In this document: piece by piece, positions 1-64,000 of the stretch | How positions within the stretch are numbered: the stretch's first letter is position 1 | Layout of the letters: every line of letters begins with the position of its first letter | Assembly: GCA_963828605.1 (NCBI GenBank) | Contig: CAWHER010000003.1 | Location: 194,871 to 258,870, forward strand | Direction: 5' to 3' | Length of the DNA: 64,000 nt | From: an uncultured Actinomycetota bacterium | Lineage (GTDB): Bacteria; Actinomycetota; Actinomycetes; Mycobacteriales; QHCD01 | The notes under the pieces: model-generated | Seen by the model: only the letters and a program-made list of their open reading frames with translations | What the model was told of the DNA's origin: nothing | Databases searched by the model: none | Made by a program: the position numbers and the translations under genes

Positions 1-1
1 C

Positions 2-295
2 GCCCAGAAGACGCAGCAGGGCATTGCGCAGGGTCAGGCCAAGCTCGACGAGATGCAGGCCAAGAAGCAGGCAGATGCGCTGCTTCGCGATGTGGGAGCG
101 ACCTACTACGCCGAACGGCGGCACGGCGGCAGCCACGACGCCGTCGAGGCGGCACTCGTCCGGGTCGACCAGCACGTGGCGATGAACGGCGCCCTCGACC
201 TGACGCCGACCGCGCAGTCCAGCGGGCCGCACCCGGGCACCGCCGGGCCCGGTCAGCCCGGCCCCAGCCAACCCGGCCCCACCGCCGACGGCTAG
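2..295 (+). CDS. hypothetical protein, C-terminal fragment (5' end outside window)
   Basis: The frame is open from the window edge (AQKTQQGIAQGQAKLDEMQAKKQADALL...) to TAG 293-295. It has a Gln/Lys-rich helical stretch followed by a Pro/Gly-rich tail. No family recognised. Confidence 0.35.
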   Translation, partial: AQKTQQGIAQGQAKLDEMQAKKQADALLRDVGATYYAERRHGGSHDAVEAALVRVDQHVAMNGALDLTPTAQSSGPHPGTAGPGQPGPSQPGPTADG

Positions 296-322
296 CCGGT
301 CAGGTCCGCGGCACCCGACCCA

Positions 323-876
323 TCAGGTGGAACTCCTCGTTCGGTGCCATCGCGGTCCATTGCGCCATCCGGTTGGACAGGGCGAACAACGCGGTGATCG
401 CGCCGACATCCCAGATCTCGTCGTCGTCCAGCCCCTGCTCACGGAGCCGGTCGAGGTCACCTTCGTCGACGGTCTGCGGCGCGCCGGCCAGCTTGACCGC
501 GACGTCGACGATCGCCCGCTCGGCGGGCCGGCAGGGCCGCCCGGCGGTAGTCGGTGGCCAGGTAGTCGGCGAGCAGCGGGTCCTTCGCCCGGATCCGCAG
601 CACCGCCCCGTGCGCGATCACGCAGTAGAGGCAGTCGTTCACGGCGCTCGTCGCCACGACGATCATCTCCCGCTCCGCCCGGCTCAATCCGTCGGCGCGG
701 TCCATCAGGGCGTCGTGGTAGGCCACGAAGGCGCGGAACTCCGCCGGCCGACGGGCGAGGACCAGGAAGACGTTCGGGACGAACCCGGTCTTCTCCTGGA
801 CGGCGACGATCCGCTCGCGGACGTCGTCGGGCAGATCCGCCAGATCTGGCACCCCGAATCGGCTCACGGCGACCAT
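323..876 (-). pseudogene. carboxymuconolactone decarboxylase / AhpD-like peroxidase-related enzyme, frameshifted
   Basis: The N-terminal two thirds lie in ORF 457..1122, from ATG 874-876 (MVAVSRFGVPDLADLPDDVRERI...EREMIVVATSAVNDCLYCVIAHGAVLR, with a CxxC motif). The C-terminus (AERAIVDVAVKLAGAPQTVDEGDLDRLREQGLDDDEIWDVGAITALFALSNRMAQWTAMAPNEEFHL*) continues in another frame ending at 323. The frame switch is at the GGG run 525-527. Confidence 0.7.
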
Positions 877-988
877 GCGGCCATCTTTGCAGAACCCGAA
901 CGCCGTACCGGGCCGGTGCACACACCGGTCGCCCACGATGATCTGGTCGGTCGGTGACAATGATCCGGCCCCGACGGAAGGACAGGCA

Positions 989-1477
989 ATGCTGCCGAAA
1001 AGGATCATCGCGACCGGTGTCGGCGCAGTCGTCGTCGCCGGCGGCGTGGCGGTGGGCGGCGTGGCGGCCGCAGACAGCGCGACGTCGAGCACCCACAGCT
1101 CGACGTCGTCCACGACGACCACCTCCTCGACCGGTACGACGTCCGCCAGGTCCGGCGCCCATCACCGCCGGCATCGCCTCGCCCGTCGCGCCCTGCACGG
1201 CGAGTTCGTCGTCCGGGGCAAGGGCGGCAAGGACGTCACCGTCGACATGGTGCGCGGAAAGGTGACCGCGGTGAGCCCCACCTCGATCACGATCGCCTCC
1301 CCGGACGGCTACTCCGCGACGTACACCGTCAGCTCGACCACCCGGGTGCACGTGCGCGGGGAGAAGGGGAAGAAGTCGATCAGCGTGGTCAAGACCGGCG
1401 ACCGGGTGGGCGCGTTCGGCGCGAAGACCGGCAGCACGGTCGGTGCGCGGGTGATCGTCGACCGCGGCGCCAAGTAA
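989..1477 (+). CDS. secreted or membrane-anchored hypothetical protein with Ser/Thr-rich linker
   Basis: ATG 989 is preceded by GGAAGGA. The protein has an N-terminal hydrophobic segment (IIATGVGAVVVAGGVAVGGVAAA), a poly-S/T linker and a beta-rich C-terminal domain (VTAVSPTSITIASPDGYSATYTVSSTTRVHV). The upstream part of ORF 875..1477 overlaps the divergent AhpD-like gene start and is probably not translated. Confidence 0.5.
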   Translation: MLPKRIIATGVGAVVVAGGVAVGGVAAADSATSSTHSSTSSTTTTSSTGTTSARSGAHHRRHRLARRALHGEFVVRGKGGKDVTVDMVRGKVTAVSPTSITIASPDGYSATYTVSSTTRVHVRGEKGKKSISVVKTGDRVGAFGAKTGSTVGARVIVDRGAK

Positions 1478-1558
1478 GACTGCCGAGCCAGTAAGACCGC
1501 CGAGCCGGTAAGACCGCGGAGCCGGTAAGACCGCGGAGCCGGTAAGAGGAAGCACCGG
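1475..1558 (+). repeat. 17-bp tandem repeat, about 5 units (TAAGACCGCSGAGCCGG)
   Basis: Units read directly at 1475-1491, 1492-1508, 1509-1525 and 1526-1542 (the last two identical), plus a degenerate unit at 1543-1558. The first unit starts with the TAA stop codon of the upstream gene. Confidence 0.9.
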
Positions 1559-1565
1559 ACCGGAG

Positions 1566-1595
1566 CCGGGCGACACTCCCGTCAGTGTCGCCCGG
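1566..1595. terminator. perfect 12-bp stem hairpin between convergent genes
   Basis: CCGGGCGACACT-cccgtc-AGTGTCGCCCGG. The loop contains the stop codon (1582-1584) of the minus-strand CDF gene. There is no clear T-tail (GC-rich I-shaped type). Confidence 0.55.
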
Positions 1596-2481
1596 CCTCG
1601 GGCCAGGGGTGCGCCCCGGCCTCGTGCTCGGTGTGCCCGGCCGGCTCGAGCTGGAAGGTGGAGTGCTCGACGTCGAAGTGGCCGGTGAGACAGGCTTGGA
1701 GGTGGTCGAGGACCTTCGGCGCCTCCCCGTTGGCGAAGCAGGCGTCGGCGACGACGATGTGCGCCGAGATCGCCGGCAGGTCGGAGGTGACGGTCCAGGC
1801 GTGCACGTCGTGGACCGCGGTGACCTCCGGCAGCTCGAGCAGGTGCTCGCGCAGCTCGGGCAGGTCGACGTTCTCCGGAGCGGCCTCCAGCAGCACCCGC
1901 CCGGACGCCCCCAGCAGCTGGGCGGCCGCCCGCACCATCAACCCCACCACGATCAGGGACGCGATCGAGTCGGCCCGGGAGAAGCCGGTCGCGAGGATCA
2001 CCGCACCGGCGATCGCGGTGCCGATGAAGCCGTAGAGATCGGTCAGGATGTGCTGGAAGGCGCCCTCGACGTTGAGCGACGAGCGGTTGGCCTTCGACAG
2101 CACCCAGGTCGCCGCGAGGTTGACCACCACCCCGAGGATGGCCACGAGCAGGACCGGCAGGCCGGCCACGGTCGGTGGGTGGATGAGCCGCTGGATCGCC
2201 TCGACGCCCAGTAGGGCGGCGACCACGAGCAGGGTGATCCCGTTGACCGCCGCCGAGAGGATCTCGACCCGCTTGAATCCGAACGTCCAGGCCCCCCGGG
2301 CCGGGCGGGCGGCCAGCACCGCCGCGAGGATCGACGCCCCGATCGCGAACGCGTCGGTGAGCATGTGTCCGGCGTCGGCCAGCAGGGCGAGGGAGTCGGA
2401 CAGGACGGCGACGACGACCTCGACCGCCATGAACCCGAGGATCAGCCCGAGCGCGATGCTCAGGTAGCGACGGTCAGCCAT
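1582..2481 (-). CDS. cation diffusion facilitator (CDF) family metal efflux transporter, CzcD/ZitB-like
   Basis: 299 aa. It has the typical CDF N-terminus (LSIALGLILGFMAVEVVVAVLSDSLALLADAGHMLTDAFA), six TM segments and a C-terminal cytoplasmic domain (VHDVHAWTVTSD...). It overlaps the upstream ArsR gene by 8 nt. Confidence 0.9.
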   Translation of the reverse strand: MADRRYLSIALGLILGFMAVEVVVAVLSDSLALLADAGHMLTDAFAIGASILAAVLAARPARGAWTFGFKRVEILSAAVNGITLLVVAALLGVEAIQRLIHPPTVAGLPVLLVAILGVVVNLAATWVLSKANRSSLNVEGAFQHILTDLYGFIGTAIAGAVILATGFSRADSIASLIVVGLMVRAAAQLLGASGRVLLEAAPENVDLPELREHLLELPEVTAVHDVHAWTVTSDLPAISAHIVVADACFANGEAPKVLDHLQACLTGHFDVEHSTFQLEPAGHTEHEAGAHPWPEAGRH

Positions 2482-2827
2482 GCCGTGACCTGTCCGCGTG
2501 TGCCGGGCCGGCGTGATCGGTGTGGGTCAGCGCGACGTCGAGCAGCAGCCGCACGTGCGCGTCGGCAAGCCGGTAGTAGGCCATCCGCCCGGCCCGCCGG
2601 ACCGCCACCACACCGTGGGCGCGCAGCAGCCCGAGGGCGTGCGAGGCGCTCGACTCACTCTGCCCGGCGGTCATGGCCAGGTCGCCCACGCACATCTCCT
2701 CGTCCCGAAGTGCGAGCAGCATCCGCAGCCGGCCCGGGTCGGCGAGCAGCCCGAAGACGTCGGCGAGGTCGAGCACCGCGTCCGGGCCAGGGGCCGCCCG
2801 ATCACGAACATGTGAACTGCTCTTCAC
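2474..2827 (-). CDS. ArsR/SmtB family metalloregulator
   Basis: Winged-HTH region LADPGRLRMLLALRDEEMCVGDLAMTAGQSESSASHALGLLRAHGVV. The C-terminal DAHVRLLLDVALTHTDH fits the alpha5 metal-site pattern DxHx10Hx2H. The listed start is GTG 2825-2827; an alternative GTG at 2776 is possible. Confidence 0.85.
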   Translation of the reverse strand: MKSSSHVRDRAAPGPDAVLDLADVFGLLADPGRLRMLLALRDEEMCVGDLAMTAGQSESSASHALGLLRAHGVVAVRRAGRMAYYRLADAHVRLLLDVALTHTDHAGPAHADRSRHG

Positions 2828-2830
2828 ATG
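2809..2830. promoter_or_regulatory. candidate ArsR/SmtB operator (8-6-8 perfect inverted repeat)
   Basis: CATGTGAA-ctgctc-TTCACATG straddles the annotated GTG start of the arsR-CDF operon. It contains TGAAC/TTCA half-sites of the kind used by SmtB/CzrA-type repressors. A TACCCT -10-like hexamer lies immediately upstream on the minus strand. Confidence 0.4.
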
Positions 2831-2875
2831 ATCAGGGTAACCCGCGCCGGCGCCGACCGCGGCCGGCCGGCGTGA

Positions 2876-4108
2876 CTAGCCGGCACTCCTGGCCGGCGGG
2901 CCGAGCTCCGGAGGCAGCGCCTGCAGTCGGCTCATCGTCGCCGGGGTCTGCTTCTCCATCCACCGCACCACGTCCCGGAACGGCACGCAGTAGGTGTTGG
3001 GCTTGCCGCAGGTCTTCTTGGCGAACGCCGCCAGCGCGTTGGTGTAGGCGTTGTTGTTCCAGGCCTCGAAGTGGTTGCCGAGGATCAGCGGCGCCCGGTT
3101 GCCCTGGTAGGCCGCGTTGTACATGTTCGTGTAGGTCTGCTCGACCTGCTTCGAATCCTGCTCCGACTTCGCCGGCGAGACGGTCTGGCTGACCTGCTCC
3201 TGGGTGTACCAGAAGTTGTAGTCCATCGTGATCTGGAAGTGATGGGTGCCGGCCAGCGGGAACTCCGGCATGCCCATCGCCCAGATCCCGTCCTGCTTGA
3301 CCGGCCAGCTCAGCCCGCGGCGGGTGAAGCTGGAGTCGTAGGAGAAGTTGTGGGCGCGCAGCGCGGGGTACAAGGCCTCCGGATGGCCCTCGAGGCACGG
3401 TGTGCGCTCGCCGCGGATGCTGTCGAGCGGCACATTCAGCGTCGGCGCCGCCGGCAACTGGTCGTCGGTCTTGTAGTGCCGGACGATCCCGAAGAACTGG
3501 TCGAGTTCGTCGTTCCAGTCCGCGGTGGACCAGTCGTTCCCGCCCGGCGGGTTGTCCGAGCAGAAATGGCCGAGGAAGTGGGTGCCGATCTCGTCACCGA
3601 CGCTCCAGGCGTAGTTGAGGTCCTTGACCTCCTGCTGCACCTCGGCCGGAGTGTTGAACGTGCCCAGCGAACTGTGTCCGCGCAGGTGCCCGGGGCCCTT
3701 GTAGACGTCCTTGTGGGCCTCGTCGACGAGATAGAGACCGGAGAGGAAGCCGGTGAAGCGCAGCGGCACCTGCTTGGCCACGTCGTGCCAGAACTGCCAC
3801 TTCTGCTGCCAGCCGACCCCGTCGAAGGACAGCACCACGAACTGCGGCGGCTTCGCGCCCGGTGCCAGCTTCTTCGGCGTGAAGAACGCATTCGGGTCGG
3901 CCGGGTTGGGGGCCTTCGGGGCCGTGGGTTTCGTGGTCTTCCGGCCCTTCCCGGTGCTCGGCGACGACGTCGCCTTGAGCTTGCCGGGCGACCCGCCGCC
4001 CGCCTGCGACTTCCCGGTCCCCTGGGTGCACGCCGCGACCACGGACAACGCCGCAATCGTCACGACTAGCCCACGCCAGCGGAGCTGATGAGTCCAGCGC
4101 TGCCCCAT
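2876..4108 (-). CDS. polysaccharide deacetylase family lipoprotein
   Basis: ATG 4106-4108 (MGQRWTHQLRWRGLVVTIAALSVVAAC, lipobox), followed by a Pro/Lys-rich linker. The NodB-like motifs are VVLSFDGVG and GTHFLGH. The ORF-track start at 4168 is probably too long. Confidence 0.7.
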   Translation of the reverse strand: MGQRWTHQLRWRGLVVTIAALSVVAACTQGTGKSQAGGGSPGKLKATSSPSTGKGRKTTKPTAPKAPNPADPNAFFTPKKLAPGAKPPQFVVLSFDGVGWQQKWQFWHDVAKQVPLRFTGFLSGLYLVDEAHKDVYKGPGHLRGHSSLGTFNTPAEVQQEVKDLNYAWSVGDEIGTHFLGHFCSDNPPGGNDWSTADWNDELDQFFGIVRHYKTDDQLPAAPTLNVPLDSIRGERTPCLEGHPEALYPALRAHNFSYDSSFTRRGLSWPVKQDGIWAMGMPEFPLAGTHHFQITMDYNFWYTQEQVSQTVSPAKSEQDSKQVEQTYTNMYNAAYQGNRAPLILGNHFEAWNNNAYTNALAAFAKKTCGKPNTYCVPFRDVVRWMEKQTPATMSRLQALPPELGPPARSAG

Positions 4109-4372
4109 CCGCCCACCCCCCAACTCCACAGTGCAGCGAGTACCTCTCTCGCGGTAACCGTTCCACATTCGGGCGGAAAAACCAGCACTTTGGCACCCGT
4201 CACGGATAATTACTGAACCGCCGGAAGATCAGGACCCCGAGGTACGACACCGGCCGTCCGGCGCGAATCGCATCCGGACCGGCACATCGGTGCCGTCTGT
4301 GGCGGATTCGGTACTCCACCGACGGCGGCCCTGGTGGGCCGCCGGTCAGGAGATCACAGACCTGGTCGGGGT

Positions 4373-6206
4373 TCAATCCCCGAGCCGGCGCTCCAAGGTG
4401 TCCAGCTCGTCCCGGAGCGAGGAGGGCAGCCGGTCGCCGAACTTGTCGAACCACTCGGCGATCATGCGGCAGCTCGGCCCGCCACTCGGCGGGGTCGACC
4501 GCGACGCGCCGCGGCGAGGTCCTCGTCGGTCACGTCGAGGCCCGTCGATGTCCAGCGCCCCGGGGGCGGGCACGAAGCCGATCGGCGGTCTCGACCGCCT
4601 CGGCGGTGCCCTCGATGCGCTCGATCGCCCACTTCAGCACCCGGCAGTTCTCGCCGAAGCCGGGCCAGAGGAAGTTGCCGTCGGCGTCCGCGCCGGAACC
4701 AGTTGACGTAGAAGATCCGGGGCAGCTTGGCGGCGTCGGTGCCGCTTGCCGATCTCGAGCCAGTGGCGTGAAGTAGTCGCCGCCGTGGTAGCCGATGAAC
4801 GGCAGCATGGCCATCGGGTCGCGGCGGACGACGCCGACCTGCGCCGGTCGCGGCGGCGGTGGTCTCGCTGGACAGCGTCGCGCCCATGAAGACGCCGTGC
4901 TGCCAGTCCCGGGCCTCGGTCACCAGCGGGACCGTCGTCTTGCGGCGGCCGCCGAAGAGGATCGCCGAGATCGGGACGCCGTCCGGGTCGTCGTACTCCG
5001 GAGCGATGATCGGGCACTGCCCGTCGGGGTGCAGAAGCGGCTGTTGGGGTGCGACGACGGCTCGTCGGAGTCCGGCGTCCAGTCCTGGCCCTTCCAGTCG
5101 GTCAGGTGCGCGGGCGGCTGCCCGGTCATGCCCTCCCACCAGACGTCGCCGTCGTCGGTGCAGGGCGACGTTGGTGAAGATCGAGTTGCCGCTGCTCGAT
5201 CGTCCGCATGGCGTTGGCGTTGGTCTCGTAGCCGGTGCCGGGGGCGACCCCGAAGAGGCCGTACTCGGGGTTGACGGCGTACAGCCGGCCGTCCTCGCCG
5301 AACCGCATCCAGGCGATGTCGTCGCCGATGGTCTCGACCCTCCAGCCCGGGATGGTCGGCTCGAGCATCGCCAGGTTGGTCTTGCCGCAGGCGCTGGGGA
5401 ACGCGGCGGCGATGTAGTGGACGGTGCCCGCGGGCGAGGTGAGCTTCAGGATCAGCATGTGCTCGGCGAGCCAGCCCTCGTCGCGCGCCATCACGCTGGC
5501 GATCCGCAGCGAGTAGCACTTCTTGCCCAGCAGCGCGTTGCCGCCGTACCCGGAGCCGTAGGACCAGATCGCCCGGTCCTCGGGGAAGTGCACGATGTAT
5601 TTCGTGTCGTTGCAGGGCCAGGCGACGTCGTCCTGGCCGGGCTCGAGCGGCGCGCCGACCGAGTGCAGGCAGGGCACCGAAGTCCGCGCCGGCGCCGATC
5701 TTCGCGCAGCGCCTGCGTCGCCCATCCGGGTCATGATGCGCATCGAGACGGCGACGTAGGCGGAGTCGGTGATCTCGACCCCGAACTTCGAGTGCTCGGC
5801 CTCGAGCGGGCCCATGCAGAACGGGATGACGTACATGGTCCGGCCGCGCATCGAGCCGCGGAACAGGCCGGTCAGGGTCCGCTTCATCTCCTCGGGGTCC
5901 CATCCAGTTGTTGGTCGGACCGGCGTCGGCCTCGTCACCGAGCAGATGAACGTGCGGTCCTCGACCCGGGCCACATCGGCCGGGTCGGAGGCGCACCAGA
6001 AGGAGTTCGGCTTCTTGCCCGGGTCGAGCCGGACGAAGGTGCCGGCCTCGACGAGCTCGTCGGTCAGCCGGTCCCACTCGGCGGCCGAACCGTCGACACC
6101 AGAGCACCCGGTCGGGCTCGGTGAGCTCGGCGATCTCCTGCACCCAGGCGAGCACTCCCTTGTCGCGGGTGGGCGCCGAATCGAGTCCAGGGACGGTCAC
6201 GGTCAT
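4373..6206 (-). pseudogene. pckG: phosphoenolpyruvate carboxykinase (GTP), heavily frameshifted
   Basis: The start is ATG 6204-6206 ([37 protein letters not shown]). The core is in ORF 5126..5974 ([28 protein letters not shown]..., [16 protein letters not shown] kinase-1a motif). The C-terminus IAEWFDKFGDRLPSSLRDELDTLERRLGD* ends at 4373. Recognisable PEPCK peptide segments hop among all three frames at least a dozen times. Confidence 0.9.
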
Positions 6207-6403
6207 CGTGCGAGCTCCTTCGCGGTCGTCATTGACTGCGTAACTCCGACCTGACCCCGGCCGGTCGGTGGCCGAGATCAGGAACTGCTGGAGATGCGCC
6301 GAGCCTAACGTGGGGACGGTGCAACGGGGTATCGAACGGGTCACACCGTGGCCGATATGTACCGATTCAGACACCCGATCGACCAGGCGTCCCCCGGCCT
6401 GAT

Positions 6404-6424
6404 GTAATTGGACAGTTACGTAAC
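6404..6424. promoter_or_regulatory. overlapping dyads upstream of an ArsR-family gene (candidate operator/promoter)
   Basis: An imperfect 16-bp palindrome GTAATTGGACAGTTAC (6404-6419) overlaps a perfect 10-bp palindrome GTTACGTAAC (6415-6424). The site lies 22 nt upstream of ATG 6446 and includes a TTGGAC -35-like hexamer. Confidence 0.3.
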
Positions 6425-6445
6425 CTTCTTGGTACACATAGCCCC

Positions 6446-6802
6446 ATGCAGGCGGCACTCGAAGCGTTGGCGGATCCGACCCGTCGGCGATTGGTCGAGC
6501 TGCTCGCTGCGGGCGAGCAGAGCGCCGGCGCGCTCGCGGCGGCGTTCGACATCAGCCGGCCCGGCATCTCGCGGCATCTGCGCGTGCTCCGTGAGGCCGG
6601 TCTGGTGCATGCCGAACCCCGCGGCCAACAGCGGGTCTACAGCCTGCGCACCGCGCCGCTGCGCGAACTCGACGGCTGGCTCGCCAGATACCGGCCGTTC
6701 TGGACGCAGCGACTCGACGCATTCGGGACCGAGGTCGCCCGGGGCCGCCGCCGTTCCCACCCGCCGACCGCTGCACCGACTCCGACCAAGGAGCCGCGAT
6801 GA
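6446..6802 (+). CDS. ArsR family transcriptional regulator (non-metal type)
   Basis: [47 protein letters not shown] winged HTH, with a C-terminal [11 protein letters not shown] segment typical of ArsR proteins paired with SRPBCC/AHSA1 genes. Confidence 0.85.
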
Positions 6803-6869
6803 CCCGCCACGGCCGCGCCACCTGACTCCTTCGCCATCCTGTGGTGACCGACGGCCGGGTCGTCGACCG

Positions 6870-7691
6870 CTACGCCGGGTCGTGCGCCCAGCCGAGCAGG
6901 AGCCCGGCCTTGCGGCAATCGAAGAAGCCCTTGGTGCCGTCGAGGTCGCCGACGACCGGAACGTCGGGGAAATACTTTTGGGCCAGCGCGAGCGATGGAG
7001 TCTCCGAGGTCGTCCGCGGCGCCACCACGTAGAAGGCCTCATGCCCGGTGAAGTCGGCGGACACGGCGAGCAGACAGGCCCGTGACGCGGCATCCAACGT
7101 CGTGTAACCCCACAACTGCCTGCTCTCGCCGTCGAACTGGCGGCCGCGGGCGGCGCCGGGAGCCGGAATGACGGCATGGAACCGCAGCGTCGAGATCGTC
7201 ATCGACTCGAACCGTCGGGCGAAGGAATCCGCCTGCTGCTCACAGATCCACTTCGACAGGCTGTACGCATCCTCGTTGTAGGTGGGGTGCTCCTCGTCGA
7301 CGGGGAAGTAGTCGTACCGGGGACTGCGGCTGTAATGGCCGCCGATCGCGTTGATGCTCGACGCGAGGCACACCTTCGAGATCCCGAGCCGGGCCGCCAC
7401 GCTCAGCGCGTTGTAGCTGCCGACGACGTTGTTGTGGTGCACCTCGTGGTCGGGACGACCGTTCGGCGAGGCGAAGGCGGCGAGATGGATGAGCGCGTCG
7501 CAGCCTCTTACCGCCTGCTCGAGGTCGTCGTAGGACGCCACATCCGCATCGACGTCGTCGAGTCGCGGATGGGATCGATCCGCGGTGGCCTCAGGCCGGT
7601 CTATCCCGACGACCGAGTGGTCCCCGCGCAGGGCGACATCGACCACCCCACGTCCCACCCGCCCGCGGGCCCCGGTAACCGCGATACGCAT
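6870..7691 (-). CDS. NAD-dependent epimerase/dehydratase family protein
   Basis: ATG 7689-7691 ([17 protein letters not shown] Rossmann motif) and the YSLSK catalytic motif. This is the intact C-terminal part of ORF 6870..8075. Confidence 0.8.
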
Positions 7692-8713
7692 GCCTCGCCG
7701 CTCTTCCGTTCGGAGGAGGACTCGCGTTCGCGGCGACCGCCGTAGACGGCCTGGCGCAGGCCGCGAATGTAGCCGATGGCGAACAGCCGGCCAAAGGCCG
7801 AATAGCCGGCGTGGTCGTTGTTGTCGCCTTCGACGGTCGGCACGTGATCGGGCCGCAGCACCCCGTCGAAACCGATGTCGCGATAGGCGCGCAGGCAGGC
7901 CAGCAGATCGGTCTGGCCGTCGTCGTGCCAGGTCTCCTCGAACTTCTCCGCGCGTGCCGCGCACGTCGCGGAAATGGACGAAGAAGATCTCCCTGGCCCG
8001 AACTGGCGGATGACCGCCGGGCAGGTCGTCGGTCATCAGGGTGAAGTTGCCCTGGCACAGCGTGATGCCGTTCATCTGGGCTGGCGACCAGGTCCGAGCA
8101 GCCGCTGGTAGTTGTCGATGCTGCGCATGATGCGCCCGACGCCGCGGATCGGCGAGAGCGGCGGGTCGTCCGGGTGCATGGCGAGCTTGACGTTCGGCCT
8201 TCCGCGACCGGCAGGACCCGCCTCAGGAAGTAGTCGAGATTCGCCCACAGTTCGTCCTCGCTGATCGGCCCGAGTTCGGGTCGGCGGCGCGCGTCGAGCA
8301 GGCTCTTGTCGAAGCTGGTCACCACCGAGCCGCCGCGCGAGGGGACGTCGGTGTTGGTGCGCAGCCAGTTGAAGTCGGTCATCCACTCGTAGCACCACAC
8401 CGGGATGCCGAGCCGGCCCATGTTCTCCAGCAGGGTGCACACGGTATCGATCTCCGCGTCGCGGCCGGGCAGACCCGCGCTTGGCCTTGTTCAGCGGCGG
8501 CCGCGCCTCGATGACGGCGAGCGAAAAGCCCGCCATCTCGTACTTCTGCTTCAGCCGCAGCAGGGGGAGGTAGTCCCACGGGCGCTCCCCCGGGGAGAGG
8601 TCGTGATCGCCGGGCAGCCCTCCGACGGCGTATCCCACGCCGGCCTGGCTCATCAACCGCCAGAGGTGTTGATGGGCCGGATCCGGCGGCAACATCTCGG
8701 CGATCTTGATCAA
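7601..8713 (-). pseudogene. uxuA: mannonate dehydratase (UxuA type), frameshifted
   Basis: TTG 8711-8713 follows GAGAGGGAG (LIKIAEMLPPDPAHQHLWRLMSQAGVGYAVGGLP...). Further pieces lie in other frames: [53 protein letters not shown], and [33 protein letters not shown]. At least three frame changes. The 3' end is uncertain. Confidence 0.7.
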
Positions 8714-8726
8714 GGTCTCCCTCTCA

Positions 8727-10014
8727 TCAGCTCCACAGGCGATCGTGACTCCGCTCATCGTCCCAGCGACCCGTGCTCTCGAAGAACACCGGATCGCCAG
8801 GATCAAGATGGTCGCGGAACATGTCCTCGTTGATGTCGGTGAACCCGAGGCCCGGCGCATCGGGCACGGTGATGTAGCCGTCCTCGATGAACGGATCGGG
8901 CAGACCGTCGACCAACTCGCTCCACCGCGGCACGTCCACGGCGTGGTGCTCCAGCGCGAGGAAGTTCTGCGTCGCCGCCGCGGAGTGCACGCTGGCGAGC
9001 GTCGCGATCGGCGTCGCCGCCATGTGCAGCGCCATCGCGTATCGCCGTGCTCCTCGGCGAGGTCGCCGATCCTCTTGGTCTCCAGCATGCCGCCGGCCGT
9101 CGCCGGGTCGGGATGGATGACGCGCACCGCGCCGTTCTCGAGCAGCGGCCGGAAGTTCTCCGCGAGGTAGATGTCTTCGCCGGTGCAGGTCGGGGTGGCG
9201 ATCGCTGTCGGTCAACTGCCGCCACTGGTCGGTGAACTGCCACGGGATCATGTCTTCGACCCAGGCAGCGTGAACGGCTCGAGCGCGCGGCCGAGCCGGA
9301 TGCAGGAGTCCAGGCCGATGTGGCCGAAGTGGTCGGCGGCGAGCGGAACGTCGTAGCCCGACGATCGACCGGACGGCCGCCACGTAGTCGGCGAGATAGC
9401 TCGACACCCTTGGGCGGTCACCTGGATCCCGGTGAAGCATGTGCATCGTGGTCCGGCTCGTCCGGCGCGCCTCCGGCGGTGCGATCAGCGCGCCCGGGAC
9501 GTCCCAGCAGCAGGTCGATGCCGACGTCCATCTTCAGGAACTGGTAGCCCTCCTTCCGGCGGCCCAGCAGGCGCCGCCCGAGCTCGTCCGCGATCGCGAG
9601 GACGACGGGCGTGTCGGCGTAGCAGAGGATTCGTGTCGCGGAACTTGCCGCCGGCCAGGGCGTACGCCGGGCACGCCGTACGCCTTGCCGGCGAGGTCCA
9701 TCAGCGCCATCTCGACCCCGCAGACGCCGCCGGCCTGCCGCCCGTGATGGCCGAACTGCTTGATCTTGCGGAAGATCTTGTCGACGTTGCAGGGGTTCTC
9801 GCCGACGCAGCCGGCTCTTCAGCATGAGCGCGTAGGTCTTGCTGGCCCCGTCGCGCACCTCGCCGTAGCCGCAGATCCCCTGGTTGGTGTCGATCCGGAC
9901 GATGCTCGAGCGGAACGGTACGCCGACGAGGTTGGCGACCCGCAGATCGGTGATCCGCAGATCCCGGGATCGCGAACTCGTGCTGACCTGGTCCTCGACG
10001 TTGTTCGCCGACAC
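8727..10014 (-). pseudogene. enolase-superfamily dehydratase, D-mannonate dehydratase (ManD) subgroup-like, frameshifted
   Basis: GTG 10012-10014 follows GAGGAGAG (LRITDLRVANLVGVPFRSSIVRIDTNQGICGYGEVRDGASKTYALML). The C-terminus is HHAVDVPRWSELVDGLPDPFIEDGYITVPDAPGLGFTDINEDMF...STGRWDDERSHDRLWS*. Pieces lie in at least three frames. Confidence 0.7.
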
Positions 10015-10054
10015 GGACTCTCCTCGCGGTTGCTCTGATCGGCGTCGGTTCCCG

Positions 10055-10945
10055 CTAGCCGGTGGGATGCTGTTGCGACCGCCACCGCTGGAAGTCGTCC
10101 TCGATCTCGGTGGCCCACGTCGGTACGTCGATCTCCGCACTGGTGTAGACCCGCTCGGACAACCGCATCTTGCCGAAGATGTCCCGGGTGCGGACGTCCG
10201 CACTGCTGCTCACCACGTCCTGGGCGAGATGCGGCGGGATGAAGGTCAGTCCGCTCGGCGTCCCGAGTACGACGTCGCCGGGCAACACCGTGGCGTTGCC
10301 GATCCGGATCGGGATGTTGATCCCGGCGAGGGTCACATCGCGGATCGGCGTGGGGTCGACTCCCCGGAAGAAGATGTTCCCGTCGCGCAACTCGGTCAGG
10401 CCCTGGTAGTCGCGGATGCCGCCGTCGATCACTGCGCCGGCACCAGTCCGGGAGATGACCGCCGTACCGAGGTTGTCCCCGACGACGGTGCCTTCGTAGA
10501 TCTTGCCGAAGATGTCGACGACCATGACGTCACCGGGCCGCAGCCGCTCGATGATCCAGGAGTTCTGCCGGTCGGCCTCGACATGGTTTTCCCGCGCACC
10601 GGCGGCCACCACGGCGGCGTCGAGGTCGGGGCGGTGCGGGACGAACTGCGCCGTCACCGCCCGGCCGACGAGGATGTGGCCGGGATTGGTCTCCCGCCAC
10701 TCGCCGGCGAACTGCCGCTCGAAACGCTCCTTGAGCAGCACACTCCACGCCTGCTCGGTCGTGACCGAGCGCATCTCCTCGAGGACCTCATCGGGGACGC
10801 GGGGCCGACCGTCCGGGTCGCGGGCGCCCTTCCACGACGCGGTCAGCTCCGCCAGGTCGCCGCGGGTGGGCGAGATCCTCAGGTTCGACTCTGTCGGGTT
10901 CGACGCCACGACCGATCTCCGCCCTTCGTCCGATGCTCCGATCAA
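10055..10945 (-). CDS. RraA family protein (putative oxaloacetate decarboxylase / HMG aldolase-like)
   Basis: Intact 296-aa ORF with RraA-like core motifs (GDVMVVDIFG..., GDNLGTAVISRTGAGAVIDGGIRD). The listed start is TTG; GTG at 10909 with an upstream AGGGCGGAG is an alternative. It sits first in a co-directional cluster with the ManD-like, UxuA and epimerase genes. Confidence 0.7.
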   Translation of the reverse strand: MIGASDEGRRSVVASNPTESNLRISPTRGDLAELTASWKGARDPDGRPRVPDEVLEEMRSVTTEQAWSVLLKERFERQFAGEWRETNPGHILVGRAVTAQFVPHRPDLDAAVVAAGARENHVEADRQNSWIIERLRPGDVMVVDIFGKIYEGTVVGDNLGTAVISRTGAGAVIDGGIRDYQGLTELRDGNIFFRGVDPTPIRDVTLAGINIPIRIGNATVLPGDVVLGTPSGLTFIPPHLAQDVVSSSADVRTRDIFGKMRLSERVYTSAEIDVPTWATEIEDDFQRWRSQQHPTG

Positions 10946-11028
10946 AACCTAGGGCTCACGCGCGTAGCCGGTCAATGCCGGCGACGGCCGCCCGCGGTCG
11001 GCCCGCGCCGAGCGGGAAGACTGCGGAC

Positions 11029-11484
11029 ATGGACTCACCACCCAGCGACCGCCCTTACCCGGAACTCGCCGGCGGCGAGGCCCGGGTGTTCACCGACTTC
11101 GGCACGGGGCACCTGCCCGGCCTGCTCGGCGTCGAGGTTCTCTCGGTGGACCCGGACCGGATCACCGGACGGCTCGTCGTGCGGCCGGACCTGCTGGCGC
11201 CCAACGGGTTCCTGCACGCGGGCACGGTGGTCAGCCTCGCCGATTCGCTGTGCGGGTACGGCGCGATCGTCAATCTGCCCGACGGCGCGACCGGGTTCAC
11301 CACGATCGAGTTGACCAGCAACTTCCTCGGGACTCTGCGGGACGGCGCGCTGCTCGGTACGGCGACCCCGGTCCACGTCGGCCGGAGCACCCAGGTCTGG
11401 GACGCGACGGTCCGCGACGAGAAGTCCGAGCGCCGGCTCGCGGTCTTCCGGTGCACCCAGATGGTGCTCTGGCCGCGGTCTTGA
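11029..11484 (+). CDS. PaaI family (hotdog-fold) thioesterase
   Basis: ATG 11029. Motifs LLAPNGFLHAGTVVSLADSLCGYGA and ATPVHVGRSTQVWDATV are typical of PaaI/YdiI thioesterases. Confidence 0.8.
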   Translation: MDSPPSDRPYPELAGGEARVFTDFGTGHLPGLLGVEVLSVDPDRITGRLVVRPDLLAPNGFLHAGTVVSLADSLCGYGAIVNLPDGATGFTTIELTSNFLGTLRDGALLGTATPVHVGRSTQVWDATVRDEKSERRLAVFRCTQMVLWPRS

Positions 11485-11519
11485 GGCGCGGCCGCGCCCC
11501 GAGGAGCGCGCCGCCGCCG

Positions 11520-12953
11520 TCAGGACGCCTTGCTCACCGTCGACATGTTGAAGTCGCCGATGCGCAGCGCCGGCATCGCCGTCCGGGTGAAGTAGTCGTT
11601 CCACTCCCGGCACAGGGTGATCGCCCGAGCTGCCGACCTCGCCGATACGCGCCGAGCAGGTCGACCGGGCTCTCGTTGAAGCGGAAGTTGTTGACCGCGC
11701 CGGTGACCTCGCCGTCCTCGACGAGGTAGACGCCGTCGCGGGTCAGGCCGGTGAGCAGCAGGGTCTGCGGGTCGACCTCGCGGATGTACCACAGGCAGGT
11801 CAGCAGCAGCCCGCGCTCGGTCGCCGGCGACCAGGTCCTCGAGCGGACCGACCGCCGTCCGGGCCGTCGAGGACGAGGTTGTCGACAGCCGGCGTGGCGT
11901 CGCCGCCCGTGCGCGCGGCCCACGACCGGGTGCCGCAGCAGAGAGGTCGAGACGCCGTCGCGGATCCAGTCGGTGCGGCCCGAGCGGCAGCCCGTTGTCG
12001 AAGACCGAGCTCGGCGGCGTTGGACGACGTCGCGGCCACGAACGGCGCGCACTCCAGGCCCGGCGTCGGCCGGGTCGCTGCGCAGGGTCACCGGGAGGTC
12101 GGACAGCCGCTCGCCGATCCGGGTGCCGCCGCCGGGCTTGGAGAAGACCGTGCGGCCCTCGTCGGCGTCCCGCGCCGCCGGCCGACCAGTAGGCGTAGAT
12201 CATCAGGTCGGCGACGGCGGCGGGCGGCAGGAGCGTCTCGTAGCGGCCCGGCGGGCAGGTCGATGCGGCGCTGCGCCCAGCCGAGCCGGCGGGCGAGCTC
12301 GGCATCGAGAGCCGGGACGTCGACGTCGGTGAAGTCGCGGGTCGCCTGCCCGACCCAGGCGCGAGCGGGTGAGGTCCGGCGGACTTGCCGTTGAGCTCGA
12401 GCTGGCCGGTCGGCTGGACGTGCCGCAGCCGCAGCCCGGTCGACGAGCCGAGGTAGATCGTGGTCGACCTAGTGCTCGGCGAAGCCGAAGAGCAGCCGCC
12501 CGCCGGACCGCGGCCCGGCCGAAGGCCTCGCCGAGCGCCGGGGCGAAGTCGGCGAAGACCTGGACCGAGGTCTCGTCCGGCGGCGTCGTCCCAGTCCGGC
12601 GCGCTGCGCCGGCCGGCTCGACCACGGCGTCGCGTCGTCGGCCGGACCGGCGTCGCGGGCCGCGCGCTCGGAGGCGCGCACCAGCGTCGCTCGACAGGTC
12701 GGCCGTCACCGCGCTGCGCTCGACCGACGCCCGCGGCGGCGCCGGCGGTCCCGTCGACGACGCTGATCACCGTCGATGCTGCGGGACCGCATCTCGCCGT
12801 TGGTGGTGAGGGTGTTGTTGGCCCACCGCAGGTTGGCCTCGGTGCGTTCGCCGCGACGATGCACGACGCAGCTCGTCGCCGCGCGTCGAGGTCGCGGCCA
12901 GCGGCGCGCTCGACGATGCTCCTGGTGGAGCTCGGCGGCGCAGCCCGGCTCAT
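11520..12953 (-). pseudogene. TldD/PmbA family metallopeptidase (PmbA/TldE-like partner), frameshifted
   Basis: ATG 12951-12953 overlaps the TldD stop (ATGA). Recognisable peptides are [77 protein letters not shown], and the C-terminus REWNDYFTRTAMPALRIGDFNMSTVSKAS*. The pieces are scattered over all three frames. Confidence 0.7.
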
Positions 12954-14470
12954 CGGCCGCCCTCCGCGACGGTGTTGAGGATGTTGACGCCGCGGAACAG
13001 CGCGGCGGGCAGCCGTGGCTGACCGCGGCGACCTGGCCGGGCTGGGCCTTGCCGCAGTTGAACGCGCCGCCGAGCACGTAGGTCTGCGGGCCGCCGACCG
13101 CCTCCATCGAGCCCCAGAAGTCGGTCGTCGTGGCCTGGTAGGCGACGTCGCGCAGCTGGCCGGCCAGCTCGCCGTTCTCGATGCGGTAGAACCGCTGGCC
13201 GGTGAACTGGAAGTTGTAGCGCTGCATGTCGATCGACCACGACTTGTCGCCGACGACGTAGATGCCCGCGCTCGACCCGGCCGATCAGCTCGTCGGTGGT
13301 CGGGCCGTCGGGGGCCGGCTGCAGGGACACGTTGGCCATCCGCTGGACCGGGATGTGGCCCGGGGAGTCGGCGAAGGCGCAGCCGTTGGAGCGGCCGAGT
13401 CCCTTCGAGCTTCGCCATCCGGCCGGTCGAGCTGGTAGCCGACCAGGATGCCGTCCCGGACGAGGTCCCAGCTCTGCGCCGGCGACGCCCTCGTCGTCGT
13501 AGCCGATCGGTGGCGAGGCCGTGCTCGGCGGTGCGGTCGCCGGTGACGTTCATGACGGCGGAGCCGTACGGCAGGGTGCCGAGCTTGTCGTAGGTCGCGA
13601 ACGACGTGCCGGCGTAGGCGGCCTCGTAGCCGAGCGCGCGGTCGAGCTCGGTGGCGTGGCCGATCGACTCGTGGATGGTCAGCCAGAGGTTGGACGGGTC
13701 GATCGACCAGGTCGTAGCGTGCCGGCCTCGACCGACGGCGCCTTGGTGCTTCTCGGCCAGCAGCTCGGGGATCTCGGCGCAGCTCGGCGTCCCAGTCCCA
13801 GCCGGTGCCGGTGAGGTACTCCCAGCCGCGGCCGACCGGCGGCGCGAGCGTGCGCATCGTCTCGAACGTGCCGTGCGCCGCGTCGACGGCCACCGCGGTC
13901 AGCGCCGGGTGCAGCCGGATCCGCTGCTGGGTGGTGACCGTGCCGGCGAGGTCGGCGTAGAACTTGTTCTCCAGCACCTGCGACGAGCCGCGCGTCGACG
14001 TGGTCGACCGCCGTCGGCGGCCAGCAGCCGCTCGGACCAGTCGGCGAGCACGGCCGATCTTCTCGGCGTCGGGCACGGCGAACGGGTCGACGTCGTACGC
14101 CGAGACCCAGCTGACGTCGTCGTAGACCGGCTCGTCGGCCAGCTCGACCGGCTCGGAGTTGACAGCGGCGCTGACCCGGGCCACGTCGACGGCCTGCTCG
14201 GCGACGCGGACGGCCGCCTCGGCGGTGAGGTCGACGCCGGAGGCGAATCCCCAGGTGCCCGTCGTGCACCACCCGGACGGCGAACCCGACCTCCTCGCCG
14301 TCGCGCGGCGCTCTCCAGCACGCCGTCGCGCAGCGCAGATGTCCTGGTTGCGGATCCGCTCGAGGCGGAAGTCCGCATGCTGGACGCCGAGCTCGACGGG
14401 CCCGCTCCAGGGCGGCGTCGGCGAGGCGACGCATCGGCAGCGCGAGGAACGCCGGGTCGATCTGGGACAC
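12950..14470 (-). pseudogene. tldD: TldD family metallopeptidase, frameshifted
   Basis: GTG 14468-14470 follows AAGGAGG (VSQIDPAFLALPMRRLADAALERA). Recognisable peptides are ELGVQHADFRLERIRNQDI, TWGFASGVDLTAEAAVRVAEQAVDVARVSAAVN, and the C-terminus QRYNFQFTGQRFYRIENGELAGQLRDVAYQATTTDFWGSMEAVGGPQTYVLGGAFNCGKAQPGQVAAVSHGCP...ALFRGVNILNTVAEGGR*. Many frame changes. Confidence 0.7.
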
Positions 14471-14654
14471 GGGTGCCCTCCTTGACGCGAGCGGAGCGGA
14501 TGGCCCGACCCTACCCGGACCCGCTGACGGCGATCGACGGATTTGGCGGCCGACGCCCGGGGTCGGATTCGGTCCACTCCGGTCGCTCCGCGCGGGCATA
14601 CGATGACCGCGGCCCGCCACGTCTACCGCGTCGTGCGGATCGGAGGGGCACGCT

Positions 14655-15017
14655 GTGGCCGACGAACCGAGCGACGCGGTATCGGAGAGCCCGAGCCGGG
14701 CGCGCGACCTGATGGCCAACGAGCGCACCTACCTGGCCTGGCTGCGCACCGCGGTGAACGTCATGGTCCTCGGGTTGGCGATCGCGCGGTTCGGCAGCAA
14801 GGACCAGGCGGCGTCGCTCGCCGCCGGCGGGATCGTCGTCGTGGTCGGCGCCGCCGGCCTGGCCTACGGCACCGTCCGCTACCGGAAGGTCAACGCCCAG
14901 ATCGAGGCCGGGCGCTACCTGACCGGCCGCAGCGGCACGGTCGCACTGGTGGCGTCCGGCGTCCTGGTCCTCGCCACCGTCGCCGCCCTCCTGCTGCTGG
15001 TCACCGCGGGGAATTGA
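14655..15017 (+). CDS. DUF202 (YidH-like) membrane protein
   Basis: GTG 14655 follows GGAGGGG. The ANERTYLAWLRTAVNVMVLGLAIARFG motif and three TM helices fit the family. Confidence 0.75.
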   Translation: MADEPSDAVSESPSRARDLMANERTYLAWLRTAVNVMVLGLAIARFGSKDQAASLAAGGIVVVVGAAGLAYGTVRYRKVNAQIEAGRYLTGRSGTVALVASGVLVLATVAALLLLVTAGN

Positions 15018-15322
15018 GCAGGCCTATCCAGTCAGACCGCTGATCGCGTCACCGATCAGTCACGCCGAGGACGACCTTCACCCAGCTGACCCCGATTCCC
15101 GCGGATCGAGAGCTGCCCGCACCGGCCGGACCTGTCGGCGCGAGTTACCGGGTCAGATACGCACTGGTCGAGCGACCGGGCCTCACCCCGATGGGGTGAC
15201 GAGCCATCCCTGACCGGCGGGCAGTTCTCAGCAAGGTTCTGGCCGGCTATCAGGGATTCCACAGGATCGCGGTCTCTACTGACGGTAAGGCTGTGCGGCA
15301 GACGAAAGGGTCGTGAGGCGCG

Positions 15323-16762
15323 ATGAGCGACGCTGGTAGGCGCGAGGGCTCACCTGAGGAGTGGACCGGGTCCGACATCGGAGCATGGGCGGTGCCGCCC
15401 GGACGGGCCGGTGCTGACTGGGTGCCCGCCGCCGGACCCTACTGGGCGCCGGTCGGCCCGCCGGCGCGGCGAGGCCACCACCTGCGGGGTCCGGTCGCGC
15501 TCGGTGCGGCCGCGCTGATCGCGGTCGGCGCAGCCGGCGGCGCCGGGCTGGGTCACCTGATCTGGCAGAGCCCCGGGACGGCCACCCGGGATCTCGGTGT
15601 GTCCGCCGGCGCGGCCCCGGGTGGGTCGACCGGCGGCGGCTCGCTGGGCGGCACCGGGCAGAACGGAACCGGCGGCGGCTCGCTGGGCGGCACCGGGCAG
15701 AACGGAACCGGCGGCGCGACGGGCGGTACCGGGCAGAACGGGACCGGCGGCACCGGGCAGAACGGGACCGGCGGCCAGGGAAGCGGCGGCCAGGGAAGCG
15801 GCGGGCCGTCGGACGTCGCGTCCATCGCGGCCAAGGTCTCTCCGGCACTGGTCGACATCAACACCGACCTGGGCTACCAGGGCGGGCAGGCCGCCGGCAC
15901 CGGCATCGTGCTGACCTCCACCGGCGAGATCCTCACCAACAACCATGTGATTGCCGGGGCCACCCGGATCAGCGCCACGGATGTGGGCAACGGCACGACG
16001 TACACCGCGACGGTCACCGGATACAACAAGTCGCACGACATCGCCGTACTGCAGCTGCAGAACGCCCACGGACTGACGACCGCGAAGATCGGCGACTCGT
16101 CGAAGGTCTCGGTCGGCGATGCGGTAGTCGCGGTCGGCAACGCCGGCGGTACCGGCGGGACGCCGAGCAGTGCGGGCGGCTCGGTCATCGCCCTGCACCA
16201 GGCGATCACCGCGAGCGATGAGAACGGCGCCGCCAGCGAACAGCTGACCGACGTGCTGGCGATCGACGCCGACGTCGAGCCGGGCGACTCCGGGGGTTCG
16301 CTGGTCAATACCGCCGGAGAGGTGATCGGGGTGGACACCGCGGCGTCGTCGAGCCTGACGGCCCGGTCGAGTGCGAGTGCGCAGGCCTTCGCCATCCCGA
16401 TCGCCGAGGCGACGTCGATCGCGGCGCAGATCGAGTCCGGCCAGGCATCGTCGTCCGTCCACATCGGCGCCACGGCGTTCCTCGGCGTGACGACCTCCTC
16501 GACGTCCGACGGCCGCTATGGGTCGGCCGTCCCGGGCGCGCAGATCAGCGATGTCCTCGACGGCGGCGCCGCGGCGCGGGCCGGTCTCTCGGCCGGTGAC
16601 GTCATCACCTCGCTGGGCGGCCGCACGGTCGACTCCGCCGAGGCCCTGAGCGCCATGATCGCGACGTACCACCCGGGAGACCGGGTGTCCCTGGCCTGGA
16701 CCGCTGCCTCGGGTCAGTCCCAGACCGCGACGGTCACCCTCGGCAGCGGCCCGGCGGCCTGA
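15323..16762 (+). CDS. HtrA-like S1C serine protease with C-terminal PDZ domain
   Basis: Order of parts: N-terminal cytoplasmic segment, TM helix (GAAALIAVGAAGGAGLG), Gly-rich linker, catalytic triad contexts TNNHVI / HDIAVL / GDSGGS, then a PDZ domain (AARAGLSAGDVITSLGG). Confidence 0.85.
   Translation: MSDAGRREGSPEEWTGSDIGAWAVPPGRAGADWVPAAGPYWAPVGPPARRGHHLRGPVALGAAALIAVGAAGGAGLGHLIWQSPGTATRDLGVSAGAAPGGSTGGGSLGGTGQNGTGGGSLGGTGQNGTGGATGGTGQNGTGGTGQNGTGGQGSGGQGSGGPSDVASIAAKVSPALVDINTDLGYQGGQAAGTGIVLTSTGEILTNNHVIAGATRISATDVGNGTTYTATVTGYNKSHDIAVLQLQNAHGLTTAKIGDSSKVSVGDAVVAVGNAGGTGGTPSSAGGSVIALHQAITASDENGAASEQLTDVLAIDADVEPGDSGGSLVNTAGEVIGVDTAASSSLTARSSASAQAFAIPIAEATSIAAQIESGQASSSVHIGATAFLGVTTSSTSDGRYGSAVPGAQISDVLDGGAAARAGLSAGDVITSLGGRTVDSAEALSAMIATYHPGDRVSLAWTAASGQSQTATVTLGSGPAA
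15632..15799 (+). repeat. in-frame Gly-rich tandem repeats inside the protease linker
   Basis: A perfect 39-bp duplication (15632-15670 and 15671-15709, GGGSLGGTGQNGT) is followed by 36-bp and 24-bp derivatives (15710-15769). Two identical 15-bp units follow (15770-15784 and 15785-15799, GGQGS). Confidence 0.9.
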
Positions 16763-16805
16763 CGCCCGATCCGTCCCCACCCCCCAGCCCTCCCCCCCTA
16801 CCGCC

Positions 16806-16863
16806 CCATGATCGTGATCGGAAAAAGCCGCGAAACGCCGTGCCGATCCGATCACGATCATGG
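16806..16863 (+). repeat. 58-bp palindromic intergenic element, copy 1
   Basis: CCATGATCGTGATCGG-aaaaAGCCGCGAAACGCCGTgccgat-CCGATCACGATCATGG. It starts 43 nt after the protease stop codon. Confidence 0.9.
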
Positions 16864-16971
16864 GGGTGTCTGCCCGACTGCCTCCCCTGGTGAGCCACGC
16901 CGGTGCCGGACCCGACATCATCAGGACGGTCCGGATCCACCCCGCCGGCCCGGCACGGAGGCAGGTAAGCG

Positions 16972-18750
16972 ATGCGCCAGACGACGCGACCGACGCTGCG
17001 CGGCACCTTCGGAATGGTGTCCTCCAGCCACTGGCTGGTCTCCTCGGTCGCGATGGGGGTGCTGGAGCGCGGCGGCAACGCCTTCGACGCGGCCGTCGCC
17101 GGCGCCTTCATGGAGCACGTCGTCGAGCCGAACGAGAACAGCCCGGGCGGCGACGCCAACATCATCTTCGCCACGGCGGCCGACAACGTGCCCACCGTTC
17201 TGTGCGGTCAGGGTCCGGCGCCCGCGGGCGCGACCATCGACCACTACACCGGGCTCGGCCTGCGGGTGGTGCCCGGCACGGGACCCCTCGCCGCGGCGAT
17301 TCCCGGCGCCGTCATCGCCTGGCTGACCCTGCTGCACGACCACGGCAGCATGAGCCTGCGGGAGGTGCTCGACCCGGCCATCGGCTACGCCGCCCACGGG
17401 CACCCGATCATCGCCGACATCTCGACCAAGGTCGCCGGGATGGAGGAGATGTTCCGGACCGAGTGGACCACGTCGGCCGAGCTCTACCTGACGCACGGCC
17501 GGCCGCCGCTCCCCGGTGAGATGCACCGAAACCCCGCACTGGCAGCGATGTGGCAGCGCCTGCTCACCGAGGCGGAGGCCGGCACGTCCGACCGCGACGC
17601 CCAGATCGACCGGGCCCGCCGGATCTGGTCGGAGGGGTTCGTCGCCGAGGAGATCGAGGCGTTCGCCCGCCGGCCGGTGATGGACTCGAGCGGGCAGCGC
17701 CATGCCGGGGTACTCACCGGCGCCGACCTGGCCGGCTGGCGGGCGCCGTACGAATCGGCGTTGACCTACCGCTACGGCGACTGGACGGTCGCCAAGGCGG
17801 GACCGTGGGCGCAGTCACCGGTCTTCCTCCAGCAGTTGGCGCTCCTGCCCGACCCGGACCAGCTCGACTACGGCAGCGCCGACCTGGTGCACCGCGTGAT
17901 CGAGGGCGTGAAGCTCGCCTTCGCCGACCGCGAGGCGTGGTACGGCGACGGCTACGACACCCCGATCGATGCGCTGCTGTCCGAGGACTACAACAAGGGC
18001 CGCCGGGATCTCATCGGCCACGATGCCAGCCGGGAACTGCGGCCCGGCTCGCCCGGCGGACGGACACCGACGCTGCCCGCCTACCTGCATTCCGGCGTCA
18101 CCGAGCAGCCCGCGACCCCGGGCACGGGCGAGCCGGGCGAGGACTTCGTCGGGCGGAAATCCGACGGGGACACCTGTCACTTCGACGTGGTCGACCGGTG
18201 GGGCAACATGGTCTCGGGCACGCCCAGCGGCGGCTGGTTGCACGGCAACCCGGTAATCCCGACCCTCGGCTTCCCGCTCGGTACCCGGCTGCAGATGACC
18301 TGGCTCGAGCCCGGGTTCCCGACCTCGCTCACGCCGGGCCGGCGCCCGCGCACCACATTGTCGCCGTGCCTCGCGCTGCGCGACGGCGTACCGGCGATGG
18401 CGTTCGGCGTACCCGGCGGCGACGCGCAGGATCAGTGGGCCTACAACTTCTTCCTCGGTGTCGCGGTGGGCGGGCTGTCCCTTCAGGAGGCGGTCGACGC
18501 GCCCGGCTGGCACACGATGGCGTTCCCCAACTCGTTCTATCCACGCAAGAGCCAGCCCGCGTCCCTCTACCTCGAGGACCGGCACCCGGCCCATGTCGTC
18601 GACGAACTCCGCCGGCGCAGGCACGACGTCACCGTCGTGGAGCCGTGGTCGCTCGGCCGGCTGTCGGCGGTGGCCCGCGACCCCGAGACGGGTGTCCTGT
18701 CGGCGGCGGCGAGCCCTCGGGAGATGCGGGCCTACGCCGTCGGACGCTGA
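16972..18750 (+). CDS. gamma-glutamyltransferase family protein
   Basis: Intact 592 aa. The N-terminus is GMVSSSHWLVSSVAMGVLERGGNAFDAAVA. The autoprocessing/nucleophile context is GDTCHFDVVDRWGNMVSGTPSGGW. ATG 16972 follows GGAGGCAGG. Confidence 0.9.
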   Translation: MRQTTRPTLRGTFGMVSSSHWLVSSVAMGVLERGGNAFDAAVAGAFMEHVVEPNENSPGGDANIIFATAADNVPTVLCGQGPAPAGATIDHYTGLGLRVVPGTGPLAAAIPGAVIAWLTLLHDHGSMSLREVLDPAIGYAAHGHPIIADISTKVAGMEEMFRTEWTTSAELYLTHGRPPLPGEMHRNPALAAMWQRLLTEAEAGTSDRDAQIDRARRIWSEGFVAEEIEAFARRPVMDSSGQRHAGVLTGADLAGWRAPYESALTYRYGDWTVAKAGPWAQSPVFLQQLALLPDPDQLDYGSADLVHRVIEGVKLAFADREAWYGDGYDTPIDALLSEDYNKGRRDLIGHDASRELRPGSPGGRTPTLPAYLHSGVTEQPATPGTGEPGEDFVGRKSDGDTCHFDVVDRWGNMVSGTPSGGWLHGNPVIPTLGFPLGTRLQMTWLEPGFPTSLTPGRRPRTTLSPCLALRDGVPAMAFGVPGGDAQDQWAYNFFLGVAVGGLSLQEAVDAPGWHTMAFPNSFYPRKSQPASLYLEDRHPAHVVDELRRRRHDVTVVEPWSLGRLSAVARDPETGVLSAAASPREMRAYAVGR

Positions 18751-18796
18751 GCCTGCGCCCAGCACTCGGCGGGGCAGGTCCCCCGCGGCCGCCTCT

Positions 18797-18854
18797 CCAT
18801 GATCGTGATCGGAAATAGCCGCGAAACGCCGTATGGATCCGATCACGATCATGG
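18797..18854 (+). repeat. 58-bp palindromic intergenic element, copy 2
   Basis: CCATGATCGTGATCGG-aaatAGCCGCGAAACGCCGTatggat-CCGATCACGATCATGG. It starts 46 nt after the GGT stop codon. Confidence 0.9.
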
Positions 18855-18981
18855 AAATAGCCCGCACCGGAAGTCTTACGAAGTGCGAAACGGCCTCGAT
18901 TTCGGCCCGTACGAGGGTGAGTATCCGCGTCAGGAACGACACGATCTCCCCTTCCGTCAGGCCGTTCAACCGAGGAGAACC

Positions 18982-20118
18982 ATGAAGAGAAGCGCCCGCC
19001 TTGCCGGCGTCGGCGGACTCGCCCTCGCCGCCACCGCAATGTTCGCCGTACCGGCGTCCGCGTCGCAGGCCGATCACCACTCCCCCCGCCCGTCCGCGGT
19101 GTTCGTCCAGACCGACGACCCGGCCGGTAACGCTGTCGTCGCCTACCGCCGGTCACCCGACGGCAGCCTGCATCAGCGCAGTACCTACGCGACCGGCGGT
19201 CTCGGCGGCGTCCTCGACGGGTCGGTCGTCGACCATCTCGCGTCTCAGGGCTCGCTCACCCTCGACCGCGCCCACGGCCTGCTCTACGCCGTCAACGCCG
19301 GAAGCAACACGGTCACCGTCTTCACCGTCCACGGCGACCGGCTCAGCCGGCACGAGGTGACCTCGTCGGGGGGCGATTTCCCCGTCAGCATCGCCGCGCA
19401 CGGCCACCTCGTCTATGTCCTCAACGCCCGTGACGGCGGCTCGATCCAGGGCTACGTGCGGGTCGGCGACACCCTGGTGCGCATCGCCGCCTGGCACCGC
19501 AGCCTCGGGCTCGATCCGACGATGACGCCGGAGTTCACCAGCACCCCCGGCCAGGTGACGTTCACGCCCGACGGCTCCAGGCTCGTCGTCACCACCAAGG
19601 CGAACGGCAACGCCATCGACGTCTTCGCCCTGCACGGATTCCGCGGCCCGTCGACCACACCGGTCGTCCACGTCGAGCCCGGCGCCGTCCCGTTCGCGCT
19701 GACCTACGACGCCCGGGGCCACCTGGTTGTCACCGAGGCCGGCACCAACGCGGTTGCCACCTTCCGCCTGCACCGCGACGGCACCCTCAGCGCCATCACC
19801 CAGGCGGCGACCGGGCAGGCGGCGACCTGCTGGATCCTGCGCGTCGGCCCGAACTTCTACGCCTCCAACGCCGGGAGCGGCACCGTCTCCGGCTACCAGG
19901 ACCACGGCACCGGTGCGCTGCAGGCGCTCGGCAACACGGCGACTGATCCCGGCACCGTCGACTCCGCAGTGACCTCCGGCGGTCGGTACGTCTACGTGCA
20001 GACGGGTGCGAACGGAATCGTGGACGAATACCGCGTCGGCAACGACGGGTCCCTGACACCGCTGGGCTCGGTCACCGTTCCGGACGCCGTCGGAGGCGAA
20101 GGGATCGCCGCCTCCTGA
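18982..20118 (+). CDS. secreted beta-propeller protein (lactonase-like, 7-bladed propeller family)
   Basis: ATG 18982 follows GAGGAG. The signal peptide is MKRSARLAGVGGLALAATAMFAVPASASQA. Blade motifs repeat (LLYAVNAGSNTVTVFTV, LVYVLNARDGGSIQGY, LVVTEAGTNAVATFRL, FYASNAGSGTVSGY, YVYVQTGANGIVDEY). The ORF-track start at 18799 is the ATG inside repeat copy 2. Confidence 0.7.
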   Translation: MKRSARLAGVGGLALAATAMFAVPASASQADHHSPRPSAVFVQTDDPAGNAVVAYRRSPDGSLHQRSTYATGGLGGVLDGSVVDHLASQGSLTLDRAHGLLYAVNAGSNTVTVFTVHGDRLSRHEVTSSGGDFPVSIAAHGHLVYVLNARDGGSIQGYVRVGDTLVRIAAWHRSLGLDPTMTPEFTSTPGQVTFTPDGSRLVVTTKANGNAIDVFALHGFRGPSTTPVVHVEPGAVPFALTYDARGHLVVTEAGTNAVATFRLHRDGTLSAITQAATGQAATCWILRVGPNFYASNAGSGTVSGYQDHGTGALQALGNTATDPGTVDSAVTSGGRYVYVQTGANGIVDEYRVGNDGSLTPLGSVTVPDAVGGEGIAAS

Positions 20119-20126
20119 GTCCCACC

Positions 20127-20172
20127 CCGGCTACCGCGGTACGGATGACCTCACCCGTACTGCGGTAGCCGG
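20127..20172. terminator. 18-bp stem hairpin between convergent genes
   Basis: CCGGCTACCGCGGTACGG-atgacctcac-CCGTACTGCGGTAGCCGG, with one G-U position. The loop contains the HK stop codon (20151-20153), and the hairpin begins 9 nt after the propeller stop. Confidence 0.6.
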
Positions 20173-21170
20173 ATCATGAACCGGCACCCGGGGTCGACGT
20201 TCTCCACCGCGATCTCACCCTGGTGCGCCTCGACCAGGCCCCGGGCGATCGCGAGGCCAAGACCCGCACCACCGTCGAGGGCGGTCTGCGGCGACCGCGC
20301 CGACTCACCCCGGAACGCGACCTCGAAGATCCGCGGCAGGTCGCCGGACGGGATCCCGCCGCAGGCGTCCTGCACCATCAGCCACGCACCGGCGGTATCG
20401 GCACCGGCGGCGACCACCACCGCGCCGTCGGTCGGGGTGTGCCGGATCGCGTTGGCCAGCAGATTGCGGACCACCCGCGATAGTTCGGCGTCGCTGCCGC
20501 GGACCACCGGCCAGGCGGTGCCTTCGGCCCGGATGACGACCCGCTTGGCCTCGGCCGCGGGCGACGTCGACGCGATCGCGTCCGACACCAGGTCGGACAA
20601 CGACACGGCGTCCCACTGCAGGGGCAGCGCCCCGGCCTGGATGCGGGACAGTTCGAACAGATCGTCGACCATCCCTGCCAACCGGTCGGTCTCGCACCGG
20701 ATCCGGCGGTGATACTCGGCGACCTGCACGGGCTCGTCCACCACCCCGTCCTCCAGGGCCTCGGCCATCGCGCGGAGCCCGGCGAGCGGGGTACGCAGGT
20801 CGTGCGACACCCACGCGACCAGCTCGCGCCGGCTCGCCTCGAGCGCCCGCTCCCGCTCCTGTGCCTCGCGCTCCCACATGCTCCGGGTGGCCAGGCGGCG
20901 GCCCAGCAGCAGCGCCGAGCCCAGGCCGACGAGACCGGCGACCGCGACGACCATCAGCACGACCCCGAGATCGTGGTCGGACAGGAACATCGCCGACGCC
21001 GTACCGACGACCCCGGAGACCACCGACAGCACGGCGACCAGCACGACCACGAAGACGTTGGCCGTGACCGACCTGCGCCGGAGCAGCCACAGCGCGACGA
21101 CACCGACGATGACGACCGGGAGGGCGCAGCCCACGGCGATCGCGCCGACCGAGAACGCGTCGGGAATCAT
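20151..21170 (-). CDS. sensor histidine kinase (membrane-embedded sensing type)
   Basis: ATG 21168-21170 overlaps the RR stop (ATGA). There are three to four TM helices with almost no extracytoplasmic loop. The H-box is [15 protein letters not shown]. HATPase motifs are [11 protein letters not shown] and [21 protein letters not shown]. The upstream part of ORF 20151..21668 is out of frame with real coding. Confidence 0.85.
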
Positions 21171-21874
21171 GTCGGCTCCTCGGCGTCGTAGCGGTAGCCG
21201 ACGCCCCAGACGGTCAGGATGCGGGTGGGTTTCGAGGCATCCAGCTCGATCTTCTCCCGGAGCCGGCGCACGTGCACGGTCACCGTCGCATGGTCGCCGA
21301 AGGTCCAGCCCCATACCCGTTCGAACAGCTCGGCCCGGCTGAACGCCGTACCGGGATGGGTGAGCAGGAAGGCCAGCAGGTCGAACTCGCGCGCGGTGAG
21401 GGTCAGTTCGGCTCCGTCGAGCGAGGCGTGGTGCGCTCCGACGTCCACGACCAGCCCCCCGTCGCGCAGCACCATCGCCGTGGGTGGCGGCGGCGCGGAG
21501 GTACGGCGCAGCACCGACCTGACCCGCAGGGCCAGCTCCCGAGGCGAGAACGGCTTGGTCAGGTAGTCGTCGGCGCCCATCTCCAGGCCGAGCACCCGGT
21601 CGGCCTCCTCGCCCAGCGCCGTGAGCATGACGATCGGCACCGGGTGGACGGCCCGCAGGGCCCGGCACACCTCCAGACCGGATAACCCGGGCAGCATCAG
21701 GTCGAGCACCACGAGGTCGGGCGGATCGGCCAGGGCGTGGGCGAGCGCGGCCTCGCCGTCGCTGACGACGTCGACAGCCAGCCGGTCGCGCTCCAGATAG
21801 CGGCGTACGACGTCGCTCACGGTCGGATCGTCGTCGACCACGAGGACCCGCGCCGACGACCGCTCGGTCGTCAC
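21167..21874 (-). CDS. OmpR/PhoB family response regulator
   Basis: Receiver domain ([10 protein letters not shown]...[14 protein letters not shown]...[31 protein letters not shown]) plus a winged-helix output domain ([31 protein letters not shown]...VWGVGYRY). Confidence 0.9.
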
Positions 21875-21893
21875 GGCCGAAGCCTAGGCGCGC

Positions 21894-21925
21894 TTGCCTG
21901 TGACATTGATGTCAGGTTCTACCGT
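21894..21925 (+). promoter_or_regulatory. MerR-type promoter/operator (site S1) upstream of the OYE gene
   Basis: A TTGCCT -35-like hexamer, a 20-nt spacer containing the dyad TGACAT-tg-ATGTCA (21901-21914), and a TACCGT -10-like hexamer. ATG 21932 lies 6 nt after the -10, implying a leaderless mRNA. It is near-identical to site S2 at 25253-25283. Confidence 0.5.
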
Positions 21926-21931
21926 CGCGCC

Positions 21932-23056
21932 ATGGCCGACGACGCGGACTACCGCCACCTTCTCGCCCCCCTCCGGCACCCTGCGCTCCGTGCAGCTCAC
22001 CGGGTGGTCATGGCACCGATGACCAGGTTCCGCGCCGACGACGACGGCGTCCCGCTGCCGAGCGTCGCGCAGTACTACGCCCAGCGGGCCGGCGCCGCCC
22101 TCGTCGTCACCGAGGGGATCTGGCCGAGCACCCTCGGCCAGTCCGACCGGCACATGCCGGGGCTCGCGACCGGGCACCAGGTCAAGGCCTGGGGCGAGGT
22201 GACGGCGGCCGTGCACGCCGAGGGCGGCACGATCTTCGCCCAGCTCATGCACTCCGGGCGCTCCTCGCATCCGGACAACCGGCTGGACGGTTCAGTGCCG
22301 CTGGCGCCGTCGGCCGTCGCGCCGCCGGGGCTGCTGCACGTCGGCGGCACCAAGCGGCCCTATCCGCTGCCCCGCGTCATGTCGCACGACGACATCGCAC
22401 AGGCCGTCGACGACCACGTGCAGGCGGCCCGCAACGCGATGGCCGCGGGTTTCGACGGCGTCGAGTTGCACGGCGCCAACGGGTACCTGATCCACCAGTT
22501 CCTGAGCGACAACACCAACCTGCGCGACGACGAGTACGGCGGTTCGCCCGCCGGCCGCATCGCCTACCCGGTCGAGGTGACGCGCGCCGTAATCGAGGCG
22601 ATCGGGGCGAGTCGGGTCGGCATCCGCCTCTCCCCCGGCAATCCCATCAACGGGCACCTCGAGGCCGACCCGGCCGGTGTGTACCGGCCGCTGGTCGCGG
22701 CGCTCTCCGACCTCGGCCTGCGCTATCTGCACCTCACCGACAACACGCGGTACGCGGCACTCGCGGACCTGCGGCCGTACTTCTCCGGCCTGCTGATCGG
22801 CAACACCGGGTTCGGCCACACCACGACACCCGAGGCGGGTGATGCGCTCGTCCGGGACGGGCTCGCCGACCTGGTGTCGTTCGGCCGCCTCTACATCGCC
22901 AACCCCGACCTGCCGGACCGACTGCGGGACGGGCTGCCGCTCGCCGGCTACGACGAGCGGACGCTCTACACCCAGGCCGACGCCGGCTACATCGACTACC
23001 CGCGGGCATCCGCGCCCGTCTACGTGCGGGAGCCGGCCGTCGCCTGCGCCGGCTAG
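21932..23056 (+). CDS. NADH:flavin oxidoreductase / alkene reductase (Old Yellow Enzyme family)
   Basis: ATG 21932. Family motifs are RVVMAPMTRFRA, QYYAQRAGAALVVTEGIWPS, GVELHGANGYLIHQFLSDNTNLRDDEYGGS and ADLVSFGRLYIANPDLPDRL. Confidence 0.9.
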   Translation: MADDADYRHLLAPLRHPALRAAHRVVMAPMTRFRADDDGVPLPSVAQYYAQRAGAALVVTEGIWPSTLGQSDRHMPGLATGHQVKAWGEVTAAVHAEGGTIFAQLMHSGRSSHPDNRLDGSVPLAPSAVAPPGLLHVGGTKRPYPLPRVMSHDDIAQAVDDHVQAARNAMAAGFDGVELHGANGYLIHQFLSDNTNLRDDEYGGSPAGRIAYPVEVTRAVIEAIGASRVGIRLSPGNPINGHLEADPAGVYRPLVAALSDLGLRYLHLTDNTRYAALADLRPYFSGLLIGNTGFGHTTTPEAGDALVRDGLADLVSFGRLYIANPDLPDRLRDGLPLAGYDERTLYTQADAGYIDYPRASAPVYVREPAVACAG

Positions 23057-23087
23057 CCCGGCGACAGGGGGGCGGCCCACCTGCGCC

Positions 23088-23145
23088 CCATGATCGTGAT
23101 CGGGAAAAGCCGCGAAACGCCGTACGGATCCGATCACGATCATGG
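23088..23145 (+). repeat. 58-bp palindromic intergenic element, copy 3
   Basis: CCATGATCGTGATCGG-gaaaAGCCGCGAAACGCCGTacggat-CCGATCACGATCATGG. It starts 31 nt after the OYE stop codon. Confidence 0.9.
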
Positions 23146-23263
23146 CGGGTCGGGGAGATGCCACGGTCGGGTCGGTGATCTTTGCGTGGACGTGAGGTTA
23201 CGGGAGTCTGAACGGCCGAGCGGAATCATGCGGGCCGGGGCGGTGCTCTGGTACCACGAGTGA

Positions 23264-24427
23264 GTGACTGGATCGAATCTCTTCATCCTGGTGATGGTGG
23301 TCATCGTCGGATTGGGCTTCGACTTCACGAACGGTTTTCATGACTCGGCGAATGCGATGGCGACGTCGATCGCGACCGGCGCCCTGAAGCCGAAGATCGC
23401 GGTCGCCATTTCCGCACTCGCGAATCTGGTCGGGGCATTCCTGTCGCTGGCGGTCGCGGCCACCATCGCCAAGGGCATCGTCACCCAGACCGACGTCACG
23501 ATCACGGTCGTCTTCGCGGGCCTGGCCGGCGGCGTCGCATGGAACGTCACGACGTGGTACCTGGGTATCCCGTCGAGCTCGTCGCACGCCCTGATCGGCG
23601 GGGTGATCGGCGCCACCATCATCCACGCCGGCAGCAGCGCCGTGCTCTGGCACGGGGTCGCGTCGAAGGTATTCATCCCGGCGGTCTTCGCCCCGATCAT
23701 CGCCGGGTTTGTCACCGCGGCTGCGACGTGGCTCGCCTACCGGCTCACCCGCAAGACCAAACGCGGGGTGCGCGCGGCCGGTTTCCGATGGGGGCAGGTC
23801 GGCACCGCGACCCTGGTCTCGCTGGCGCACGGCACCAACGACGCGCAGAAGACCATGGGTGTACTGACCTTGGCCCTGGTCGCCAACGGCAGCATCTCCA
23901 AGTCCGCGACCACACCGGACTGGGTCATCATCGCCTGCGCACTGGCGATCTCGATGGGTACCTACGTCGGTGGTTGGCGGATCATCCGCACCCTGGGCAA
24001 GGGATTGATCGAGATCGAGGCTCCGCAGGGTTTCGCCTCTCAGGCCACGTCGGCCGCAGTCATCCTGTCCTCGACCCATTTCGGTATTCCGCTGTCGACG
24101 ACGCAGGTGTGCAGCGGCTCGGTGGTCGGCGCAGGCCTCGGTCGGGCACAGCCCGTGCGCTGGATCGTGTTCGGGCGGATGGTGGTGACCTGGGTGGTGA
24201 CCCTGCCGGCCGCCGGGGCGGTCGGCGCCCTCACCTACGCCGTCGTCAACGGTATCGGCGGGAACCTGGGCGTGACCTTGATGGCTCTGGCGTTGGCGGC
24301 TTATTGCGCAGGCATCTACGCGCTGTCACGCCGCACTACGGTCAACGCCACGAATGTCAACGACGCCTGGGACGAGAAGGGCGGGACCTCACACGAGCCC
24401 GCCGGCGCCGGGGTGGTGAGTAGCTGA
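23264..24427 (+). CDS. inorganic phosphate transporter, PiT family
   Basis: Signature motifs GFDFTNGFHDSANAMATSI and LAHGTNDAQKTMGV, with a multi-TM profile. The start is GTG. Confidence 0.9.
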   Translation: MTGSNLFILVMVVIVGLGFDFTNGFHDSANAMATSIATGALKPKIAVAISALANLVGAFLSLAVAATIAKGIVTQTDVTITVVFAGLAGGVAWNVTTWYLGIPSSSSHALIGGVIGATIIHAGSSAVLWHGVASKVFIPAVFAPIIAGFVTAAATWLAYRLTRKTKRGVRAAGFRWGQVGTATLVSLAHGTNDAQKTMGVLTLALVANGSISKSATTPDWVIIACALAISMGTYVGGWRIIRTLGKGLIEIEAPQGFASQATSAAVILSSTHFGIPLSTTQVCSGSVVGAGLGRAQPVRWIVFGRMVVTWVVTLPAAGAVGALTYAVVNGIGGNLGVTLMALALAAYCAGIYALSRRTTVNATNVNDAWDEKGGTSHEPAGAGVVSS

Positions 24428-24687
24428 TGGTGCTTGCCGACTCGTACGTCGAATGGGCGTCGATGTGGAAGATCCTGGTGATCAGCATCGCCGCGGGCGC
24501 CGGTCTGGTGACGGTCTATTCGATCGGCCTGCTGGCCCTGTCGGCGTCGGGATACCTCCGGCGCGGCGACACTGAGCAGGCCGCACCGCGGCGCAACGTC
24601 GTGGCGCTGGTCGCGGCCGCCACCTGCCTTCTCGTGGTGGCCGCCGGCGCCGCCTACGGTATCCGGGTGATCTTTACCAAGGGCTAG
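24427..24687 (+). CDS. small two-TM membrane protein, translationally coupled to PiT
   Basis: ATG 24427 overlaps the pit stop (TGATG). 86 aa with two hydrophobic helices (WKILVISIAAGAGLVTVYSIGLLAL and VVALVAAATCLLVVAAGAAYGI). No family recognised. Confidence 0.5.
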   Translation: MVLADSYVEWASMWKILVISIAAGAGLVTVYSIGLLALSASGYLRRGDTEQAAPRRNVVALVAAATCLLVVAAGAAYGIRVIFTKG

Positions 24688-24745
24688 CCGCCCGCTTGTC
24701 CGAACTCACGGTGGCGGTCGACCGACGTGGGTGAGAGGAGTAGTC

Positions 24746-25249
24746 ATGACCAGCTGGCACAACAGCCTGGGTGAGGACGGCCAGCGCCTCACCATTCTCA
24801 GCGTCCTGCCCCGTGCTCCCCTCACCCCCGCAGAAATCCAGGCCGCCGGCGAACTATCCCTCGGTCAGGCGATCGACGAGCTGTTCCGGATCGCGGGCGA
24901 GGACGGAAAAGCGCGCGTCATCACCCTCGATGTGACGTGGCAGGGCGAGGAACCCGTTTTCCTCGCCGAGGAGGAGGTGTCGCTGCGGGATCTGGCCGAT
25001 CGGCTGTACGGGTCCTTCGGTAGCGACGGTCTATCGAGTACCGTGCTACGGGTGCTCGGACCCGACGACGACCCGCTTGGCTTCCTCGCCACGGTCGACG
25101 CGGGCACTGCGGAGGACGACGCCGGTCGGGGCCCGCTGGCTGCACTGCTCCGCTTCCGCGAAGCGGTCCACCGGCTCTTCGGCGGTTCGGCCGACGAGGG
25201 GATCCCGCCGACCGTCCTCAGCCTGCTCTGCGGTCCGACCCGGCGTTGA
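24746..25249 (+). CDS. acidic cytoplasmic hypothetical protein
   Basis: ATG 24746 follows GAGAGGAG. 167 aa, Asp/Glu-rich, no TM segment. Codon usage is consistent with coding. No family recognised. Confidence 0.5.
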   Translation: MTSWHNSLGEDGQRLTILSVLPRAPLTPAEIQAAGELSLGQAIDELFRIAGEDGKARVITLDVTWQGEEPVFLAEEEVSLRDLADRLYGSFGSDGLSSTVLRVLGPDDDPLGFLATVDAGTAEDDAGRGPLAALLRFREAVHRLFGGSADEGIPPTVLSLLCGPTRR

Positions 25250-25252
25250 GCC

Positions 25253-25283
25253 TTGCACCTGACACTATGTCAGGTCCTACCGT
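25253..25283 (+). promoter_or_regulatory. MerR-type promoter/operator (site S2), 15 nt beyond the 3' end of merR
   Basis: TTGCAC, a 19-nt spacer containing the perfect dyad CCTGACA-cta-TGTCAGG (25258-25274), then TACCGT. The right half plus -10 (TGTCAGGTCCTACCGTCGC) matches S1 (TGTCAGGTTCTACCGTCGC) at 18 of 19 positions. Confidence 0.45.
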
Positions 25284-25297
25284 CGCAGCGCGGCCGG

Positions 25298-25666
25298 CTA
25301 GCTCGACGACCCGGTGGGACGGGCGTAGCGGGCCCAGACCTCGTCGAGCACGCCCTGGGCACGTGAGAGGTCGCGCATCATCTCGTCCAGGCGCTGCCGC
25401 TCGCGGCACAGCTCGACCTGCATGGTGCCCGCCAGGTCCTCCCGGTCGCGCTCGAGGTAGCGGAACAGCGCCGCCATCTTCGAGCTGCACAGCCCGGCCG
25501 CGAACAGCTCCTGGATCTCGATGACCCGCTCGACCGCATCGTCGGCGTACTCCCGCTGACCGCCGGCCGATCGGGTGCTGGTGAGGAGACCCTGCTGCTC
25601 GTAGTAGCGCAGCGATCTCCGGCTGACCGCGGTCCGCTCCGAGAGCTCGCCGATCCGGATAGCCAT
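25298..25666 (-). CDS. MerR family transcriptional regulator
   Basis: ATG 25664-25666 follows GAAGGGAG. The N-terminal HTH is MAIRIGELSERTAVSRRSLRYYEQQGLL, followed by a coiled-coil dimerisation helix. It has only two Cys (C60, C87), so it is not the Hg-binding triad type. Confidence 0.85.
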   Translation of the reverse strand: MAIRIGELSERTAVSRRSLRYYEQQGLLTSTRSAGGQREYADDAVERVIEIQELFAAGLCSSKMAALFRYLERDREDLAGTMQVELCRERQRLDEMMRDLSRAQGVLDEVWARYARPTGSSS

Positions 25667-25689
25667 GCCGCTCCCTTCGTCCCCGGAGA

Positions 25690-25815
25690 TCACACGTGCT
25701 TGATGATGCCTCCGTCAATGAGATATTCGGCACCGGTGATGTTGTTCGGCCCGGCGATGAAGGTGATCAGGCGGGCGACCTCGTCCGGGGTGGACAGCCG
25801 GCCGGTCGGCGCACC
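25690..25815 (-). pseudogene. remnant of a short-chain dehydrogenase/reductase (C-terminal ~41 codons only)
   Basis: Manual translation gives GAPTGRLSTPDEVARLITFIAGPNNITGAEYLIDGGIIKHV*, the typical SDR C-terminus. The upstream sequence in the same frame has no SDR similarity and hits a stop at 25891-25893. Confidence 0.55.
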
Positions 25816-25890
25816 GAGGTAAAGGCTCCGGCAACGGCTGAACCGACGTCGACCGTTGCTCCGCTCGGCCGGCCGGGCCGGGCGCAGCGC

Positions 25891-26580
25891 TCACAGTCCC
25901 CAGAAGGGCCCGGAGAGCCCGACGCCGCGTAGGTAGTCGGCGGCCGAGGCCGGGTCCCGGCGGACATAGCCGCTGTCGAGGCGCCCGTCGTACCAGTGGG
26001 CGGCGAGCCGCCACAACGTGCCGAGATCCATCACGTACCCGCGGTCGGCTCCGATCTCCCCGAGCCAGGCGTCGACGCAGGCCTCGGAGCAGAAGAGGCG
26101 CTGGTGGCCGCAGGTGTGCAGGACGTCGTCCCACATGGCTGCGGCGGGGACGAGAAAATGCGCCACCTGTTCACCCTCCGGTGGAGCCGCGCGGGTCACG
26201 GTCCACGCGTGCGGTCGGGCACAGGCGGGACATCGGGTCGCCACCAGAACCTCGGCCGCATCGGGTACCAGGTGCGGCAGTGCGAAGGAGTCCCAGGCGC
26301 AGCCGCCCCACCACAGGGTGCGTGGGCCCATGGCGCTGAACCCCAACGGCACGGCGGAGAACGGATGCGCCAGTACCACCCGCGGTCGGGCGGATCCCGC
26401 ACCGGCCCCGGCCCCGGCCCCGGCTAGGACAAGGTGCCGGTCGCGGGCCAGCCGGTCAAGACCCACCTCGACCTGGTCTGCCGTGGCGCCGAGCAGCCCG
26501 GCGAGCCCTTCGACGTCGGGAACCGCCCCTGTCTCGGCGAACGACCGGTACACCGTGAGGCGCAGATCCTCCACATCCAC
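25891..26580 (-). CDS. alkylmercury lyase (MerB) family-like protein
   Basis: GTG start. It has an N-terminal wHTH-like domain and a WWGGCAWDSFALP motif, matching the MerB Cys-x-x-Asp catalytic context. Further Cys clusters are present (RCPACARP, HTCGHQRLFCSEAC). An internal (GA)5 tract is encoded by a CCGGCC hexanucleotide repeat. Confidence 0.7.
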   Translation of the reverse strand: MDVEDLRLTVYRSFAETGAVPDVEGLAGLLGATADQVEVGLDRLARDRHLVLAGAGAGAGAGSARPRVVLAHPFSAVPLGFSAMGPRTLWWGGCAWDSFALPHLVPDAAEVLVATRCPACARPHAWTVTRAAPPEGEQVAHFLVPAAAMWDDVLHTCGHQRLFCSEACVDAWLGEIGADRGYVMDLGTLWRLAAHWYDGRLDSGYVRRDPASAADYLRGVGLSGPFWGL

Positions 26581-26633
26581 ACGCCGATGATGCCCGATGC
26601 GGGTTCTCGGTCGCCCGGTGGCAACGTGCCCGG

Positions 26634-27437
26634 TCAGTCGAGGAAGCCGGCGAGGGCGGACAGCAGCAGGTCGGTGCGCCTGGTCACCTGCATGTGGGTC
26701 GTGCCGGGAAACACGGCGAGTTGCGCCCCGGGGATGAGCTGCTGCATGAGAGCGGCGTGCTCGACGGTCACGAAGTCGTGGTCCCCCAGCACGAGCAGGG
26801 TCGGTGCCTGAATGCCGGCGAGCTGCTCGTCCGACCAGCCCTCGAGGTCGGCGTTCGAGCTCGACAGGGTGGCGAGGAAGTCGTCGAAATGATCCGGATG
26901 CGGGGACAGCCGCAGGTAGGCGTCGCGGAAATCGGCGAAGTCCTGCTGCGTCGGCAGCCGGGTCGAGGTCGCGTACCTGGCCGGGTCGCTGAGATCCTCA
27001 TGCATCCCATCCGGGTGGACGCTGGCCGAGATCGGCACCACCGACCGGACCCGGGCCGGATGGTTGACGGCGAGTTCGAGCGCCACCGCGCCGCCCATGC
27101 TGTGCCCGAGGACGTCTGCCCTGTCGATACCCAGCTGGTCCAGCAGCGCGACGACGTCCCCGGCCAGCGCCGCCGGGGTGATCGCGCGATCGATATCGGC
27201 GGTGCGGCCGTGTCCCTGCAGTTCCACACCGATGACCAGGTGCCCGGCGGACAGTGCCGGGATGACGCCGGCGAAGTTCAGGTCGATCGTCAACATGCCA
27301 CCGTGCAGCAGGACGAGGGGGCTGCCCTGCCCGTGCAGCTCGTAGTACATGTGCAGGCCGTTCACGTCGGCGTAACCGCTGCATCCGGCGGGCCGGGTGT
27401 CGGCGGTGTCGATGTCCGGGTGCTCGTGAGTCGACAT
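26634..27437 (-). CDS. alpha/beta hydrolase
   Basis: ATG 27435-27437. It has an LVLLHGG oxyanion region, the nucleophile elbow GHSMGG, and a C-terminal HM (His) context (FPGTTHMQV). The ORF-track start at 27623 is too long. Confidence 0.85.
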   Translation of the reverse strand: MSTHEHPDIDTADTRPAGCSGYADVNGLHMYYELHGQGSPLVLLHGGMLTIDLNFAGVIPALSAGHLVIGVELQGHGRTADIDRAITPAALAGDVVALLDQLGIDRADVLGHSMGGAVALELAVNHPARVRSVVPISASVHPDGMHEDLSDPARYATSTRLPTQQDFADFRDAYLRLSPHPDHFDDFLATLSSSNADLEGWSDEQLAGIQAPTLLVLGDHDFVTVEHAALMQQLIPGAQLAVFPGTTHMQVTRRTDLLLSALAGFLD

Positions 27438-27612
27438 CGCGAGATCCTCTCGAAGTCTGAGTTGTGCCCTTTGGGTGTCGGTGCCGTCCGGCACCGTCGT
27501 GACTGCGTCGAGCGGCGGGGGCCGTTTTCGACACCTCGACGGAATCTCGCCCGAGCAGCGACCGCGATAGGGTCGGCGCCGGATCATCGCCGCGGAACGG
27601 AGACACGCACAG

Positions 27613-28752
27613 ATGAGGATCACGGCCGTCGAGGCGGTTCCCGTGGACCGCTACCTGCTGACTCTGGTGCACACCGACGCGGGGATCACCGGTGTCGGCG
27701 AGTCCGGGACCTGGGGCCACCTGGAGGCCTCGCAGGCGGCACTCGAGAAGTTCGGCGCGTACCTGGTCGGGCAGGACCCCCGCCGCATCGAGCACCACTG
27801 GAACGTGATGTACCGGTCGTCGCACTTCCGCGGCGCGGCCATCATGGGCGCACTCTCGGCGATCGACATCGCGCTGTGGGACATCAAGGGCAAGGCGCTC
27901 GGCGTGCCCGTCCACGACCTGCTCGGCGGCCGGGTCCGGGACAAGGCGCGGGTCTACAGCCACGTGTTCGGCTCGACGACCGAAGAGCTCGTCGACGGAT
28001 GCGTCGCGGCGAAACAGGCCGGCTTCACCGCGGTCGGGCACCTCACGCCGTTCCTCGACGTGTCGATCGACGAGCCGTACTTCGAGACCCACGCGAAGAA
28101 GATGGGTACGGCGATCGACCGGGTCCGCCGCTACCGCGAGGCGGTCGGCGACGACGTCGACCTGTGCATCGAGATCCACCGCCGGCTCACCCCCGCCGAG
28201 GCCGTCGTCCTGGCGCGCGGCATCGAACAGTACCGGCCGATGTTCTACGAAGACCCGATCCTGCCGGACAACTTCGACGCCATGGGGTGGGTCGCCGACC
28301 GCATCTCCATCCCGATCGCCACCGGCGAACGACTGCATACGCTGCAGGAGTTCGAGATGCTGCTGGCGCGCGGCGCGGTGCAGTACGTCCGGCCGGACGT
28401 CTGCCTCGCCGGGGGCATCACCGGCACGAAGAAGATCGCCGCCGCGGCCGAGGCGCGCGGCGTCCAGGTGGTGCCGCACAACCCGTTGTCACCGATCAGC
28501 ACCGCCGCCTGCCTGCAGATCGCCGCGTGCATCCCCAACTTCGCCATCCAGGAATACCCGCTGGGAGAAGGCGTCCCGCCGAAGAGCGCGATGGTCGAGA
28601 CGCCGTTGGCCGTGAAGGACGGGTTCCTGCTCATCCCGGACGCGCCGGGCATCGGTATCGAGTTCTCCGCCGACTCCGCGCGGAAGCACCCGCCGGTGCC
28701 GCGCCCGATCGGCACCCGGTTGCACGAGGACGGCTCGGTCGTCGATCAGTAG
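27613..28752 (+). CDS. enolase superfamily dehydratase (mandelate racemase/MLE family, D-galactonate dehydratase-like)
   Basis: Intact 379 aa. The N-terminal capping domain is ITGVGESGTWGH. Metal-ligand contexts are DLCIEIHRRL, FYEDP and ATGERL, followed by VVPHNPLSP. Confidence 0.85.
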   Translation: MRITAVEAVPVDRYLLTLVHTDAGITGVGESGTWGHLEASQAALEKFGAYLVGQDPRRIEHHWNVMYRSSHFRGAAIMGALSAIDIALWDIKGKALGVPVHDLLGGRVRDKARVYSHVFGSTTEELVDGCVAAKQAGFTAVGHLTPFLDVSIDEPYFETHAKKMGTAIDRVRRYREAVGDDVDLCIEIHRRLTPAEAVVLARGIEQYRPMFYEDPILPDNFDAMGWVADRISIPIATGERLHTLQEFEMLLARGAVQYVRPDVCLAGGITGTKKIAAAAEARGVQVVPHNPLSPISTAACLQIAACIPNFAIQEYPLGEGVPPKSAMVETPLAVKDGFLLIPDAPGIGIEFSADSARKHPPVPRPIGTRLHEDGSVVDQ

Positions 28753-30262
28753 TTGCCCTCGGCGGTGACCGGCTCCAGCAGGTCCGCGACCTCCCCCTGC
28801 CCGAGGTGACGGGCCCAGCCGAGCGGCGTGGCGTCGAATCGTTCGTCGTGGAGATCGGGGTCGGCGCCGAGGCGGAGGAGGGTCCGGGCCAGCTCGACGT
28901 TTCCCGACTCCGCGGCCCCGTGCAGCGCCGTGTGCCAGGGCTGCTCGACGGGTAGGTCGGTCCTGCCCCGGGCGTTGATGTCGAAGCCGTTGGCGACCAG
29001 GAGTTCGACGGCGCCCGGGCCACCCGACGCCGATGCCCAGACGACTAGGGCCGGGCGGGCCGCGCGGGCGGCCTCGGCAACTCCGGGATGCGCCGCCTGC
29101 ACCCGGTCGAGACCACCGGGGTCGGCGGCGAGTGCGGCAGCCACGAACGCGTCGACCGGCTCCAGGGCCGGCACTGGTAGGCCGCGGGCCACGAGAAGGT
29201 CGACCAGTGCGCCGTGACCGGTGGTGGCCGCCAGCGCGCCTGCGGTGATGCCGTCGGCGAACGGTGCGGCGGCGTCAACGCCGTGATCGAGGAGCAGTTC
29301 CACCCGCTCGGCCATTCCGTGGCTCAGCGCCCAACGCAGCTGACCACGGACCATCTGCCCGGGCGTCGTCGATGGCGGCGCCGAGCCGCCGGCGCCACGG
29401 TCCGCCGGTATCGGCGCCGAGGCCGAACTCGAAGAGCACCTCGAGGTGGTCGTTGTCCGGGCCGAACATGCGGTTGTAGAGCGCCTGCCCGTCGTTGGGG
29501 TCGGCACCCGCCTCGAGAAGCAGCCGCGCCAGGGCGAGCGAGTGCGGGTGGCGGGGTTGACGGACCGGACCCTGTTCGCCTTCGCCGAACACCCCGGTCA
29601 GCACGGTGAACGGGCTGGGCAGCCCGTGCCAGAGGTAACCGGCGTCGGCGTCGGCGCCGGCGTCCAGCAGGAGCCGCACCGAGTCCACGACCGCGTCGCG
29701 GCGAAACGTCCGGGTCGTGGCGGGCGTAGGCAAGGTAGAGCAGCGGCGTCCACCGATACGGGCCGCCCTCCCGACGTGCGGCGGCGGGGTCGTCGGCGAG
29801 CAGCCGCCGCACGGCGTCCACGTCGGCGCCGGCGGCCGCCGCGAAGATGTCGTCCCGGGTGATCTCCGGTCGCTCGGACAGGAGTTGGCGGGCTCTGCGC
29901 CGACGGTCGGGGTGGTCGTCGCGCTCGTAGGACAAGCACGCGAAGCGCAGGAACTCGTCGGCGGACCCTTCCGGTCCGACATCCGGAGCGACGTCGGCGG
30001 GATATCGACTGTACCGCTCGACCGCCTCGACGTAGCGCTTCAGCGGGGTCCAGCTGGAGAAGCCGTAGCGGCGGGCGACGACGAGGCGGGCGTCGCTCAG
30101 GGCGAACCCGCGGGGACCGTCGGATCCGAGCCCGACGGGATGGCGTTCGGAGACTTCCGCCAGCGCCTCAGGAACCTCGGCCCGCACCGACCGGAGCAGA
30201 TCCTTGGCCTGGTTGCGAAGCTGTTCGAGATTCGGGCGGTCGGGCAGGGGGACGGTCGGCAT
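28746..30262 (-). pseudogene. ankyrin repeat domain protein, frameshifted
   Basis: ATG 30260-30262 follows GAGAGGAG (MPTVPLPDRPNLEQLRNQAKDLLRSV...). The middle is in a second frame (VDSVRLLLDAGADADAGYLWHGLPSPFTVLTGVFGEGEQGP...LARLLLEAGADPNDGQALYN). The C-terminus is in a third frame (LLLDHGVDAAAPF..., LLVANGFDINARG..., TALHGAAESGNVELARTLLRLGADPDLHD...). At least two frame changes. Confidence 0.65.
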
Positions 30263-30465
30263 CGCTACTCCTCTCGTGTGCCTGCGGTCCGCATCGCCAG
30301 GCCGAAAGGAGGAAACATCGGTCGTCGCGTCGATCGCCTTCTCAGGTGGGCTCTGCCCTGTCCGCGGACCGGAGGCCCCCTGCGGGCCTATCGGGACAGT
30401 AGCCTGATCCCGGCCCGGCCCGCCAGTGGCAGACGACCCGTCGTACTGGTGGACTCCGTGCCGAC

Positions 30466-31328
30466 ATGGCACGCGCGGAGACGACCGAGAGGGCAGGTGC
30501 GGTGCGGCGGTTTGCGGATCGGGTTGCGGTGGTCACCGGTGGTGGCCGGGGAATCGGACTGGCGATCGTCCTGCGGCTGGGCGCGGAGGGCGCGGCGGTC
30601 CTCGTCGCCGACCTCGATCCGGCGAGCGCGGACGAGGCGGCGCGCTCGGTCGTGCAGGCCGGTGGGCGGGCGGTCGGAGTGGAGTGCGATGTCACCGACC
30701 GGAAGTCGGTCGACGCGGCGATGGCAGCCGCCGTCGAGAGCTTCGGGGAGTGGATGTCCTGGTCGCCAATGTCGGCATCGGTTCGGGAACCTCGTTCGAG
30801 GACATCGACGAATCGACCTGGGCGCACGACGCCGTACCGACGCTGCACGGCACGGTCCTGAGCATCCAGGCCGCGCTGCCGCACCTGATGGCGTCACCGG
30901 CCGCATCGGTCGTCATGATCGGCTCGGTCAACGGGCTCGCCGCATCGGGTGACCTCGTCTACTCCACCGCCAAGGCGGCCCTGCCCGTGCTGGCCCAGAA
31001 CCTGTCGGTCATCTACGGCCGGCGACTGATGGACCGGCGGGCCCCGGCGGGCAACCCCGTCCGCTTCAACGTCGTCGCGCCGGGCACCATCCGGACGCGC
31101 GTTTGGGACGACCAGCAGGAGTCACTCGCCGCGATCTCCTCGCTCTACCCGACCGGCCGGATCGGCGAACCCGAGGACGTCGCGGCGGCGGTCGCCTTCC
31201 TCGCCTCCGACGACGCGGCCTGGGTCACCGGGGTCGTCCTCCCGGTCGACGGCGGGCTGCTGACCGGACCGTCGATGGCCTTCTACAACGCCGAGGCCGC
31301 GGTCGCCGACCGCGCGCAGCCGCGCTGA
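30466..31328 (+). pseudogene. SDR family oxidoreductase with a single frameshift
   Basis: N-terminus VAVVTGGGRGIGLAIVLRLGAEGAAVLVADL...ESFG in ORF 30466..30861. The remainder (GVDVLVANVGIG..., YSTAKAAL, PGTIRT, AFLASDDAAWVTGVVLPVDGG) is in ORF 30426..31328. The switch is at the G4 run 30745-30748, where FGGVDVL needs G5. Confidence 0.8.
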
Positions 31329-31336
31329 CCCGACGG

Positions 31337-31900
31337 TCAGAGCCGCGCGACCAGCATGACCTCGTCGCGGTCGTCCCCCGGGGCGACGCGTATGGCGCCG
31401 GGGTGCCGGCCGACGACGACATACCCGAACTTCTCGTAGAACCGCTCCAGCCCGGTGCCGCCGCGCGCGGTGAGCTCGAGATGCTCCAGCCCCATGTCCC
31501 TGCCGATCTGGTGCAGCCCGTCCATCAGCAGTCGTCCGGCGCCCTGACCCTGCAGCTCCGGGCGGACCATGACCCACAGCACGGTGCGCCAGTGCCGCTG
31601 CAGCGGCCACCCGGTGTCGACGAGCACCCCCATGCCGACCGCGGTCCCGTCCCTGCGCAGCACTCCGAGAGCATCGCGGCCGTCGGCGACCTCGACCAGG
31701 CGCGCGTCGAGCCTGGCCGCGATGTCTGCGCGGTCCGCGGGCGGGACGAATCCGACGCTGCCACCGGCGTCCGTCACCGCCACCCAGGTGTCGAGGAGAT
31801 CGTGGCGCAGCCCCGGCTCCTTCGCCTGCGACGGCGCTATCACCTCGAAGACGAGCGGTCCGCGCTGCCACCCGGTGGCATCTGTGCTCATGACCACCAT
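31337..31900 (-). CDS. GNAT family N-acetyltransferase
   Basis: Motif A VMVRPELQGQGAGRLLM and the C-terminal FYEKFGY. Intact. The start is ATG 31900 or 31891. Confidence 0.8.
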   Translation of the reverse strand: MVVMSTDATGWQRGPLVFEVIAPSQAKEPGLRHDLLDTWVAVTDAGGSVGFVPPADRADIAARLDARLVEVADGRDALGVLRRDGTAVGMGVLVDTGWPLQRHWRTVLWVMVRPELQGQGAGRLLMDGLHQIGRDMGLEHLELTARGGTGLERFYEKFGYVVVGRHPGAIRVAPGDDRDEVMLVARL

Positions 31901-31941
31901 CTTCGCGGATCGGCCGACACCGCCGATCGCGCGGTCGACCT

Positions 31942-33175
31942 TCAGGCGAAGAGGTCCCGCCCCAGAAGTCGTTCCTGTCCCGAACCCCGGGCGGGCAGGC
32001 GAACACGGCCGAACCGGTATGGCTGATGTATTCGTTCAGGGCGTCGTGCACACCGAGTCGGCGTTGCAGCGCGACGAACTGACGGTGGGCATCCTGCTGG
32101 TAGGCGAGGAAAAACAGTCCGGCGTCGAGGCTGCCGGTCGTCGCGTCGATCCCGTCGGTGTAGGAGTAGCCGCGCCGCAGGATCTGCACCCCGCCGTTGG
32201 TCTCCCGGCTGGCGAGCCTGATGTGGGCGTCGACCGGGATGACCGGCTGTCCGGACACATCTTTCGCCGCCAGGTCCGGGACGTCGCTCTCGGCGCGGCC
32301 GGTCAGCGGGGCGCCGCTGGCCTTGGTCCGGCCGAAGACGTTCTCCTGATCGGCGAGAAAGTCGCGGTCCCACCCCTCGATCTGCATGCGGATCCGGCGG
32401 GCCACCAGGTAGGACCCGCCCCACAGCCACGACTGGTCGCTCTCCCGTCCGACCCAGACGTGGGAGTTCATCGCGGCGGTGTCCTCGCCGCGGATGTTGC
32501 GGGTGCCGTCCTTGAATCCCATCAGGTTGCGGGGGGTCGCCTGCGACCGGCTGGTCGTCGACGTACGCCCGAAACCGAGCTGCGACCAGCGCATGCTCGC
32601 CACGCCGCTGGCCAGCCGGGCGAGGTTCCGGATGACGTGGAAGGCCACCTGGGGGTCGTTGGCACAGGCCTGGACGCCGATGTCGCCGCCGCACCGGGTC
32701 GGGTCGAGTTCGTCTCCGGGCAGCGCCGGGAGGTCGGTGAGCGCGGCCGGGCGGCGGGCGGCCAGACCGAAGCGGCGGTCGAACATCGCCGGACCGAAGC
32801 CGACGGTGACGGTGAGCGCCGACGGCGGCAGGCCGACCGCCTCACCGGTGTCGGCCGGCGGCGCCTGGGCGCTCGGTCGACCGGCCGGGAACCTGCCGGC
32901 CCTCGGTCATCGCGACCGCGGCAGCGGTCCAGGTGTGCAACAGCTCGACGAGGTCGGCCCGGCTGGTGGTGGTCAGGTCGAACGCCGCGAACGCCAGCCG
33001 GTCCTGCGCCGGCGTGCCGATCCCCGACCTGGTGGTCGCCGTGGAACGGCACCGCGGCCGCGGCCGCCGGTGCGTCGCCGGTCGCCGCCTCGGGGTCCGA
33101 ACAGCCGGCCGCGGCACCGACCGCGACACCGGCGCCGGCCAGCCCGAGGCCGCCGAGGAACCCGCGCCTCGACAT
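31942..33175 (-). pseudogene. efeB: Dyp-type peroxidase EfeB (Tat-exported), frameshifted
   Basis: ATG 33173-33175 with the twin-arginine signal MSRRGFLGGLGLAGAGVAV. Recognisable peptides are GIGTPAQDRLAFAAFDLTTTSRADLVELLHTWTAAAVAMTEG, GDIGVQACANDPQVAFHVIRNLARL, and RNLMGFKDGTRNI...VIPVDAHIRLASRE...ILRRGYSY...GLFFLAYQQD. The pieces lie in three frames. Confidence 0.8.
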
Positions 33176-33194
33176 ACCGGCAGGGCATGTCTGC

Positions 33195-34399
33195 CTACCC
33201 ACGTGAAGTCGTCATCCTCTCGGTCAGTCCGGTCAGACGATCGCCGGCGCGACCTTGCTGAGCGATTCGCGCCAGCGCGTTGACCACCGTGGTGAGGTGA
33301 CGCCGGTCCGGCGTACCGACGGTGGCGTAGTTCACGAAGCCGTGTGCGGTCCGATACCTGCCGAGCGCCGCCGAGACGGCCGCGAACTGCCGGGTGATCG
33401 ACGCCGCCAGGTGCGGCCGCACCTTCTTCAGAGCCGGCTCCAGCACCAGGAACGCCTTCTGCGCGCCGTCCAGGTTGGCCTCGAAGTCCCACAGGTCGGT
33501 GTGGCTGTAGCGCTCCTCCTCACCGGTGATCTTGCTCTTGGCGACCTCGCCGAGCAGGTCGACCGAGCCGTTGGCGATCTGCGCCGGCTGGAGCGTCACG
33601 GTCGCCACCTTGTGCTCTGCAGCGTGGCCACGTCGGCCACGAGCTTGTCGGCGATCGGTGCCATGCCGGCGAGCGAATGGTCCTGCCAGAGCGCCTTTTC
33701 GATGCGGTGGAACCCGGTCCAGTGGGCGGGATCGGCGACGTCGTTGATCCGCGCATCGATCCCGGGGTCGAGGTCGCCGAAGCTCTCGGCCACCGGCTCG
33801 ACCGCCTCGTAGTAGGCGCGGGTCGGGGCGTAGAGCGTCTTGGCCCGCGCCACGTCCCCGGCCTTGACCGCAGCCACGAATGCGTCGGTCGCGGGAACGA
33901 GCTTGTCGACCTCGGCGACGACGTAGCGCTGGTAGGACGCCACTGCGGCGGCCAGCTCCGGCTCCGAGTCGTCGGCGCTCTTCGCCCCGGACACCGTGAG
34001 GGTGGCGTGGTCGGCGGCGGCGTTGGGACAGTTGACGACGTAGCGGCCCGGGTCGAGCCGCAGGCTGAAGCTGCCGGAGAGGCCAGGGGTGAGGTTTTCC
34101 TTCTCGCCCAGGATCCGGTTCTGCGCCATCACCTCGGCCTCGCTCACCTTGTTGGTGTTGTCGTTGCGGACCGTGAAGGTCAACGCGCCGGCCGGCACGG
34201 TCGCCGGCTTCGGTGCGCAGCCGTCGTCGGTCAGCACGATCTCGACGTCGCCCGACCCCTTGGCCGCACCCGCCGCCTCGTTCCTGTGCGTTCCGCAGCC
34301 GGCCAGGACGCCGGCGAGCAGGCCGACGGCCGCCAGCGCCGCTGATGGCACGGGTGCGATGCGCTCAGGTGCCGTGCGCCGACACGGTCGGCCGCTCAC
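33195..34399 (-). pseudogene. efeO: iron uptake lipoprotein EfeO (cupredoxin + imelysin/M75-like domains), frameshifted
   Basis: Lipobox LLAGVLAGCG. The cupredoxin part is EIVLTDDGCAPKPATVPAGALTFTVRN. The M75-like part is YAPTRAYYEAVEPVAESFGDLDPGIDAR...WTGFHRIEKALW. A frame switch lies near 33600. A second switch near 33255 would give a more typical end, ALAESLSKVAPAIV*, at 33233. Confidence 0.75.
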
Positions 34400-35217
34400 C
34401 CTTGGCGGCGGTACGACGGCGCTGTGGCCAGGCGACGAACAACACCATCGGCACGGCGTAGATCACCCATCCCAGGGTTTCGATGACGGTGGGAGAGACC
34501 TGGATGCCGAGTACGCCGGTCAGCAGCGACTCGACCGGCGTACCGGGCCGGACCAGCCACGACAGGTCTATCGCCCGGGACTGCCCGAACTGGATCCACC
34601 CGGCCTCGAAGGCGGTGTGCAGCGCGGTCATCACCAGGCCGGCGGCGACGAGGACGAGGACGAGCCCGGTGATCCGGAAGAAGCGGGCCATGTTCAGCCG
34701 GACGCCACCGCGGTAGATGCCGTAGCCGATGGCGACGGCCGACGGCGATGCCGAGCACGGCGCCGATCGCGGCGACCGTCGCGTTGCCGCTGGCCTGAAA
34801 GGTGGCGAGCAGGAAGACGGCGGTCTCGAAGCCCTCCCGCAGGACGGCGAGAAATGCCATCGCGACCAGCGCATCGGCCGAGCCGCGGGCGAGCGCGGCG
34901 GCCGCGGCTCCCTCGAGATCGCCCTTCATGTTCCGGGCGTGGCCCCGCATCCACACGATCATGAAGGTGACCATGGCGACGGCGAACAGCCCGACGACGG
35001 TCTCGAGGCCCTCCTGCTGGGCCTGCGGCAGGCTCTGCTCGACGACCTGGAGGAGGACGCCGATGCCGATGCAGATCGCCACGGCGGCACCGACCCCGAT
35101 CCAGACCTGACGCAGGGCATCCCGGCGACCGTGGCGGCCGAGGAAGGCGGCGATGATGCCGACGATCAGCGACGCCTCGAGCCCCTCCCGTAGTCCGATC
35201 ACGAACGTGGCCAGCAC
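34365..35217 (-). pseudogene. efeU: FTR1-family iron permease EfeU with one frameshift
   Basis: GTG 35215-35217. It has two REGxE motifs (GLREGLEASL, VLREGFETAV). The C-terminal half (AIGYGIYRGGVRLNMARFFRITGLVLVLVAAGLV...) is in a second frame, with the switch near 34735-34745. Confidence 0.8.
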
Positions 35218-35241
35218 GGAGTCCTCCTTGATCGCAATGGG

Positions 35242-35262
35242 TTAGGGCAGCCTGGAACCTAA
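35242..35262. promoter_or_regulatory. TTAGG-N11-CCTAA dyad in the efeU / nucleoside-hydrolase divergent intergenic region
   Basis: TTAGGGCAGCCTGGAACCTAA shares the outer arms of the actinobacterial IdeR/DtxR box (TTAGGTTAGSCTAACCTAA). It is 21 nt rather than 19 nt long, and the inner half-sites do not match. Confidence 0.25.
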
Positions 35263-35309
35263 GGGACCCGGAGCCTGTTCAGCCCCACCCGGCACGACAT
35301 GCTGAGCGG

Positions 35310-36245
35310 ATGCGGATCCATCTCGACACCGACCTCGGCGGGGACACCGACGACACGTGCGCCCTCGCCATGCTGCTCGGCCGGCCGGATGTCGAGTTGG
35401 TGGGAATCACCACCGGCATCGATCCGGGAGGTCGGCGCGCCGGGTATGTCCGGCACTGTCTCGACCTGGCCGGCCGGACCGACATCCCGGTGGTGGCCGG
35501 CGCAGCGGTCTCGCTCAGCACGCTCCGCACCGCGGATCCCCTCATCGACGACGAGCGCTACTGGCCGGCCGGAATCGCTCCCCGTCCGGCGCCGCCGGGC
35601 GCCGCGCTCGACCTGCTGAGTGCCGACATCGACGCCGGGGCGACAGTGGTCGCGATCGGTCCCTACACCAACCTCGCGCTGCTCGAGGTGGCCCGGCCGG
35701 GCAGCCTCGCCCGCGGCCCCGTCGTGCTCATGGGCGGGTGGGTCCGCCCACCTGCCGACGGGTTGCCTGCCTGGGGGCCGGACATGGACTGGAACGTGCA
35801 GTGGGATCCGCAGGCCGCGCGGATCGTCGTGGCCGCCGCCGGGTCACTCACGCTGGCCACCCTGCCGGCGACGATGCAGGCCCAGGTGCGTGCGGCGGAT
35901 CTGCCGAGACTCCGGGCGGCCGGACCGCTGGGCGAACTGCTCGCCCGGCAGTGCGAGGCGCACGGTGCCGACTACGCCATGGGCGAGATGGGCGCCGCAC
36001 ACACCAGCCTGCCCGACGACCTGCTGAACTTCCAGTACGACCCGGTCGCCTGCGCGGTCGCCCTGGGCTGGCCCGGCGCGACCGTCGAGGACATGACGCT
36101 GCGTACGTCGATGGACGGCGACCTGCTGCGATTCGAGCCGGACCCCGCCGGACGGCCCGCCCGGGTCCTCACCGACGTCGACGGGGTGCGGTTCGGCGAG
36201 ACCTGGCTCGCCGCCGTCGAGCACGCCGGCCGCGGCAGGGACTAG
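35310..36245 (+). CDS. nucleoside hydrolase (IUNH family)
   Basis: N-terminal fingerprint HLDTDLGGDTDDTCAL. Intact 311 aa. Confidence 0.85.
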   Translation: MRIHLDTDLGGDTDDTCALAMLLGRPDVELVGITTGIDPGGRRAGYVRHCLDLAGRTDIPVVAGAAVSLSTLRTADPLIDDERYWPAGIAPRPAPPGAALDLLSADIDAGATVVAIGPYTNLALLEVARPGSLARGPVVLMGGWVRPPADGLPAWGPDMDWNVQWDPQAARIVVAAAGSLTLATLPATMQAQVRAADLPRLRAAGPLGELLARQCEAHGADYAMGEMGAAHTSLPDDLLNFQYDPVACAVALGWPGATVEDMTLRTSMDGDLLRFEPDPAGRPARVLTDVDGVRFGETWLAAVEHAGRGRD

Positions 36246-36247
36246 CC

Positions 36248-37405
36248 GTGCTGACGGCGAACCTGCTGCGGCGCGAGGGATCCGACCGGCGGGTCGCCAA
36301 CGCCGAGCTGTTCTTCGACCTCGTCTACGTCTTCGCGGTGACCCAGCTCTCCCACCATCTGCTGGCCCGGTCCACCGTCACCGGCGCGCTGCAGACGGCG
36401 CTGCTGCTGGCGATGGTCTGGCTGGTCTGGATCTACACGACCTGGGTCACCAACTGGCTGGATCCCGAACGGATGCCGGTCCGGCTGATGCTGATGGTCC
36501 TGACGCTCGCCGGCCTGGTGCTCTCGGCCGGCCTGCCCGAGGCGTTCGGCGACCGTGGCCTGTGGGTCGGCGGGGCGTACGCGGTCATGCAGATCGGGCG
36601 GAGCGCATTCGCGGTCGCCGGGCTCGCCGATCACCGGCTGCAGCGCAACTTCGAACGGATCCTCGCATGGTGCGTGCTCAGCGGCGCCCTGGCGGTCCTC
36701 GGTGGCGTCGCCCACGGGGACGCCCGGGCCGGATTCTGGGTCGGTGCGGTCGCCGTCGACCTGCTCGGCGGCATGGTCGGCTTCGCGACACCCTGGCTCG
36801 GCCGGTCCACGACCGCGGACTGGACCATCTCGGGCAGCCACCTCGCCGAGCGGTGCCAGGCGTTCATCCTGATCGCGCTCGGCGAGTCGGTGGTGGTGAT
36901 CGGCAGCACCGTGTCCGGCCTCCCCGAGGTCACCGGCGCGGAGATCGGCGCCCTCCTCGCCGCGTTCGTCGGTGTGGTCGCGCTGTGGTGGATCTACTTC
37001 GACCGCAGCGCCGCCGCCGGCGCACGGACGGTCGATGCGTCCTCGGACCCCGGGCGGCTCGGACGCTCGGCGTACCACCTCATCCACCCCGTCATGGTCG
37101 CCGGAATCATCGTGACCGCGGCCGCCGACGAGCGCGTGCTCACCGAGCCGTCGGCGACGGTCAGCACCTCGACGGCGTACCTGATCCTCGGCGGGACCGC
37201 GCTCTTCCTGGCCGGGCATGCCGCGTTCAAGGCGACGGTGTGGCGGGTCGTGCCGTGGACGCGGTTGGCCGCGATCGTCGTGCTCGGCCTGCTCGGTATC
37301 GCGGCGACGTCGGTGACCGCGGTGGCGCTGGGGGCCGCGGCCTCGGGGGTCGTCGTCCTCCTCGCGGTGAGCGACCGGCTGCTCCCGGCAACGGCAGCCG
37401 CCTAG
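36248..37405 (+). CDS. low temperature requirement protein A (LtrA) family membrane protein
   Basis: GTG 36248, in frame with ORF 35357..37405. It has ELFFDLVYVFAVTQLSH, AERCQAFILIALGESVVV, and about ten TM helices. Confidence 0.8.
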   Translation: MLTANLLRREGSDRRVANAELFFDLVYVFAVTQLSHHLLARSTVTGALQTALLLAMVWLVWIYTTWVTNWLDPERMPVRLMLMVLTLAGLVLSAGLPEAFGDRGLWVGGAYAVMQIGRSAFAVAGLADHRLQRNFERILAWCVLSGALAVLGGVAHGDARAGFWVGAVAVDLLGGMVGFATPWLGRSTTADWTISGSHLAERCQAFILIALGESVVVIGSTVSGLPEVTGAEIGALLAAFVGVVALWWIYFDRSAAAGARTVDASSDPGRLGRSAYHLIHPVMVAGIIVTAAADERVLTEPSATVSTSTAYLILGGTALFLAGHAAFKATVWRVVPWTRLAAIVVLGLLGIAATSVTAVALGAAASGVVVLLAVSDRLLPATAAA

Positions 37406-37965
37406 TGCGGGGGCGCGTCGGCGGGTGACCACTCGTCGGCGAGCAGCCCGAAGAGCAGGTCGTCAGTCCATTTGCCCTTGATCCAGGTGTGGGCGCGCCG
37501 CCGGCCCTCCAGGGTGAACCCCAGCCGGCGCAGCAGGTTGGCGGACGGCAGGTTGCGGGCGTCGCACTCGGCGGACAGCCGGTGCAGCCGGCGTTCGGCG
37601 ACGAGGTGCTCGACGACCCGGCCGACGGCCTCCGTGGCGTAGCCGTGGCCCTGCTCGGCGGAAGCGAGGGTGAATCCGAGCTCGGCCTGCATCGCGTTGT
37701 CCTGCAGGCACACGCCGACATCGCCGATCACACGGTGGTCCGCCGCCAACTCGACCGCGTACTGGAACCAGCCCGGCTGCCGCGGATCTCCCGCACCGAA
37801 AGCCCTGGCCAGCTCGGTCGCCGCCGCCAGTGACACCGGTGGCGTCCAGGACTGGTAGCGCGCCACGTCCGGGTGTGACCGATAGGCGGCGAGGGCGGCG
37901 GCGTCGTCGGTGCGGAAGCGACGCAGCACGAGTCGCCGGGTCGCCAGCGGCACGTCGGTGTCCAT
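37402..37965 (-). CDS. GNAT family N-acetyltransferase (RimJ/RimL-like)
   Basis: RRLVLRRFRTDDAAALAAYRSHPDVARYQSW..., LGFTLASAEQGHGYATEAV, ECDARNLPSANLLRRLGF. Confidence 0.85.
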   Translation of the reverse strand: MDTDVPLATRRLVLRRFRTDDAAALAAYRSHPDVARYQSWTPPVSLAAATELARAFGAGDPRQPGWFQYAVELAADHRVIGDVGVCLQDNAMQAELGFTLASAEQGHGYATEAVGRVVEHLVAERRLHRLSAECDARNLPSANLLRRLGFTLEGRRRAHTWIKGKWTDDLLFGLLADEWSPADAPPH

Positions 37966-38043
37966 GCTTCAGCTGTATCACCGGAGCCCTCGAAATCGGC
38001 CCGGGTCACAGACCCGCTGGCGTTTCGGGTCGCGCTAGACCCC

Positions 38044-38967
38044 CTACGCCGGGTCGGTCCGGTCGTGGTGCACGGCGACGCCGACGATCACCAAGGCGAT
38101 GCCGGCGACGTCCTGCCCGGTCGGGACCTGGCCGAGCACGACCAGCCCGATGACGGTGGCGAACGCCGGGAGCAGGGCGAGCATCAGCGCAAAGGTGGCC
38201 CGCGGCAGCCGGGCCATCGCGAGCTGGTCGGTCACATAGGGGATCACCGAGGAGCAGATCCCCACGCCGATGCCCCAGAGCAGCCAGACCGGATGGGTGA
38301 ACGCCGGTGCGGCCGAGGCGAGCCCGAAGGGCGTCACCGCGACGGCGGCGATAAGCATCGACACTCCGAGCCGGTCGATGCCACCGGTGGGGACCGCATC
38401 CGGGTCGGCGGCCCCCACATTGGCGATGCGATGTCCGAGGACGACGTAGAGCATGAAGCCCAGGCAGTTCGCGAACGCGAACACGAAGCCCCACGGCTGA
38501 CCCGACAACCGCACGTCGGTCAGCACGAACACACCACCCACCGCGAGGACCAGAGCGACCAGGTTGCGCCGCGTCCGCGCCCCGGCGGCGGCCAGGACCA
38601 CGGTGCCGAGGAACTCGATCGCTCCCACCGTCGAGAGCGGCAGCCGGTCGACGGCGAGGTAGAACAACGAGTTCATCGTCGCGAGGACGACGCCGAGGCC
38701 GAGAAACACCCGGCGTGAGGATCGCTCCGCGCCGCCGAGAATGCGCCACGGCCTGCGCCACAGGGCGAACACCACGGCGGCTGCCGCGATCCGCGGCCAG
38801 GCGACCCCGGGCGCGGTGACGTGGACGAAGAGCAGGACCGCCAGGGATGGGCCGAGGTAGTGGAAGACGGCGCTGGTCACGAAGAAGGAGGTGGCCGGCA
38901 GCCGGGTCACCGTTCGCGCGACCGGTCCCGGCCCGGCCGCCCCGGGGAGTCGGATCGCGGTCGGCAC
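38044..38967 (-). CDS. EamA/DMT family transporter (putative amino-acid/metabolite exporter)
   Basis: GTG 38965-38967 follows GGAGGA. Ten TM helices in two EamA repeats. It is divergent from an Lrp/AsnC gene. The ORF-track start at 39174 would overlap that gene. Confidence 0.8.
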   Translation of the reverse strand: MPTAIRLPGAAGPGPVARTVTRLPATSFFVTSAVFHYLGPSLAVLLFVHVTAPGVAWPRIAAAAVVFALWRRPWRILGGAERSSRRVFLGLGVVLATMNSLFYLAVDRLPLSTVGAIEFLGTVVLAAAGARTRRNLVALVLAVGGVFVLTDVRLSGQPWGFVFAFANCLGFMLYVVLGHRIANVGAADPDAVPTGGIDRLGVSMLIAAVAVTPFGLASAAPAFTHPVWLLWGIGVGICSSVIPYVTDQLAMARLPRATFALMLALLPAFATVIGLVVLGQVPTGQDVAGIALVIVGVAVHHDRTDPA

Positions 38968-39061
38968 GCAGGCTATCCTCCAAGGCACCCGCCCGATCTG
39001 CCATGATCTCTCGATGGCAAAAGGGACTATCTTCCTTGAGATTGGAGGGAAAATCGCCAGA

Positions 39062-39526
39062 ATGGCCTTGAGCAATCCCAGCGCCCTGCTCGACGACATC
39101 AACCGCCGGCTGCTCCGAGAGCTACACGGCGACCCGCGCATGACGATGTCCGCGCTCGCCCGGCGGGTCGGCATGTCCGCCCCGGCGGTGACCGAGCGGG
39201 TACAGCGGATGGAGCGGGCGGGCGTGATCGCCGGCTACCGGATGGAGGTGGACCCCGCCGCCCTCGGGCTGCCGGTCACCGCGTTCGCCCGGATCCGGCC
39301 CGCCGCCGGAGCGCTCCCCAAGATCGCCGAGCTGGCGGCAGCTCTCCCGCAGGTCAGTGAATGCCACCGCATCACCGGCGAGGACTGCTTCCTCGTCAAG
39401 GTCCACGCGCCCGCCATCGAGGATCTGGAAGCGATCCTCGACCGCTTCCTGCTCTACGGGCAGACCGTGACGTCGATCGTGGTGTCCAGCCCGGTGCCGC
39501 CCCGACCGTTGCCCGTCAGCGACTGA
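39062..39526 (+). CDS. Lrp/AsnC family transcriptional regulator
   Basis: ATG 39062. The HTH region is LDDINRRLLRELHGDPRMTMSALARRVGMSAPAVTERVQRMERAGVIAGY, followed by a RAM/ACT-like C-terminal domain. Confidence 0.85.
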   Translation: MALSNPSALLDDINRRLLRELHGDPRMTMSALARRVGMSAPAVTERVQRMERAGVIAGYRMEVDPAALGLPVTAFARIRPAAGALPKIAELAAALPQVSECHRITGEDCFLVKVHAPAIEDLEAILDRFLLYGQTVTSIVVSSPVPPRPLPVSD

Positions 39527-41330
39527 CCGCGGGGACCGTCCACAGGTCGACACCGCCGACGCTGGTGGGCGGCTGCCCGAACACCTTGGTGAAGAGCGCG
39601 ATGACCGCGGGCCGGTTGTCGGTCGGCCCGACGACGACGGTGCGCACCTGCCGCGAGCGCAGCAGGCCGAGGATGGAGTTGCGCACGTCGGACGTGACCG
39701 TGATGGTCCCGGCGTGGGCGATCGCCTCCGACACCGCGTTGGGCCCGCCCCAGTGCAGGCCCGGGACGATCATCCAGCCGTCCATCATCCGGAACCGCAT
39801 GCCGCCGCTGGCCTGCCAGAGCGACGGATGCTCGTTGAGCGGACCGGTGATGTAGGGGACGACGAGAGCGACCGATCCGTCCGGGATCCGGTCCTGCGCG
39901 GCGGTGGTGAAGAACGCCGGGATCGGGACGGTCGTGATGCGCAAGCCGCCGGGGACCAGCGACAGCACGACGGCGGCGACCAACCCCGCGCCCGCGAGCC
40001 GCCACCAGAGCTGACGGGCCCGCACCACCTCGTCCACGAACACCGCGACCAGGAGCGCGGTGAAGAACGCGATCACGAGGCTCACCCGGCCGGGTAGCAG
40101 GTTCTCCAGCAAGGGCAGCCGGGCCAGCGCCGCCCACGGCAGCGGGACGCTCGTGTGACCGTTGATGTGCAGGTGCGGCCCGAGGGAGAGGATCAGGAGC
40201 CCGACGACGAGAAGGGCGGCGACCGGAACGACGGGCCGGCGCCGCCAGGTCGTGACCACTACGACGAGGAGCAACAGGACCAGGGGTATCCCGAGATAGC
40301 CGGTCCATTCCGAGGCGTTGCCGGTGAACGTCGGGTGTCCGACCCCCAGATCGAGCCACTGGTTGATCGGCCAGATCAGGTTGAGCAGGTCGGTCGAGTA
40401 GGTACCCGGGGAGTGCGCACCGGGCGCCTTCTGCGGCCCGCGCAACTGCACGTAGAGCGGGTATCCGGCGAGGACGACGAAGACGACCGCCGCGCAGACG
40501 GCGCCGCCGACCGCGTACCCGACTCGGGACCGGACGGCGCGCGGATGCAGCAGGCAGAGGATCAGCACCGCCCCGACTGCGGCCACCACCTCGATGGCCA
40601 GCACCTCTTCGCTGGTCAGCAGCTGGCACGCCGCCACCACCCCCAGCAGCCCGCCGATGAGCCAGGAACGGCGCCGCTGCCGCACCAGCAGTTCGTCCAC
40701 CAGCACCACCGTCACCGGCACCAGCGCGAGCAGCACCAGATGCAGGTGACCCGAGGTGTGCAACATGATGAACGGGCAGAAGGCGAAGACGAGGGCGCCG
40801 ACGCCGGCGGCCAGGCGGCTGTCGACGTACCGGTGCAGGGCCCAGTAGCTGGTGGCCGACGTGACCACCGGCCCGCCGACGATCAGCAGGTTGTAGCTGA
40901 CCACCGGACCGGACAGGGCAGTGATCGGCGACATGAGCACCGCGGGGAGCACCACCGAGGTGTTCCACATGAGGTTGGTGCCCTGCGGGAAGAGCTGATA
41001 GGTGCTCACCAGCGGGTTGTGGCCGTGCAGGATCGCCTGCGGGATCGCGTGCGGCATCCACCCCAGGAACCACATGAAGTACTCCGGGTCGCCGACGTTG
41101 CCCCGCCAGCTGTCCCCCGATCCCCACAGCCCGCTGCCGAAATAGGCGAGGCTGATCGCGGCGGCGACCACGACCACCACCAGCAGTGGCCAGGCCCGCC
41201 GGAAGGTCCCGCCCCGCGGGGGCGACGGGTCGACCGTGCCCTCCGACCCGGCCGCGGTGGGGGTCTCGACCGGCGACGCGCCGACGCCGCCGAGCCGCTC
41301 GTCTGCGTCCGACCTCTCTTGCATCGCCAT
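39516..41330 (-). CDS. large polytopic membrane protein, paralog A (GT-C-like architecture, function unknown)
   Basis: ATG 41328-41330 (MAMQERSD...). About 12 TM helices, a conserved first-loop motif GDPEYFMWFLGWMPHAI, and a soluble C-terminal domain of about 130 aa. Intact 604 aa. It is roughly 70% identical by eye to the adjacent paralog. Confidence 0.6.
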   Translation of the reverse strand: MAMQERSDADERLGGVGASPVETPTAAGSEGTVDPSPPRGGTFRRAWPLLVVVVVAAAISLAYFGSGLWGSGDSWRGNVGDPEYFMWFLGWMPHAIPQAILHGHNPLVSTYQLFPQGTNLMWNTSVVLPAVLMSPITALSGPVVSYNLLIVGGPVVTSATSYWALHRYVDSRLAAGVGALVFAFCPFIMLHTSGHLHLVLLALVPVTVVLVDELLVRQRRRSWLIGGLLGVVAACQLLTSEEVLAIEVVAAVGAVLILCLLHPRAVRSRVGYAVGGAVCAAVVFVVLAGYPLYVQLRGPQKAPGAHSPGTYSTDLLNLIWPINQWLDLGVGHPTFTGNASEWTGYLGIPLVLLLLVVVVTTWRRRPVVPVAALLVVGLLILSLGPHLHINGHTSVPLPWAALARLPLLENLLPGRVSLVIAFFTALLVAVFVDEVVRARQLWWRLAGAGLVAAVVLSLVPGGLRITTVPIPAFFTTAAQDRIPDGSVALVVPYITGPLNEHPSLWQASGGMRFRMMDGWMIVPGLHWGGPNAVSEAIAHAGTITVTSDVRNSILGLLRSRQVRTVVVGPTDNRPAVIALFTKVFGQPPTSVGGVDLWTVPAVSR

Positions 41331-41368
41331 CCCTACGAGGTACCGAGATTGCCCCCACTTGAGGGCAG

Positions 41369-41396
41369 ACCCTAACAAGCGCAACGGGAGGTCAGC
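41369..41396 (-). promoter_or_regulatory. predicted promoter of paralog A (GCTGAC-N16-TAGGGT)
   Basis: On the minus strand, a -35-like GCTGAC (41391-41396) and a -10-like TAGGGT (41369-41374). The same hexamers and spacing recur upstream of paralog B. Confidence 0.3.
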
Positions 41397-41459
41397 GGCC
41401 TCCACGGCCCGGTTGGGGTCGACGAGCGGGTTCCGGCCCCGCCACCGGCCCCCGGCCGG

Positions 41460-43282
41460 TCAGCGGACAGCAGCGGGGACGGTCCACAGCTGCACCCCGC
41501 CGACGGTGGTGGGAGGCCGCTCGAACACCTCGGTGAACAGCGCGACGACCGCGGACCGGTCGCTGGTCGGCCCCACGATCACGGTCCGGACCCGCCGCGA
41601 TCGCAGCGCGTCGACGAGGGTGTCGCGGATGGCCGGGCTGACGGTGATCGACGCGGCGTGGTCGATCGCCTCGGAGACCGGGTTGGGTCCCCCCAGTGCA
41701 GGCCGGGAGCGATCATCCAGCCGTCGACCATCCGGAAGCGCATCCCGCCGTTGGCCTGCCACAGTGACGCCTGCTCGTTGCGCGGACCCTCGATGTAGGG
41801 GACCACCAGCGCGACCGACCCGGCCGGGATCCGGTTCTGGGCGGCGCTGGTGAAGAACGCCGGGGTGGGGATCCGCGTCAGGTGCAGCCCGCCGGGGATC
41901 ATCGACACCGCGACGACGGCCACCAGGGCGGCACCGGCGAACGTCCACCGGGAACGCCCGGCCCGCATGATCTCGTCGACGAACACCGCGATCAGCAGCG
42001 CGACGAGGAAGGCGATCGCGACGCTCAGCCGGCCGGGCAGCAGATTGCTCAGGAGCGGCACGTGGGCCAGACCCGACCACGGCAGCGGGACGACCTTGTG
42101 GCCGTCGACGTGCAGGTGCGGTCCGAAGGAGAGCACCTCGAGCACGAGCACGACTAGGGCGACGACGGGCACGAAGGGCCGGCGGCGCCGGGCGATGACG
42201 ACGACCGCCACGAGCAGCACGAGCAGCGGAATGCCGAGGTAGGCGGTCCACTCCGAGTTGTTGCCCGTGAACCCCGGGTCGCTCTTCACCCCGAAGTCGA
42301 CCCACTGGTTGATCGGCCACACCAGGTTGAGCAGGTCGGTCGAGTAGGCCTCGGGGGAATGGACCCCGGGTGCCCGGCGGGGTCCGAGCAGCTGCACGTA
42401 GAGCGGATATCCGGCCAGGACGAGGAAGGTCACCGCGGCACAGGCGGCGCCGCCGAGGGCGTAGCCGACCCTCGACCGGACGCCGTGGCGATTCACCAGA
42501 CACAGCACGATGAGCGCGACGGCACCGGCCACCATCTCGATGACCAGCACCTCCTCACTGGTCAGCAACTGGCACGCGGCGACGATCCCGAGCAGGCCGC
42601 CGACCAGCCAGGAGCGGCGCCGCTGCCGGACCACCAGCTCGTCCACCAGCACCAGCGTCACCGGCGTCAGAGCGAGCAGCGCCATGTGCACGTGCCCGGC
42701 CGGGCCGTGCGTGACCGCGAACGGGGAGAACGCGAACGCCAGCGCACCCAGCCCGGCGGCCAGGCGGCTTCCGACGTAGCGGCGGAATGCCCAGTAGCTC
42801 GTGGCCGTGGTGACCACCGGTCCCAGCACGACGAGCAGGTTGTAGCTCACCACCGGCCCGGCCAGCACCGTGATCGGCGACATGAGCAACGCCGGGAGCA
42901 CCACCGAGGTGTTCCACATCAGGTTCATGCCGCGCGGGAAGAGCTGGTAGTCGCTCACCAGCGGGTTGTGACCGTGCAGGATCGCCTGCGGGATCGCGTG
43001 CGGCATCCACGCCAGGAACCACATGAACTGCTCGGGGTCGCCGGAGTTGCCCCGCCAGGCGTCACCGCCGGCCCACAGACCGCTCCCGAGGTAGACGAAG
43101 CTGAAGCCGGCCGCGATCACCGTGACCAGGAGCACCGGCCACGCCCGGGCGAGCGGTCGACGCGGGATGGGAGGCGATTCGACGACCGGGGTCGATGCGG
43201 ACTCGATCGCCGAGACGCCACCGGGACGCGGGCTCCCGGCGGCGGGACGCTGCTGCGCGTCCGACGTGTCCTGCATCGCCAT
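41460..43282 (-). pseudogene. large polytopic membrane protein, paralog B, single frameshift
   Basis: MAMQDTSD... with GDPEQFMWFLAWMPHAI in ORF 41579..43282. The C-terminal 80 aa (GGPNPVSEAIDHAASITVSPAIRDTLVDALRSRRVRTVIVGPTSDRSAVVALFTEVFERPPTTVGGVQLWTVPAAVR*) are in ORF 41460..42503. The switch is in the C6 run 41689-41694. Confidence 0.6.
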
Positions 43283-43321
43283 CCCTACGAGGTGCCCGGC
43301 TTGCCTCCGCTTGAGGTCCAG

Positions 43322-43349
43322 ACCCTAACAAGGCCGACCGATCGTCAGC
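43322..43349 (-). promoter_or_regulatory. predicted promoter of paralog B (GCTGAC-N16-TAGGGT)
   Basis: On the minus strand, GCTGAC (43344-43349) and TAGGGT (43322-43327). This is a duplicate of the paralog A arrangement. Confidence 0.3.
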
Positions 43350-43421
43350 GGCGTCCACCGCATAAGCTGCTCCCCCGGTGGAGTGCCGCCGCCCGACCGC
43401 ACACCGTCAGGAGAATCTGCC

Positions 43422-45223
43422 GTGCCTCCGGTTCCCCGCAACGAGTACCCGCGACCCAGTTCCGGCGCGACGAATGGCTCTGCCTCAACGGCGCGTGGCA
43501 GTTCGAGATCGACCGGGGCGACAGCGGGCTGGAGCGCGGCCTGCGTCGAGCGGCCACTGAGCGAGCAGATCGTCGTCCCGTTCTGCCCCGAGTCGGCGCT
43601 GTCGGGCATCGGCAACGCCGACTTCCTCAACGCCGTCTGGTATCGCCGCGAGGTGACGATCCCGGCGCGCTGGGCCGGCCGGCGGGTGCTGCTGCACTTC
43701 CAGGCGGTGGACTACGACGCCACGGTCTGGGTCAACGGCGCGGAGGTCGGCCGGCATCGCGGCGGCTTCACGCCGTTCACCTGCGACCTGGCGGCGTCGC
43801 CGGACCGGCGCGAGGTCGACGATCGTCGTGCGGGCGCGCGACAGCCGGCACGGCCCGCAGGCCGCGCGGCAAGCAGTCCGACCTGGTACGCGAACTACGG
43901 CTGCCACTACACGCGCACCACCGGGCATCTGGCAGACGCGTCTGGCTGGAGCCGGTGCCCGCCGTGCACCTGCGCCGGCCCCGGATCACGCCCGGACGTC
44001 GCCGCCGGTGTCCGCTGCAGGTCACCGCTGCATCGTCGGCCGGCCGACCCGGGCACCAGGTGCGCGCGACGCTGCGCGACGACGCCGGGCGCGGTCGCGG
44101 TCGCCGACGGCGGCCGCCGGACCTCGACTTCGCGCCGCAGCTCGACCTGCCGATGCCCGAGCGACCGGCGCCGGCTGTGGTCCCGGAGGACCCGTTTCTG
44201 TACGACTCCGGGCTCGAACTGCTCGACGCGGACGGGCGCGGTGATCGACGCGCGCAGCAGCTATGCCGGCCTGCGACGGTGGCGATCGACGGCAGGCGAT
44301 CCGCATCAACGGCGAGCGCGGTCTTCCAGCGGCTGGTGCTCGACCAGGGCTACTATCCCGACGGCATCCTGACCGCGCCGAGCGACGCGGCGCTGGTCGC
44401 GCGACATCGAGCTGTCGCATGGCGGCCGGGTTCAACGGCGCCCGGCTGCACCAGAAGGTGTTCGAGGAGCGCTTCCTCTACCACGCCGACCGGCTGGGCT
44501 ACCTCGTCTGGGGCGAGTTCCCCGACTGGGGCTGCAACGTGCGGACCGACCGGAGACAACCAGCAGCCCGGCGCGACCTATGTCACCCAGTGGCTGGAGG
44601 CCCTGGAGCGCGACTACTCGCACCCGTCGCATCGTCGGCTGGTGCCCGCTGAACGAGACGCAGCAGCAGCTGCACGACCGCATCACGGTGCTGGACGACG
44701 TGATGCGGGCGATGTTCCTGGCCACCAAGGCGGTGGACCCCACCCGGCCGGTGCTGGACACCTCCGGCTACTCCCACCGGGTGCCCGAGACCGACATCTA
44801 CGACTCGCACGACTACGAGCAGGACCCGGAGACGTTCCGCGGACCAGATGGCCGGGCTGGCCCACGGCACGCCGTACACCAACACCGGGCCCCAGGACAC
44901 GCCGTGGTCGGTGCCCTACCGCGGCCAGCCGTACTTCGTCAGCGAGTTCGGCGGCATCTGGTGGAAGCCCGGAGGCCGACGACGGCGAGTCCTGGGGCTA
45001 CGGCGAGCGCCCGAAGAGCCTGGAGGAGTTCTACGCCGCGGTTCGAGGGCCTCAGCGGTGCGCTGCTGGACGACCCGCGCATGTTCGGCTACTGCTACAC
45101 CCAGCTCACCGACGTCTACCAGGAGCAGAACGGCATCTACGCCTTCGACCGGAGCCGAAGTTCGACCTGGATCGGATCCGGGCCGCCCAGACACGACCGG
45201 CCGCGTTCGAGCGGCGTGATTGA
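43422..45223 (+). pseudogene. glycoside hydrolase family 2-like protein, heavily frameshifted
   Basis: GTG 43422 follows AGGAGA (VPPVPRNEYPRP, then QFRRDEWLCLNGAWQFEID in another frame). The sugar-binding domain is VLLHFQAVDYDATVWVNGAEVGRHRGGFTPFTCDL. TIM-barrel pieces are FNGARLHQKVFEERFLYHADRLGYLVWGEFPDWG and IVGWCPLNE (acid/base NE). The C-terminus KFDLDRIRAAQTRPAAFERRD* ends at 45223. Confidence 0.7.
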
Positions 45224-45253
45224 CGCGGGGTGTCCAACTGCGACGATGAGGGC

Positions 45254-45754
45254 ATGGCCGCACCGCTCCGTGTCGCGTTCGTCTGTTCGGGCAACATCTG
45301 CCGGTCCCCGATGGCCGATGCGGTCATGCACCGGATGCTCGCGGATGCCGGGCTGGCCGACTCCGTGCGGGTGGACAGCTTCGGGCTCGGCGACTGGCAC
45401 ATCGGCGAGCCGACCGATGCCCGCGCCCTCATCGCACTGCGCCGCCGCGGCTACGACATCGTGCACCGGGCGCAGGTCATCGATCCGCAGGACGTGAGCG
45501 AGCAGGACGTCGTCGTGGCGATCGACCGCGATCACGAACGGGCCCTGCACGGCCTGGCCGCCACGGCCGAGGACGCCAGCAAGATCGTGCTGCTGCGGTC
45601 CTACGACGACGCCGCCGGCGACGACCTCGACATCCCCGACCCCTACTACGGCGGCGATTCCGCGTTCGAGCGGGTGCTCGACATGGTGGAGGCCGGCTGC
45701 CGCGGGCTGCTCGCCGACCTCGAGAAGCGCGTCGCCGGCCGGCCCCTCCGGTGA
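45254..45754 (+). CDS. low molecular weight protein-tyrosine phosphatase
   Basis: ATG 45254. The P-loop is VAFVCSGNICRSPMA (CX5R-S) and the DPYY acid loop is present. Confidence 0.9.
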   Translation: MAAPLRVAFVCSGNICRSPMADAVMHRMLADAGLADSVRVDSFGLGDWHIGEPTDARALIALRRRGYDIVHRAQVIDPQDVSEQDVVVAIDRDHERALHGLAATAEDASKIVLLRSYDDAAGDDLDIPDPYYGGDSAFERVLDMVEAGCRGLLADLEKRVAGRPLR

Positions 45755-45779
45755 CGACCGTGCCAGGCCCGCCGACGCC

Positions 45780-46637
45780 GTGACGTCGACGCCCGCGGCC
45801 GCCCGGATCGCCGCGGCGACCGGGACCGGCGTCGTCGAGGCGGTCGAGATCCCCGGCGGCGACATCTGCCGGGCCTGGCGGGCCCGCCTCGCCGACGACC
45901 GCACCGTGTTCGCCAAGACCCGGGACGACGCGCCGGACGGCTTCTTCGGCTCCGAGGCGGCCGGGTTGGAGTGGCTGTCCGAGGCCGCCGCCGCGCCGCT
46001 GCCCGACGTGGTCGCCGTGGGGAGCGACGTCCTCGTCCTGTCCTGGGTGGACGCCGGCCGGCCCTCCCCGGCCGCCGCCGACCGGCTCGGGCGTGACCTC
46101 GCGGCGCTGCACCAGGCCGGCGCGCCGTCGTTCGGGGCGGGGTGGCCGGGCTTCGTCGGCACCATCCCGGTCGACAACACCCCGTCGGGGTCGTGGCCGG
46201 ATTTCTACGCCGAGCGCCGCCTCACCCCCTGCCTGCGGATGGCCCGCGACGCCGGCGTGGTCGACCCGGCCGGCGCAGCGGTGATCGACCGGGCGGTCGG
46301 CCGGCTCGCCGAGGTCTCCGGCCCGCCGGAACCGCCCGCCCGACTGCACGGCGACCTCTGGGGCGGCAACGTGCTCTGGGCGGCCGACGGGCGTGGATGG
46401 CTCGTCGACCCGTCCGCCTACGGCGGCCACCGGGAGACCGACCTGGCGATGCTGGCGCTCTTCGGCGCTCCCGGACTGGACCGCCTGCTCGCGGCGTACG
46501 ACGAGGTCTTCCCGCTGGCGGCGGGCTGGCGGGACCGCGTCGGCCTGCACCAGGTGCACCCGCTGCTGGTGCATGCCGTGCTGTTCGGCGGCGGCTATAC
46601 CGAGCGCGCCGTCGCCGCCGCGCGCCGGTACGGGTAG
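45780..46637 (+). CDS. fructosamine kinase family protein
   Basis: Catalytic-loop motif ARLHGDLWGGNVLW, followed by DPSAYGGHRETDLAML. Intact 285 aa. The start is GTG. Confidence 0.85.
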   Translation: MTSTPAAARIAAATGTGVVEAVEIPGGDICRAWRARLADDRTVFAKTRDDAPDGFFGSEAAGLEWLSEAAAAPLPDVVAVGSDVLVLSWVDAGRPSPAAADRLGRDLAALHQAGAPSFGAGWPGFVGTIPVDNTPSGSWPDFYAERRLTPCLRMARDAGVVDPAGAAVIDRAVGRLAEVSGPPEPPARLHGDLWGGNVLWAADGRGWLVDPSAYGGHRETDLAMLALFGAPGLDRLLAAYDEVFPLAAGWRDRVGLHQVHPLLVHAVLFGGGYTERAVAAARRYG

Positions 46638-46685
46638 TCGCACCGACATTGCAGGTGGTGGATCAGCGATATATCGTGATCGCTC

Positions 46686-46979
46686 ATGACGACTACTACG
46701 GCGCGCCTCGACACCGACCGTCCCGAGCGCTTCATCAAGCAGTTGATCTCGCACCTCGGCAACCGGCTGGAGACGTCCTCGACCGCTCCCGGCGTCGGCA
46801 CCGTCCACATTCCCGACGGAGGCACCTGCGCACTGACCTCCGACGCCACCGGGATCAGGCTCTCCGCCGAGGCCGCCACCGAGGAGGACCTGGCCCGGGT
46901 GCAGGACGTGGTCGCGCGGCACCTGCTCCGGTTCACCGACATCCCGACACTGACCGAGGAGTGGGCACCGGTCACCTGA
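46686..46979 (+). CDS. DUF2218 domain protein
   Basis: 97 aa (ARLDTDRPERFIKQLISHLGNR...), a pattern I associate with the DUF2218 family. This rests on memory of the family only. Confidence 0.6.
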   Translation: MTTTTARLDTDRPERFIKQLISHLGNRLETSSTAPGVGTVHIPDGGTCALTSDATGIRLSAEAATEEDLARVQDVVARHLLRFTDIPTLTEEWAPVT

Positions 46980-46991
46980 TGCGCGGGCCGG

Positions 46992-47831
46992 TCAGGCCGC
47001 GGTCGTGGTCCGGAACCGGCGCAGTGCGAGCGGAACGCAGACGGCGGTGATGAGCACGCACCAGCCGATCATCGCGAGCACCGGGTGCTCCAGCTGCCAG
47101 GAACCGTGCGAATGGGTGCCCTGGCAGACCTGCCGGACCGCGGCGACCAGAGCGGACAGCGGGTCCCACTCGCCGATCACCCGCGGCACCGTCTGCATAC
47201 CGCTGATCGGGACGAACGTGCCGGCGAGGAACGACAGCGGGAACACGATCGCGAAACCGAGGCCCTGCATGCCGTCCGAGCTGCGGATGATCATGCCGAG
47301 TAGGACACCGAACCAGGTGAAGGCGGTCAGGCCGAGCAGGATCAGCCCGGCGAGCTCCAGTCCCGACGCGATCGTCAGGTCGGGTCGCCAGCCGAGCGCC
47401 AGCCCGATGCCGATGATGATGAGCATGCCGAGGATCTGCTCGATGATCTGCCCGAGCACCTGTGCGGTGATGACGGACAGGCGGGTGACGGGCAGGGACC
47501 GGAACCGGTCGATGACTCCGTTGGTGAAGTCCGTCGCGGTGGCGACGCCCGCACCGATCACGCCGAATGCGAGGCCCTGCCCGACGAGACCGGGCAGCAG
47601 GTAGTCCTGGTAGCGCATGCCGGGGATGTGGATCGCCGAACCGAAGACGTAGAGGAAGAGCAGGGTGAAGACGATCGGCTGGATCGTCACGTCCGACAGG
47701 CGCTCCGGGACCCGGGGGATCGTCTGCAGGCTCCGCCCAACCAGCAGGCGGGTCTCCCGGACGTAGCGCATGGCCCGGCCGGGTCGCGCCGGCAAGGGTT
47801 CGACGACGGCTGTTGCGGTCAGGGCGGTCAT
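46992..47831 (-). CDS. ABC-2 type transporter permease (DrrB-like)
   Basis: Six TM helices with an ABC-2 signature region (RFRSLPVTRLSVITAQVLG). The start overlaps the upstream ATPase stop (ATGA). Confidence 0.85.
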   Translation of the reverse strand: MTALTATAVVEPLPARPGRAMRYVRETRLLVGRSLQTIPRVPERLSDVTIQPIVFTLLFLYVFGSAIHIPGMRYQDYLLPGLVGQGLAFGVIGAGVATATDFTNGVIDRFRSLPVTRLSVITAQVLGQIIEQILGMLIIIGIGLALGWRPDLTIASGLELAGLILLGLTAFTWFGVLLGMIIRSSDGMQGLGFAIVFPLSFLAGTFVPISGMQTVPRVIGEWDPLSALVAAVRQVCQGTHSHGSWQLEHPVLAMIGWCVLITAVCVPLALRRFRTTTAA

Positions 47832-48814
47832 GCGGACACCTCGATGGCCTCGGTTGCGGTCTGGTCGGGGACGGGTGGCTGCCCGGTGAGGGCGAGGAAC
47901 GCGTCGTCCAGGGTCGGGCGGCGCAGAGCGAGCTCGTCGACGGGCACCCCGGCGGCGGCGACGACGTCCGCGACGGCGCGCAGATCGAACGCCTCGCGCG
48001 GAGCCGGGATCGAGATCGTCCGTCGGTCCCGCGCCACGGACAGGTCGAACCTGGCGTCGAGCACCGACACGAGCCGGTCGAGGCCGAAGCCGTCGGTGGC
48101 CACGACGTCGACCCGTTGGTCGCCGATCTGCGCCTTCAACTCGGCGGGCGTTCCGGCGGCGGCGGCCCGGCCGTGGTCGATCAGGACGATGCTGTCGGCG
48201 AGCTCGTCGGCCTCCTCGAGGTACTGCGTGGTCAGCAGCAGGGTGACTCCTTCGCCGACCAGCTCGCGGATCGTCGTCCAGACCACCTGCCGGCTGCGCG
48301 GATCGAGTCCGGTGGTGGGCTCGTCGAGCACCAGCAGCCGGGGCTGAATGACCAGGCTCGCGGCGAGGTCGACCCGCCGGCGCTGCCCGCCGGAGACGGA
48401 CTTCACCAGCTTGTCGCGGAACTCGCCGATGTCGAAGCGGTCGATGAGCCGGTCGGCGATCCGGACGGCGCCGGCGCGTCCGTAGCCGCGGAGGCGGGCC
48501 ATCAGGACGAGATTCTCGTGCGCGGTGAGGTTGGCCTCCAGGGCCGCGAACTGCCCGGTCAGGGAGATGACACTGCGCACGGCGTCGGCGTCGCGACGCA
48601 CGTCGTACCCGCAGACGTAGGCCTTGCCGCCGCTCGGCTCGGACAGGGTCGCGAGCATCCGCACGATGGTGGTCTTGCCGGCTCCGTTGGGGCCGAGCAG
48701 CGAGGCCACCGTGCCGGCCGGGACCTGAAGATCGATGCCGTCGACGGCGGTGAAATCACCGAACCGCTTGGTCAGGGCCTCGGTGACGACGGCGAGATCG
48801 GATGTGGGCAACAC
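47828..48814 (-). CDS. ABC transporter ATP-binding protein (DrrA/daunorubicin-resistance type)
   Basis: GTG 48812-48814 follows GAGGGAG. Walker A is GPNGAGKTT, the signature is VSGGQRRR, Walker B is LLVLDEPTTGLD. The upstream 370 codons of ORF 47828..49927 are antisense to the TetR gene and not credible. Confidence 0.9.
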   Translation of the reverse strand: MLPTSDLAVVTEALTKRFGDFTAVDGIDLQVPAGTVASLLGPNGAGKTTIVRMLATLSEPSGGKAYVCGYDVRRDADAVRSVISLTGQFAALEANLTAHENLVLMARLRGYGRAGAVRIADRLIDRFDIGEFRDKLVKSVSGGQRRRVDLAASLVIQPRLLVLDEPTTGLDPRSRQVVWTTIRELVGEGVTLLLTTQYLEEADELADSIVLIDHGRAAAAGTPAELKAQIGDQRVDVVATDGFGLDRLVSVLDARFDLSVARDRRTISIPAPREAFDLRAVADVVAAAGVPVDELALRRPTLDDAFLALTGQPPVPDQTATEAIEVSA

Positions 48815-48857
48815 GGCTCCCTCGGCAGGCGGATCTGATGGAAAGAACGTACAGTGA

Positions 48858-48871
48858 CTAGAAAGATCTAG
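48858..48871. promoter_or_regulatory. candidate TetR operator in an AT-rich divergent intergenic region
   Basis: CTAGA-aaga-TCTAG palindrome, flanked by a direct ACAGT repeat. It lies between the ABC operon start (48814) and the TetR start (48914). This region is conspicuously AT-rich for the window. Confidence 0.3.
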
Positions 48872-48913
48872 CAACAGTATTCTCTGACCCGGGAGGCGGC
48901 TACCATCTGCGGC

Positions 48914-49942
48914 ATGACCGAGCGCGGCGCCGAGCACCCGACCGGACCGCGGGCGGAGGGGCTGCGCGAGCGCAAGAAGCGTGAGATGCGCCAACTGCTG
49001 TCCGACACCGCGACCGGGATGTTCCTCGAGCGCGGGTTCGACGACGTGAAGGTGACCGAGGTCGCCGAGGCGTGCGGCGTGTCGGAGAAGACCGTCTACA
49101 ACTACTTCCCCACCAAGGAGGCGCTGCTGCTCGACCGCGAGGAGGACATCGCGGAGCGGATCCGGGCCGAACTCGGACCGGGAGCACCCGCGCGGTCGCC
49201 GATCGACGTCGCGGTGGAGATCCTCACCCAGGACCTCGAAACCCTGCGCATGGCATGGCGGAGCGGCGGCGAGACCCCCGACGGGATGATGCTGTTCCGC
49301 CGGTTCGCCGATCTCATCGACAGCACTCCGTCGCTGCGGGCGGCGCAGCGGGACATGATGGACCGGCTCGTGCGGGTGGCGGCCGTGGCGATGGCCGAGC
49401 GCGCCGGGGTGAGCCCCGACGATCCCGAACCGCAGATCGCCGCCCACGCCATCCTCGGCCTGTGGCGGATCCAGTTCGGGGCGATGAGGCGGTATGCCGG
49501 TGGTGAATACACCCCGGACGAGGTCGTCGAGATGGCGACGGCGGAGGTGCGCCGGGCGGCGCGCCTGATCGATTCCGGCCTGTGGGCCTTCGGCGTCATG
49601 GTGCAGGGCGGCACCGGCAGCGAGCAGCTGAAGAGCGCGGCCGAGGCCGCGCACCGGGCCGGTACGCAGGTCGCGTCCGCCCTGCGGCAGGCACGGTCGC
49701 TCTGGCACGTGATCCAGCAGGAGTCCCAGGCGGGCGGGGACCGGAACGGCCCGCGCGACCGCCAGGCTGAACGGGACCGGCGCGAGAGGGAGAAGCGCGA
49801 GCAGAAGGCGCAGTGGAAGCAGCTCGTCCGCGAGCAGCACGAACAGTTGCAGCAGGCGCGACGGGACATGCAGGAACAGCAGCGGCAGATGAGGCGGGAT
49901 ATGCAGCGGACGGCACGCGCGTCCCACGACCCGCGTCCGTAG
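48914..49942 (+). CDS. TetR family regulator with a long charged C-terminal extension
   Basis: The N-terminal HTH is LRERKKREMRQLLSDTATGMFLERGFDDVKVTEVAEACGVSEKTVYNYFPTKEALL, followed by a ligand domain to about residue 230. The remaining ~110 aa form an R/E/Q-rich predicted coiled coil (RDRQAERDRREREKREQKAQWKQLVREQHEQLQQARRDMQEQQRQMRRDMQR). Confidence 0.85.
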   Translation: MTERGAEHPTGPRAEGLRERKKREMRQLLSDTATGMFLERGFDDVKVTEVAEACGVSEKTVYNYFPTKEALLLDREEDIAERIRAELGPGAPARSPIDVAVEILTQDLETLRMAWRSGGETPDGMMLFRRFADLIDSTPSLRAAQRDMMDRLVRVAAVAMAERAGVSPDDPEPQIAAHAILGLWRIQFGAMRRYAGGEYTPDEVVEMATAEVRRAARLIDSGLWAFGVMVQGGTGSEQLKSAAEAAHRAGTQVASALRQARSLWHVIQQESQAGGDRNGPRDRQAERDRREREKREQKAQWKQLVREQHEQLQQARRDMQEQQRQMRRDMQRTARASHDPRP

Positions 49943-49986
49943 GCCGCGTCGGCCGAACTGCGTGACGAAGGGGGTTGGCCTGAGAC

Positions 49987-50357
49987 ATGGCCGAACACGG
50001 CACCGACGATCTGCCGGACCACGTCCGTCTCAACCGCGAGGTGTGGGACACGGTCCTCAGCCCGTGGTACGGCGAGCGCGCGAGGCAGAAGTGGGCGGCC
50101 GAACCGGAATGGGGGGTCTGGGGGATATCAATTTCGTCCTGCCGCACGGTCCGCTGATCCGGCTGCTGCGCAGGTCGGGTTTCGTGGTGGAGGACATGAT
50201 CGAGGTCTACGCACCCGAGGACGGGCCGGTCGATGTCGACAACGTCGACCGCCACTGGGGCCGACGCTGGCCGAGCGAAGAGGTCTGGAAAGCCTGCCTC
50301 GTAGCCGATGCTGCGGCCGGAGGCGACGACGATCCGGCTACACCGTCAGCGACCTGA
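49987..50357 (+). pseudogene. class I SAM-dependent methyltransferase remnant with internal deletion
   Basis: ATG 49987 gives MAEHGTDDLPDHVRLNREVWDTVLSPWYGERARQKWAAEPEWGVWG. After about 50125-50132 a different frame reads INFVLPHGPLIRLLRRSGFVVEDMIEVYAPEDG...WGRRWPSEEVWKA. The whole Rossmann/SAM-binding core expected between these segments is absent. Confidence 0.5.
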
Positions 50358-50727
50358 GAACCCGCATCGCCTCGTCGGCCCGGTCGTGGGGGACGAACAG
50401 GTGGTCATGGAAGAACGCCGCCACGACGTTGCAGCTGATTCCCGCGTCAGCGAGTGCCCCGCTGACGACAGCGGTCAGGCCGACCGCCTGCAGGGCCGAA
50501 TGGACGCGCAGGGTGATCCAGGCCGCCACGAAATCGTAGGCCAGGCCGTGCGCGTCGGCGTCGTCCTGTGCCACTACCAGCGTCAACCCCTCGGCTTCCC
50601 GGACCGCCACGATCGGGTGCACCCCGGTCGGAGCCTCGCCAGATACGACCGTGAACACGTACGCGCCGTCGTCGAGCCGCGCAGACATACTTCGCACAAG
50701 CGTTGCCAGGTCGGTCTCCGCCGGCAT
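50338..50727 (-). CDS. ACT domain-containing protein (DUF2241-like)
   Basis: 129 aa: LVRSMSARLDDGAYVFTVV... followed by GLTAVVSGALADAGISCNVVAAFFHDHLFVP. Confidence 0.65.
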   Translation of the reverse strand: MPAETDLATLVRSMSARLDDGAYVFTVVSGEAPTGVHPIVAVREAEGLTLVVAQDDADAHGLAYDFVAAWITLRVHSALQAVGLTAVVSGALADAGISCNVVAAFFHDHLFVPHDRADEAMRVLRSLTV

Positions 50728-50728
50728 G

Positions 50729-51643
50729 TCAGCCTCCTGAACCTGCGCCGGATCGGCCGATGATCGAAAGCAGCGACCGGGCCGGCTCGGTCAACGTCGC
50801 GGCCGACGGCCAGATGGCCCGGATGTTCCGTCGCAGCGCGAGGCCGGCGACCGGGACGACGACCAGCCGCCGGTCGGCGAGTTCTGCGACCACGGCCAGC
50901 CGACTCAGCACGGCCGGCGCCTCTCCCGCCGCGACCGCCGCCTTGATCGCCGTCGTCGACGCCAGCTCCAGTGCGGGCGCGGTATGTGGCCGGCTCAGCA
51001 GCCGTTCGAGCACCTCCCGCGTCCCCGAGCCCTCCTCCCGTAGCACCATCGGCGTATCCGCGAGCTCGGAGACGCTCACCGGCCTCCGCAGCCGGGCCCA
51101 CTTGTGTGTGGGAGCGACGACGACCACCAACTCGTCCGCGCCCACGGTCCGCGACCGGAGCCCGCGTGGGGCCCGGGATCCCTCGACGAACCCGAGTTCG
51201 GCCTGTCGATCGATCACCAGATCGGCGACCCGCGAGGAGTTGCCGACCTGCAGGGCGACGGCCACCGACGGCAGCATCGCGTGGAGGCCGACCAGCCACC
51301 CGGGAACGAGATACTCGGCCACGGTCATCGACGCGGCGATCTGCAACCTCCCGGCCCGCTCGCTGCGCAGCGCCGCCGCACCAGCAACCAGCCCACGGAC
51401 CGCCTCGACCACAGGGCGGGCCCAGTCCACCACCGCGACGCCGTCGGGGGTCAGCCGCGACCCGGTGGTCGAGCGCTCCAACAGGGTCAGGCCCAGCCTG
51501 CGCTCCAACGACCGCAGCCGCATGCTCACCGCCGGCTGGCTGATGCGGTGTGCCTGCGCGGCCTTGCCCAGACTGCCCGTCTCGGCGACCGAGATGAGCA
51601 GGTCGAGCGCGCCCAGGTCGGGCGTCCCCGCCGGCAGAGGCAT
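50729..51643 (-). CDS. LysR family transcriptional regulator
   Basis: The HTH is LDLLISVAETGSLGKAAQAHRISQPAVSMRLRSLERRLGLTLLER, with a LysR substrate-binding domain. It is divergent from a YeiH-family gene. Confidence 0.9.
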   Translation of the reverse strand: MPLPAGTPDLGALDLLISVAETGSLGKAAQAHRISQPAVSMRLRSLERRLGLTLLERSTTGSRLTPDGVAVVDWARPVVEAVRGLVAGAAALRSERAGRLQIAASMTVAEYLVPGWLVGLHAMLPSVAVALQVGNSSRVADLVIDRQAELGFVEGSRAPRGLRSRTVGADELVVVVAPTHKWARLRRPVSVSELADTPMVLREEGSGTREVLERLLSRPHTAPALELASTTAIKAAVAAGEAPAVLSRLAVVAELADRRLVVVPVAGLALRRNIRAIWPSAATLTEPARSLLSIIGRSGAGSGG

Positions 51644-51739
51644 AAGCCGATGTTAGGGCGTCATCCGCAGACGACGGCTACCCGACCTGACCGAGCGCGT
51701 CAATTCTGGAAACGGTGACCGCTGTCGAGAGGAGGACCG

Positions 51740-52828
51740 ATGCCCACTGCGGTGCATTCGCACCGTGTCGCCGGGCATCGCACGGATGTTCCGGCGGGCA
51801 CGCGGGACACCGTCTCCCGGGCCCGGCCGGCCGTGGGGCTGCTGCCGGGGATCGGCCTCAGCCTCGTGATCGCCGCGGCCGCGACCGCCCTCGGCCGGGT
51901 CGAGCCGATCATCGGTGGGCCGGTGTTCGGCGTCGTACTCGGCATGGTCGTCGCCGCGGTGTTGCGCCCCGGGCCGATGCTGCGTCCGGGGATCAGATTC
52001 TCCGGCAGGCACGTCCTGCAGGCCTCCATCGTCGTCCTCGGCACCGGCCTGTCCCTGTTCCAGGTCGTGCACACCGGCGTCTCGGCGCTCCCCGTCATGC
52101 TCGGCACGCTGGCCCTCGCCGCGGGTGCGACCGTGCTGTTCGGCCGACTCCTGCACGTCAACGGCGACCTGCGGCTGCTCATCGGTGTCGGCACGGGTGT
52201 CTGCGGCGCCTCGGCGATCGCCGCGGTGACTGCCGTCGTGGGGGCCGTCGAGGTCGACGTGGCCTACGCGATATCCACGATCTTCGCGTTCAACGTCGCC
52301 GCCGTGCTGCTCTTCCCTGCACTCGGGCACCTACTCGGGCTGTCCCAGCACGCCTTCGGCCTGTGGGCCGGCACCGCCGTCAACGACACCTCCTCCGTGG
52401 TGGCGGCGGCGTACACCTACGGCAGTTCCGCGGGTGCCTACGGAGTGGTCGTCAAGCTCACCCGCAGTCTGATGATCATCCCGATCTGTCTCGGCCTGGC
52501 GGCCCGGCAGCTTCGGCGGCGGCAGTCCGGCACCGGCGCGGCGACGGTGAAGGGCCTGCCCTGGCGGAAGGTCTTCCCGTGGTTCATCGTCTACTTCCTG
52601 CTCGCCGCCGCCGCGAACACGGTGGGACTGGTGCCGCACGGCTGGCATTCGACGCTGGCCGCACTCGCGACCTTCCTCATCACCGTCGCACTGGCGGGCA
52701 TCGGCCTGTCGGCCCGGTTCGGCCGGATGCGGGCGACCGGGTTCCGGCCGTTCCTGTTGGGGGCCGCGCTCTGGGCGACCGTTGCGATCGGCAGCCTGGC
52801 CCTGCAGGCCGCAACCGGCCTGCTCTGA
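51740..52828 (+). CDS. YeiH/UPF0324 family membrane protein (putative sulfate exporter family)
   Basis: ATG follows GAGAGGAGGA. About ten TM helices. Motifs are GVGTGVCGASAIAA and WAGTAVNDTSSVVAAA. Confidence 0.85.
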   Translation: MPTAVHSHRVAGHRTDVPAGTRDTVSRARPAVGLLPGIGLSLVIAAAATALGRVEPIIGGPVFGVVLGMVVAAVLRPGPMLRPGIRFSGRHVLQASIVVLGTGLSLFQVVHTGVSALPVMLGTLALAAGATVLFGRLLHVNGDLRLLIGVGTGVCGASAIAAVTAVVGAVEVDVAYAISTIFAFNVAAVLLFPALGHLLGLSQHAFGLWAGTAVNDTSSVVAAAYTYGSSAGAYGVVVKLTRSLMIIPICLGLAARQLRRRQSGTGAATVKGLPWRKVFPWFIVYFLLAAAANTVGLVPHGWHSTLAALATFLITVALAGIGLSARFGRMRATGFRPFLLGAALWATVAIGSLALQAATGLL

Positions 52829-52871
52829 TCAGCGGACCGACGGACACCGGCCCGACCACCGGTCCTGCACG

Positions 52872-53840
52872 TCAGCCCTGCAGGTCCGAGTAGCGGTCAC
52901 CGGGGCGGAACGTGGCCACGCCAAGCGTGCTGTCGGACTGTCCGTAGTACGCGAGCCACTGGTCCTGGAACCACACCAGGCCTTCGACGAAGGTGACATT
53001 CGAGACGAGGCCGTGCATGTCCTCGAGCGTGGTGGGTTCGATCCAGGGCCGGGTCAGCTCGGCGAGGATCTCGGTCGGCCGGGCAGGGTCGAGGAGCGCC
53101 TGGCCGGCGGTGTACCGCACGCTGCCGTCGGAGTTCAGGATCGCGGCATTGTGAATGAGCAGGATCAGCCCATCGTCGGTGACCAGTGGTGGTGGACCGA
53201 CTTCGACGAGGAAGTCGGTGAACGTCCCCGGCCGGGGCGCCATGACCGGCGGTTGGTCGTCGGCGACGATCGGGGTCCAGTGCAGGAGATCCTCCGAGGT
53301 CGCTGCCCAGATGGAACCCTCGCCGAAGTACATCAGGTACTTCCCGTCGAAGGGCTGCGGGAGGATGCCACCGGCCTTGGACCAGGGACCGGGCCGGCCG
53401 TGGCCGCGGGGTTGGAAGGTGTCGAAATTCGGGAAGATCGGGCCGTGCTTGGTCCAGTTGCGGAGGTCGGTGGAGGTGGCCAGGCAGACCAGCGCCGTCT
53501 CCCGGTCCCAGCCGGAGTAGGTGAGGTAGTACGTGTCGCCGATCCGGGTGACGCGCGGATCCTCGGCGCCGTACCGGTCGTAGTCCTCGCTCGGTGAAAG
53601 GACCGGGTCCGGCTCACGTTTGAACGTGATCCCGTCGTCGCTCCAGGCGAGCCCGACGTGGGAAACGATGTCGTCGGAGTGGGCTCGGTACAGCAGAGCC
53701 ACCCTGTCGTCCACGACGACCGCTGCCGGGTTGTAGACGCTGCCTGACTCCCAGCCCTGTCCTTGTGGGGCCAGGATGGGGTTGCCTTCGTAGGGCGTGA
53801 AGGGGCCGAGCGGGAAGTGAACTGGTCCCGTGGTCATCAT
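52872..53840 (-). CDS. glycoside hydrolase family 130 protein (mannoside phosphorylase/hydrolase family)
   Basis: 322 aa. Motifs are NPILAP...ESGSVYNPAAVVVDDRVALLYRA, GAEDPRVTRIGDTYYLTYSG and LAYYGQSDS. Five-bladed propeller family. Confidence 0.8.
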   Translation of the reverse strand: MMTTGPVHFPLGPFTPYEGNPILAPQGQGWESGSVYNPAAVVVDDRVALLYRAHSDDIVSHVGLAWSDDGITFKREPDPVLSPSEDYDRYGAEDPRVTRIGDTYYLTYSGWDRETALVCLATSTDLRNWTKHGPIFPNFDTFQPRGHGRPGPWSKAGGILPQPFDGKYLMYFGEGSIWAATSEDLLHWTPIVADDQPPVMAPRPGTFTDFLVEVGPPPLVTDDGLILLIHNAAILNSDGSVRYTAGQALLDPARPTEILAELTRPWIEPTTLEDMHGLVSNVTFVEGLVWFQDQWLAYYGQSDSTLGVATFRPGDRYSDLQG

Positions 53841-53887
53841 GTCCTCTCTAAGGATTCTCAGCTATCGAGCGCGAATGGTGACCGCGG

Positions 53888-54778
53888 TCAGCCCTTGACC
53901 GCGCCCCCGACAACACTGGCGACGAGGTAGCGCTGAAGGAAGACGTACACGACCAAGAGTGGAAGAGCCACGATAATGGTCGCTGCGGACAGCAGGCTCC
54001 ACTGGCTCACGTATGCGCCCTTGAAGGCGAAGAGTCCCAGCGTCACCGGTGACTTGGCCTGATCCGGGAGGAGGATCGTCGCGAGGATGATGTCGTTCCA
54101 GACCCCGATGGCCTGGAGGATGAAGACCGTCGCGAGTACCGGCTGGATGAGCGGCGGAAGGAAGCGGAAGAGGTACCGGAGGTAGCCCACCCCATCGAGG
54201 ACGGCCGCCTCGTCGAGTTCCTTCGGGACCGACTTGAGGTAGCCGGAGATCAGCAGCGGGCCCACTCCGACCCCCGAGACCATGATCAGGATGTAGCCCA
54301 GCCGGGTGTCGTACAGGTGCAGCCGGAGCGCGAGCTGGAAGACCGTGACCAACGTGTTCGGCAGAAACAGCATCGAGACGAACAGCACGTTCCAGAGCCG
54401 GGTGTGTTTGAGGTAGCCGCGGGCGACCGGAAAGCCGACCATCAGAGACATCACCGTGCCCAACGCCGCCGCGGCGAAGGTGTAGAGCACGCTGTTCAGC
54501 ACGTAGGACGCGAAGTTGCCCTGATGCCATGCCTTACCGAAGTTCGACAGAAGGGGTGCCTTGGCGATGCCCGTCGGGTTGTTGAAGAACTCGCTGTTGC
54601 TCTTCAGGGCTGTGTTGACCAGGAACGCCAGCGGGAAGAGGAAGATGAGGATGACCACACCGAGAAGGACGTAGCTCACGACCTTGGCAGGCCCGGACGT
54701 GCGCGCTGCACCAACCGACTGCGACTGTGAGGGTGCCGGGGTCGTTGTGGTCCGGACGGCAGTTTGGAGTTCGCTCAC
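53888..54778 (-). CDS. carbohydrate ABC transporter permease (MalG-like)
   Basis: GTG 54776-54778 overlaps the upstream stop (GTGA). The EAA-loop region is ELDEAAVLDGVGYLRYLFRFLPPL. Confidence 0.85.
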   Translation of the reverse strand: MSELQTAVRTTTTPAPSQSQSVGAARTSGPAKVVSYVLLGVVILIFLFPLAFLVNTALKSNSEFFNNPTGIAKAPLLSNFGKAWHQGNFASYVLNSVLYTFAAAALGTVMSLMVGFPVARGYLKHTRLWNVLFVSMLFLPNTLVTVFQLALRLHLYDTRLGYILIMVSGVGVGPLLISGYLKSVPKELDEAAVLDGVGYLRYLFRFLPPLIQPVLATVFILQAIGVWNDIILATILLPDQAKSPVTLGLFAFKGAYVSQWSLLSAATIIVALPLLVVYVFLQRYLVASVVGGAVKG

Positions 54779-55710
54779 AGTGCTGTCTCTTTCCGGCGAA
54801 GGTACGCGAGCGTCGCCACGGAGACGATCATGACGATGATGAACTGGACGATGGAGATCGACGCTGCATAGCCCTGTGACTGCACCGAACCGCCCTGGCT
54901 GCCGCCGAACCCTTGAGTGAAGATGGCCAACGAGAGGACCTGGGTCGCCGGATTGGATGGGCCGGTCAGGACGTAGATCAGCTGATAGCTCTGCAGTGAA
55001 CCGATGATGCACAACAGCGTGTTCGCGGTCACCGAGGGTGCGAGCAACGGGTAGGTGACCTGCCGGAGCTTCTGCCATCGCGTGGCGCCGTCGATGGAGG
55101 CCACCTCATAGAGCTCCTGCGGGATCGCCTGCAGACCGGCGAGGTAGATCACCACCGCGACCCCGATGCCGGACCAGACCTGAACGGCGATCACCAGCGT
55201 CATCGCCAGGTGCGGATCGCCGAAGAATGCCGAGGACCCGCCGAACGACTTCCAGACGCTGGCGGCCGGCCCCCCGCTCGGGTTGAAGATCAACGAGAAG
55301 ATCAGCCCGACCACCGTCACACCGAGGATCGTGGGCATGAACACGACCGCCCGCGCGAAGTTCCGCCCCCGCAGCCTCTGGTTGAGCAGGACGGCGATGA
55401 GCAACGCGAGGACGTTCTGGAACAGCGTCACCGCGATCGCGAACACGAACGTGTTCTTCAGGGCGTGCATGTTGTAGGCGATCTGCGCCGAGGAGAAGAA
55501 CGTGTGGTAGTTCCCCAGCCCGATCCAGTGAGTGGGCAGGAAGGGCAGGGATCGGATGTCCGTGAAGGAGATCACGAAGATGCCGATCGCCGGGATGATC
55601 GAGAACAGGACAACGAGGCTTATCCCGAAGGCGAAGGTCAGCTGTACCGTCCAGCGGCGCCCGAAGATAAAGGTGTTTGACCGGTTCATCGCGTTCCTCT
55701 CCGATGGCAC
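54775..55710 (-). CDS. carbohydrate ABC transporter permease (MalF-like)
   Basis: The EAA loop is ELYEVASIDGATRWQKLRQVTYPLL, with six TM helices. An alternative start is at 55689. Confidence 0.85.
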   Translation of the reverse strand: MPSERNAMNRSNTFIFGRRWTVQLTFAFGISLVVLFSIIPAIGIFVISFTDIRSLPFLPTHWIGLGNYHTFFSSAQIAYNMHALKNTFVFAIAVTLFQNVLALLIAVLLNQRLRGRNFARAVVFMPTILGVTVVGLIFSLIFNPSGGPAASVWKSFGGSSAFFGDPHLAMTLVIAVQVWSGIGVAVVIYLAGLQAIPQELYEVASIDGATRWQKLRQVTYPLLAPSVTANTLLCIIGSLQSYQLIYVLTGPSNPATQVLSLAIFTQGFGGSQGGSVQSQGYAASISIVQFIIVMIVSVATLAYLRRKETAL

Positions 55711-55752
55711 GCGTACCCCGCAACCGGAGTCGCGGGGTACGCGCGGGTGGGC

Positions 55753-57075
55753 CTACTTCAGACCCGCCAGCCAGTCCTTCTGCGAGGCGTCAGCGGCTTG
55801 CGTCGCACCGGACGAGCCCATGGGCGCGATGCCGGCCCAGTTGAACGGCAGCTGCGCCGCCGGGCCGGCCTTGGTGTCGGCGATCCAGATCGTGTCCCAG
55901 GCGGGCTCGAACGTGCTGGTGTACTTCGCAATCTCCGAGTAGAACGGGTTGCTCTTCGCAGTGACCACCGACGGAGCAAATCCCGCCTGATCGTCGAAGA
56001 GCTGGTAGTTCTTCGAGAAGAAGCTCAGGTACTCGATCGCCGCGGGCTTGTTCTTGGCGTTGCTCGGGATAGCCAGGGTCAGCTCGACCTTGCCGCCGAG
56101 GTACTTGTTGTCGGCCGCGTTGTCGCTGCCGGGAAGCGGGAAGTAGCCAAAGTCGAGCTTGCTCCCACCGGCCTGCTGGATGGTGGTGGTGTTCCACGTC
56201 CCGTCACTCATCATCGCGAACTTGCCGTTGACGAAGTCGGAGGTCATCGTCGCGTAGGACACGCCGGCAAAGTTGGGCTCGGCGTACGAGTAGAGCTTCT
56301 GGACCTTCTGCAACACCTCCAGCTGCTTGCCCTTGTTGAGCTTCACCGAGCCGCCGTAGAGACCCTTGGCCAGGGTCTCCTTGTCCTGGGCTGTGGGGTA
56401 GAGGCTCTGCACCACGCCGAGCATGTTCAGGCCGGCAGAGTCCTTGCCGCCGATCCCGAGGGGCACGACGCCTTTGGACTTGAGCGTGGCGCATGCCTTC
56501 ATCAGATCGGACCAGGTGGTGGGCACCTGGATCCCGTTCTCGGCGAAGATCTTCTTGTTGTAGAACATTCCGGAGTAGTAGCTGAGGCCCGTGGGCACGG
56601 TGTAGTTCTTGCCCTTGTACTTGATCTGGTTCAGCACGGTCGGCTTGTACTGCTTCATGAAGGGCTCGTTCGTCAGGTCGACGTATCCGCCCTGGTCGGC
56701 CATACGCGCGTCGTCGCCCTCGTTGGAGGCGGGCACGTAGCTCGGCAATTGCACCGGGCCGGCGAGGCCGACGTCGATGCTGCCGGCGGTGAGCCTGGAC
56801 GTATGGGCCTGGGCATAGTTCTCGTTCGGCACCGAGGAGAAGTTGATCTTCACCGACGGGTACTTCGCCATGAACGCCTTGTTGACCGCCTTGAAGCCCG
56901 CGTCCGACCCCGTCGCGCTCGAGACCAGGATGTTCAGAGTGCCACTGGCCTTGCCGTTGGGGGTGGGAGATGCGCCGCTTCCACCGCCGGAACACGCCGT
57001 CGTGGTCAGCAGGGCGGCGAACCCGACCCCCACGAGCGCGCGCCAGCCCGGTGCACGGAACTTCGGTCCTGCCAT
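55753..57075 (-). CDS. extracellular solute-binding lipoprotein (sugar ABC transporter)
   Basis: ATG 57073-57075. Signal peptide and lipobox (GVGFAALLTTTACSGG). Family-1 SBP features are present (LNILVSSATGSDAGFKAV..., VPLGIGGKDS). Confidence 0.85.
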   Translation of the reverse strand: MAGPKFRAPGWRALVGVGFAALLTTTACSGGGSGASPTPNGKASGTLNILVSSATGSDAGFKAVNKAFMAKYPSVKINFSSVPNENYAQAHTSRLTAGSIDVGLAGPVQLPSYVPASNEGDDARMADQGGYVDLTNEPFMKQYKPTVLNQIKYKGKNYTVPTGLSYYSGMFYNKKIFAENGIQVPTTWSDLMKACATLKSKGVVPLGIGGKDSAGLNMLGVVQSLYPTAQDKETLAKGLYGGSVKLNKGKQLEVLQKVQKLYSYAEPNFAGVSYATMTSDFVNGKFAMMSDGTWNTTTIQQAGGSKLDFGYFPLPGSDNAADNKYLGGKVELTLAIPSNAKNKPAAIEYLSFFSKNYQLFDDQAGFAPSVVTAKSNPFYSEIAKYTSTFEPAWDTIWIADTKAGPAAQLPFNWAGIAPMGSSGATQAADASQKDWLAGLK

Positions 57076-57093
57076 GGTTCCTCCGGAGATGAT

Positions 57094-57107
57094 CCGAAAC
57101 GTTTTGG
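57094..57107. promoter_or_regulatory. LacI-type operator O1 (CCGAAACGTTTTGG)
   Basis: A palindrome around the CG centre, 19 nt upstream of the SBP start codon. Confidence 0.5.
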
Positions 57108-57121
57108 GCGACCGGAGGCTA

Positions 57122-57135
57122 GCAAAACGTTTCGG
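57122..57135. promoter_or_regulatory. LacI-type operator O2 (GCAAAACGTTTCGG)
   Basis: Inverted near-copy of O1, 28 bp away centre to centre. It lies between the SBP gene and the lacI stop. Confidence 0.5.
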
Positions 57136-57175
57136 TTTCGCCAAGAGGTGGGATTCGGCTAGATCGATCGGCGGT

Positions 57176-58201
57176 TCACGGCACCGGGCCGGTGGACGCA
57201 CGAACGACGAGGCTGGTCGGCTCGGTGTCCACGCGTGCGGGTGGCCCGCCGTTGAGCATGCCGAGGAGGGCCCGAGCAGCTTCCCTTCCGAGCGAGTGCG
57301 GGGCCGTCGTCACCGTTGTCAGCGAAGGCCGGGCGTACGCCCCGAAGTCGATTCCGTCGTAGCCCGCGACCGAGACGTCCTCGGGGATCGAGAAGCCCAT
57401 CTCCGTCGCCTTGGCGATGAAGCCGAAAGCCATCAGGTCGTTCGCGCAGAACACTGCGGTCGGCCGGGGCCGGCGGCGGAGCAGGTTTGCTGCGGCGCGG
57501 CTGCCGCCGGCCAGGGAGAAGTCGCCCTCGACCACGGCGCCGGGGCGGACCCGGGCGGCGGCCAGGAAGTCGCGCCACGCTGTCTCGCGATCGTGCGCGT
57601 GGATGTAGTCCCTGGGACCCGACACGTGTGCGATCCGCCGGTGACCGAGCTCGAGGAGGTGGTCCAGCAGAGCGTTGATGCCTGGCTCGTGGGATTGACC
57701 GACGGAGGAGATGCCGTCCCACTTCGGCTTGGCGTTGATGGCCACCGCGGGGATGCCGAGCCTTCGGACAAGATCGAACCGGGAGTCCGGGATAGAGACG
57801 TCCGTCAGGAAGATCCCGTCCACCCGGTTGTCCGCGGCCAGACGCCGGTAGCGCTCGACGGCGCGTTGCCGGGTCGGAGCGACCTGGAGGACAAGCGCAT
57901 ACCCGCCGCTCTCGAGGACCGCTTCGATACCGCTGATGAATCCGGCGAAGAACGGGTCCGAGGCGATGACCGACGAGTTGCGCTGGATCACCAGCCCCAC
58001 GTTGAACGCGCGCTTCTGGGAGAGACTGCGGCCGCGCAATGACGGTGACCAGCCAAGCTGGTCGGCCGTCGCCACGATCCGCTTGCGGGTCGGCTCGGAA
58101 ACGCCCGATCGATTGTTCAGCGCGGCGGACACGGTCGCGATCGAGACCCCGGCATCCCTGGCGACGTCCACGATCGTGACTCGCGGCTTGATGGTGCGCA
58201 T
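57176..58201 (-). CDS. LacI family transcriptional regulator
   Basis: ATG 58199-58201. The HTH is VTIVDVARDAGVSIATVSAALNNRSGVSEPTRKRIVATADQLGW, with a periplasmic-binding-protein-like sensor domain. Confidence 0.9.
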   Translation of the reverse strand: MRTIKPRVTIVDVARDAGVSIATVSAALNNRSGVSEPTRKRIVATADQLGWSPSLRGRSLSQKRAFNVGLVIQRNSSVIASDPFFAGFISGIEAVLESGGYALVLQVAPTRQRAVERYRRLAADNRVDGIFLTDVSIPDSRFDLVRRLGIPAVAINAKPKWDGISSVGQSHEPGINALLDHLLELGHRRIAHVSGPRDYIHAHDRETAWRDFLAAARVRPGAVVEGDFSLAGGSRAAANLLRRRPRPTAVFCANDLMAFGFIAKATEMGFSIPEDVSVAGYDGIDFGAYARPSLTTVTTAPHSLGREAARALLGMLNGGPPARVDTEPTSLVVRASTGPVP

Positions 58202-58321
58202 TCGTGAGACCCTACGACAAAGCGTGGGAATGCCAATACCGTCGGCGCCTCCGGCTATGCGGTCGTATCCGTCGCTCACCCCGGTCTATCCAGACCTTCC
58301 CGGGTGCCGCTATGGTCTCCG

Positions 58322-58335
58322 CCTAAACGTTTCGG
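58322..58335. promoter_or_regulatory. LacI-type operator O3 (CCTAAACGTTTCGG)
   Basis: Same AAACGTTTCGG core as O1/O2, 17 nt upstream of ATG 58352 of the first oxidoreductase gene. It lies in the lacI divergent intergenic region. Confidence 0.5.
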
Positions 58336-58351
58336 AGCGAAGGGGACGGAG

Positions 58352-59359
58352 ATGCGCAGACGCCGCGTCGGCATCGTCGGGGCCGGCAGCATCACCTCGC
58401 TGCACATCCCGTTCTGGAAGCGGCTCGGCTGGGAGTTGTCGGTCTACGCGCTGCAGGGGGCCGAGAGCCTGGCCGATCGGTACGAGATCCGGGTGCAGCC
58501 GACCATGGATGATCTTCTCGGCAGCGTCGACGCCGTCGACGTGTGTACCTCGTCGGCCAGCCATGCGGCAGTGGCCGACGCCGCCGTTCGGGAAGGCCTA
58601 CCCGTCGTCTGCGAGAAGCCGATGGCGCTGTCGTTCGATGACGCACTCAACCTGGCCCAGGAGGCCGAGGGCCGCGGCGTGCGGGTGCTGCCGGCACACG
58701 TCGTCAGGTTCTTCGGCCAGTACGAGGCGGTGCACCGGGCCGTTTCGGCCGGCGCGCTCGGCGATCTGGCAATCGTGCGCCTGGTGCGGGGAGGGTCCAG
58801 GCCCGACAGTGACTGGTTTCTCGACGAGGCGCAGTCCGGCGGGATCGTCTTCGACCTGATGGTCCACGATTTGGACCAGGCACGATGGCTTGCCGGCGAG
58901 GTACGAACCGTCGATGCCGTGCAGAATCCGGCCACGTCGAACGGACGGGTCCCTCCCGAGGTGGTTGCCCACGCGACCTTGACCCACGACACCGGGGCCA
59001 TCTCCCAGATCCAGTCGTTCTGGGGTAGCCCTGGGTTCACCTTCGGGCCGTCGTTCGACGTCGCGGGCAGCGCGGGCAGGCTCGTCAGCAGTCCTGCCGA
59101 TGAGGTCACGGTCTTCGAGGACCTCCCCCGGCTCGGCGCGGAGCACTCCTATCTCCCTCCCGAGGCGGCGGAGGAGAGCCCGTACTTCACCCAGATCAGG
59201 GAGTTTTCCCGCACCCTTCTCGACGATGCCCCCTGCCGGGTGTCCGTGTGGGACGGAGTGATGGCCGTCGCTCTGGCCGAGGCTGTCAGGGAGTCGATGA
59301 GCACCGGCGAATCCGTGGACTTCATGCGGTGGCGGAAGCGGATCGGAGATGCACTGTGA
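58352..59359 (+). CDS. Gfo/Idh/MocA family oxidoreductase
   Basis: ATG 58352 follows GAAGGGGACGGAG. Rossmann N-terminus RVGIVGAGSI and the EKP motif (VVCEKPMA). Confidence 0.85.
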   Translation: MRRRRVGIVGAGSITSLHIPFWKRLGWELSVYALQGAESLADRYEIRVQPTMDDLLGSVDAVDVCTSSASHAAVADAAVREGLPVVCEKPMALSFDDALNLAQEAEGRGVRVLPAHVVRFFGQYEAVHRAVSAGALGDLAIVRLVRGGSRPDSDWFLDEAQSGGIVFDLMVHDLDQARWLAGEVRTVDAVQNPATSNGRVPPEVVAHATLTHDTGAISQIQSFWGSPGFTFGPSFDVAGSAGRLVSSPADEVTVFEDLPRLGAEHSYLPPEAAEESPYFTQIREFSRTLLDDAPCRVSVWDGVMAVALAEAVRESMSTGESVDFMRWRKRIGDAL

Positions 59360-60387
59360 GCAGTTCGAGCCTGCGGGTCGGCGTGCTGTCGGCGGCCCAC
59401 GGACACGCCGGCGGGTATCTCCGGCACCTTGGCGCACGGGCGGATGTCACCGTCCTGTTCAGCGACCCGGACGCGCAGCGCGACGAAGTCGGCAGGGGCC
59501 GACAGCTCGCTGAGGCGACCGGGGCGACATGGGTCGAGCATTCGACGGAGCTCCTGGCGAGCTCGGATGCGATTGTCGTGTGCTCGCAGAACACCCGCCA
59601 TCACGACGACGTCATGGCCGCTCTCGCCGAGGGATGCCACGTGCTCTGCGAGAAGCCGATGGCCACCACCGCCGCGGACGCCGTGGACCTGTGGCGCGCG
59701 GCCGGCGCGGCCGGGCTGATCCTCGGGGTCGCGCACCCTGTTCGGCAGTCCCCGGCTTACCGGCACCTGAAGGTCCGGGTCGAATCGGGCGCGTTGGGAA
59801 CCGTCCTGTCGGTTCTCGGCACGAACAACGGCATGTTGCCGCGAGACGCTGCCTGGCTCACCCAACCGGAATGGTCGGGGGGCGGCGCGGTCGCGGATCA
59901 CCTCGTGCATTGCACGGACCTGATCGACGGCCTCCTCGACCGGCCGCCGGTACGAGTCCGCGCGGTCACGAACCGCATCCTGGAACAGGACCCACCGACC
60001 GAGGTCGAGACGGGTGGGATCGTCACCACTGAGTACGAAGGCGGTGTCATAGCCACCGTTGACTGTTCCTGGAGTCAGCCCCGAACGGCTCCGACGTGGG
60101 GCGGCCTCACCCTCGACGTCATCGGCACGGCAGGGCGGTTGCGCATCGACCCGTTCAATCTCCATGTGGCGGGGCATGCCGGCACCGGGCCCCAGTGGTG
60201 GACCTACGGGTCCGACATGGACGTCGACATGATCGACAACTTCGTCAACGCAGTCCGGGGACGAACCGCGATCCATGCCGACGCAGTGGCCGGAGTGCGG
60301 TCCGTGGAGATCATGGCCGCAGCACTGGAGTCAGCCCGCTCCGGAGGTCGACCCCAGGACGTCCACTCGCTCACGCGCACGCCCTGA
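59356..60387 (+). CDS. Gfo/Idh/MocA family oxidoreductase (second copy)
   Basis: GTG 59356 overlaps the upstream stop (GTGA). Motifs are LRVGVLSAAHGHAGGY and HVLCEKPMA. The ORF-track start at 59248 lies inside the previous gene. Confidence 0.85.
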   Translation: MSSSSLRVGVLSAAHGHAGGYLRHLGARADVTVLFSDPDAQRDEVGRGRQLAEATGATWVEHSTELLASSDAIVVCSQNTRHHDDVMAALAEGCHVLCEKPMATTAADAVDLWRAAGAAGLILGVAHPVRQSPAYRHLKVRVESGALGTVLSVLGTNNGMLPRDAAWLTQPEWSGGGAVADHLVHCTDLIDGLLDRPPVRVRAVTNRILEQDPPTEVETGGIVTTEYEGGVIATVDCSWSQPRTAPTWGGLTLDVIGTAGRLRIDPFNLHVAGHAGTGPQWWTYGSDMDVDMIDNFVNAVRGRTAIHADAVAGVRSVEIMAAALESARSGGRPQDVHSLTRTP

Positions 60388-60401
60388 GTCGGGGTTGCGC
60401 C

Positions 60402-61652
60402 GTGCAGTACCGCAACTTCCCCGCCCGATGCACCGACGAGGGTCCGGACCCGCAGACCAGGTCCTGGATGATCGCCCGATTCAACGGCTTCCTCCAGCCC
60501 GTGCCCCCAGCCGGCCAACTCGGCACAACTGCAGCGACGTGGCAGAACGAGGGTCGCACGCTGCACGCAATCTATGATGTCAACCCGCGACCAGACGCCG
60601 CGCTCGATCCCGAGATACCGGTCGCCACGATGGCCACCTTCGAGGCGGGCCTCGATGCGGGTGGACGTGCCGACATCCCGTGCATCCTCATCGCGGACGT
60701 CACCGTCCGCTCGACACATCAGGGCCAGGGCCTGATGCGTCGACTCATGCGCGCGGTCACGACGGATGCATCCGACGCCGGTGTTCCGCTCATGGCGCTG
60801 CACGCCGCACACCCCGCCCTGTACGCGCGCTTCGGATTTGCCCCAGCAATCCGTTCCCTGTCAGTGGAACTCGACTGTTCCCGGTTCGGCTTGCGGAGCC
60901 GTCCCGCCGGAGCGGTGCACGAGGCCGACCCGCGGCATGCCGACGACCTGGCCCGCACTGTGGCGATCGCCTCGGGGCCCCTCAGGTTCGGGGCCCTCTG
61001 CGTCACCGATCCACCGGCACGGCACGCGCTCCGCGACGGCGGCGACGGGGACCGTTGCCTCGTTCACGCCGATGAGAACGGGAACATCGACGGCGTACTG
61101 ACCTACGCTTTCCTGGGATGGACACCGCAAGCGCAGGTCCTGCAGATCCTCTCCGAGACGTACTCCACGACCGACGCCCACGCCGCTCTCTGGCAGACGG
61201 TCGCGTCCACCGGTATCGCCAGCACGGTGCGTGCGACGGATGTGCGACCCGACGACCCGCTTCCATGGATGCTCACCGAGCGTGCAGCATGGCGGGTCAC
61301 CGGTCTGACCGACGGCCTCTCGCTTCGCATCCTCGATCCGGCCCGGGTCTTGACGATGCGCGGGTACGCCAGGCCCGACGCAGAACTGGCGATCGACGTC
61401 ACCGACCCGACAGGGCCGGCCGCCGGCAGATGGCTTGTCCGCGGGTCGAACGGTCGCGCAGCGGTCGACAGGACATCGCGACCGGCCGACGTCACATTGG
61501 ACGCCAAGGAACTCGCGGCCCTATTCCTCGGCAGCACGCGGACGATGACGCTCCTTGATGCGGGTCTGGTCACGGCAACCCGCGATGCCGCCCAGGCACT
61601 TGACGCTCTGCTGCACTGGCCGGTGGAGGCATCGTCGACCCTGCACTTCTGA
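60402..61652 (+). CDS. Eis-like GNAT acetyltransferase with C-terminal SCP2-like domain
   Basis: GTG 60402, 14 nt after the upstream stop. The GNAT core is IADVTVRSTHQGQGLMRRLMRAV...LYARFGF, followed by a second GNAT-like region. The C-terminal segment (VTLDAKELAALFLGSTRTMTLLDAGLV) is as in Eis-family proteins, with similar length (416 aa). Confidence 0.7.
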   Translation: MQYRNFPARCTDEGPDPQTRSWMIARFNGFLQPVPPAGQLGTTAATWQNEGRTLHAIYDVNPRPDAALDPEIPVATMATFEAGLDAGGRADIPCILIADVTVRSTHQGQGLMRRLMRAVTTDASDAGVPLMALHAAHPALYARFGFAPAIRSLSVELDCSRFGLRSRPAGAVHEADPRHADDLARTVAIASGPLRFGALCVTDPPARHALRDGGDGDRCLVHADENGNIDGVLTYAFLGWTPQAQVLQILSETYSTTDAHAALWQTVASTGIASTVRATDVRPDDPLPWMLTERAAWRVTGLTDGLSLRILDPARVLTMRGYARPDAELAIDVTDPTGPAAGRWLVRGSNGRAAVDRTSRPADVTLDAKELAALFLGSTRTMTLLDAGLVTATRDAAQALDALLHWPVEASSTLHF

Positions 61653-61725
61653 GGGGGTGGTCAGGGCGGCTTGCCCGACCCGGGATCGCGGCGATCCGAC
61701 GGGAGGGGTCACATTCGGGGGGAAT

Positions 61726-62577
61726 GTGCAATGGTGGGCCGCGCACATCGACGATGACGAGCCGGAGGTGGCGGTGGGCGGGCCGACGTACGAGCGTTTC
61801 GGCGGCTCCGAAGGCACGGTCGTCTACCGCGTCTGGCCGAGCGGGCAGCCGCGCCGGATCGTCGCGATCGCGCACGGCTATGGCGAGCACATCGGCCGCT
61901 ACGAGTACCTCGCCGAGACGCTGGTCGCCGACCACGGCGTCGTCTGCGGCCCGGACCATCTCGGCCACGGTCGAAGCGACGGCGAACGCGCCCTCGTGAC
62001 CGACTTCGAGCACCTCGTCGACGACCTGCACGCCGTCGTCGAGCGGGTGAGCTCGACGTACGCCGGTCTGCCCACCGTCCTCATCGGGCACTCGCTGGGC
62101 GGGCTCGTCGCCGCCCGCTACGCCCAGCGCTACGCCGACGAGCTCGCCGGCCTGGTGCTCTCCGCGCCGGTCGTCGGGAGCTGGAAGGCCAGCACCGACC
62201 TGCTCGCTCTCACCGAGCTGCCCGACCAGCCGCTCGACGCCGGCACGCTGTCGCGGGATCCGGCCGTGGCTGCGTCCTACGAGGCGGATCCGATCGTCTA
62301 TCACGGTCCCTTCAAGCAGCAGACCCTGCGGGCGATCGCCGGCACTCTGCATGTGGTGAACTCCGGCCCCGGGCTGGCGGACCTGCCGACGTTGTGGCTG
62401 CACGGCCAGGACGACGAGCTCGTTCCGCTCGTCGAGTCGACAGTGGGCATCGAGACGCTCGCCCCGGAAAACCTCACGACGCGGATCTACCGTGGCGCCA
62501 AGCACGAGGTGTTCAACGAGATCAACCGGGACGAGGTCGCCCGCGACACCGTGCAGTTCATCAACCGGGTGACCTGA
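61726..62577 (+). CDS. alpha/beta hydrolase, monoacylglycerol lipase / lysophospholipase-like
   Basis: GTG 61726. Motifs are AIAHGYGEHIGRY, the nucleophile elbow GHSLGG, and LWLHGQDDELVP...KHEVFNE. Confidence 0.8.
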   Translation: MQWWAAHIDDDEPEVAVGGPTYERFGGSEGTVVYRVWPSGQPRRIVAIAHGYGEHIGRYEYLAETLVADHGVVCGPDHLGHGRSDGERALVTDFEHLVDDLHAVVERVSSTYAGLPTVLIGHSLGGLVAARYAQRYADELAGLVLSAPVVGSWKASTDLLALTELPDQPLDAGTLSRDPAVAASYEADPIVYHGPFKQQTLRAIAGTLHVVNSGPGLADLPTLWLHGQDDELVPLVESTVGIETLAPENLTTRIYRGAKHEVFNEINRDEVARDTVQFINRVT

Positions 62578-62606
62578 CGCTGCAGCGTCGACTCCCTCCG
62601 CCCCGC

Positions 62607-62664
62607 CCATGATCGTGATCGGATAAAGCCGCGAAACGCCGTGCGGATCCGATCACGATCATGG
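62607..62664 (+). repeat. 58-bp palindromic intergenic element, copy 4
   Basis: CCATGATCGTGATCGG-ataaAGCCGCGAAACGCCGTgcggat-CCGATCACGATCATGG. It starts 29 nt after the lipase stop codon and lies between convergent genes. Confidence 0.9.
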
Positions 62665-62700
62665 AGCGGGCGGCGGGGGCGGGCGGCACCGGCGGGCGGG

Positions 62701-63495
62701 TCAGGTGGTCCAGGCCCGCCAGACCTGCTCGGCCACTGCCGGTCCCGCGGCGAGCAGACCGGGGTCGGAGGCGCCGGGCAGCACGGGAACGTCGGCACCG
62801 TCGCGTCCCATGACCCGGGCGCCCGCTTCCTGCGCGATGAGTACGCCGGCCAGCACGTCCCAGGTGTTGAAGCTGCCGAGCACCACCGCGGCGGCGCGAC
62901 CCGCCGCCGCGCTCGCCAGTGACAGCGCCGACGACCCCATGATGCGGGTGGAGACCTGGGCCGCGGACAGCCTGGCCAGCATCTGCTCCATCCCCGGCCA
63001 CGACCGGTACGCCGCCCACTCGGTGAGCACGACCTCTCCGGCGAGGTCGGACGCCGCCGAGCAGCGGACCGGGTCGCCGTTGCACCGGGCGCCCCGGCCA
63101 CGGACGGCGCTGAAGACCTCCCGCCGGTCCGGGTCGGCGACGACGGCGACGGCCGGTCCGGACGCGTCGGCGAGGGCCAGGCTGAACGACGTCCACGGCA
63201 GACCGTGGGCGTAGTTGGTCGTCCCGTCGACCGGGTCGACGTACCAGACCTCGCCGGCGGCCGACGGTTCGCCCGCCCCGAGTTCCTCGCCGATGACCTG
63301 GTGACCCGGAAACCGCGCCGCGATCTCGGCCCGCACCCGCTCCTCGACCTCGCGGTCGGTCTCGGTGACCAGGTCGGCGGGCCCCGCCTTCGTCGCCACC
63401 TGCGTCGGTCGGTGGGAGCCGATCCGGTCGACGGCCCACCGGCCGAGCTCCTCGGCGAAGGGCAGGATCTGATCCAGGTCGGTGTCGGTCAGCAC
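62701..63495 (-). CDS. inositol monophosphatase family protein
   Basis: GTG 63493-63495 follows GAGGGGA. Motifs are DLVTETDREVE, WYVDPVDGTTNY and WDVLAGVLIAQEAG. The ORF-track start at 63720 overlaps the upstream gene. Confidence 0.85.
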   Translation of the reverse strand: MLTDTDLDQILPFAEELGRWAVDRIGSHRPTQVATKAGPADLVTETDREVEERVRAEIAARFPGHQVIGEELGAGEPSAAGEVWYVDPVDGTTNYAHGLPWTSFSLALADASGPAVAVVADPDRREVFSAVRGRGARCNGDPVRCSAASDLAGEVVLTEWAAYRSWPGMEQMLARLSAAQVSTRIMGSSALSLASAAAGRAAAVVLGSFNTWDVLAGVLIAQEAGARVMGRDGADVPVLPGASDPGLLAAGPAVAEQVWRAWTT

Positions 63496-63526
63496 GCGGG
63501 CGTCCCCTCTTCGGGCAGAAATGCGA

Positions 63527-64000
63527 TCAGCCGCACAGCGCGACCGCGCCGCCGTCGTGGTCGTCCAACCGGTGCGGCCCGGCCGCGGCGCCGACCCGGA
63601 ACCGGTCCCCGTGCACCGCCCGCCGGCGGCCGTCCGGGCCGACCAGCAGGGTGCCGTCGGCGCCGAGGGCGACCAGTTCGTCGCCGACGCGCAGCAGCAC
63701 CGGCGCATCGCGGCCGGCACTGACCGCGGTCCGGCCGGCGGCCAGGCCGGCGAGCACCGCGTCCACGCCGTCGTCCGCGCAGAGCACCCAGGTCGTCGGA
63801 ATGCCCGGCGGGTGCCCCTCGGCCGGGTTGTGGAAGTCGCTGCCGCCGATCGGTACGACGTCGCGGTCCCAGGCCTCCCACCAGGCCACCGGACCGCCCC
63901 ACCGGGTGTCGAGCCAGCTCCAGTGCCAGATCTCGGCCAGGGGCGGCCGCCGGTCCAGCGACTGGCGCCAGGCGCAGTCGGCGGCGAGCGGGTGGTTGAT
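63527..64000 (-). CDS. PHP-domain metallohydrolase (CehA/McbA-like), C-terminal part; 5' end outside window
   Basis: The frame is open to the window edge (INHPLAADCAWRQSLDRRPPLAEIWHWSWLDTRWGGPVAWWEAW...PIGGSDFHNPAEGHPPGIPTTWV). The GGSDFH motif is typical of the last PHP metal site. Confidence 0.6.
   Translation of the reverse strand: MNHPLAADCAWRQSLDRRPPLAEIWHWSWLDTRWGGPVAWWEAWDRDVVPIGGSDFHNPAEGHPPGIPTTWVLCADDGVDAVLAGLAAGRTAVSAGRDAPVLLRVGDELVALGADGTLLVGPDGRRRAVHGDRFRVGAAAGPHRLDDHDGGAVALCG

What the first reader, a model, noticed from the sequence alone, without database searches (positions are those of the whole stretch)
16806..16863. Family of four near-identical 58-bp hairpin elements placed just after + strand genes
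CCATGATCGTGATCGG-N26-CCGATCACGATCATGG occurs at 16806-16863, 18797-18854, 23088-23145 and 62607-62664.
- **Conservation:** the 16-nt arms are identical in all four copies, and so is a central 16-nt block, AGCCGCGAAACGCCGT. Differences are confined to a few nt on either side of that block.
- **Position:** all copies share one orientation. Each begins 29-46 nt after the stop codon of a + strand gene (protease, GGT, OYE reductase, lipase) and follows a C-rich tract.
- **Other properties:** there is no T-tail, and every copy carries five GATC sites.
- **Interpretation:** the stems are kept by sequence identity rather than by compensatory changes. That points to a DNA-level, recently spread or protein-recognised element (REP/MITE-like). 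It may also serve as an I-shaped terminator or 3'-UTR stabiliser. Four independently evolved terminators seem less likely.

I do not recognise it as a named family.
Basis: partly seen in the sequence, partly recalled or inferred. Interest (0 to 1): 0.72.

Follow-up and report, generated by a model that had tools for sequence, protein, structure and literature searches.

The report
REP-like 58-bp hairpin repeat family
The four 58-bp hairpins are real. They belong to an apparently undescribed superfamily of dispersed palindromic repeats that sit just after genes in a few soil actinomycete genomes, a counterpart of the REP elements of E. coli whose copying enzyme and function are still unknown.

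Summary
**Observation:** confirmed. Four copies share identical 16-nt arms and a 16-nt loop core. Each lies 29-46 nt after a + strand stop codon, and none is expected by chance.

**What it is:** family 'A' of a larger hairpin-repeat superfamily.
- It occurs in the closest related metagenome-assembled genomes (MAGs; Actinomycetospora-like) and in one other Mycobacteriales MAG.
- All members have about 16-bp arms starting CCATGATC and a 25-26-nt loop.
- At least six subfamilies differ in the inner arm, with the change always compensated on the other arm. Some also differ in the loop.
- The A loop core recurs with three other arm types.

**Placement (95 elements):**
- Convergent gaps are 2.6-fold enriched and divergent gaps 3-fold depleted.
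- Elements lie a median 35 nt after the upstream stop, often in clusters.
- Loop orientation is not strict.

**Evolution:**
- Copy 1 is kept at the orthologous site in five sequences. Its arms are 96% identical, its flanks 31-40%.
- Other sites show replacement or absence.

**Negative results:** no target-site duplication, U-tail, Rfam family, RAYT gene or phage copy was found.

**Best reading:** a REP/BIME-like element that forms a 3'-end hairpin usable from both directions. It is copied or homogenised at the DNA level by an unidentified mechanism.

**Verdict:** a new member of a known kind, of moderate interest.

The parts
16806..16863 (+). Copy 1 (family A). Left arm 16806-16821, loop 16822-16847 (core 16826-16841), right arm 16848-16863. 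It lies between the HtrA-like protease gene and the GGT gene.
   Evidence: Exact match. CM 77.2 bits. RNA fold -42.4 kcal/mol, z -6.2. Conserved at the orthologous site in L017, L067, L205 and L206.
18797..18854 (+). Copy 2 (family A), 46 nt after the GGT stop codon and 127 nt before the next + strand gene.
   Evidence: At the orthologous site, L017 carries a family H hairpin with the same loop core instead. In L067 and L205 the gene downstream of GGT is different and no A copy follows GGT.
23088..23145 (+). Copy 3 (family A), 31 nt after the OYE (Oxidored_FMN) stop codon and upstream of a PHO4 phosphate transporter gene.
   Evidence: L067 keeps the downstream gene and its 5' region but has a different upstream gene and no element.
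62607..62664 (+). Copy 4 (family A), 29 nt after the alpha/beta-hydrolase stop codon, in a convergent gap with an inositol monophosphatase gene on the - strand.
   Evidence: The orthologous site in L078 holds a family G element plus the remnant right arm of an A. L081 and L082 hold an A with a decayed right arm.
62594..62677 (.). Extended imperfect stem around copy 4: a C-rich 5' flank pairs with a G-rich 3' flank (31-nt arms, 87% complementary).
   Evidence: I15. Folds (-50.1 kcal/mol as RNA, -38.3 as DNA). General flank composition.
16763..16805 (+). C-rich, G-poor spacer between the protease stop codon and copy 1. Its sequence is not conserved between orthologues, but its C-richness is kept.
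   Evidence: Identity between orthologues is 40% for this spacer and 90% for the element.
15323..16762 (+). Upstream gene of copy 1: HtrA-like serine protease with a PDZ domain (start codon uncertain).
   Evidence: Pfam Trypsin_2 and PDZ.
16972..18750 (+). Gamma-glutamyltranspeptidase gene, flanked by copies 1 and 2.
   Evidence: Pfam G_glu_transpept, 1e-96.
21737..23056 (+). Upstream gene of copy 3: OYE-type NADH:flavin oxidoreductase.
   Evidence: Pfam Oxidored_FMN.
61726..62577 (+). Upstream gene of copy 4: alpha/beta hydrolase (lysophospholipase-like).
   Evidence: Pfam Hydrolase_4. An identical protein, P0001, is recorded on a 1.55-Mb contig.
62701..63495 (-). Convergent downstream gene of copy 4: inositol monophosphatase family. 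Its stop codon lies 36 nt from the element.
   Evidence: Pfam Inositol_P. The same arrangement is found in L078.

Best explanation
**What it is.** The four copies are family 'A' of a superfamily of dispersed extragenic palindromic repeats in Actinomycetospora-like and Mycobacteriales genomes.

**Anatomy (shown).**
- Each unit has a 16-bp stem whose outer 8 bp (CCATGATC / GATCATGG) are shared by all subfamilies.
- The inner 8 bp are subfamily-specific and always complementary.
- The loop is 25-26 nt.
- The flanks are loosely C-rich on the 5' side and G-rich on the 3' side, which lengthens the stem.
- From background density in the fetched loci, there are roughly 100-200 elements per genome.

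**Placement (shown).** Units accumulate just after stop codons, especially between convergent genes. They are often clustered with units of other subfamilies, like the BIME clusters of REP elements in E. coli.

**Function (inferred).**
- When the upstream gene is transcribed, the unit folds into a very stable hairpin at the mRNA 3' end.
- There it could block 3' exonucleases or help define the transcript end, possibly with a factor that reads the conserved foot or loop.
- The arms are a perfect palindrome, so the stem forms whichever strand is transcribed. This fits the convergent-gap enrichment and the loose loop orientation.

**Spread and upkeep (partly shown, partly inferred).**
- Shown: the family is maintained at the DNA level. 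Evidence is genome-specific loop variants shared by paralogous copies, replacement of one subfamily by another at orthologous sites, and arms that stay identical while flanks diverge.
- Inferred: the process is gene conversion, template switching within the palindrome, or a hairpin-recognising enzyme that leaves no target duplication. No such enzyme was found.
For: **Family and spread**
- Near-identical copies in the window, none expected by chance.
- The same arms and core occur in MAGs MFD01213 and MFD05442 and in Actinomycetospora U5255. The same arms with a different loop occur in Mycobacteriales SMAG_U5588.
- Further subfamilies C, D, E, F, G and H exist.

**Stem**
- 94.7% of cells are paired. 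9 of 18 pairs change on both sides. TGATC at columns 4-8 is invariant.

**Placement (95 elements)**
- 40 convergent, 46 tandem, 9 divergent; expected from gap length 15.7, 52.3 and 27.0 (chi-square p = 1e-11).
- Median 35.5 nt to the upstream stop versus 97.5 nt to the downstream start.
- 16 further hairpins lie within 500 nt of the sampled ones, against 12 in the remaining roughly 7 kb per locus. Background density is about 18-33 per Mb.
- One unit follows an Rfam-recognised sRNA gene.

**Stability**
- Hairpins fold at -36 to -50 kcal/mol as RNA, z -4.7 to -9.2. They also fold as ssDNA.

**Conservation and turnover**
- Orthologous copy 1: element 90% identical and arms 96%, versus 40% and 31% for the flanks. 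This includes two contigs retrieved without reference to the element.
- Site of copy 4: A versus G plus an A remnant.
- Site of copy 2: A versus H.
- The GACAC loop variant is in 5 of 13 copies in MFD05442 and 1 of 22 in MFD01213, including one orthologous pair (Fisher p = 0.019).
- No target-site duplication.
Against: - **No expression data.** Nothing shows that the hairpin ends or stabilises transcripts.
- **No U-tract.** None follows the stem. According to the abstract of PMC3993855 (listed), mycobacterial RNA polymerase requires a U-tract at intrinsic terminators.
- **No strand bias in wobble pairs.** G-T mismatches in the arms are no commoner on the sense strand (9 sense versus 12 antisense). 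The compensation therefore need not reflect selection on RNA.
- **More conservation than a hairpin needs.** The arms and loop core are conserved well beyond what a mere hairpin requires, which points to protein recognition or a copying mechanism.
- **No mobilising enzyme found.** About 690 kb around the elements was checked.
- **Divergent gaps.** 9 of 95 elements lie in them, though some of these may be gene-calling errors.
- **Sampling bias.** Most related loci were fetched with a pattern that required exact inner arms.
Confidence: 0.6

Rival explanations
1. It is a purely selfish miniature transposon (MITE). The CCATGATC... arms are terminal inverted repeats bound by a DDE transposase encoded elsewhere in the genome. 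Gene 3' ends are simply where insertions are tolerated, and the element has no host function.
For: - Termini are conserved across subfamilies with different interiors, as in MITE families that share a transposase.
- There are many near-identical copies.
- Orthologous sites show presence, absence and replacement.
- Elements are clustered or nested.
Against: - No copy-specific target-site duplication at any boundary offset.
- The inner arms are compensated in every subfamily, which a dsDNA terminal repeat does not require.
- Copy 1 is kept intact at one orthologous site in five related sequences while its flanks diverge to 31-40% identity.
- No transposase gene recurs in the 618 predicted proteins of the sampled loci.
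- No longer element with these ends was seen.
Confidence: 0.15
2. It is a dedicated, lineage-specific transcription termination or 3'-end processing signal, analogous to the TRIT motif of Mycobacterium. A host factor reads the conserved double-stranded foot or the loop. Copies arise because the signal is selected at many gene ends, and mobility plays no part.
For: - Strong 3'-end placement and convergent-gap enrichment.
- The palindrome works in both directions.
- The sequence is conserved beyond what pairing needs, as the RNIE authors noted for TRIT (PMC3152330).
- Orthologous conservation with diverged flanks.
- A unit follows an sRNA gene.
Against: - Only about 4 of roughly 58 genes in the window carry one, so it cannot be the general terminator.
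- Loops that are near-identical at non-core positions, and genome-specific variants shared by paralogues, imply copying and not convergence.
- There is no U-tract.
- In M. tuberculosis the predicted TRITs overlapped only 2-4% of mapped 3' ends (bioRxiv 10.1101/2022.06.01.494293).
- TRIT lies around position -8 relative to the stop codon, whereas these lie 13-60 nt after it.
Confidence: 0.15
3. It is a double-stranded DNA binding site for a nucleoid-associated or regulatory protein (two CCATGATC half-sites 42 bp apart) that organises the chromosome or regulates the neighbouring genes.
For: - The outer 8 bp are invariant on both arms and the spacing is fixed at 25-26 nt in all subfamilies.
- In three window copies a + strand gene starts 109-167 nt downstream.
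Against: - The neighbouring genes are functionally unrelated.
- Elements favour convergent gaps, which hold no promoters, and sit nearer the upstream stop than the downstream start.
- At the site of copy 4 the element stays with the upstream gene when the downstream gene differs.
- Binding to duplex DNA does not explain compensated inner arms.
Confidence: 0.07

Closest known systems
REP / BIME elements of Enterobacteria and Pseudomonas (REPINs, mobilised by RAYT tyrosine transposases)
   Same: - Short extragenic palindromes, estimated at roughly 100-200 per genome.
- They sit after genes and between convergent genes and are rare in divergent promoter regions.
- Several sequence classes coexist in one genome and share a short conserved tag.
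- Units of different classes cluster.
- There is no target-site duplication.
- Many copies persist at orthologous sites.
- Proposed roles are mRNA 3' stabilisation and transcription attenuation.
   Different: - These are 58 nt with a perfect 16-bp stem and a large 25-26-nt loop. REPs are 20-40-nt imperfect palindromes.
- The conserved tag is the 8-bp double-stranded foot CCATGATC, present on both arms. REPs carry a single-stranded GTAG or CGTC tag at one end (PMC3733652, abstract listed).
- No regular inverted doublets (REPINs) were seen.
- No RAYT homologue was found near about 100 elements.
- The host phylum is Actinomycetota.
TRIT (Tuberculosis Rho-independent terminator) motif of Mycobacterium (Gardner et al. 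2011, PMC3152330)
   Same: - A highly sequence-conserved palindromic hairpin in a high-GC actinomycete of the order Mycobacteriales.
- There are 147 copies in M. tuberculosis.
- It is tightly associated with gene termini and mostly bidirectional.
- Its conservation suggests a factor that reads the double-stranded motif.
   Different: - TRIT is reported only in Mycobacterium.
- It is centred around -8 relative to the stop codon, that is, it overlaps the coding end. These elements start 13-60 nt after the stop.
- The TRIT consensus could not be retrieved, so sequence relatedness is untested.
- The model of this superfamily found nothing in 50 kb of the M. ulcerans plasmid pMUM001, which is a weak test.
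Bacterial MITEs with hairpin-forming terminal repeats (for example the Correia elements of Neisseria)
   Same: - Small non-coding units with terminal inverted repeats.
- They are intergenic, and their transcripts can fold into long hairpins.
- Subfamilies share termini.
   Different: - MITEs of DDE transposons carry target-site duplications (TA for Correia; from my own knowledge). None is detectable here.
- No parent IS element was found.
- The interior here is only 26 nt.
Hairpin origins and ends recognised by HUH endonucleases (IS200/IS605 ends, rolling-circle origins)
   Same: - The loop sequence is conserved while stems vary with compensation: the A loop core recurs with four different arm types (A, G, F and H).
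- There is no target duplication.
   Different: This is purely an analogy.
- No HUH gene, nick site or strand bias has been shown.
- Subfamilies B, C, D and E have unrelated loops.

Membership tests
REP / REPIN-RAYT system | Short (20-40 nt) imperfect palindrome with a conserved GTAG or CGTC tetranucleotide at one end | tested here: not met
   The units are 58 nt with perfect 16-bp arms. The ends are CCATG.../...CATGG, with no GTAG or CGTC tag. The definition is taken from the abstract of PMC3733652 (listed).
REP / REPIN-RAYT system | A RAYT (Y1 HUH transposase) gene in the genome, typically flanked by REPs | tested here: inconclusive
   E. coli RayT was compared by tblastn and phmmer with the window plus 83 loci (about 690 kb around some 100 elements). 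No hit scored better than E = 0.5. The query was a single distant sequence and only part of each genome was covered.
REP / REPIN-RAYT system | Extragenic, high copy number, at gene 3' ends, clustered in mosaic arrays (BIMEs) | tested here: met
   Clusters of 2-4 units of different subfamilies occur at L006 5858-6223, L041 3211-3494 and L064 5926-6352. The estimated density is about 18-33 per Mb.
MITE (non-autonomous DDE transposon) | Terminal inverted repeats | tested here: met
   The arms are 16 nt, and the outer 8 nt are shared by all subfamilies.
MITE (non-autonomous DDE transposon) | Copy-specific target-site duplication flanking each insertion | tested here: not met
   For 101 elements, flank identity at boundary offsets 0-5 and lengths 2-8 does not exceed that of shuffled partners. 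The largest z is about 2.3 among 36 tests. Only the palindromic consensus CATG/AT repeats.
MITE (non-autonomous DDE transposon) | An autonomous parent element with the same termini encoding a transposase | tested here: inconclusive
   No recurrent transposase-like protein is present among 618 predicted proteins of the loci. No solitary arms bracket a gene. Whole genomes were not available.
TRIT (Mycobacterium) | Match to the TRIT covariance model or consensus | not testable with these tools
   The consensus is given only in a figure of PMC3152330, no supplement is held, and TRIT is not in Rfam (no hit).
TRIT (Mycobacterium) | Narrow position around -8 relative to the stop codon; restricted to Mycobacterium | tested here: not met
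   The elements start 13-60 nt after the stop (median 35.5). The hosts are Actinomycetospora-like and an unnamed Mycobacteriales MAG.
Canonical intrinsic (Rho-independent) terminator | GC-rich hairpin followed directly by a U-tract | tested here: not met
   No T-run follows any copy. The scan does not flag them. In family B the T-run precedes the stem and the A-run follows it, on both strands.
Any Rfam family | Score at or above the gathering threshold | tested here: not met
   The window gave 0 hits. In E-value mode only sub-threshold miRNA-precursor hairpins appeared. In 18 loci the only hits were unrelated.

The most novel reading that the evidence does not exclude
The superfamily may be the substrate of a dedicated hairpin-recognising machinery in these actinomycetes that has not been described.

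**Two candidate forms**
- A non-RAYT single-strand DNA enzyme that copies or exchanges hairpin modules.
- An RNA-binding 3'-end factor.

**What it would read:** the invariant CCATGATC foot and/or the conserved loop core GCGAAACGCCGTACG.

**Why this is not excluded:** the same loop core is carried by four unrelated, fully compensated arm types (A, G, F and H). This 'conserved loop, swappable stem' architecture recalls HUH nick sites more than REPs or MITEs.
Probability: 0.2. Interest if true: 0.75.

Novelty: new member of a known kind. Interest (0 to 1): 0.5.

Why it matters
**A defined family in a group that lacks one.** High-GC actinomycetes largely lack canonical terminators, and how their transcripts end is an open question. 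Apart from TRIT in Mycobacterium, and as far as I could find, few sequence-defined 3'-end motifs or REP-like families are known for them.

**Concrete substrates for experiments.** The family is sharply defined, modular and orthologously conserved.
- Stems can be mutated with and without compensation.
- Loops can be swapped.
- These constructs would test whether hairpins without U-tracts end or stabilise transcripts in actinomycetes.

**A route to the factor.** The conserved foot and loop can serve as bait for whatever binds or copies the element.

**Practical uses.** The covariance model marks gene 3' ends and helps annotation of these uncultured genomes. The repeats are also likely break points in short-read assemblies.

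Tried and rejected
1. **Copy-specific flank pairing** (insertion into pre-existing terminator hairpins). Complementarity beyond the unit is only slightly above that of shuffled partners: 4.9 versus 4.5 of 12 for A, and 6.1 versus 5.5 for B. It mostly reflects generic C-rich and G-rich flanks.
2. **Target-site duplications.** None found.
3. **RNA-strand test by G-U wobble.** No sense-strand bias.
4. **GATC or Dam idea.** GATC is at expectation in the window.
5. **Metagenome scan** with TGATC-N18-22-CGAAACGCCG-N14-18-GATCA. All 120 rows were chance matches with at most 13 of 16 arm pairs, so the single scan was wasted.
6. **Phage association.** No viral contig carries the A or G arms.
7. **Plasmids.** No blastn match. 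A tblastn with GGT was uninformative.
8. **RAYT.** No homologue in the sampled DNA. Genes bracketed by two elements are ordinary housekeeping genes, for example a small non-transposase protein between two G copies in L066.
9. **TRIT consensus.** Not retrievable: no supplement is held, and other papers only cite it. Two accession guesses for mycobacterial plasmids failed. pMUM001 gave no hit.
10. **Clean empty site.** The comparisons for copies 2 and 3 are confounded by different neighbouring genes.
11. **Hexamer-repeat hairpins** in Acidobacteriota and Myxococcota share 13 nt of the arm. They lack the foot and the loop and were set aside as unrelated.
Full report
**1.

The pattern CCATGATCGTGATCGG-N26-CCGATCACGATCATGG matches exactly at 16806, 18797, 23088 and 62607 on the + strand. 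With three mismatches allowed there are no further matches, and none appeared in 100 shuffles. The 16-nt core AGCCGCGAAACGCCGT occurs only in these four places. An alignment with flanks shows that similarity stops at the 58-nt unit, apart from a C-rich left flank and a G-rich right flank.

The units start 43, 46, 31 and 29 nt after the stop codons of four + strand genes. Pfam confirms these as an HtrA-like protease, a gamma-glutamyltranspeptidase, an OYE-type reductase and an alpha/beta hydrolase.

Each unit folds into a 16-19-bp hairpin:

| Molecule | Energy (kcal/mol) | z-score |
|---|---|---|
| RNA | -36 to -50 | -4.7 to -9.2 |
| ssDNA (copies 1 and 4, with flanks) | -26.8 and -38.3 | -7.2 and -7.6 |

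No T-run follows the stem, and the simple terminator scan does not flag the units. The five GATC sites per copy are real but unremarkable, because GATC is at expectation in this 71% G+C window (548 sites, observed/expected 1.00).

**2. It is one family of a larger superfamily**

The hits fall into three groups:

- **Same arms, same core.** Two 'uncultured Actinomycetota' MAGs (MFD01213 and MFD05442) and an Actinomycetospora MAG.
- **Same arms, unrelated loop.** A Mycobacteriales MAG (SMAG_U5588), with loop TTTTTGGTTGCTATAGCCCCAACCA. I call this family B.
- **Longer hexamer-repeat stems.** A few Acidobacteriota and Myxococcota loci in which the 13-mer is part of (GTGATC)n stems. I set these aside.

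The window genome is a close relative of the two MFD MAGs. Syntenic proteins are 78-97% identical, and the window's hydrolase is recorded on a 1.55-Mb contig.

Searching the fetched DNA for single arms and for hairpins beginning xxxTGATC revealed further subfamilies. All have the same geometry of 16-nt arms and a 25-26-nt loop, and the same outer arm CCATGATC. They differ in the inner arm:

| Family | Left arm | Loop | Right arm |
|---|---|---|---|
| A | CCATGATCGTGATCGG | ATAAAGCCGCGAAACGCCGTACGGAT | CCGATCACGATCATGG |
| G | CCATGATCAAGAGGGG | ATTCCGGTACGAAACGCCGTACGAAT | CCCCTCTTGATCATGG |
| C | CCATGATCGTGAGTGG | ATTTGGTACC..GGTACCAAAT | CCACTCACGATCATGG |
| D | TCATGATCGACATCGA | ..GTGTCGCTATAGCGGCAC.. 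| TCGATGTCGATCATGG |
| F | CCATGATCATGAGGCA | GTAGAGCCGTGAATCGCCGACGAATT | TGCCTCATGATCATGG |

There is also a degenerate family E.

On an ungapped alignment of 41 distinct units:

- 94.7% of stem cells pair.
- 9 of 18 pairs change on both sides.
- Columns 4-8 (TGATC) and column 12 never vary.

These units were picked by a hairpin filter, so the paired percentage is partly built in. The compensated differences between subfamilies are not.

The loop core of A (CGAAACGCCGTACG) recurs in G and, in variant form, in F. It also recurs in a fourth type, family H, whose 30-nt arms are quite different (GACAAAACCCACTAGTAGTG.GTTTTG.TC). Both the foot and this loop are therefore conserved modules, while the inner stem is interchangeable.

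A covariance model built from the alignment finds only the four known copies in the window. It finds about 106 units in 73 related loci.

**3. Where the units sit**

I called genes with a self-trained codon-usage model, because GC3 is above 0.9 in these genomes. I then classified 95 units that had a called gene on both sides:

| Gap type | Observed | Expected from gap length |
|---|---|---|
| Convergent | 40 | 15.7 |
| Tandem | 46 | 52.3 |
| Divergent | 9 | 27.0 |

The chi-square p-value is 1e-11 against length and 7e-7 against gap counts. Family B alone has 20 convergent, 10 tandem and 0 divergent.

- **Distance.** In tandem gaps the unit lies a median 35.5 nt from the upstream stop and 97.5 nt from the downstream start. 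This holds whichever way the loop points.
- **Orientation.** Loop orientation relative to the gene is 17:8 for A (p = 0.11) and 1:6 for G. The uniform orientation in the window is therefore not a rule.
- **Clustering.** 16 additional hairpins lie within 500 nt of the sampled ones, against 12 in the remaining roughly 7 kb per locus. Up to four different subfamilies can lie side by side.
- **Copy number.** Background density suggests roughly 100-200 units per genome.
- **After an sRNA gene.** One unit lies 28 nt after an Rfam-recognised sRNA gene.
- **Flanks.** They are C-rich on the 5' side and G-rich on the 3' side, on both strands. Copy-specific complementarity beyond the unit is only marginally above that of shuffled partners.

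**4. Evolution: conserved sites, DNA-level upkeep, turnover**

*Copy 1.* It lies between the protease and GGT orthologues in MFD05442 (L017) and MFD01213 (L067). It is also present in two metagenome contigs retrieved through the GGT protein alone, without reference to the element (L205, L206). Pairwise identity across these five sequences:

| Region | Identity |
|---|---|
| Each arm | 96% |
| Whole unit | 90% |
| Loop | 82% |
| Last 20 nt of the protease gene | 84% |
| Spacer upstream of the unit | 40% |
| Sequence downstream of the unit | 31% |

The only arm change is a compensated outer pair (CCATG..CATGG to TCATG..CATGA).

*Other sites turn over.*

- **Site of copy 4.** MFD01213 has a complete G unit followed by the remnant right arm of an A. 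Two JGI contigs have an A with a decayed right arm and a different downstream gene. The unit therefore travels with the upstream gene.
- **Site of copy 2.** MFD05442 has an H unit with the same loop core in the opposite orientation. In MFD01213 and L205 a different gene follows GGT, and no A copy follows it.

*Loops.* Loop differences between orthologous copies (5.1 of 26) are no smaller than between paralogues (4.6). A loop variant (GACAC) is found in 5 of 13 copies in MFD05442 but in only 1 of 22 in MFD01213, including one orthologous pair (Fisher p = 0.019). This points to homogenisation or replacement within genomes and argues against purely vertical descent.

*Other tests.* There is no target-site duplication. 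Wobble-type mismatches in the arms show no bias for the sense strand (9 versus 12). The compensation therefore need not be RNA selection. Template switching within a palindrome, a mechanism known from work on quasipalindromes (my own knowledge), would also keep the arms complementary.

**5. What it most likely is and does**

*Shown.* This is a dispersed, modular, hairpin-forming extragenic repeat superfamily. It has strong 3'-end placement, clustering, orthologous persistence and DNA-level concerted change, and it leaves no target duplication.

*Inferred.* The transcribed unit forms a very stable hairpin at the end of the upstream message. It could act from either direction as a barrier to 3' exonucleases or as a transcript-end signal, possibly through a factor that reads the foot or the loop. 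Spread and upkeep would be by gene conversion, template switching or a hairpin-specific enzyme. This is how REP/BIME elements are thought to work.

*Against a simple intrinsic terminator.* There is no U-tract. The abstract of PMC3993855 (listed) reports that mycobacterial RNA polymerase requires a U-tract at intrinsic terminators. Also, only about four of some 58 genes in the window carry a unit.

*Rivals.* These are a purely selfish MITE, a dedicated TRIT-like signal without mobility, and a duplex-DNA protein site. Their evidence is set out in the rival section of this report.

**6. Comparison with what is known**

- **Databases and literature.** No Rfam family reaches threshold in the window or in 18 related loci. 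No paper in the library holds the arm sequence. No plasmid or phage record matches.
- **REP/RAYT.** Placement and clustering fit. The defining GTAG or CGTC tag is absent, and no RAYT homologue was found in about 690 kb around the elements. REP surveys in the library do not describe this family.
- **TRIT.** This motif of Mycobacterium is the closest concept. It is reported around -8 relative to the stop codon and only in Mycobacterium. Its consensus was not available to me, so relatedness is untested.

I therefore file the finding as working like a REP/BIME element, without membership of the REP-RAYT system, of the MITEs or of TRIT.

**7. Verdict**

Three points need correcting: the stems do covary across subfamilies, many copies are old and conserved, and orientation is not fixed.

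Novelty: a new member, in fact a superfamily, of a known kind. Interest is moderate (0.5). The unusual feature is a conserved loop core carried by four unrelated compensated stems. Together with the lack of any identified mobilising enzyme, this leaves room for a more novel mechanism (probability about 0.2).

Noticed in passing
L024 7666-7800, L045 3516-3640, L051 530-600, L073 6325-6420 (also L005, L013, L052, L056): In Myxococcaceae, Acidobacteriota, Terriglobia and delta-proteobacterial MAGs there are long hairpins whose arms are tandem hexamers, (GTGATC)n ... (GATCAC)n, up to about 10 units per arm. They sit inside even longer imperfect palindromes of GTGGAC-like hexamers. They share 13 nt with the window element's arm but have no CCATG foot and no common loop.
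   Followed up: no
L017 6309-6388; L054 about 7790-7880: Family H is a hairpin with 30-nt arms, GACAAAACCCACTAGTAGTG.GTTTTG.TC. Each arm is itself nearly palindromic around ACTAGT. The arms surround the same loop core (GCGACACGCCGTACGG) as families A and G. In L017 it occupies the site orthologous to window copy 2.
   Followed up: partly
L033 2608-2820 and 2848-2905: An Rfam Ms_IGR-5 actinobacterial sRNA match (77 bits) is followed 28 nt later by an E-type hairpin of the superfamily. The units therefore also follow non-coding genes.
   Followed up: no
L078 3904-3935: Directly after a complete G unit lies a solitary, slightly decayed right arm of an A unit together with the end of its loop (GCGCAGATCCGGTCACGATCATGA). 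This suggests replacement or deletion by recombination between the shared CATGATC termini.
   Followed up: partly
window 1474-1541: A tandem repeat of a 17-nt unit, GTAAGACCGCCGAGCCG (about 4 copies), lies at the end of a + strand ORF.
   Followed up: no
window 15595-15783: In-frame 36/39-nt repeats encoding a Gly-rich tract lie inside the HtrA-like protease gene.
   Followed up: no
window 39516-43361: Two tandem paralogous - strand genes (629 and 565 aa) are 78-85% identical at the DNA level. The similarity extends about 130 nt into their upstream regions.
   Followed up: no
window 11484-14655: The long ORFs here (for example 11520-13553 on the - strand, 677 aa) lack the GC3 signature of coding DNA seen everywhere else. 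The region may be frameshifted, atypical or non-coding.
   Followed up: no
L205 547-660: There is an insertion of about 113 nt next to the orthologue of copy 1. It begins with three tandem GGGTTGCCA repeats and is absent from the other four orthologous sequences.
   Followed up: no
L012 3811-3941 and 5591-5797: Two c-di-AMP riboswitch matches lie upstream of genes for Rpf-like secreted proteins in the SMAG_U5588 MAG. This looks like an ordinary arrangement.
   Followed up: no

Follow-up and report, generated by a model that had tools for sequence, protein, structure and literature searches.

The 57 nt that separate an old-yellow-enzyme (OYE) gene from a divergent response-regulator gene probably hold a MerR-class operator-promoter (site 1) for a monocistronic, leaderless OYE mRNA, with the wiring of this switch disturbed in the genome under study. 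The window analyzed here is a 64,000-nt stretch of actinobacterial DNA with a composition of 70% G+C, and the features discussed below are collected in Table 1.

Table 1. Features of the window that bear on the OYE promoter and its candidate regulator
Feature	Coordinates	Strand	Basis or remarks
Response regulator, OmpR type	21167-21874	-	PF00072 and PF00486; kinase downstream
Putative -10 hexamer of the response-regulator gene, TAGGCT	21881-21886	-	6 nt before GTG 21874; 7 nt from the OYE -35
Putative -35 hexamer of site 1, TTGCCT	21894-21899	+	Sequence; TTGCCT in 1/70 family units
Candidate operator dyad of site 1, TGACA-TTGA-TGTCA	21901-21914	+	In the 20-nt spacer 21900-21919
Putative -10 hexamer of site 1, TACCGT (TANNNT type)	21920-21925	+	TACCGT is the -10 in 37/70 family units
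OYE gene, predicted leaderless; NemA/XenB/OPR-type ene-reductase	21932-23056	+	PF00724, 2.8e-63; ATG 6 nt after the -10
p172, uncharacterized acidic protein	24731-25249	+	No Pfam/NCBIfam match; orthologues (86-90%) before the unit in G001 and G003
Site 2, probable relic of the ancestral OYE promoter	25253-25283	+	TTGCAC-c-TGACA-cta-TGTCA-ggtcc-TACCGT
MerR-family regulator, 122 aa	25298-25666	-	PF13411/PF00376
SDR C-terminal remnant, ~36 codons (...STPDEVARLITFIAGPNNITGAEYLIDGGIIKHV*)	25690-25800	-	23 nt upstream of merR

The intergenic region extends from position 21875 to 21931, between the response-regulator start (GTG 21874, minus strand) and the OYE ATG at 21932. Within it, the operator dyad forms a perfect 6-2-6 inverted repeat, TGACAT (21901 to 21906), tg, and ATGTCA (21909 to 21914), placed 1 nt 3' of the -35 hexamer and 5 nt 5' of the -10 hexamer, and the -10 is separated from the ATG by the 6 nt cgcgcc. 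The original prediction had described these hexamers, the 20-nt spacer, the dyad, the length of the gap, and the distance to the ATG, and all were found to be correct. The hexamers lie 20 nt apart, as expected for the MerR class (19 to 20 bp, not 16 to 18), with the inverted repeat nested in the spacer. A spacer of 19 to 20 bp that encloses the regulator's dyad is the promoter layout by which MerR regulons are defined (PMC5001606). The classical MerR promoters, namely Pmer of Tn501/Tn21 (MerR), PzntA (ZntR), PcopA (CueR), and PsoxS (SoxR), resemble site 1 in that an over-long spacer of 19 to 20 bp holds the dyad. The spacer of the ZntR promoter is 20 bp. No sigma-70-like promoter with 16- to 18-bp spacing was found in a scan of 21500 to 26700.

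Relatives of the MerR regulator encoded in the window numbered at least 593 in a subfamily census that scanned one genome per species, and the loci of the best 80 of these were examined (Streptomyces, Kribbella, Nocardia, Mycolicibacterium, Nonomuraea, Kutzneria, Lentzea, and others). A unit with the pattern T[TC]Gnnn-n-T[GC]ACA-N4-TGT[GC]A-N5-TAnnnT, no more than 200 nt from the merR start, was directly divergent from merR in 70 of these best 80 loci, which strongly supports the original reading of site 1 as a MerR-type long-spacer promoter of a predicted leaderless OYE gene. In related genomes, the MerR homologues at 46 to 58% identity nearly all had such a divergent unit just upstream of merR. 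The consensus of the 70 units was cTTGAAC-c-TGACA-yyrr-TGTCA-ggTTc-TACCGT. The -35 was TTGAAC in 30 of them, the 20-bp spacer and the 4-nt dyad center were present in every one, and an ATG or GTG lay exactly 6 nt past the -10 in 61; a dyad center of 3 or 5 nt was absent from all 80 loci. A weight matrix trained on the 70 homologous units (53.7 bits of information) gave site 1 a score of 45.3 bits, within the training range of 40.5 to 67.5, and site 1 was the sole matrix match on both strands of the 4.26-Mb assembly, the next best score being 11.6 bits. Such a unique score within the training range is far beyond chance, and site 1 is therefore regarded as a bona fide member of the operator-promoter family. 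The exact site 1 dyad occurred once in the window, and searches of the assembly with the exact pattern, a relaxed regular expression, and the matrix revealed no unit copies beyond sites 1 and 2.

The OYE protein was found to be a full-length member of its family, with 214.7 bits against PF00724 (cutoff, 27) over profile positions 5 to 341 of 342, and it scored 249 against the NemA subfamily profile NF007899, under the cutoff of 403. Its closest solved relatives were N-ethylmaleimide reductases and ene-reductases (~1e-82), and the HGANGYL motif was present in the alignment. Orthologues with 88 to 90% identity were identified in two genomes of the same genus (G001 and G003), where they have the same ATG start and stand behind the corresponding unit. 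The site 1 -10 is too close to the ATG for a Shine-Dalgarno sequence to fit between them. The spacing TANNNT-N6-ATG fits the leaderless transcripts of mycobacteria and Streptomyces. A REP-like hairpin copy (23086 to 23144) follows the OYE stop, so that the OYE transcript is probably monocistronic; the hairpin also sits at a new junction between the two rearranged blocks described below.

Across the family, 67 units had a predicted leaderless target, and 34 of these targets were OYEs with 42 to 60% identity to that of the window. Three further merR-OYE pairs were found in close relatives (L006, L009, and L013). The remainder of the 67 targets included approximately 26 Polysacc_deac_1 proteins of ~285 aa, two MFS_1 transporters, and one protein with a glyoxalase fold. 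The ~285-aa Polysacc_deac_1 protein, the second most common leaderless target, has a conserved start, MTLFDYSPITERP, and was observed in loci L020 to L072 (Kribbella, Mycolicibacterium, Kutzneria, and others). At one locus (L012), an intact SDR gene is the MerR target. A target set of OYEs, CE4 deacetylase-like proteins, an MFS exporter, and a glyoxalase-fold protein suggests that the signal of the subfamily is a reactive electrophile, a quinone, or a xenobiotic.

The subfamily regulators are short (~120 to 125 aa) and share an almost invariant hinge motif, LLPCMRDxDGGP..ATP.LV. Among 81 locus-derived sequences, 79 have its single Cys (LLPC), as do 116 of the 120 best database matches. In a profile alignment to Bacillus megaterium MerR, LLPC falls at the end of alpha4, ~10 residues before the position of the metal-binding Cys79. 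Because LLPC adjoins the hinge, where Cys71 of Haemophilus influenzae NmlR (HiNmlR) lies, a thiol-based switch is plausible for the whole subfamily by analogy, and the conserved Cys is likely to be its sensor. No characterized subfamily member was found in NCBIfam, in the PDB, or in the literature searched, and the database names were all generic; this MerR subfamily of Actinomycetota, with at least 593 relatives, thus appears to be uncharacterized. The literature searched likewise contained nothing on the pairing of a MerR protein with an OYE in actinobacteria, an absence that is not proof.

The regulator encoded in the window is a clear MerR-family protein (53.4 bits against PF13411, cutoff 21.6; 48.8 bits against PF00376, cutoff 28.2) with a coiled-coil dimerization helix. 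An AlphaFold2 (AF2) model (pLDDT, 91.8) shows the MerR fold, with helices at residues 5 to 12 and 16 to 24, a wing, and helices at 44 to 56, 61 to 73, and 76 to 115; the modeled chain ends after the long last helix (alpha5), without a C-terminal sensor region. The best matches of the protein were all subfamily members, and both site 1 and site 2 are of the family type. A PDB sequence search returned only generic MerR-family relatives, and all curated NCBIfam equivalogs were far under their cutoffs. The scores were 39.5 against 150.85 (TIGR02051), 39.6 against 147.4 (TIGR02044), and 37.2 against 167.95 (TIGR02043) for the metal sensors of the Hg(II) MerR, CueR, ZntR, and CadR group, 45.9 against 116.9 for SoxR (TIGR01950), a protein with only two Cys residues being encoded here, and 33.8 against 175 for NmlR (NF041849).

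Within its subfamily, this regulator is an outlier. Its hinge reads LFRYLERDREDLAG (LFRYLERDRED), which is 4 residues shorter than the family motif and carries Tyr in place of the LLPC Cys. The DNA-binding domain was 72% identical to the family consensus, the hinge 20%, and alpha5 52%, against family medians of 88% (minimum, 68%), 75%, and 80%, respectively. The terminal branch was 4.14, compared with a median of 0.21, and the nearest relative among 5.8 billion protein clusters was 55 to 59% identical, the protein itself being a singleton, so it could have either changed its specificity or begun to decay. The reading frame is intact with a coding-type GC3 of 0.89, and the helix-turn-helix (HTH) and wing residues are largely kept. 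Judged from its sequence, it probably still binds site 1. A frameshift or assembly error behind the odd hinge was rejected, as the alignment with merR of G001 stays in frame (9-nt and 3-nt gaps) and the other frames gave no significant match. At the DNA level, the gene looks mosaic: the first ~195 nt are ~74 to 76% identical to the genus-type merR (74% over 199 nt; L004, 1462 to 1839) and include a 20-nt perfect stretch in the DNA-binding part, and divergence is abrupt through the hinge and the dimerization helix.

The original prediction had pointed to two Cys residues, C60 and C87, as the possible basis of a thiol sensor. There are indeed exactly two, 27 residues apart, with C87 inside the modeled dimerization helix and residue 70 at the end of alpha4 just before the hinge. 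Of 81 homologues, only 21 have Cys at position 60, where His is the most common residue, and Cys at position 87 is rare. With neither residue conserved and the hinge Cys missing, the argument for thiol sensing is weak. Thiol sensing by this particular protein is therefore doubtful, and it may sense another signal or none.

Comparison with the genus relatives indicated that regulation of the OYE gene from a distance is not peculiar to the window. The gene order in G001 and G003 is protease-GGT-...-PiT-p86-p172-[unit]-OYE-MR_MLE, with the unit reading TTGCAC-c-TGACACCGATGTCA-ggttt-TAACCT-caccgc-ATG. Each of these genomes has exactly two units, one beside merR and the other before OYE on another contig, and merR, OYE, and unit co-occur in both; searches of G002 (79% complete) turned up neither merR nor OYE nor the unit. 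Since the unit-OYE pair is unlinked to merR in G001 and G003, regulation in trans of OYE by MerR appears, from gene order, to be normal in the genus. The merR-adjacent unit of G001 (L004, 1839 to 1905; contig C2) and G003 (L005; contig C206) reads TTGAAC-c-TCACA-N4-TGTCA-ggttc-TACCGT. No forward gene follows this copy, and its -10 shares bases with the stop codon of an F420-type LLM oxidoreductase gene in convergent orientation, which makes it a further orphan unit directed at the 3' end of a gene. In G001, the order at the genus-type merR locus is LysR-merR-unit-LLM-MarR. In the window's assembly (G000, contig C1:566027-571861), LysR is kept with 86% identity, and 5.8 kb of unrelated genes replace merR, LLM, and MarR. 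A tblastn search of the assembly found no second subfamily MerR, leaving the gene at 25298 to 25666 as the only member. With a marker-based completeness of 65% for the 4.26-Mb assembly, another regulator could have gone unassembled, yet the syntenic genus-type locus was assembled without merR.

A near-copy of the promoter unit 3.3 kb away, next to merR, had been taken in the original prediction as a sign of a small regulon. The copy is real (site 2) and has the appearance of an emptied promoter rather than of a second regulon member. Situated between convergent genes where merR ends, and so outside the usual divergent position, it points antisense into merR and is followed by no start codon. 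Its dyad is a perfect 8-3-8 repeat, with a center of 3 nt in place of 4 and a spacer of 19 nt; restoring 1 nt in the center raised its score on the family matrix to at least 52 bits. Because marker completeness is only 65%, the one-base difference could be an assembly error.

The flanks of the two sites point to a rearrangement. The left flank of site 2 is formed by the 3' end of p172, and in G001 and G003 the orthologous sequence flanks the OYE promoter. Whole-block alignment delimited a block A, from PiT to p172 plus the unit (23161 to 25275), and a block B, the unit plus OYE (21892 to 23042). The relatives (L099 in G001 and L100 in G003) have the order A-B with one shared unit, and the window has B-A with the unit twice, so that a promoter unit of ~26 to 50 bp is duplicated at the swap junctions. 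In a four-way alignment, site 2 retained the ancestral left flank and -35 (TTGCAC-c) and site 1 the OYE side; compared with TTGCAC, the -35 of site 1 is changed at two of six positions, and the following base is G where the ancestral base is C. Site 2 as a recent duplicate of site 1 was rejected on this distribution of flanks. At site 2, homology reaches ~12 to 15 nt into what was the OYE reading frame and breaks off immediately ahead of the merR stop codon; the former place of OYE is now taken, all on the minus strand, by an alpha/beta hydrolase gene, a MerB-like gene, the SDR remnant, and merR. The remnant sits where other genomes carry the divergent operator, and merR has no divergent unit of its own. 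The simplest history suggested by the alignments would be a tandem duplication to A-B-A-B, after which the outermost A and the outermost B were lost. Site 2 is best read as the emptied ancestral OYE promoter, a relic of the block swap. With its 19-bp spacer and its perfect 8-3-8 dyad and -10, it could alternatively be a live promoter that sends an antisense noncoding RNA through merR. Together with a fast-evolving MerR lacking the hinge Cys, this would make a new feedback circuit: by occupying the relic, MerR would tune the antisense RNA made against its own gene, and the circuit would control a leaderless OYE gene whose control region now also serves a leaderless two-component operon. We consider this improbable.

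On the other side of site 1, homology to the response-regulator/histidine-kinase loci of G001 to G003 ends exactly at 21893, placing the junction at 21893/21894. The response-regulator gene occupies the place that merR has in other genomes, merR itself being 3.4 kb off. The arrangement GCGCGCC-TAGGCT/TAAGCT-N6-GTG is conserved upstream of the response-regulator orthologues in G001, G002, and G003, and this gene, too, is apparently leaderless as far as the sequence indicates. A MerR dimer on the OYE dyad would cover approximately -27 to -40 of the response-regulator promoter, so the two divergent promoters, both with predicted leaderless transcripts, may interfere.

The following sequence of events would account for these observations. 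With 20 bp between them, the -35 and -10 hexamers would not be in register for the housekeeping sigma factor, leaving a promoter that is weak on its own. A dimer of the small MerR without a C-terminal sensor region would bind TGACA-N4-TGTCA in the spacer and, upon the signal, under-twist the DNA so that RNA polymerase could open the promoter. Transcription would start at the A of the ATG or a neighboring base, 7 nt past the -10, and translation would proceed without a leader. In this genome, a swap of adjacent blocks has put the unit and OYE beside the two-component operon and left the empty copy at the old place; the genus-type merR locus is gone, and the remaining subfamily MerR retains its DNA-binding domain and has lost its hinge Cys.

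Set against known systems, the regulator shares with classical MerR proteins the N-terminal winged HTH and the long antiparallel coiled-coil helix, and, as in those systems, the regulator gene is divergent from its target in most subfamily genomes. In contrast to them, the protein stops after the dimerization helix and has neither a C-terminal metal loop nor an Fe-S motif, and the targets are predicted to be leaderless and include an ene-reductase rather than a metal transporter. A closer parallel is offered by H. influenzae NmlR and Bacillus subtilis AdhR, described as thiol-dependent MerR proteins "with no sensor region" (PMC5001606). Like these, the subfamily consists of short MerR proteins without a sensor domain, has its Cys at the end of alpha4 by the hinge (compare Cys71 of HiNmlR), and has targets that detoxify reactive carbonyls or electrophiles. 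Unlike in NmlR, however, the NmlR-defining Cys54 is not conserved, the nearest variable position being 60, where His prevails; the dyad of site 1-type units lies inside the spacer and not, as in NmlR promoters, to either side of the -35; and the regulator of the window lacks the hinge Cys altogether. By its score, far below the NF041849 cutoff, it is not a member. Known bacterial OYE regulators are NemR (TetR family; Escherichia coli nemA), YodB (MarR/DUF24; B. subtilis yqjM), and CyeR (ArsR; Corynebacterium glutamicum cye1). They share with the present system the coupling of an electrophile- or thiol-stress regulator to an OYE gene, but they are repressors released from DNA, whereas the architecture found here is that of a MerR-type activator by distortion.

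Three other explanations of site 1 were weighed. The one to be taken most seriously, although we regard it as unlikely, accepts site 1 as genuine and supposes that no working signal-responsive regulator is left: the MerR would be blind to the family signal or would not bind, and OYE would be locked at a low level by the 20-bp spacer or be permanently repressed or activated. It draws on the lost Cys, otherwise so nearly constant among the homologues, and the shortened hinge loop, on the very long branch and singleton status of the protein, on the position of merR behind an SDR remnant without a divergent unit, and on the replacement of the genus-type merR locus. It is opposed by the intact merR frame with its GC3 of 0.89, by a divergent hinge that did not arise from a frameshift, and by the HTH and wing residues that are mostly retained; moreover, the OYE gene and all consensus positions of site 1 are intact, which would be unexpected for a unit that had long been useless.

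Far less credible is an operator for some other factor, such as the neighboring response regulator of the OmpR type or a repressor encoded elsewhere, with the long spacer incidental. The divergent neighbor is indeed a response-regulator gene whose own -10 is 7 nt from the OYE -35, and merR is 3.4 kb away. The junction with that gene is, however, a recent rearrangement, the response-regulator loci of G001 to G003 have neither the unit nor OYE, and 70 of 80 loci, spread over many genera, have the unit physically linked to merR. OmpR-type regulators generally bind direct repeats, which the inverted dyad does not resemble. The least credible explanation is a chance resemblance, with no promoter at site 1 and with OYE expressed either from another promoter that gives an ordinary leader or from an upstream in-frame GTG at 21737. 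Short palindromes do arise by chance, and 0.63 are expected per window when two mismatches are allowed, but site 1 scored 45 bits against a matrix derived from other genomes and was unique in 8.5 Mb of scanned strand. Its position relative to the ATG is conserved in G001 and G003, a start at GTG 21737 would overlap the response-regulator gene on the opposite strand, and solved OYE structures align from about residue 10 of the ATG-started protein. The MerR-class operator-promoter is thus the reading that we prefer for site 1.

By itself, site 1 is an ordinary kind of bacterial switch, and its added value lies in a large, rigid, predicted leaderless MerR regulon of Actinomycetota together with a naturally rearranged variant of it. 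The rigid subfamily promoter, TTGAAC-N-TGACA-N4-TGTCA-N5-TACCGT-N6-ATG, would tie distortion-type activation directly to leaderless translation. With OYE reductases and CE4 deacetylase-like proteins as its main targets, a regulon defined by sequence offers a route to the physiological inducer of actinobacterial OYEs, enzymes of biocatalytic interest, and the unit might be of use as a compact inducible leaderless promoter in Streptomyces or mycobacterial genetics. The window itself can be viewed as a natural experiment in which the operator has been duplicated, the spacing of one dyad has been reduced by one base, and the regulator lacks the conserved Cys.

In the neighboring two-component locus, the longest open reading frame of the histidine kinase (20151 to 21668, minus strand) begins with a GTG, encodes 505 aa, and shares ~500 nt with the response-regulator gene. 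The corresponding extension contains stops in the relatives, so that the true start of the kinase lies much later, near the response-regulator stop.

What the first reader, a model, noticed from the sequence alone, without database searches (positions are those of the whole stretch)
25253..25283. Second copy of the MerR-type promoter points antisense into the merR gene
Site S2 (TTGCAC, a 19-nt spacer with the perfect dyad CCTGACA-cta-TGTCAGG, then TACCGT) matches S1 at 18 of 19 positions through the right half-site and the -10. It shares the -35 prefix CTTGC and the left half-site core TGACA. The half-site spacer differs by one nt.

S2 lies in the 48-nt gap between the stop of a + strand hypothetical gene (25249) and the stop of merR (25298). 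It is oriented so that transcription would run antisense through merR. No credible + strand ORF follows it.

I see three possibilities. S2 may drive antisense autoregulation of merR. It may be a leftover from a rearrangement of an originally divergent merR-target pair. It may be a pure binding or roadblock site.
Basis: partly seen in the sequence, partly recalled or inferred. Interest (0 to 1): 0.6.

Follow-up and report, generated by a model that had tools for sequence, protein, structure and literature searches.

The report
Orphaned MerR-type promoter beside merR
The second MerR-type promoter is real, but it is the old promoter of the reductase (OYE) gene, left at its original site when that gene moved 3.3 kb away and a block carrying merR took its place, so it is most likely a decaying leftover rather than a designed antisense switch.

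Summary
S2 (25253-25283, +) reads TTGCAC, a 19-nt spacer holding the dyad ACCTGACA-cta-TGTCAGGT, then TACCGT. It fills the 48-nt gap between the stops of a 167-aa gene (hyp167) and merR, and no coding frame follows it. S1 and S2 are the only such sites in the 4.26-Mb assembly.

Synteny explains S2. Two same-genus genomes have PiT - small TM - hyp167 - S - leaderless OYE - enolase-family gene. S starts 3 nt after the hyp167 stop, exactly where S2 lies. In this genome OYE, with a promoter copy (S1), sits upstream of PiT. A 2.3-kb block (merR, SDR fragment, MerB-like gene, hydrolase) occupies the old OYE slot. So S2 is the ancestral OYE promoter without its gene.

In 99 loci with homologous merR genes, every strong site lies upstream of merR and points away from it. 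All 76 strong sites have a 4-nt dyad centre and a 20-nt spacer. S2 alone has a 3-nt centre. An independent public contig shows the same 3-nt centre, so it is not a MAG polishing error.

S2 is most likely a relic with weak or lost MerR control. Antisense feedback on merR is not excluded, but nothing supports it.

The parts
25253..25283 (+). S2, the orphaned MerR-type promoter-operator. It consists of -35 TTGCAC (25253-25258), dyad ACCTGACA/CTA/TGTCAGGT (25257-25275) and -10 TACCGT (25278-25283). The spacer is 19 nt and the dyad centre 3 nt. The predicted start site is about 25290.
   Evidence: The matrix score is 52.3 when 1 nt is restored at the centre and negative without a gap. Position and left half are identical to the OYE promoter of relatives. 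An independent contig reproduces it.
21894..21925 (+). S1, the working copy of the promoter. It reads TTGCCT, a 20-nt spacer with TGACA-ttga-TGTCA, then TACCGT, and the leaderless OYE ATG follows 6 nt later.
   Evidence: matrix score 45.9. The geometry is that of the 62 leaderless targets found.
21932..23056 (+). OYE / NemA-like NADH:flavin oxidoreductase, the relocated target gene.
   Evidence: Pfam PF00724, E 2.8e-63. NCBIfam N-ethylmaleimide reductase subfamily. It is 88-90% identical at protein level to the OYE that follows S in G001 and G003. It is the only orthologous copy in the assembly; one distant paralogue is 29% identical.
23264..25249 (+). PiT phosphate transporter (23264-24427), 86-aa membrane protein (24427-24687) and hyp167 (24746-25249). 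This is the conserved block that ends 3 nt before S in all three genomes.
   Evidence: DNA identity to G001 and G003 is 90-93% through 25275.
25287..27558 (-). A 2.3-kb block that occupies the old OYE slot. It holds merR (25298-25666), an SDR C-terminal fragment (25693-25830), a MerB-like gene (25891-26580) and an alpha/beta hydrolase (26634-27434).
   Evidence: Homology to relatives stops at 25275 and resumes at 27559. The components lie on three different contigs in G001 and in G003.
25298..25666 (-). merR, a MerR-family regulator and the only one of this subfamily in the assembly. Its 3' end faces S2.
   Evidence: PF13411 and PF00376. It is 45-58% identical to homologues that all sit divergently beside an S site. 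It lacks the 'PC' cysteine present in 79 of 80 homologues.
27613..28752 (+). Enolase-superfamily gene. It follows OYE in G003 (47-nt gap) and G001 (about 360 nt with a broken MarR-like frame between) and is now separated from S2 by the inverted block.
18871..21893 (-). Translocated block (beta-propeller, histidine kinase, response regulator) whose right edge is fused to S1-OYE at 21892/21893.
   Evidence: The block is 88% identical to G001:C9. The G001 flanks lie 143 nt apart at G000 C1:1061800-1061943.

Best explanation
S2 is the original promoter-operator of the OYE reductase gene, still at its ancestral position 3 nt after the hyp167 stop.

In this lineage the promoter and gene were copied or moved 3.3 kb upstream, giving S1-OYE fused to a translocated two-component block. 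The OYE reading frame at the old site was replaced by a 2.3-kb block of relocated genes. The last gene of that block, merR, ends 14 nt after the S2 -10 hexamer.

Shown:
- the synteny;
- the breakpoints, at about 25276-25287 and 27559;
- the duplication of S;
- the uniqueness of the 3-nt dyad centre.

Inferred:
- S2 no longer has a selected function.
- The hexamers remain, so RNA polymerase may start weakly near 25290 and make a short non-coding RNA antisense to merR.
- The loss of 1 nt between the half-sites puts the two MerR recognition helices out of register, so MerR control is probably weak or lost.
- The 19-nt spacer is still too long for a strong unassisted promoter.
For: (1) G001 and G003, both of the same genus, have PiT - smallTM - hyp167 - S - OYE - enolase. 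Window 23161-25275 aligns with their PiT-to-left-half-of-S stretch, 21892-23042 with their S plus OYE, and 27559 onward with the enolase gene. The relatives read TGA GGC TTGCAC CTGACACCGATGTSAGGTTT TAACCT CACCGC ATG. The S2 -35 and left arm (TTGCACCTGACAC) match this at 13 of 13 positions.

(2) The assembly has one orthologous OYE (one distant paralogue, 29% identical), one merR of this type and two S sites. G001 and G003 also each have two sites that flank these genes, one at OYE and one at their unlinked merR; G003 shows one further pattern match on another contig that was not examined.

(3) In 99 homologous merR loci, every strong site lies immediately upstream of merR and points away from it. 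None lies at the 3' end of merR. Of 75 sites matching a promoter pattern there, 62 have a leaderless start codon within 9 nt after the -10.

(4) All 76 strong sites have a 4-nt centre. S2 has 3 nt. S1, the copy that still has a gene, keeps 4 nt and the 20-nt spacer.

(5) The 3-nt centre and the hyp167-S2-merR-SDR'-MerB order are reproduced in an independent Logan contig.

(6) No coding frame, known RNA family or terminator follows S2.

(7) In Tn501 Pmer, 1-bp deletions anywhere in the spacer, including the dyad centre, give promoters that MerR no longer affects (PMC11049809).

(8) Clean block translocation is documented in this same region.
Against:
- S2 keeps perfect 8-bp arms and consensus hexamers. 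Its half-site score (48.5) is higher than that of S1 (40.1), so apart from the centre it does not look decayed.
- The cognate regulator gene landing right beside an orphaned copy of its own operator is an unexplained coincidence. It hints at a mechanistic or selective link.
- Polarity rests on two relatives. OYE and enolase identities place G001 and G003 as sisters, so strict outgroup support is lacking. More distant genomes with hyp167 have neither S-OYE nor merR after it.
Confidence: 0.72

Rival explanations
1. Functional antisense feedback. MerR still binds S2. On induction it fires a non-coding transcript through merR, and this lowers merR expression by polymerase collision or RNA pairing.
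For: The hexamers and 8-bp arms are intact, and the orientation points into merR. This merR has no S site upstream, so it lacks the usual autoregulatory operator. The operator and its regulator gene lie together in a way chance does not readily explain.
Against: None of 76 homologous operators has a 3-nt centre. None of 99 loci has an S site at the 3' end of merR. The position is fully explained by ancestry. 1-bp spacer deletions uncouple Pmer from MerR. There are no expression data.
Confidence: 0.12
2. Protein-binding or structural element without promoter activity. This could be a MerR decoy or roadblock, or a hairpin that ends the two convergent transcripts (hyp167 and merR).
For: The dyad folds as an 8-bp hairpin on both RNA strands, and it lies exactly between two convergent stop codons.
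Against: There is no U-tract. The fold z-scores are only -0.9 and -1.9, and the terminator scan finds nothing. The same dyad sits after hyp167 in relatives, where it is plainly the OYE promoter.
Confidence: 0.08
3. S2 still serves the enolase-family gene, which followed OYE in the ancestral operon, by read-through across the 2.3-kb inverted block.
For: In G003 the enolase-family gene starts 47 nt after the OYE stop. This suggests an ancestral S-OYE-enolase transcript.
Against: Read-through would need 2.3 kb of untranslated antisense RNA running against four convergent genes. By general knowledge such RNA is normally stopped by Rho and by collisions.
Confidence: 0.04
4. Assembly artefact. The S2-merR junction or the 1-nt-short centre is an error of a long-read metagenome assembly.
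For: The genome is a 3-contig MAG with 65% completeness. Several 1-nt indels specific to the window occur in coding DNA when compared with both relatives.
Against: An independent contig from run ERR11523651 is identical over 3268 nt apart from one substitution. It includes S2 and all junctions from hyp167 to the hydrolase gene.
Confidence: 0.03

Closest known systems
Actinobacterial merR / S-promoter / leaderless OYE modules. These are uncharacterised. They were seen here in Streptomyces, Kribbella, Mycolicibacterium, Micromonospora and others.
   Same: They share the hexamers, the dyad arms (cTTGAAcCTGACA....TGTCAgnTTCTACCGT), the regulator subfamily and the target family.
   Different: In those modules merR is upstream and divergent, the dyad centre is 4 nt, the spacer is 20 nt, and a gene starts 6-7 nt after the -10. 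S2 has a 3-nt centre, a 19-nt spacer and no gene, and it faces the 3' end of merR.
Tn21/Tn501 merR-PmerT operator-promoter and its relatives (SoxR-soxS, CueR-copA, ZntR-zntA)
   Same: The -35/-10 spacer is overlong (19-20 bp) with the regulator's dyad inside it. Activation by DNA distortion is the established mechanism for this family.
   Different: Those sites control a downstream operon and, divergently, the regulator gene itself. S2 controls no gene. The resemblance in how it works is inferred from sequence only.
Engineered 1-bp spacer deletions of Pmer (PMC11049809)
   Same: One bp is lost inside the spacer or dyad of a MerR-type promoter.
   Different: In Pmer the change is 19 to 18 bp and gives a strong constitutive promoter. 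In S2 the change is 20 to 19 bp, still 2 bp beyond the optimum, so weak activity is expected. This was not tested.
Orphan or relic promoters left by gene loss or relocation, and antisense transcription from them
   Same: A complete promoter without its gene fires, if at all, into a convergent neighbour. Same-genus relatives show another case: their merR-linked S points into the 3' end of an F420-type oxidoreductase gene.
   Different: Here the convergent neighbour happens to be the cognate regulator gene.

Membership tests
MerR-type (long-spacer, dyad-in-spacer) promoter | -35 and -10 hexamers separated by 19-20 bp | tested here: met
   TTGCAC, 19 nt, TACCGT.
MerR-type (long-spacer, dyad-in-spacer) promoter | Inverted repeat for the regulator centred in the spacer | tested here: met
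   ACCTGACA-CTA-TGTCAGGT at 25257-25275.
MerR-type (long-spacer, dyad-in-spacer) promoter | Cognate MerR-family regulator encoded in the genome | tested here: met
   merR at 25298-25666. The HTH residues are conserved with homologues that sit beside S sites.
MerR-type (long-spacer, dyad-in-spacer) promoter | Regulator binds the site and activates transcription on signal | not testable with these tools
   This needs EMSA, reporter assays or 5'-end mapping.
Actinobacterial merR-OYE 'S' operator subfamily | Half-sites TGACA/TGTCA separated by 4 nt, giving a 20-nt spacer | tested here: not met
   All 76 strong sites have a 4-nt centre. S2 has 3 nt. An independent contig confirms this.
Actinobacterial merR-OYE 'S' operator subfamily | Site lies immediately upstream of merR and divergent from it | tested here: not met
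   S2 lies 14 nt beyond the merR stop. None of 99 loci shows that placement.
Actinobacterial merR-OYE 'S' operator subfamily | A target gene starts downstream, usually leaderless 6-7 nt after the -10 | tested here: not met
   There is no start codon and no coding signal after S2. 62 of 75 homologous sites have a leaderless gene.
Actinobacterial merR-OYE 'S' operator subfamily | Descent from an S site (orthology by position) | tested here: met
   S2 occupies the same place, 3 nt after the hyp167 stop, as the OYE promoter of G001 and G003, and the left half is identical.
Intrinsic (bidirectional) terminator | G+C-rich hairpin followed by a U-tract | tested here: not met
   The scan finds no terminator-like site. 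The hairpin has no U-tract and its fold z-scores are not significant.

The most novel reading that the evidence does not exclude
S2 has been put to a new use as a MerR-responsive antisense promoter. When MerR is activated at S1 it also fires S2 into its own gene, giving delayed negative feedback by convergent transcription. This would replace the classical divergent autoregulatory operator that this merR has lost.
Probability: 0.1. Interest if true: 0.55.

Novelty: new variant of a known kind. Interest (0 to 1): 0.3.

Why it matters
On its own this is ordinary genome evolution: a promoter stranded by a rearrangement. It has three uses.

First, it is a dated natural experiment on MerR-type promoters. 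Two sister copies exist in one genome. The copy that kept its gene kept the 4-nt dyad centre that all 76 surveyed sites share. The copy that lost its gene lost one base there.

Second, it brings to light a very conserved and, as far as two full-text searches and NCBIfam and PDB look-ups showed, uncharacterised actinobacterial regulon: merR, a 20-nt-spacer promoter and a leaderless OYE or deacetylase-like gene. Its operator can now be written down.

Third, it warns annotators that a perfect-looking regulator site next to the regulator gene can be a relic.

Tried and rejected
- my first degenerate pattern was one base short and found nothing, not even S1 or S2. It is void.
No DNA reads or RNA-seq could be laid on S2, and read laying could not be used.
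- the consensus scan found no promoter or terminator, and the hairpin energies are not significant. The terminator reading was set aside.
- no Rfam family matches near S2.
- three metagenome contigs (L124, L125, L127) carry [merR-like, divergent][S identical to S2 except centre CTGA][SDR gene]. I tested whether the SDR fragment next to the window's merR comes from such a module. It does not: their SDR has a different C-terminus. So no inversion model is supported.
- contig L126 has a 3-nt-centre site matching S2 at 29 of 31 positions, placed before a MerR-HTH/methyltransferase gene. The only similar HTH in G000 (C2:14895, upstream of a gene I read as adenosylhomocysteinase) has no such site. 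Cross-regulation of S2 by another MerR class has no support.
- the 3' flank of S2 (CCGTCGC-AGCGCGG-CCGGCTAGC) resembles the 3' end of OYE (CCGTCGC-CTGCG-CCGGCTAGC). This would fit deletion of the old OYE copy between two CCGTCGC repeats. Matches of that size are common genome-wide, so it remains a lead only.
- exact-protein look-ups for OYE and the response regulator found no independent contig for the S1 side, probably because gene callers chose other start codons.
- I could not derive the [S2 forward][merR reverse] order from a classical [merR reverse][S forward][target forward] module by any single inversion, deletion or crossover at the palindrome. The sequence of events stays unresolved.

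Full report
**1. The observation**

TTGCAC lies at 25253-25258 and TACCGT at 25278-25283, with 19 nt between them. The spacer contains the perfect inverted repeat ACCTGACA (25257-25264), centre CTA, and TGTCAGGT (25268-25275). The site fills the 48-nt gap between the TGA of a 167-aa gene without Pfam match (hyp167, 24746-25249, +) and the stop of merR (25666 to 25298, -).

S1 at 21894-21925 is TTGCCT, 20 nt with TGACA-ttga-TGTCA, then TACCGT. The ATG of an Old Yellow Enzyme gene follows 6 nt later, so the gene is leaderless. The two sites share TGTCAGGTyCTACCGTCGC at 18 of 19 positions.

S1 and S2 are the only matches in the 4.26-Mb assembly. This holds for an exact pattern and for a weight matrix of hexamers plus half-sites that ignores centre length. 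After S2 there is no coding signal. The one long + frame has the codon-position GC profile of the antisense shadow of merR. Rfam, the promoter consensus scan and the terminator scan found nothing there.

**2. What the regulator family normally looks like**

I collected 99 loci with merR homologues, 45-58% identical to the window's protein. Nineteen came from relatives and 80 from species-representative genomes, including Streptomyces, Kribbella, Mycolicibacterium and Micromonospora.

The pattern is very uniform. Immediately upstream of merR, pointing away from it, lies cTTGAAcCTGACAnnnnTGTCAgnTTCTACCGT. Of 75 sites that match a promoter pattern, 62 are followed within 9 nt by the start codon of a gene of at least 100 codons. 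That gene is often an OYE, or a protein beginning '..FDYSPITERP..'.

No strong site lies at the 3' end of merR in any locus. All 76 strong sites have a 4-nt dyad centre and hence a 20-nt spacer. None has 2, 3, 5 or 6 nt.

S2 scores 52.3 on the 32-nt matrix if one base is restored at the centre. The training sites range from 38 to 59. Without a gap the score is negative. S2 is therefore a near-consensus member with exactly one defect.

**3. Where S2 comes from**

Only two other genomes, both of the same genus (G001 and G003), have hyp167, at 86-91% protein identity. Both have the order PiT - small membrane protein - hyp167 - S - OYE - enolase-superfamily gene.

Their S begins 3 nt after the hyp167 stop, as S2 does. 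It reads TTGCAC CTGACACCGATGTSAGGTTT TAACCT CACCGC ATG(OYE).

The window aligns with them as follows:
- 23161 to 25275, that is into the right arm of S2;
- 27559 onward, the enolase gene;
- separately, 21892-23042 (S1 plus OYE) aligns with their S plus OYE.

So the single ancestral S is represented twice here. S2 is at the old place without a gene. S1 is with OYE, 3.3 kb upstream. The assembly has only one orthologous OYE.

The 2.3 kb that now fills the old OYE slot (about 25287-27558) holds merR, a 46-codon C-terminal fragment of an SDR, a MerB-like gene and an alpha/beta hydrolase. All four are on the minus strand. Orthologues of these genes lie on three different contigs in G001 and in G003.

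The merR of the relatives sits in a LysR - merR - S - LLM oxidoreductase locus. In G000 only the LysR side of that locus remains.

The left neighbour of S1 is also a newcomer. The block 18871-21893 (beta-propeller, kinase, response regulator) is 88% identical to a block on G001 contig 9. The G001 flanks of that block lie 143 nt apart in G000, at C1:1061800-1061943. This is a clean translocation, joined to S1-OYE with a 2-nt overlap. The stretch between the GGT gene and the enolase gene is thus an accretion of relocated blocks, and S2 is one of its scars.

**4. Polarity and caveats**

The PiT-hyp167 segment places G000 closest to G003: 93.0% identity, against 91.9% for G001-G003 and 90.7% for G000-G001. 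That makes the G001/G003 order ancestral by parsimony. OYE and enolase identities instead group G001 with G003. More distant genomes with hyp167 have neither S-OYE nor merR after it.

The orphan state of S2 and the two copies of S in G000 make the G000 order the derived one. I could not reconstruct the exact events. No single inversion, deletion or crossover at the palindrome converts a classical divergent module into [S2 forward][merR reverse].

A resemblance between the 3' flank of S2 and the 3' end of OYE hints that merR first landed convergent to OYE. The old OYE copy would then have been deleted between two CCGTCGC repeats. The match is not significant genome-wide.

It remains unexplained why the cognate regulator gene, of all genes, ended up beside this site.

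**5. Is the 1-nt-short centre real?**

The relatives identified by name (G001 and the more distant hyp167 loci) are long-read soil MAGs labelled 'uncultured Actinomycetota, MFD...', so the window genome is presumably one too. The window has several 1-nt indels in coding DNA that neither relative shares, so an assembly error was a real possibility.

However, a 3268-nt Logan contig from run ERR11523651 matches window 23833-27100 with one substitution and no gap. It carries TTGCACCTGACACTATGTCAGGTCCTACCGT. I take the deletion as real.

**6. How it most likely works now**

Established knowledge of the MerR family says the dimer binds the dyad inside an overlong spacer and realigns the hexamers on signal.

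In Tn501 Pmer, removing 1 bp anywhere in the spacer, including the dyad centre, gives promoters whose activity MerR barely affects (PMC11049809).

In S2 the same kind of loss shifts the half-sites by one base pair. I estimate this as about 34 degrees of twist and 3.4 angstroms. None of 76 natural sites tolerates that spacing. The spacer is still 19 nt, 2 nt beyond the optimum.

My inference is a weak promoter, poorly controlled by MerR or not at all. At most it yields a little non-coding RNA antisense to merR starting near 25290. S1 kept the 4-nt centre and the leaderless geometry and is the working operator.

The regulator itself also looks altered. It lacks the 'PC' cysteine found in 79 of 80 homologues and has a 4-residue deletion next to that position.

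**7. Comparison and verdict**

S2 works like, and descends from, a MerR-type promoter-operator. It fails three features of its own subfamily: the 4-nt centre, the placement upstream of merR, and a downstream gene. It is best called an orphaned, one-base-shortened variant.

Same-genus relatives show a milder version of orphaning. Their merR-linked S points into the 3' end of an oxidoreductase gene, but there S still sits upstream of merR, where it can still serve merR's own control.

The antisense-feedback idea is not excluded (about 10%) and would be new for this family, but nothing here supports it beyond geometry.

Interest is low to moderate.

Noticed in passing
window 25298-25666 (-): This MerR lacks the 'LPC' cysteine present in 79 of 80 homologues. 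It reads FRYLE there, with a 4-residue deletion beside it. The signal-sensing part may be lost or changed, while the DNA-binding helix-turn-helix is conserved.
   Followed up: partly
window 18871-21893; G000 C1:1061800-1061943: A 3-kb block (beta-propeller, membrane histidine kinase, response regulator) has been cleanly cut out of its ancestral locus, which is intact in G001 C9 and G003 C46. It is pasted next to S1-OYE with a 2-nt overlap. The response-regulator GTG lies 19 nt from the S1 -35, where merR normally sits, so MerR bound at S1 could also affect that operon.
   Followed up: partly
window 18797-18854 and 23088-23145: Two copies of the 58-bp REP-like hairpin bracket the inserted stretch (two-component block plus S1-OYE). 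G001 has a copy elsewhere in the syntenic region. A role in the rearrangements is possible but was not tested.
   Followed up: no
L028-L107 (80 actinobacterial genomes): There is a very conserved module for which I found no characterised member: merR, the promoter cTTGAAcCTGACAnnnnTGTCAgnTTCTACCGT with an invariant 20-nt spacer, and a leaderless target. Targets are OYE/NemA-like reductases, proteins starting '..FDYSPITERP..', or MFS transporters. No NCBIfam equivalog cut-off is reached for the regulator.
   Followed up: partly
L004 1864-1895 and L005 1641-1672 (G001, G003): In the same-genus relatives the merR-linked S promoter has no co-directional gene. It points into the 3' end of an F420-type (LLM) oxidoreductase gene. 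Orphaned S promoters therefore recur in this genus.
   Followed up: partly
L126 (WNFI01532064.1), reverse strand, site 362-392: A natural 3-nt-centre, 19-nt-spacer site (TTGCACCTGACA-CAG-TGTCAGGTCCTACCGT) matches S2 at 29 of 31 positions. It sits 7 nt before the start of a MerR-HTH/SAM-methyltransferase gene in an unrelated metagenome contig.
   Followed up: partly
window 29367, 30747, 31954, 32871, 33270: Single-base indels are present in the window but in neither same-genus relative, inside coding DNA. For example, frames 28746-29507 and 29324-30472 overlap as if one gene were split. They are either assembly errors or pseudogenes, and they fit the 65% completeness of a 3-contig assembly.
   Followed up: partly
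window 25693-25830 (-): The SDR C-terminal fragment (..STPDEVARLITFIAGPNNITGAEYLIDGGIIKHV*) ends 26 nt before the merR ATG. It does not derive from the SDR genes that are targets of the related merR subfamily (L012, L014, L016, L124).
   Followed up: partly
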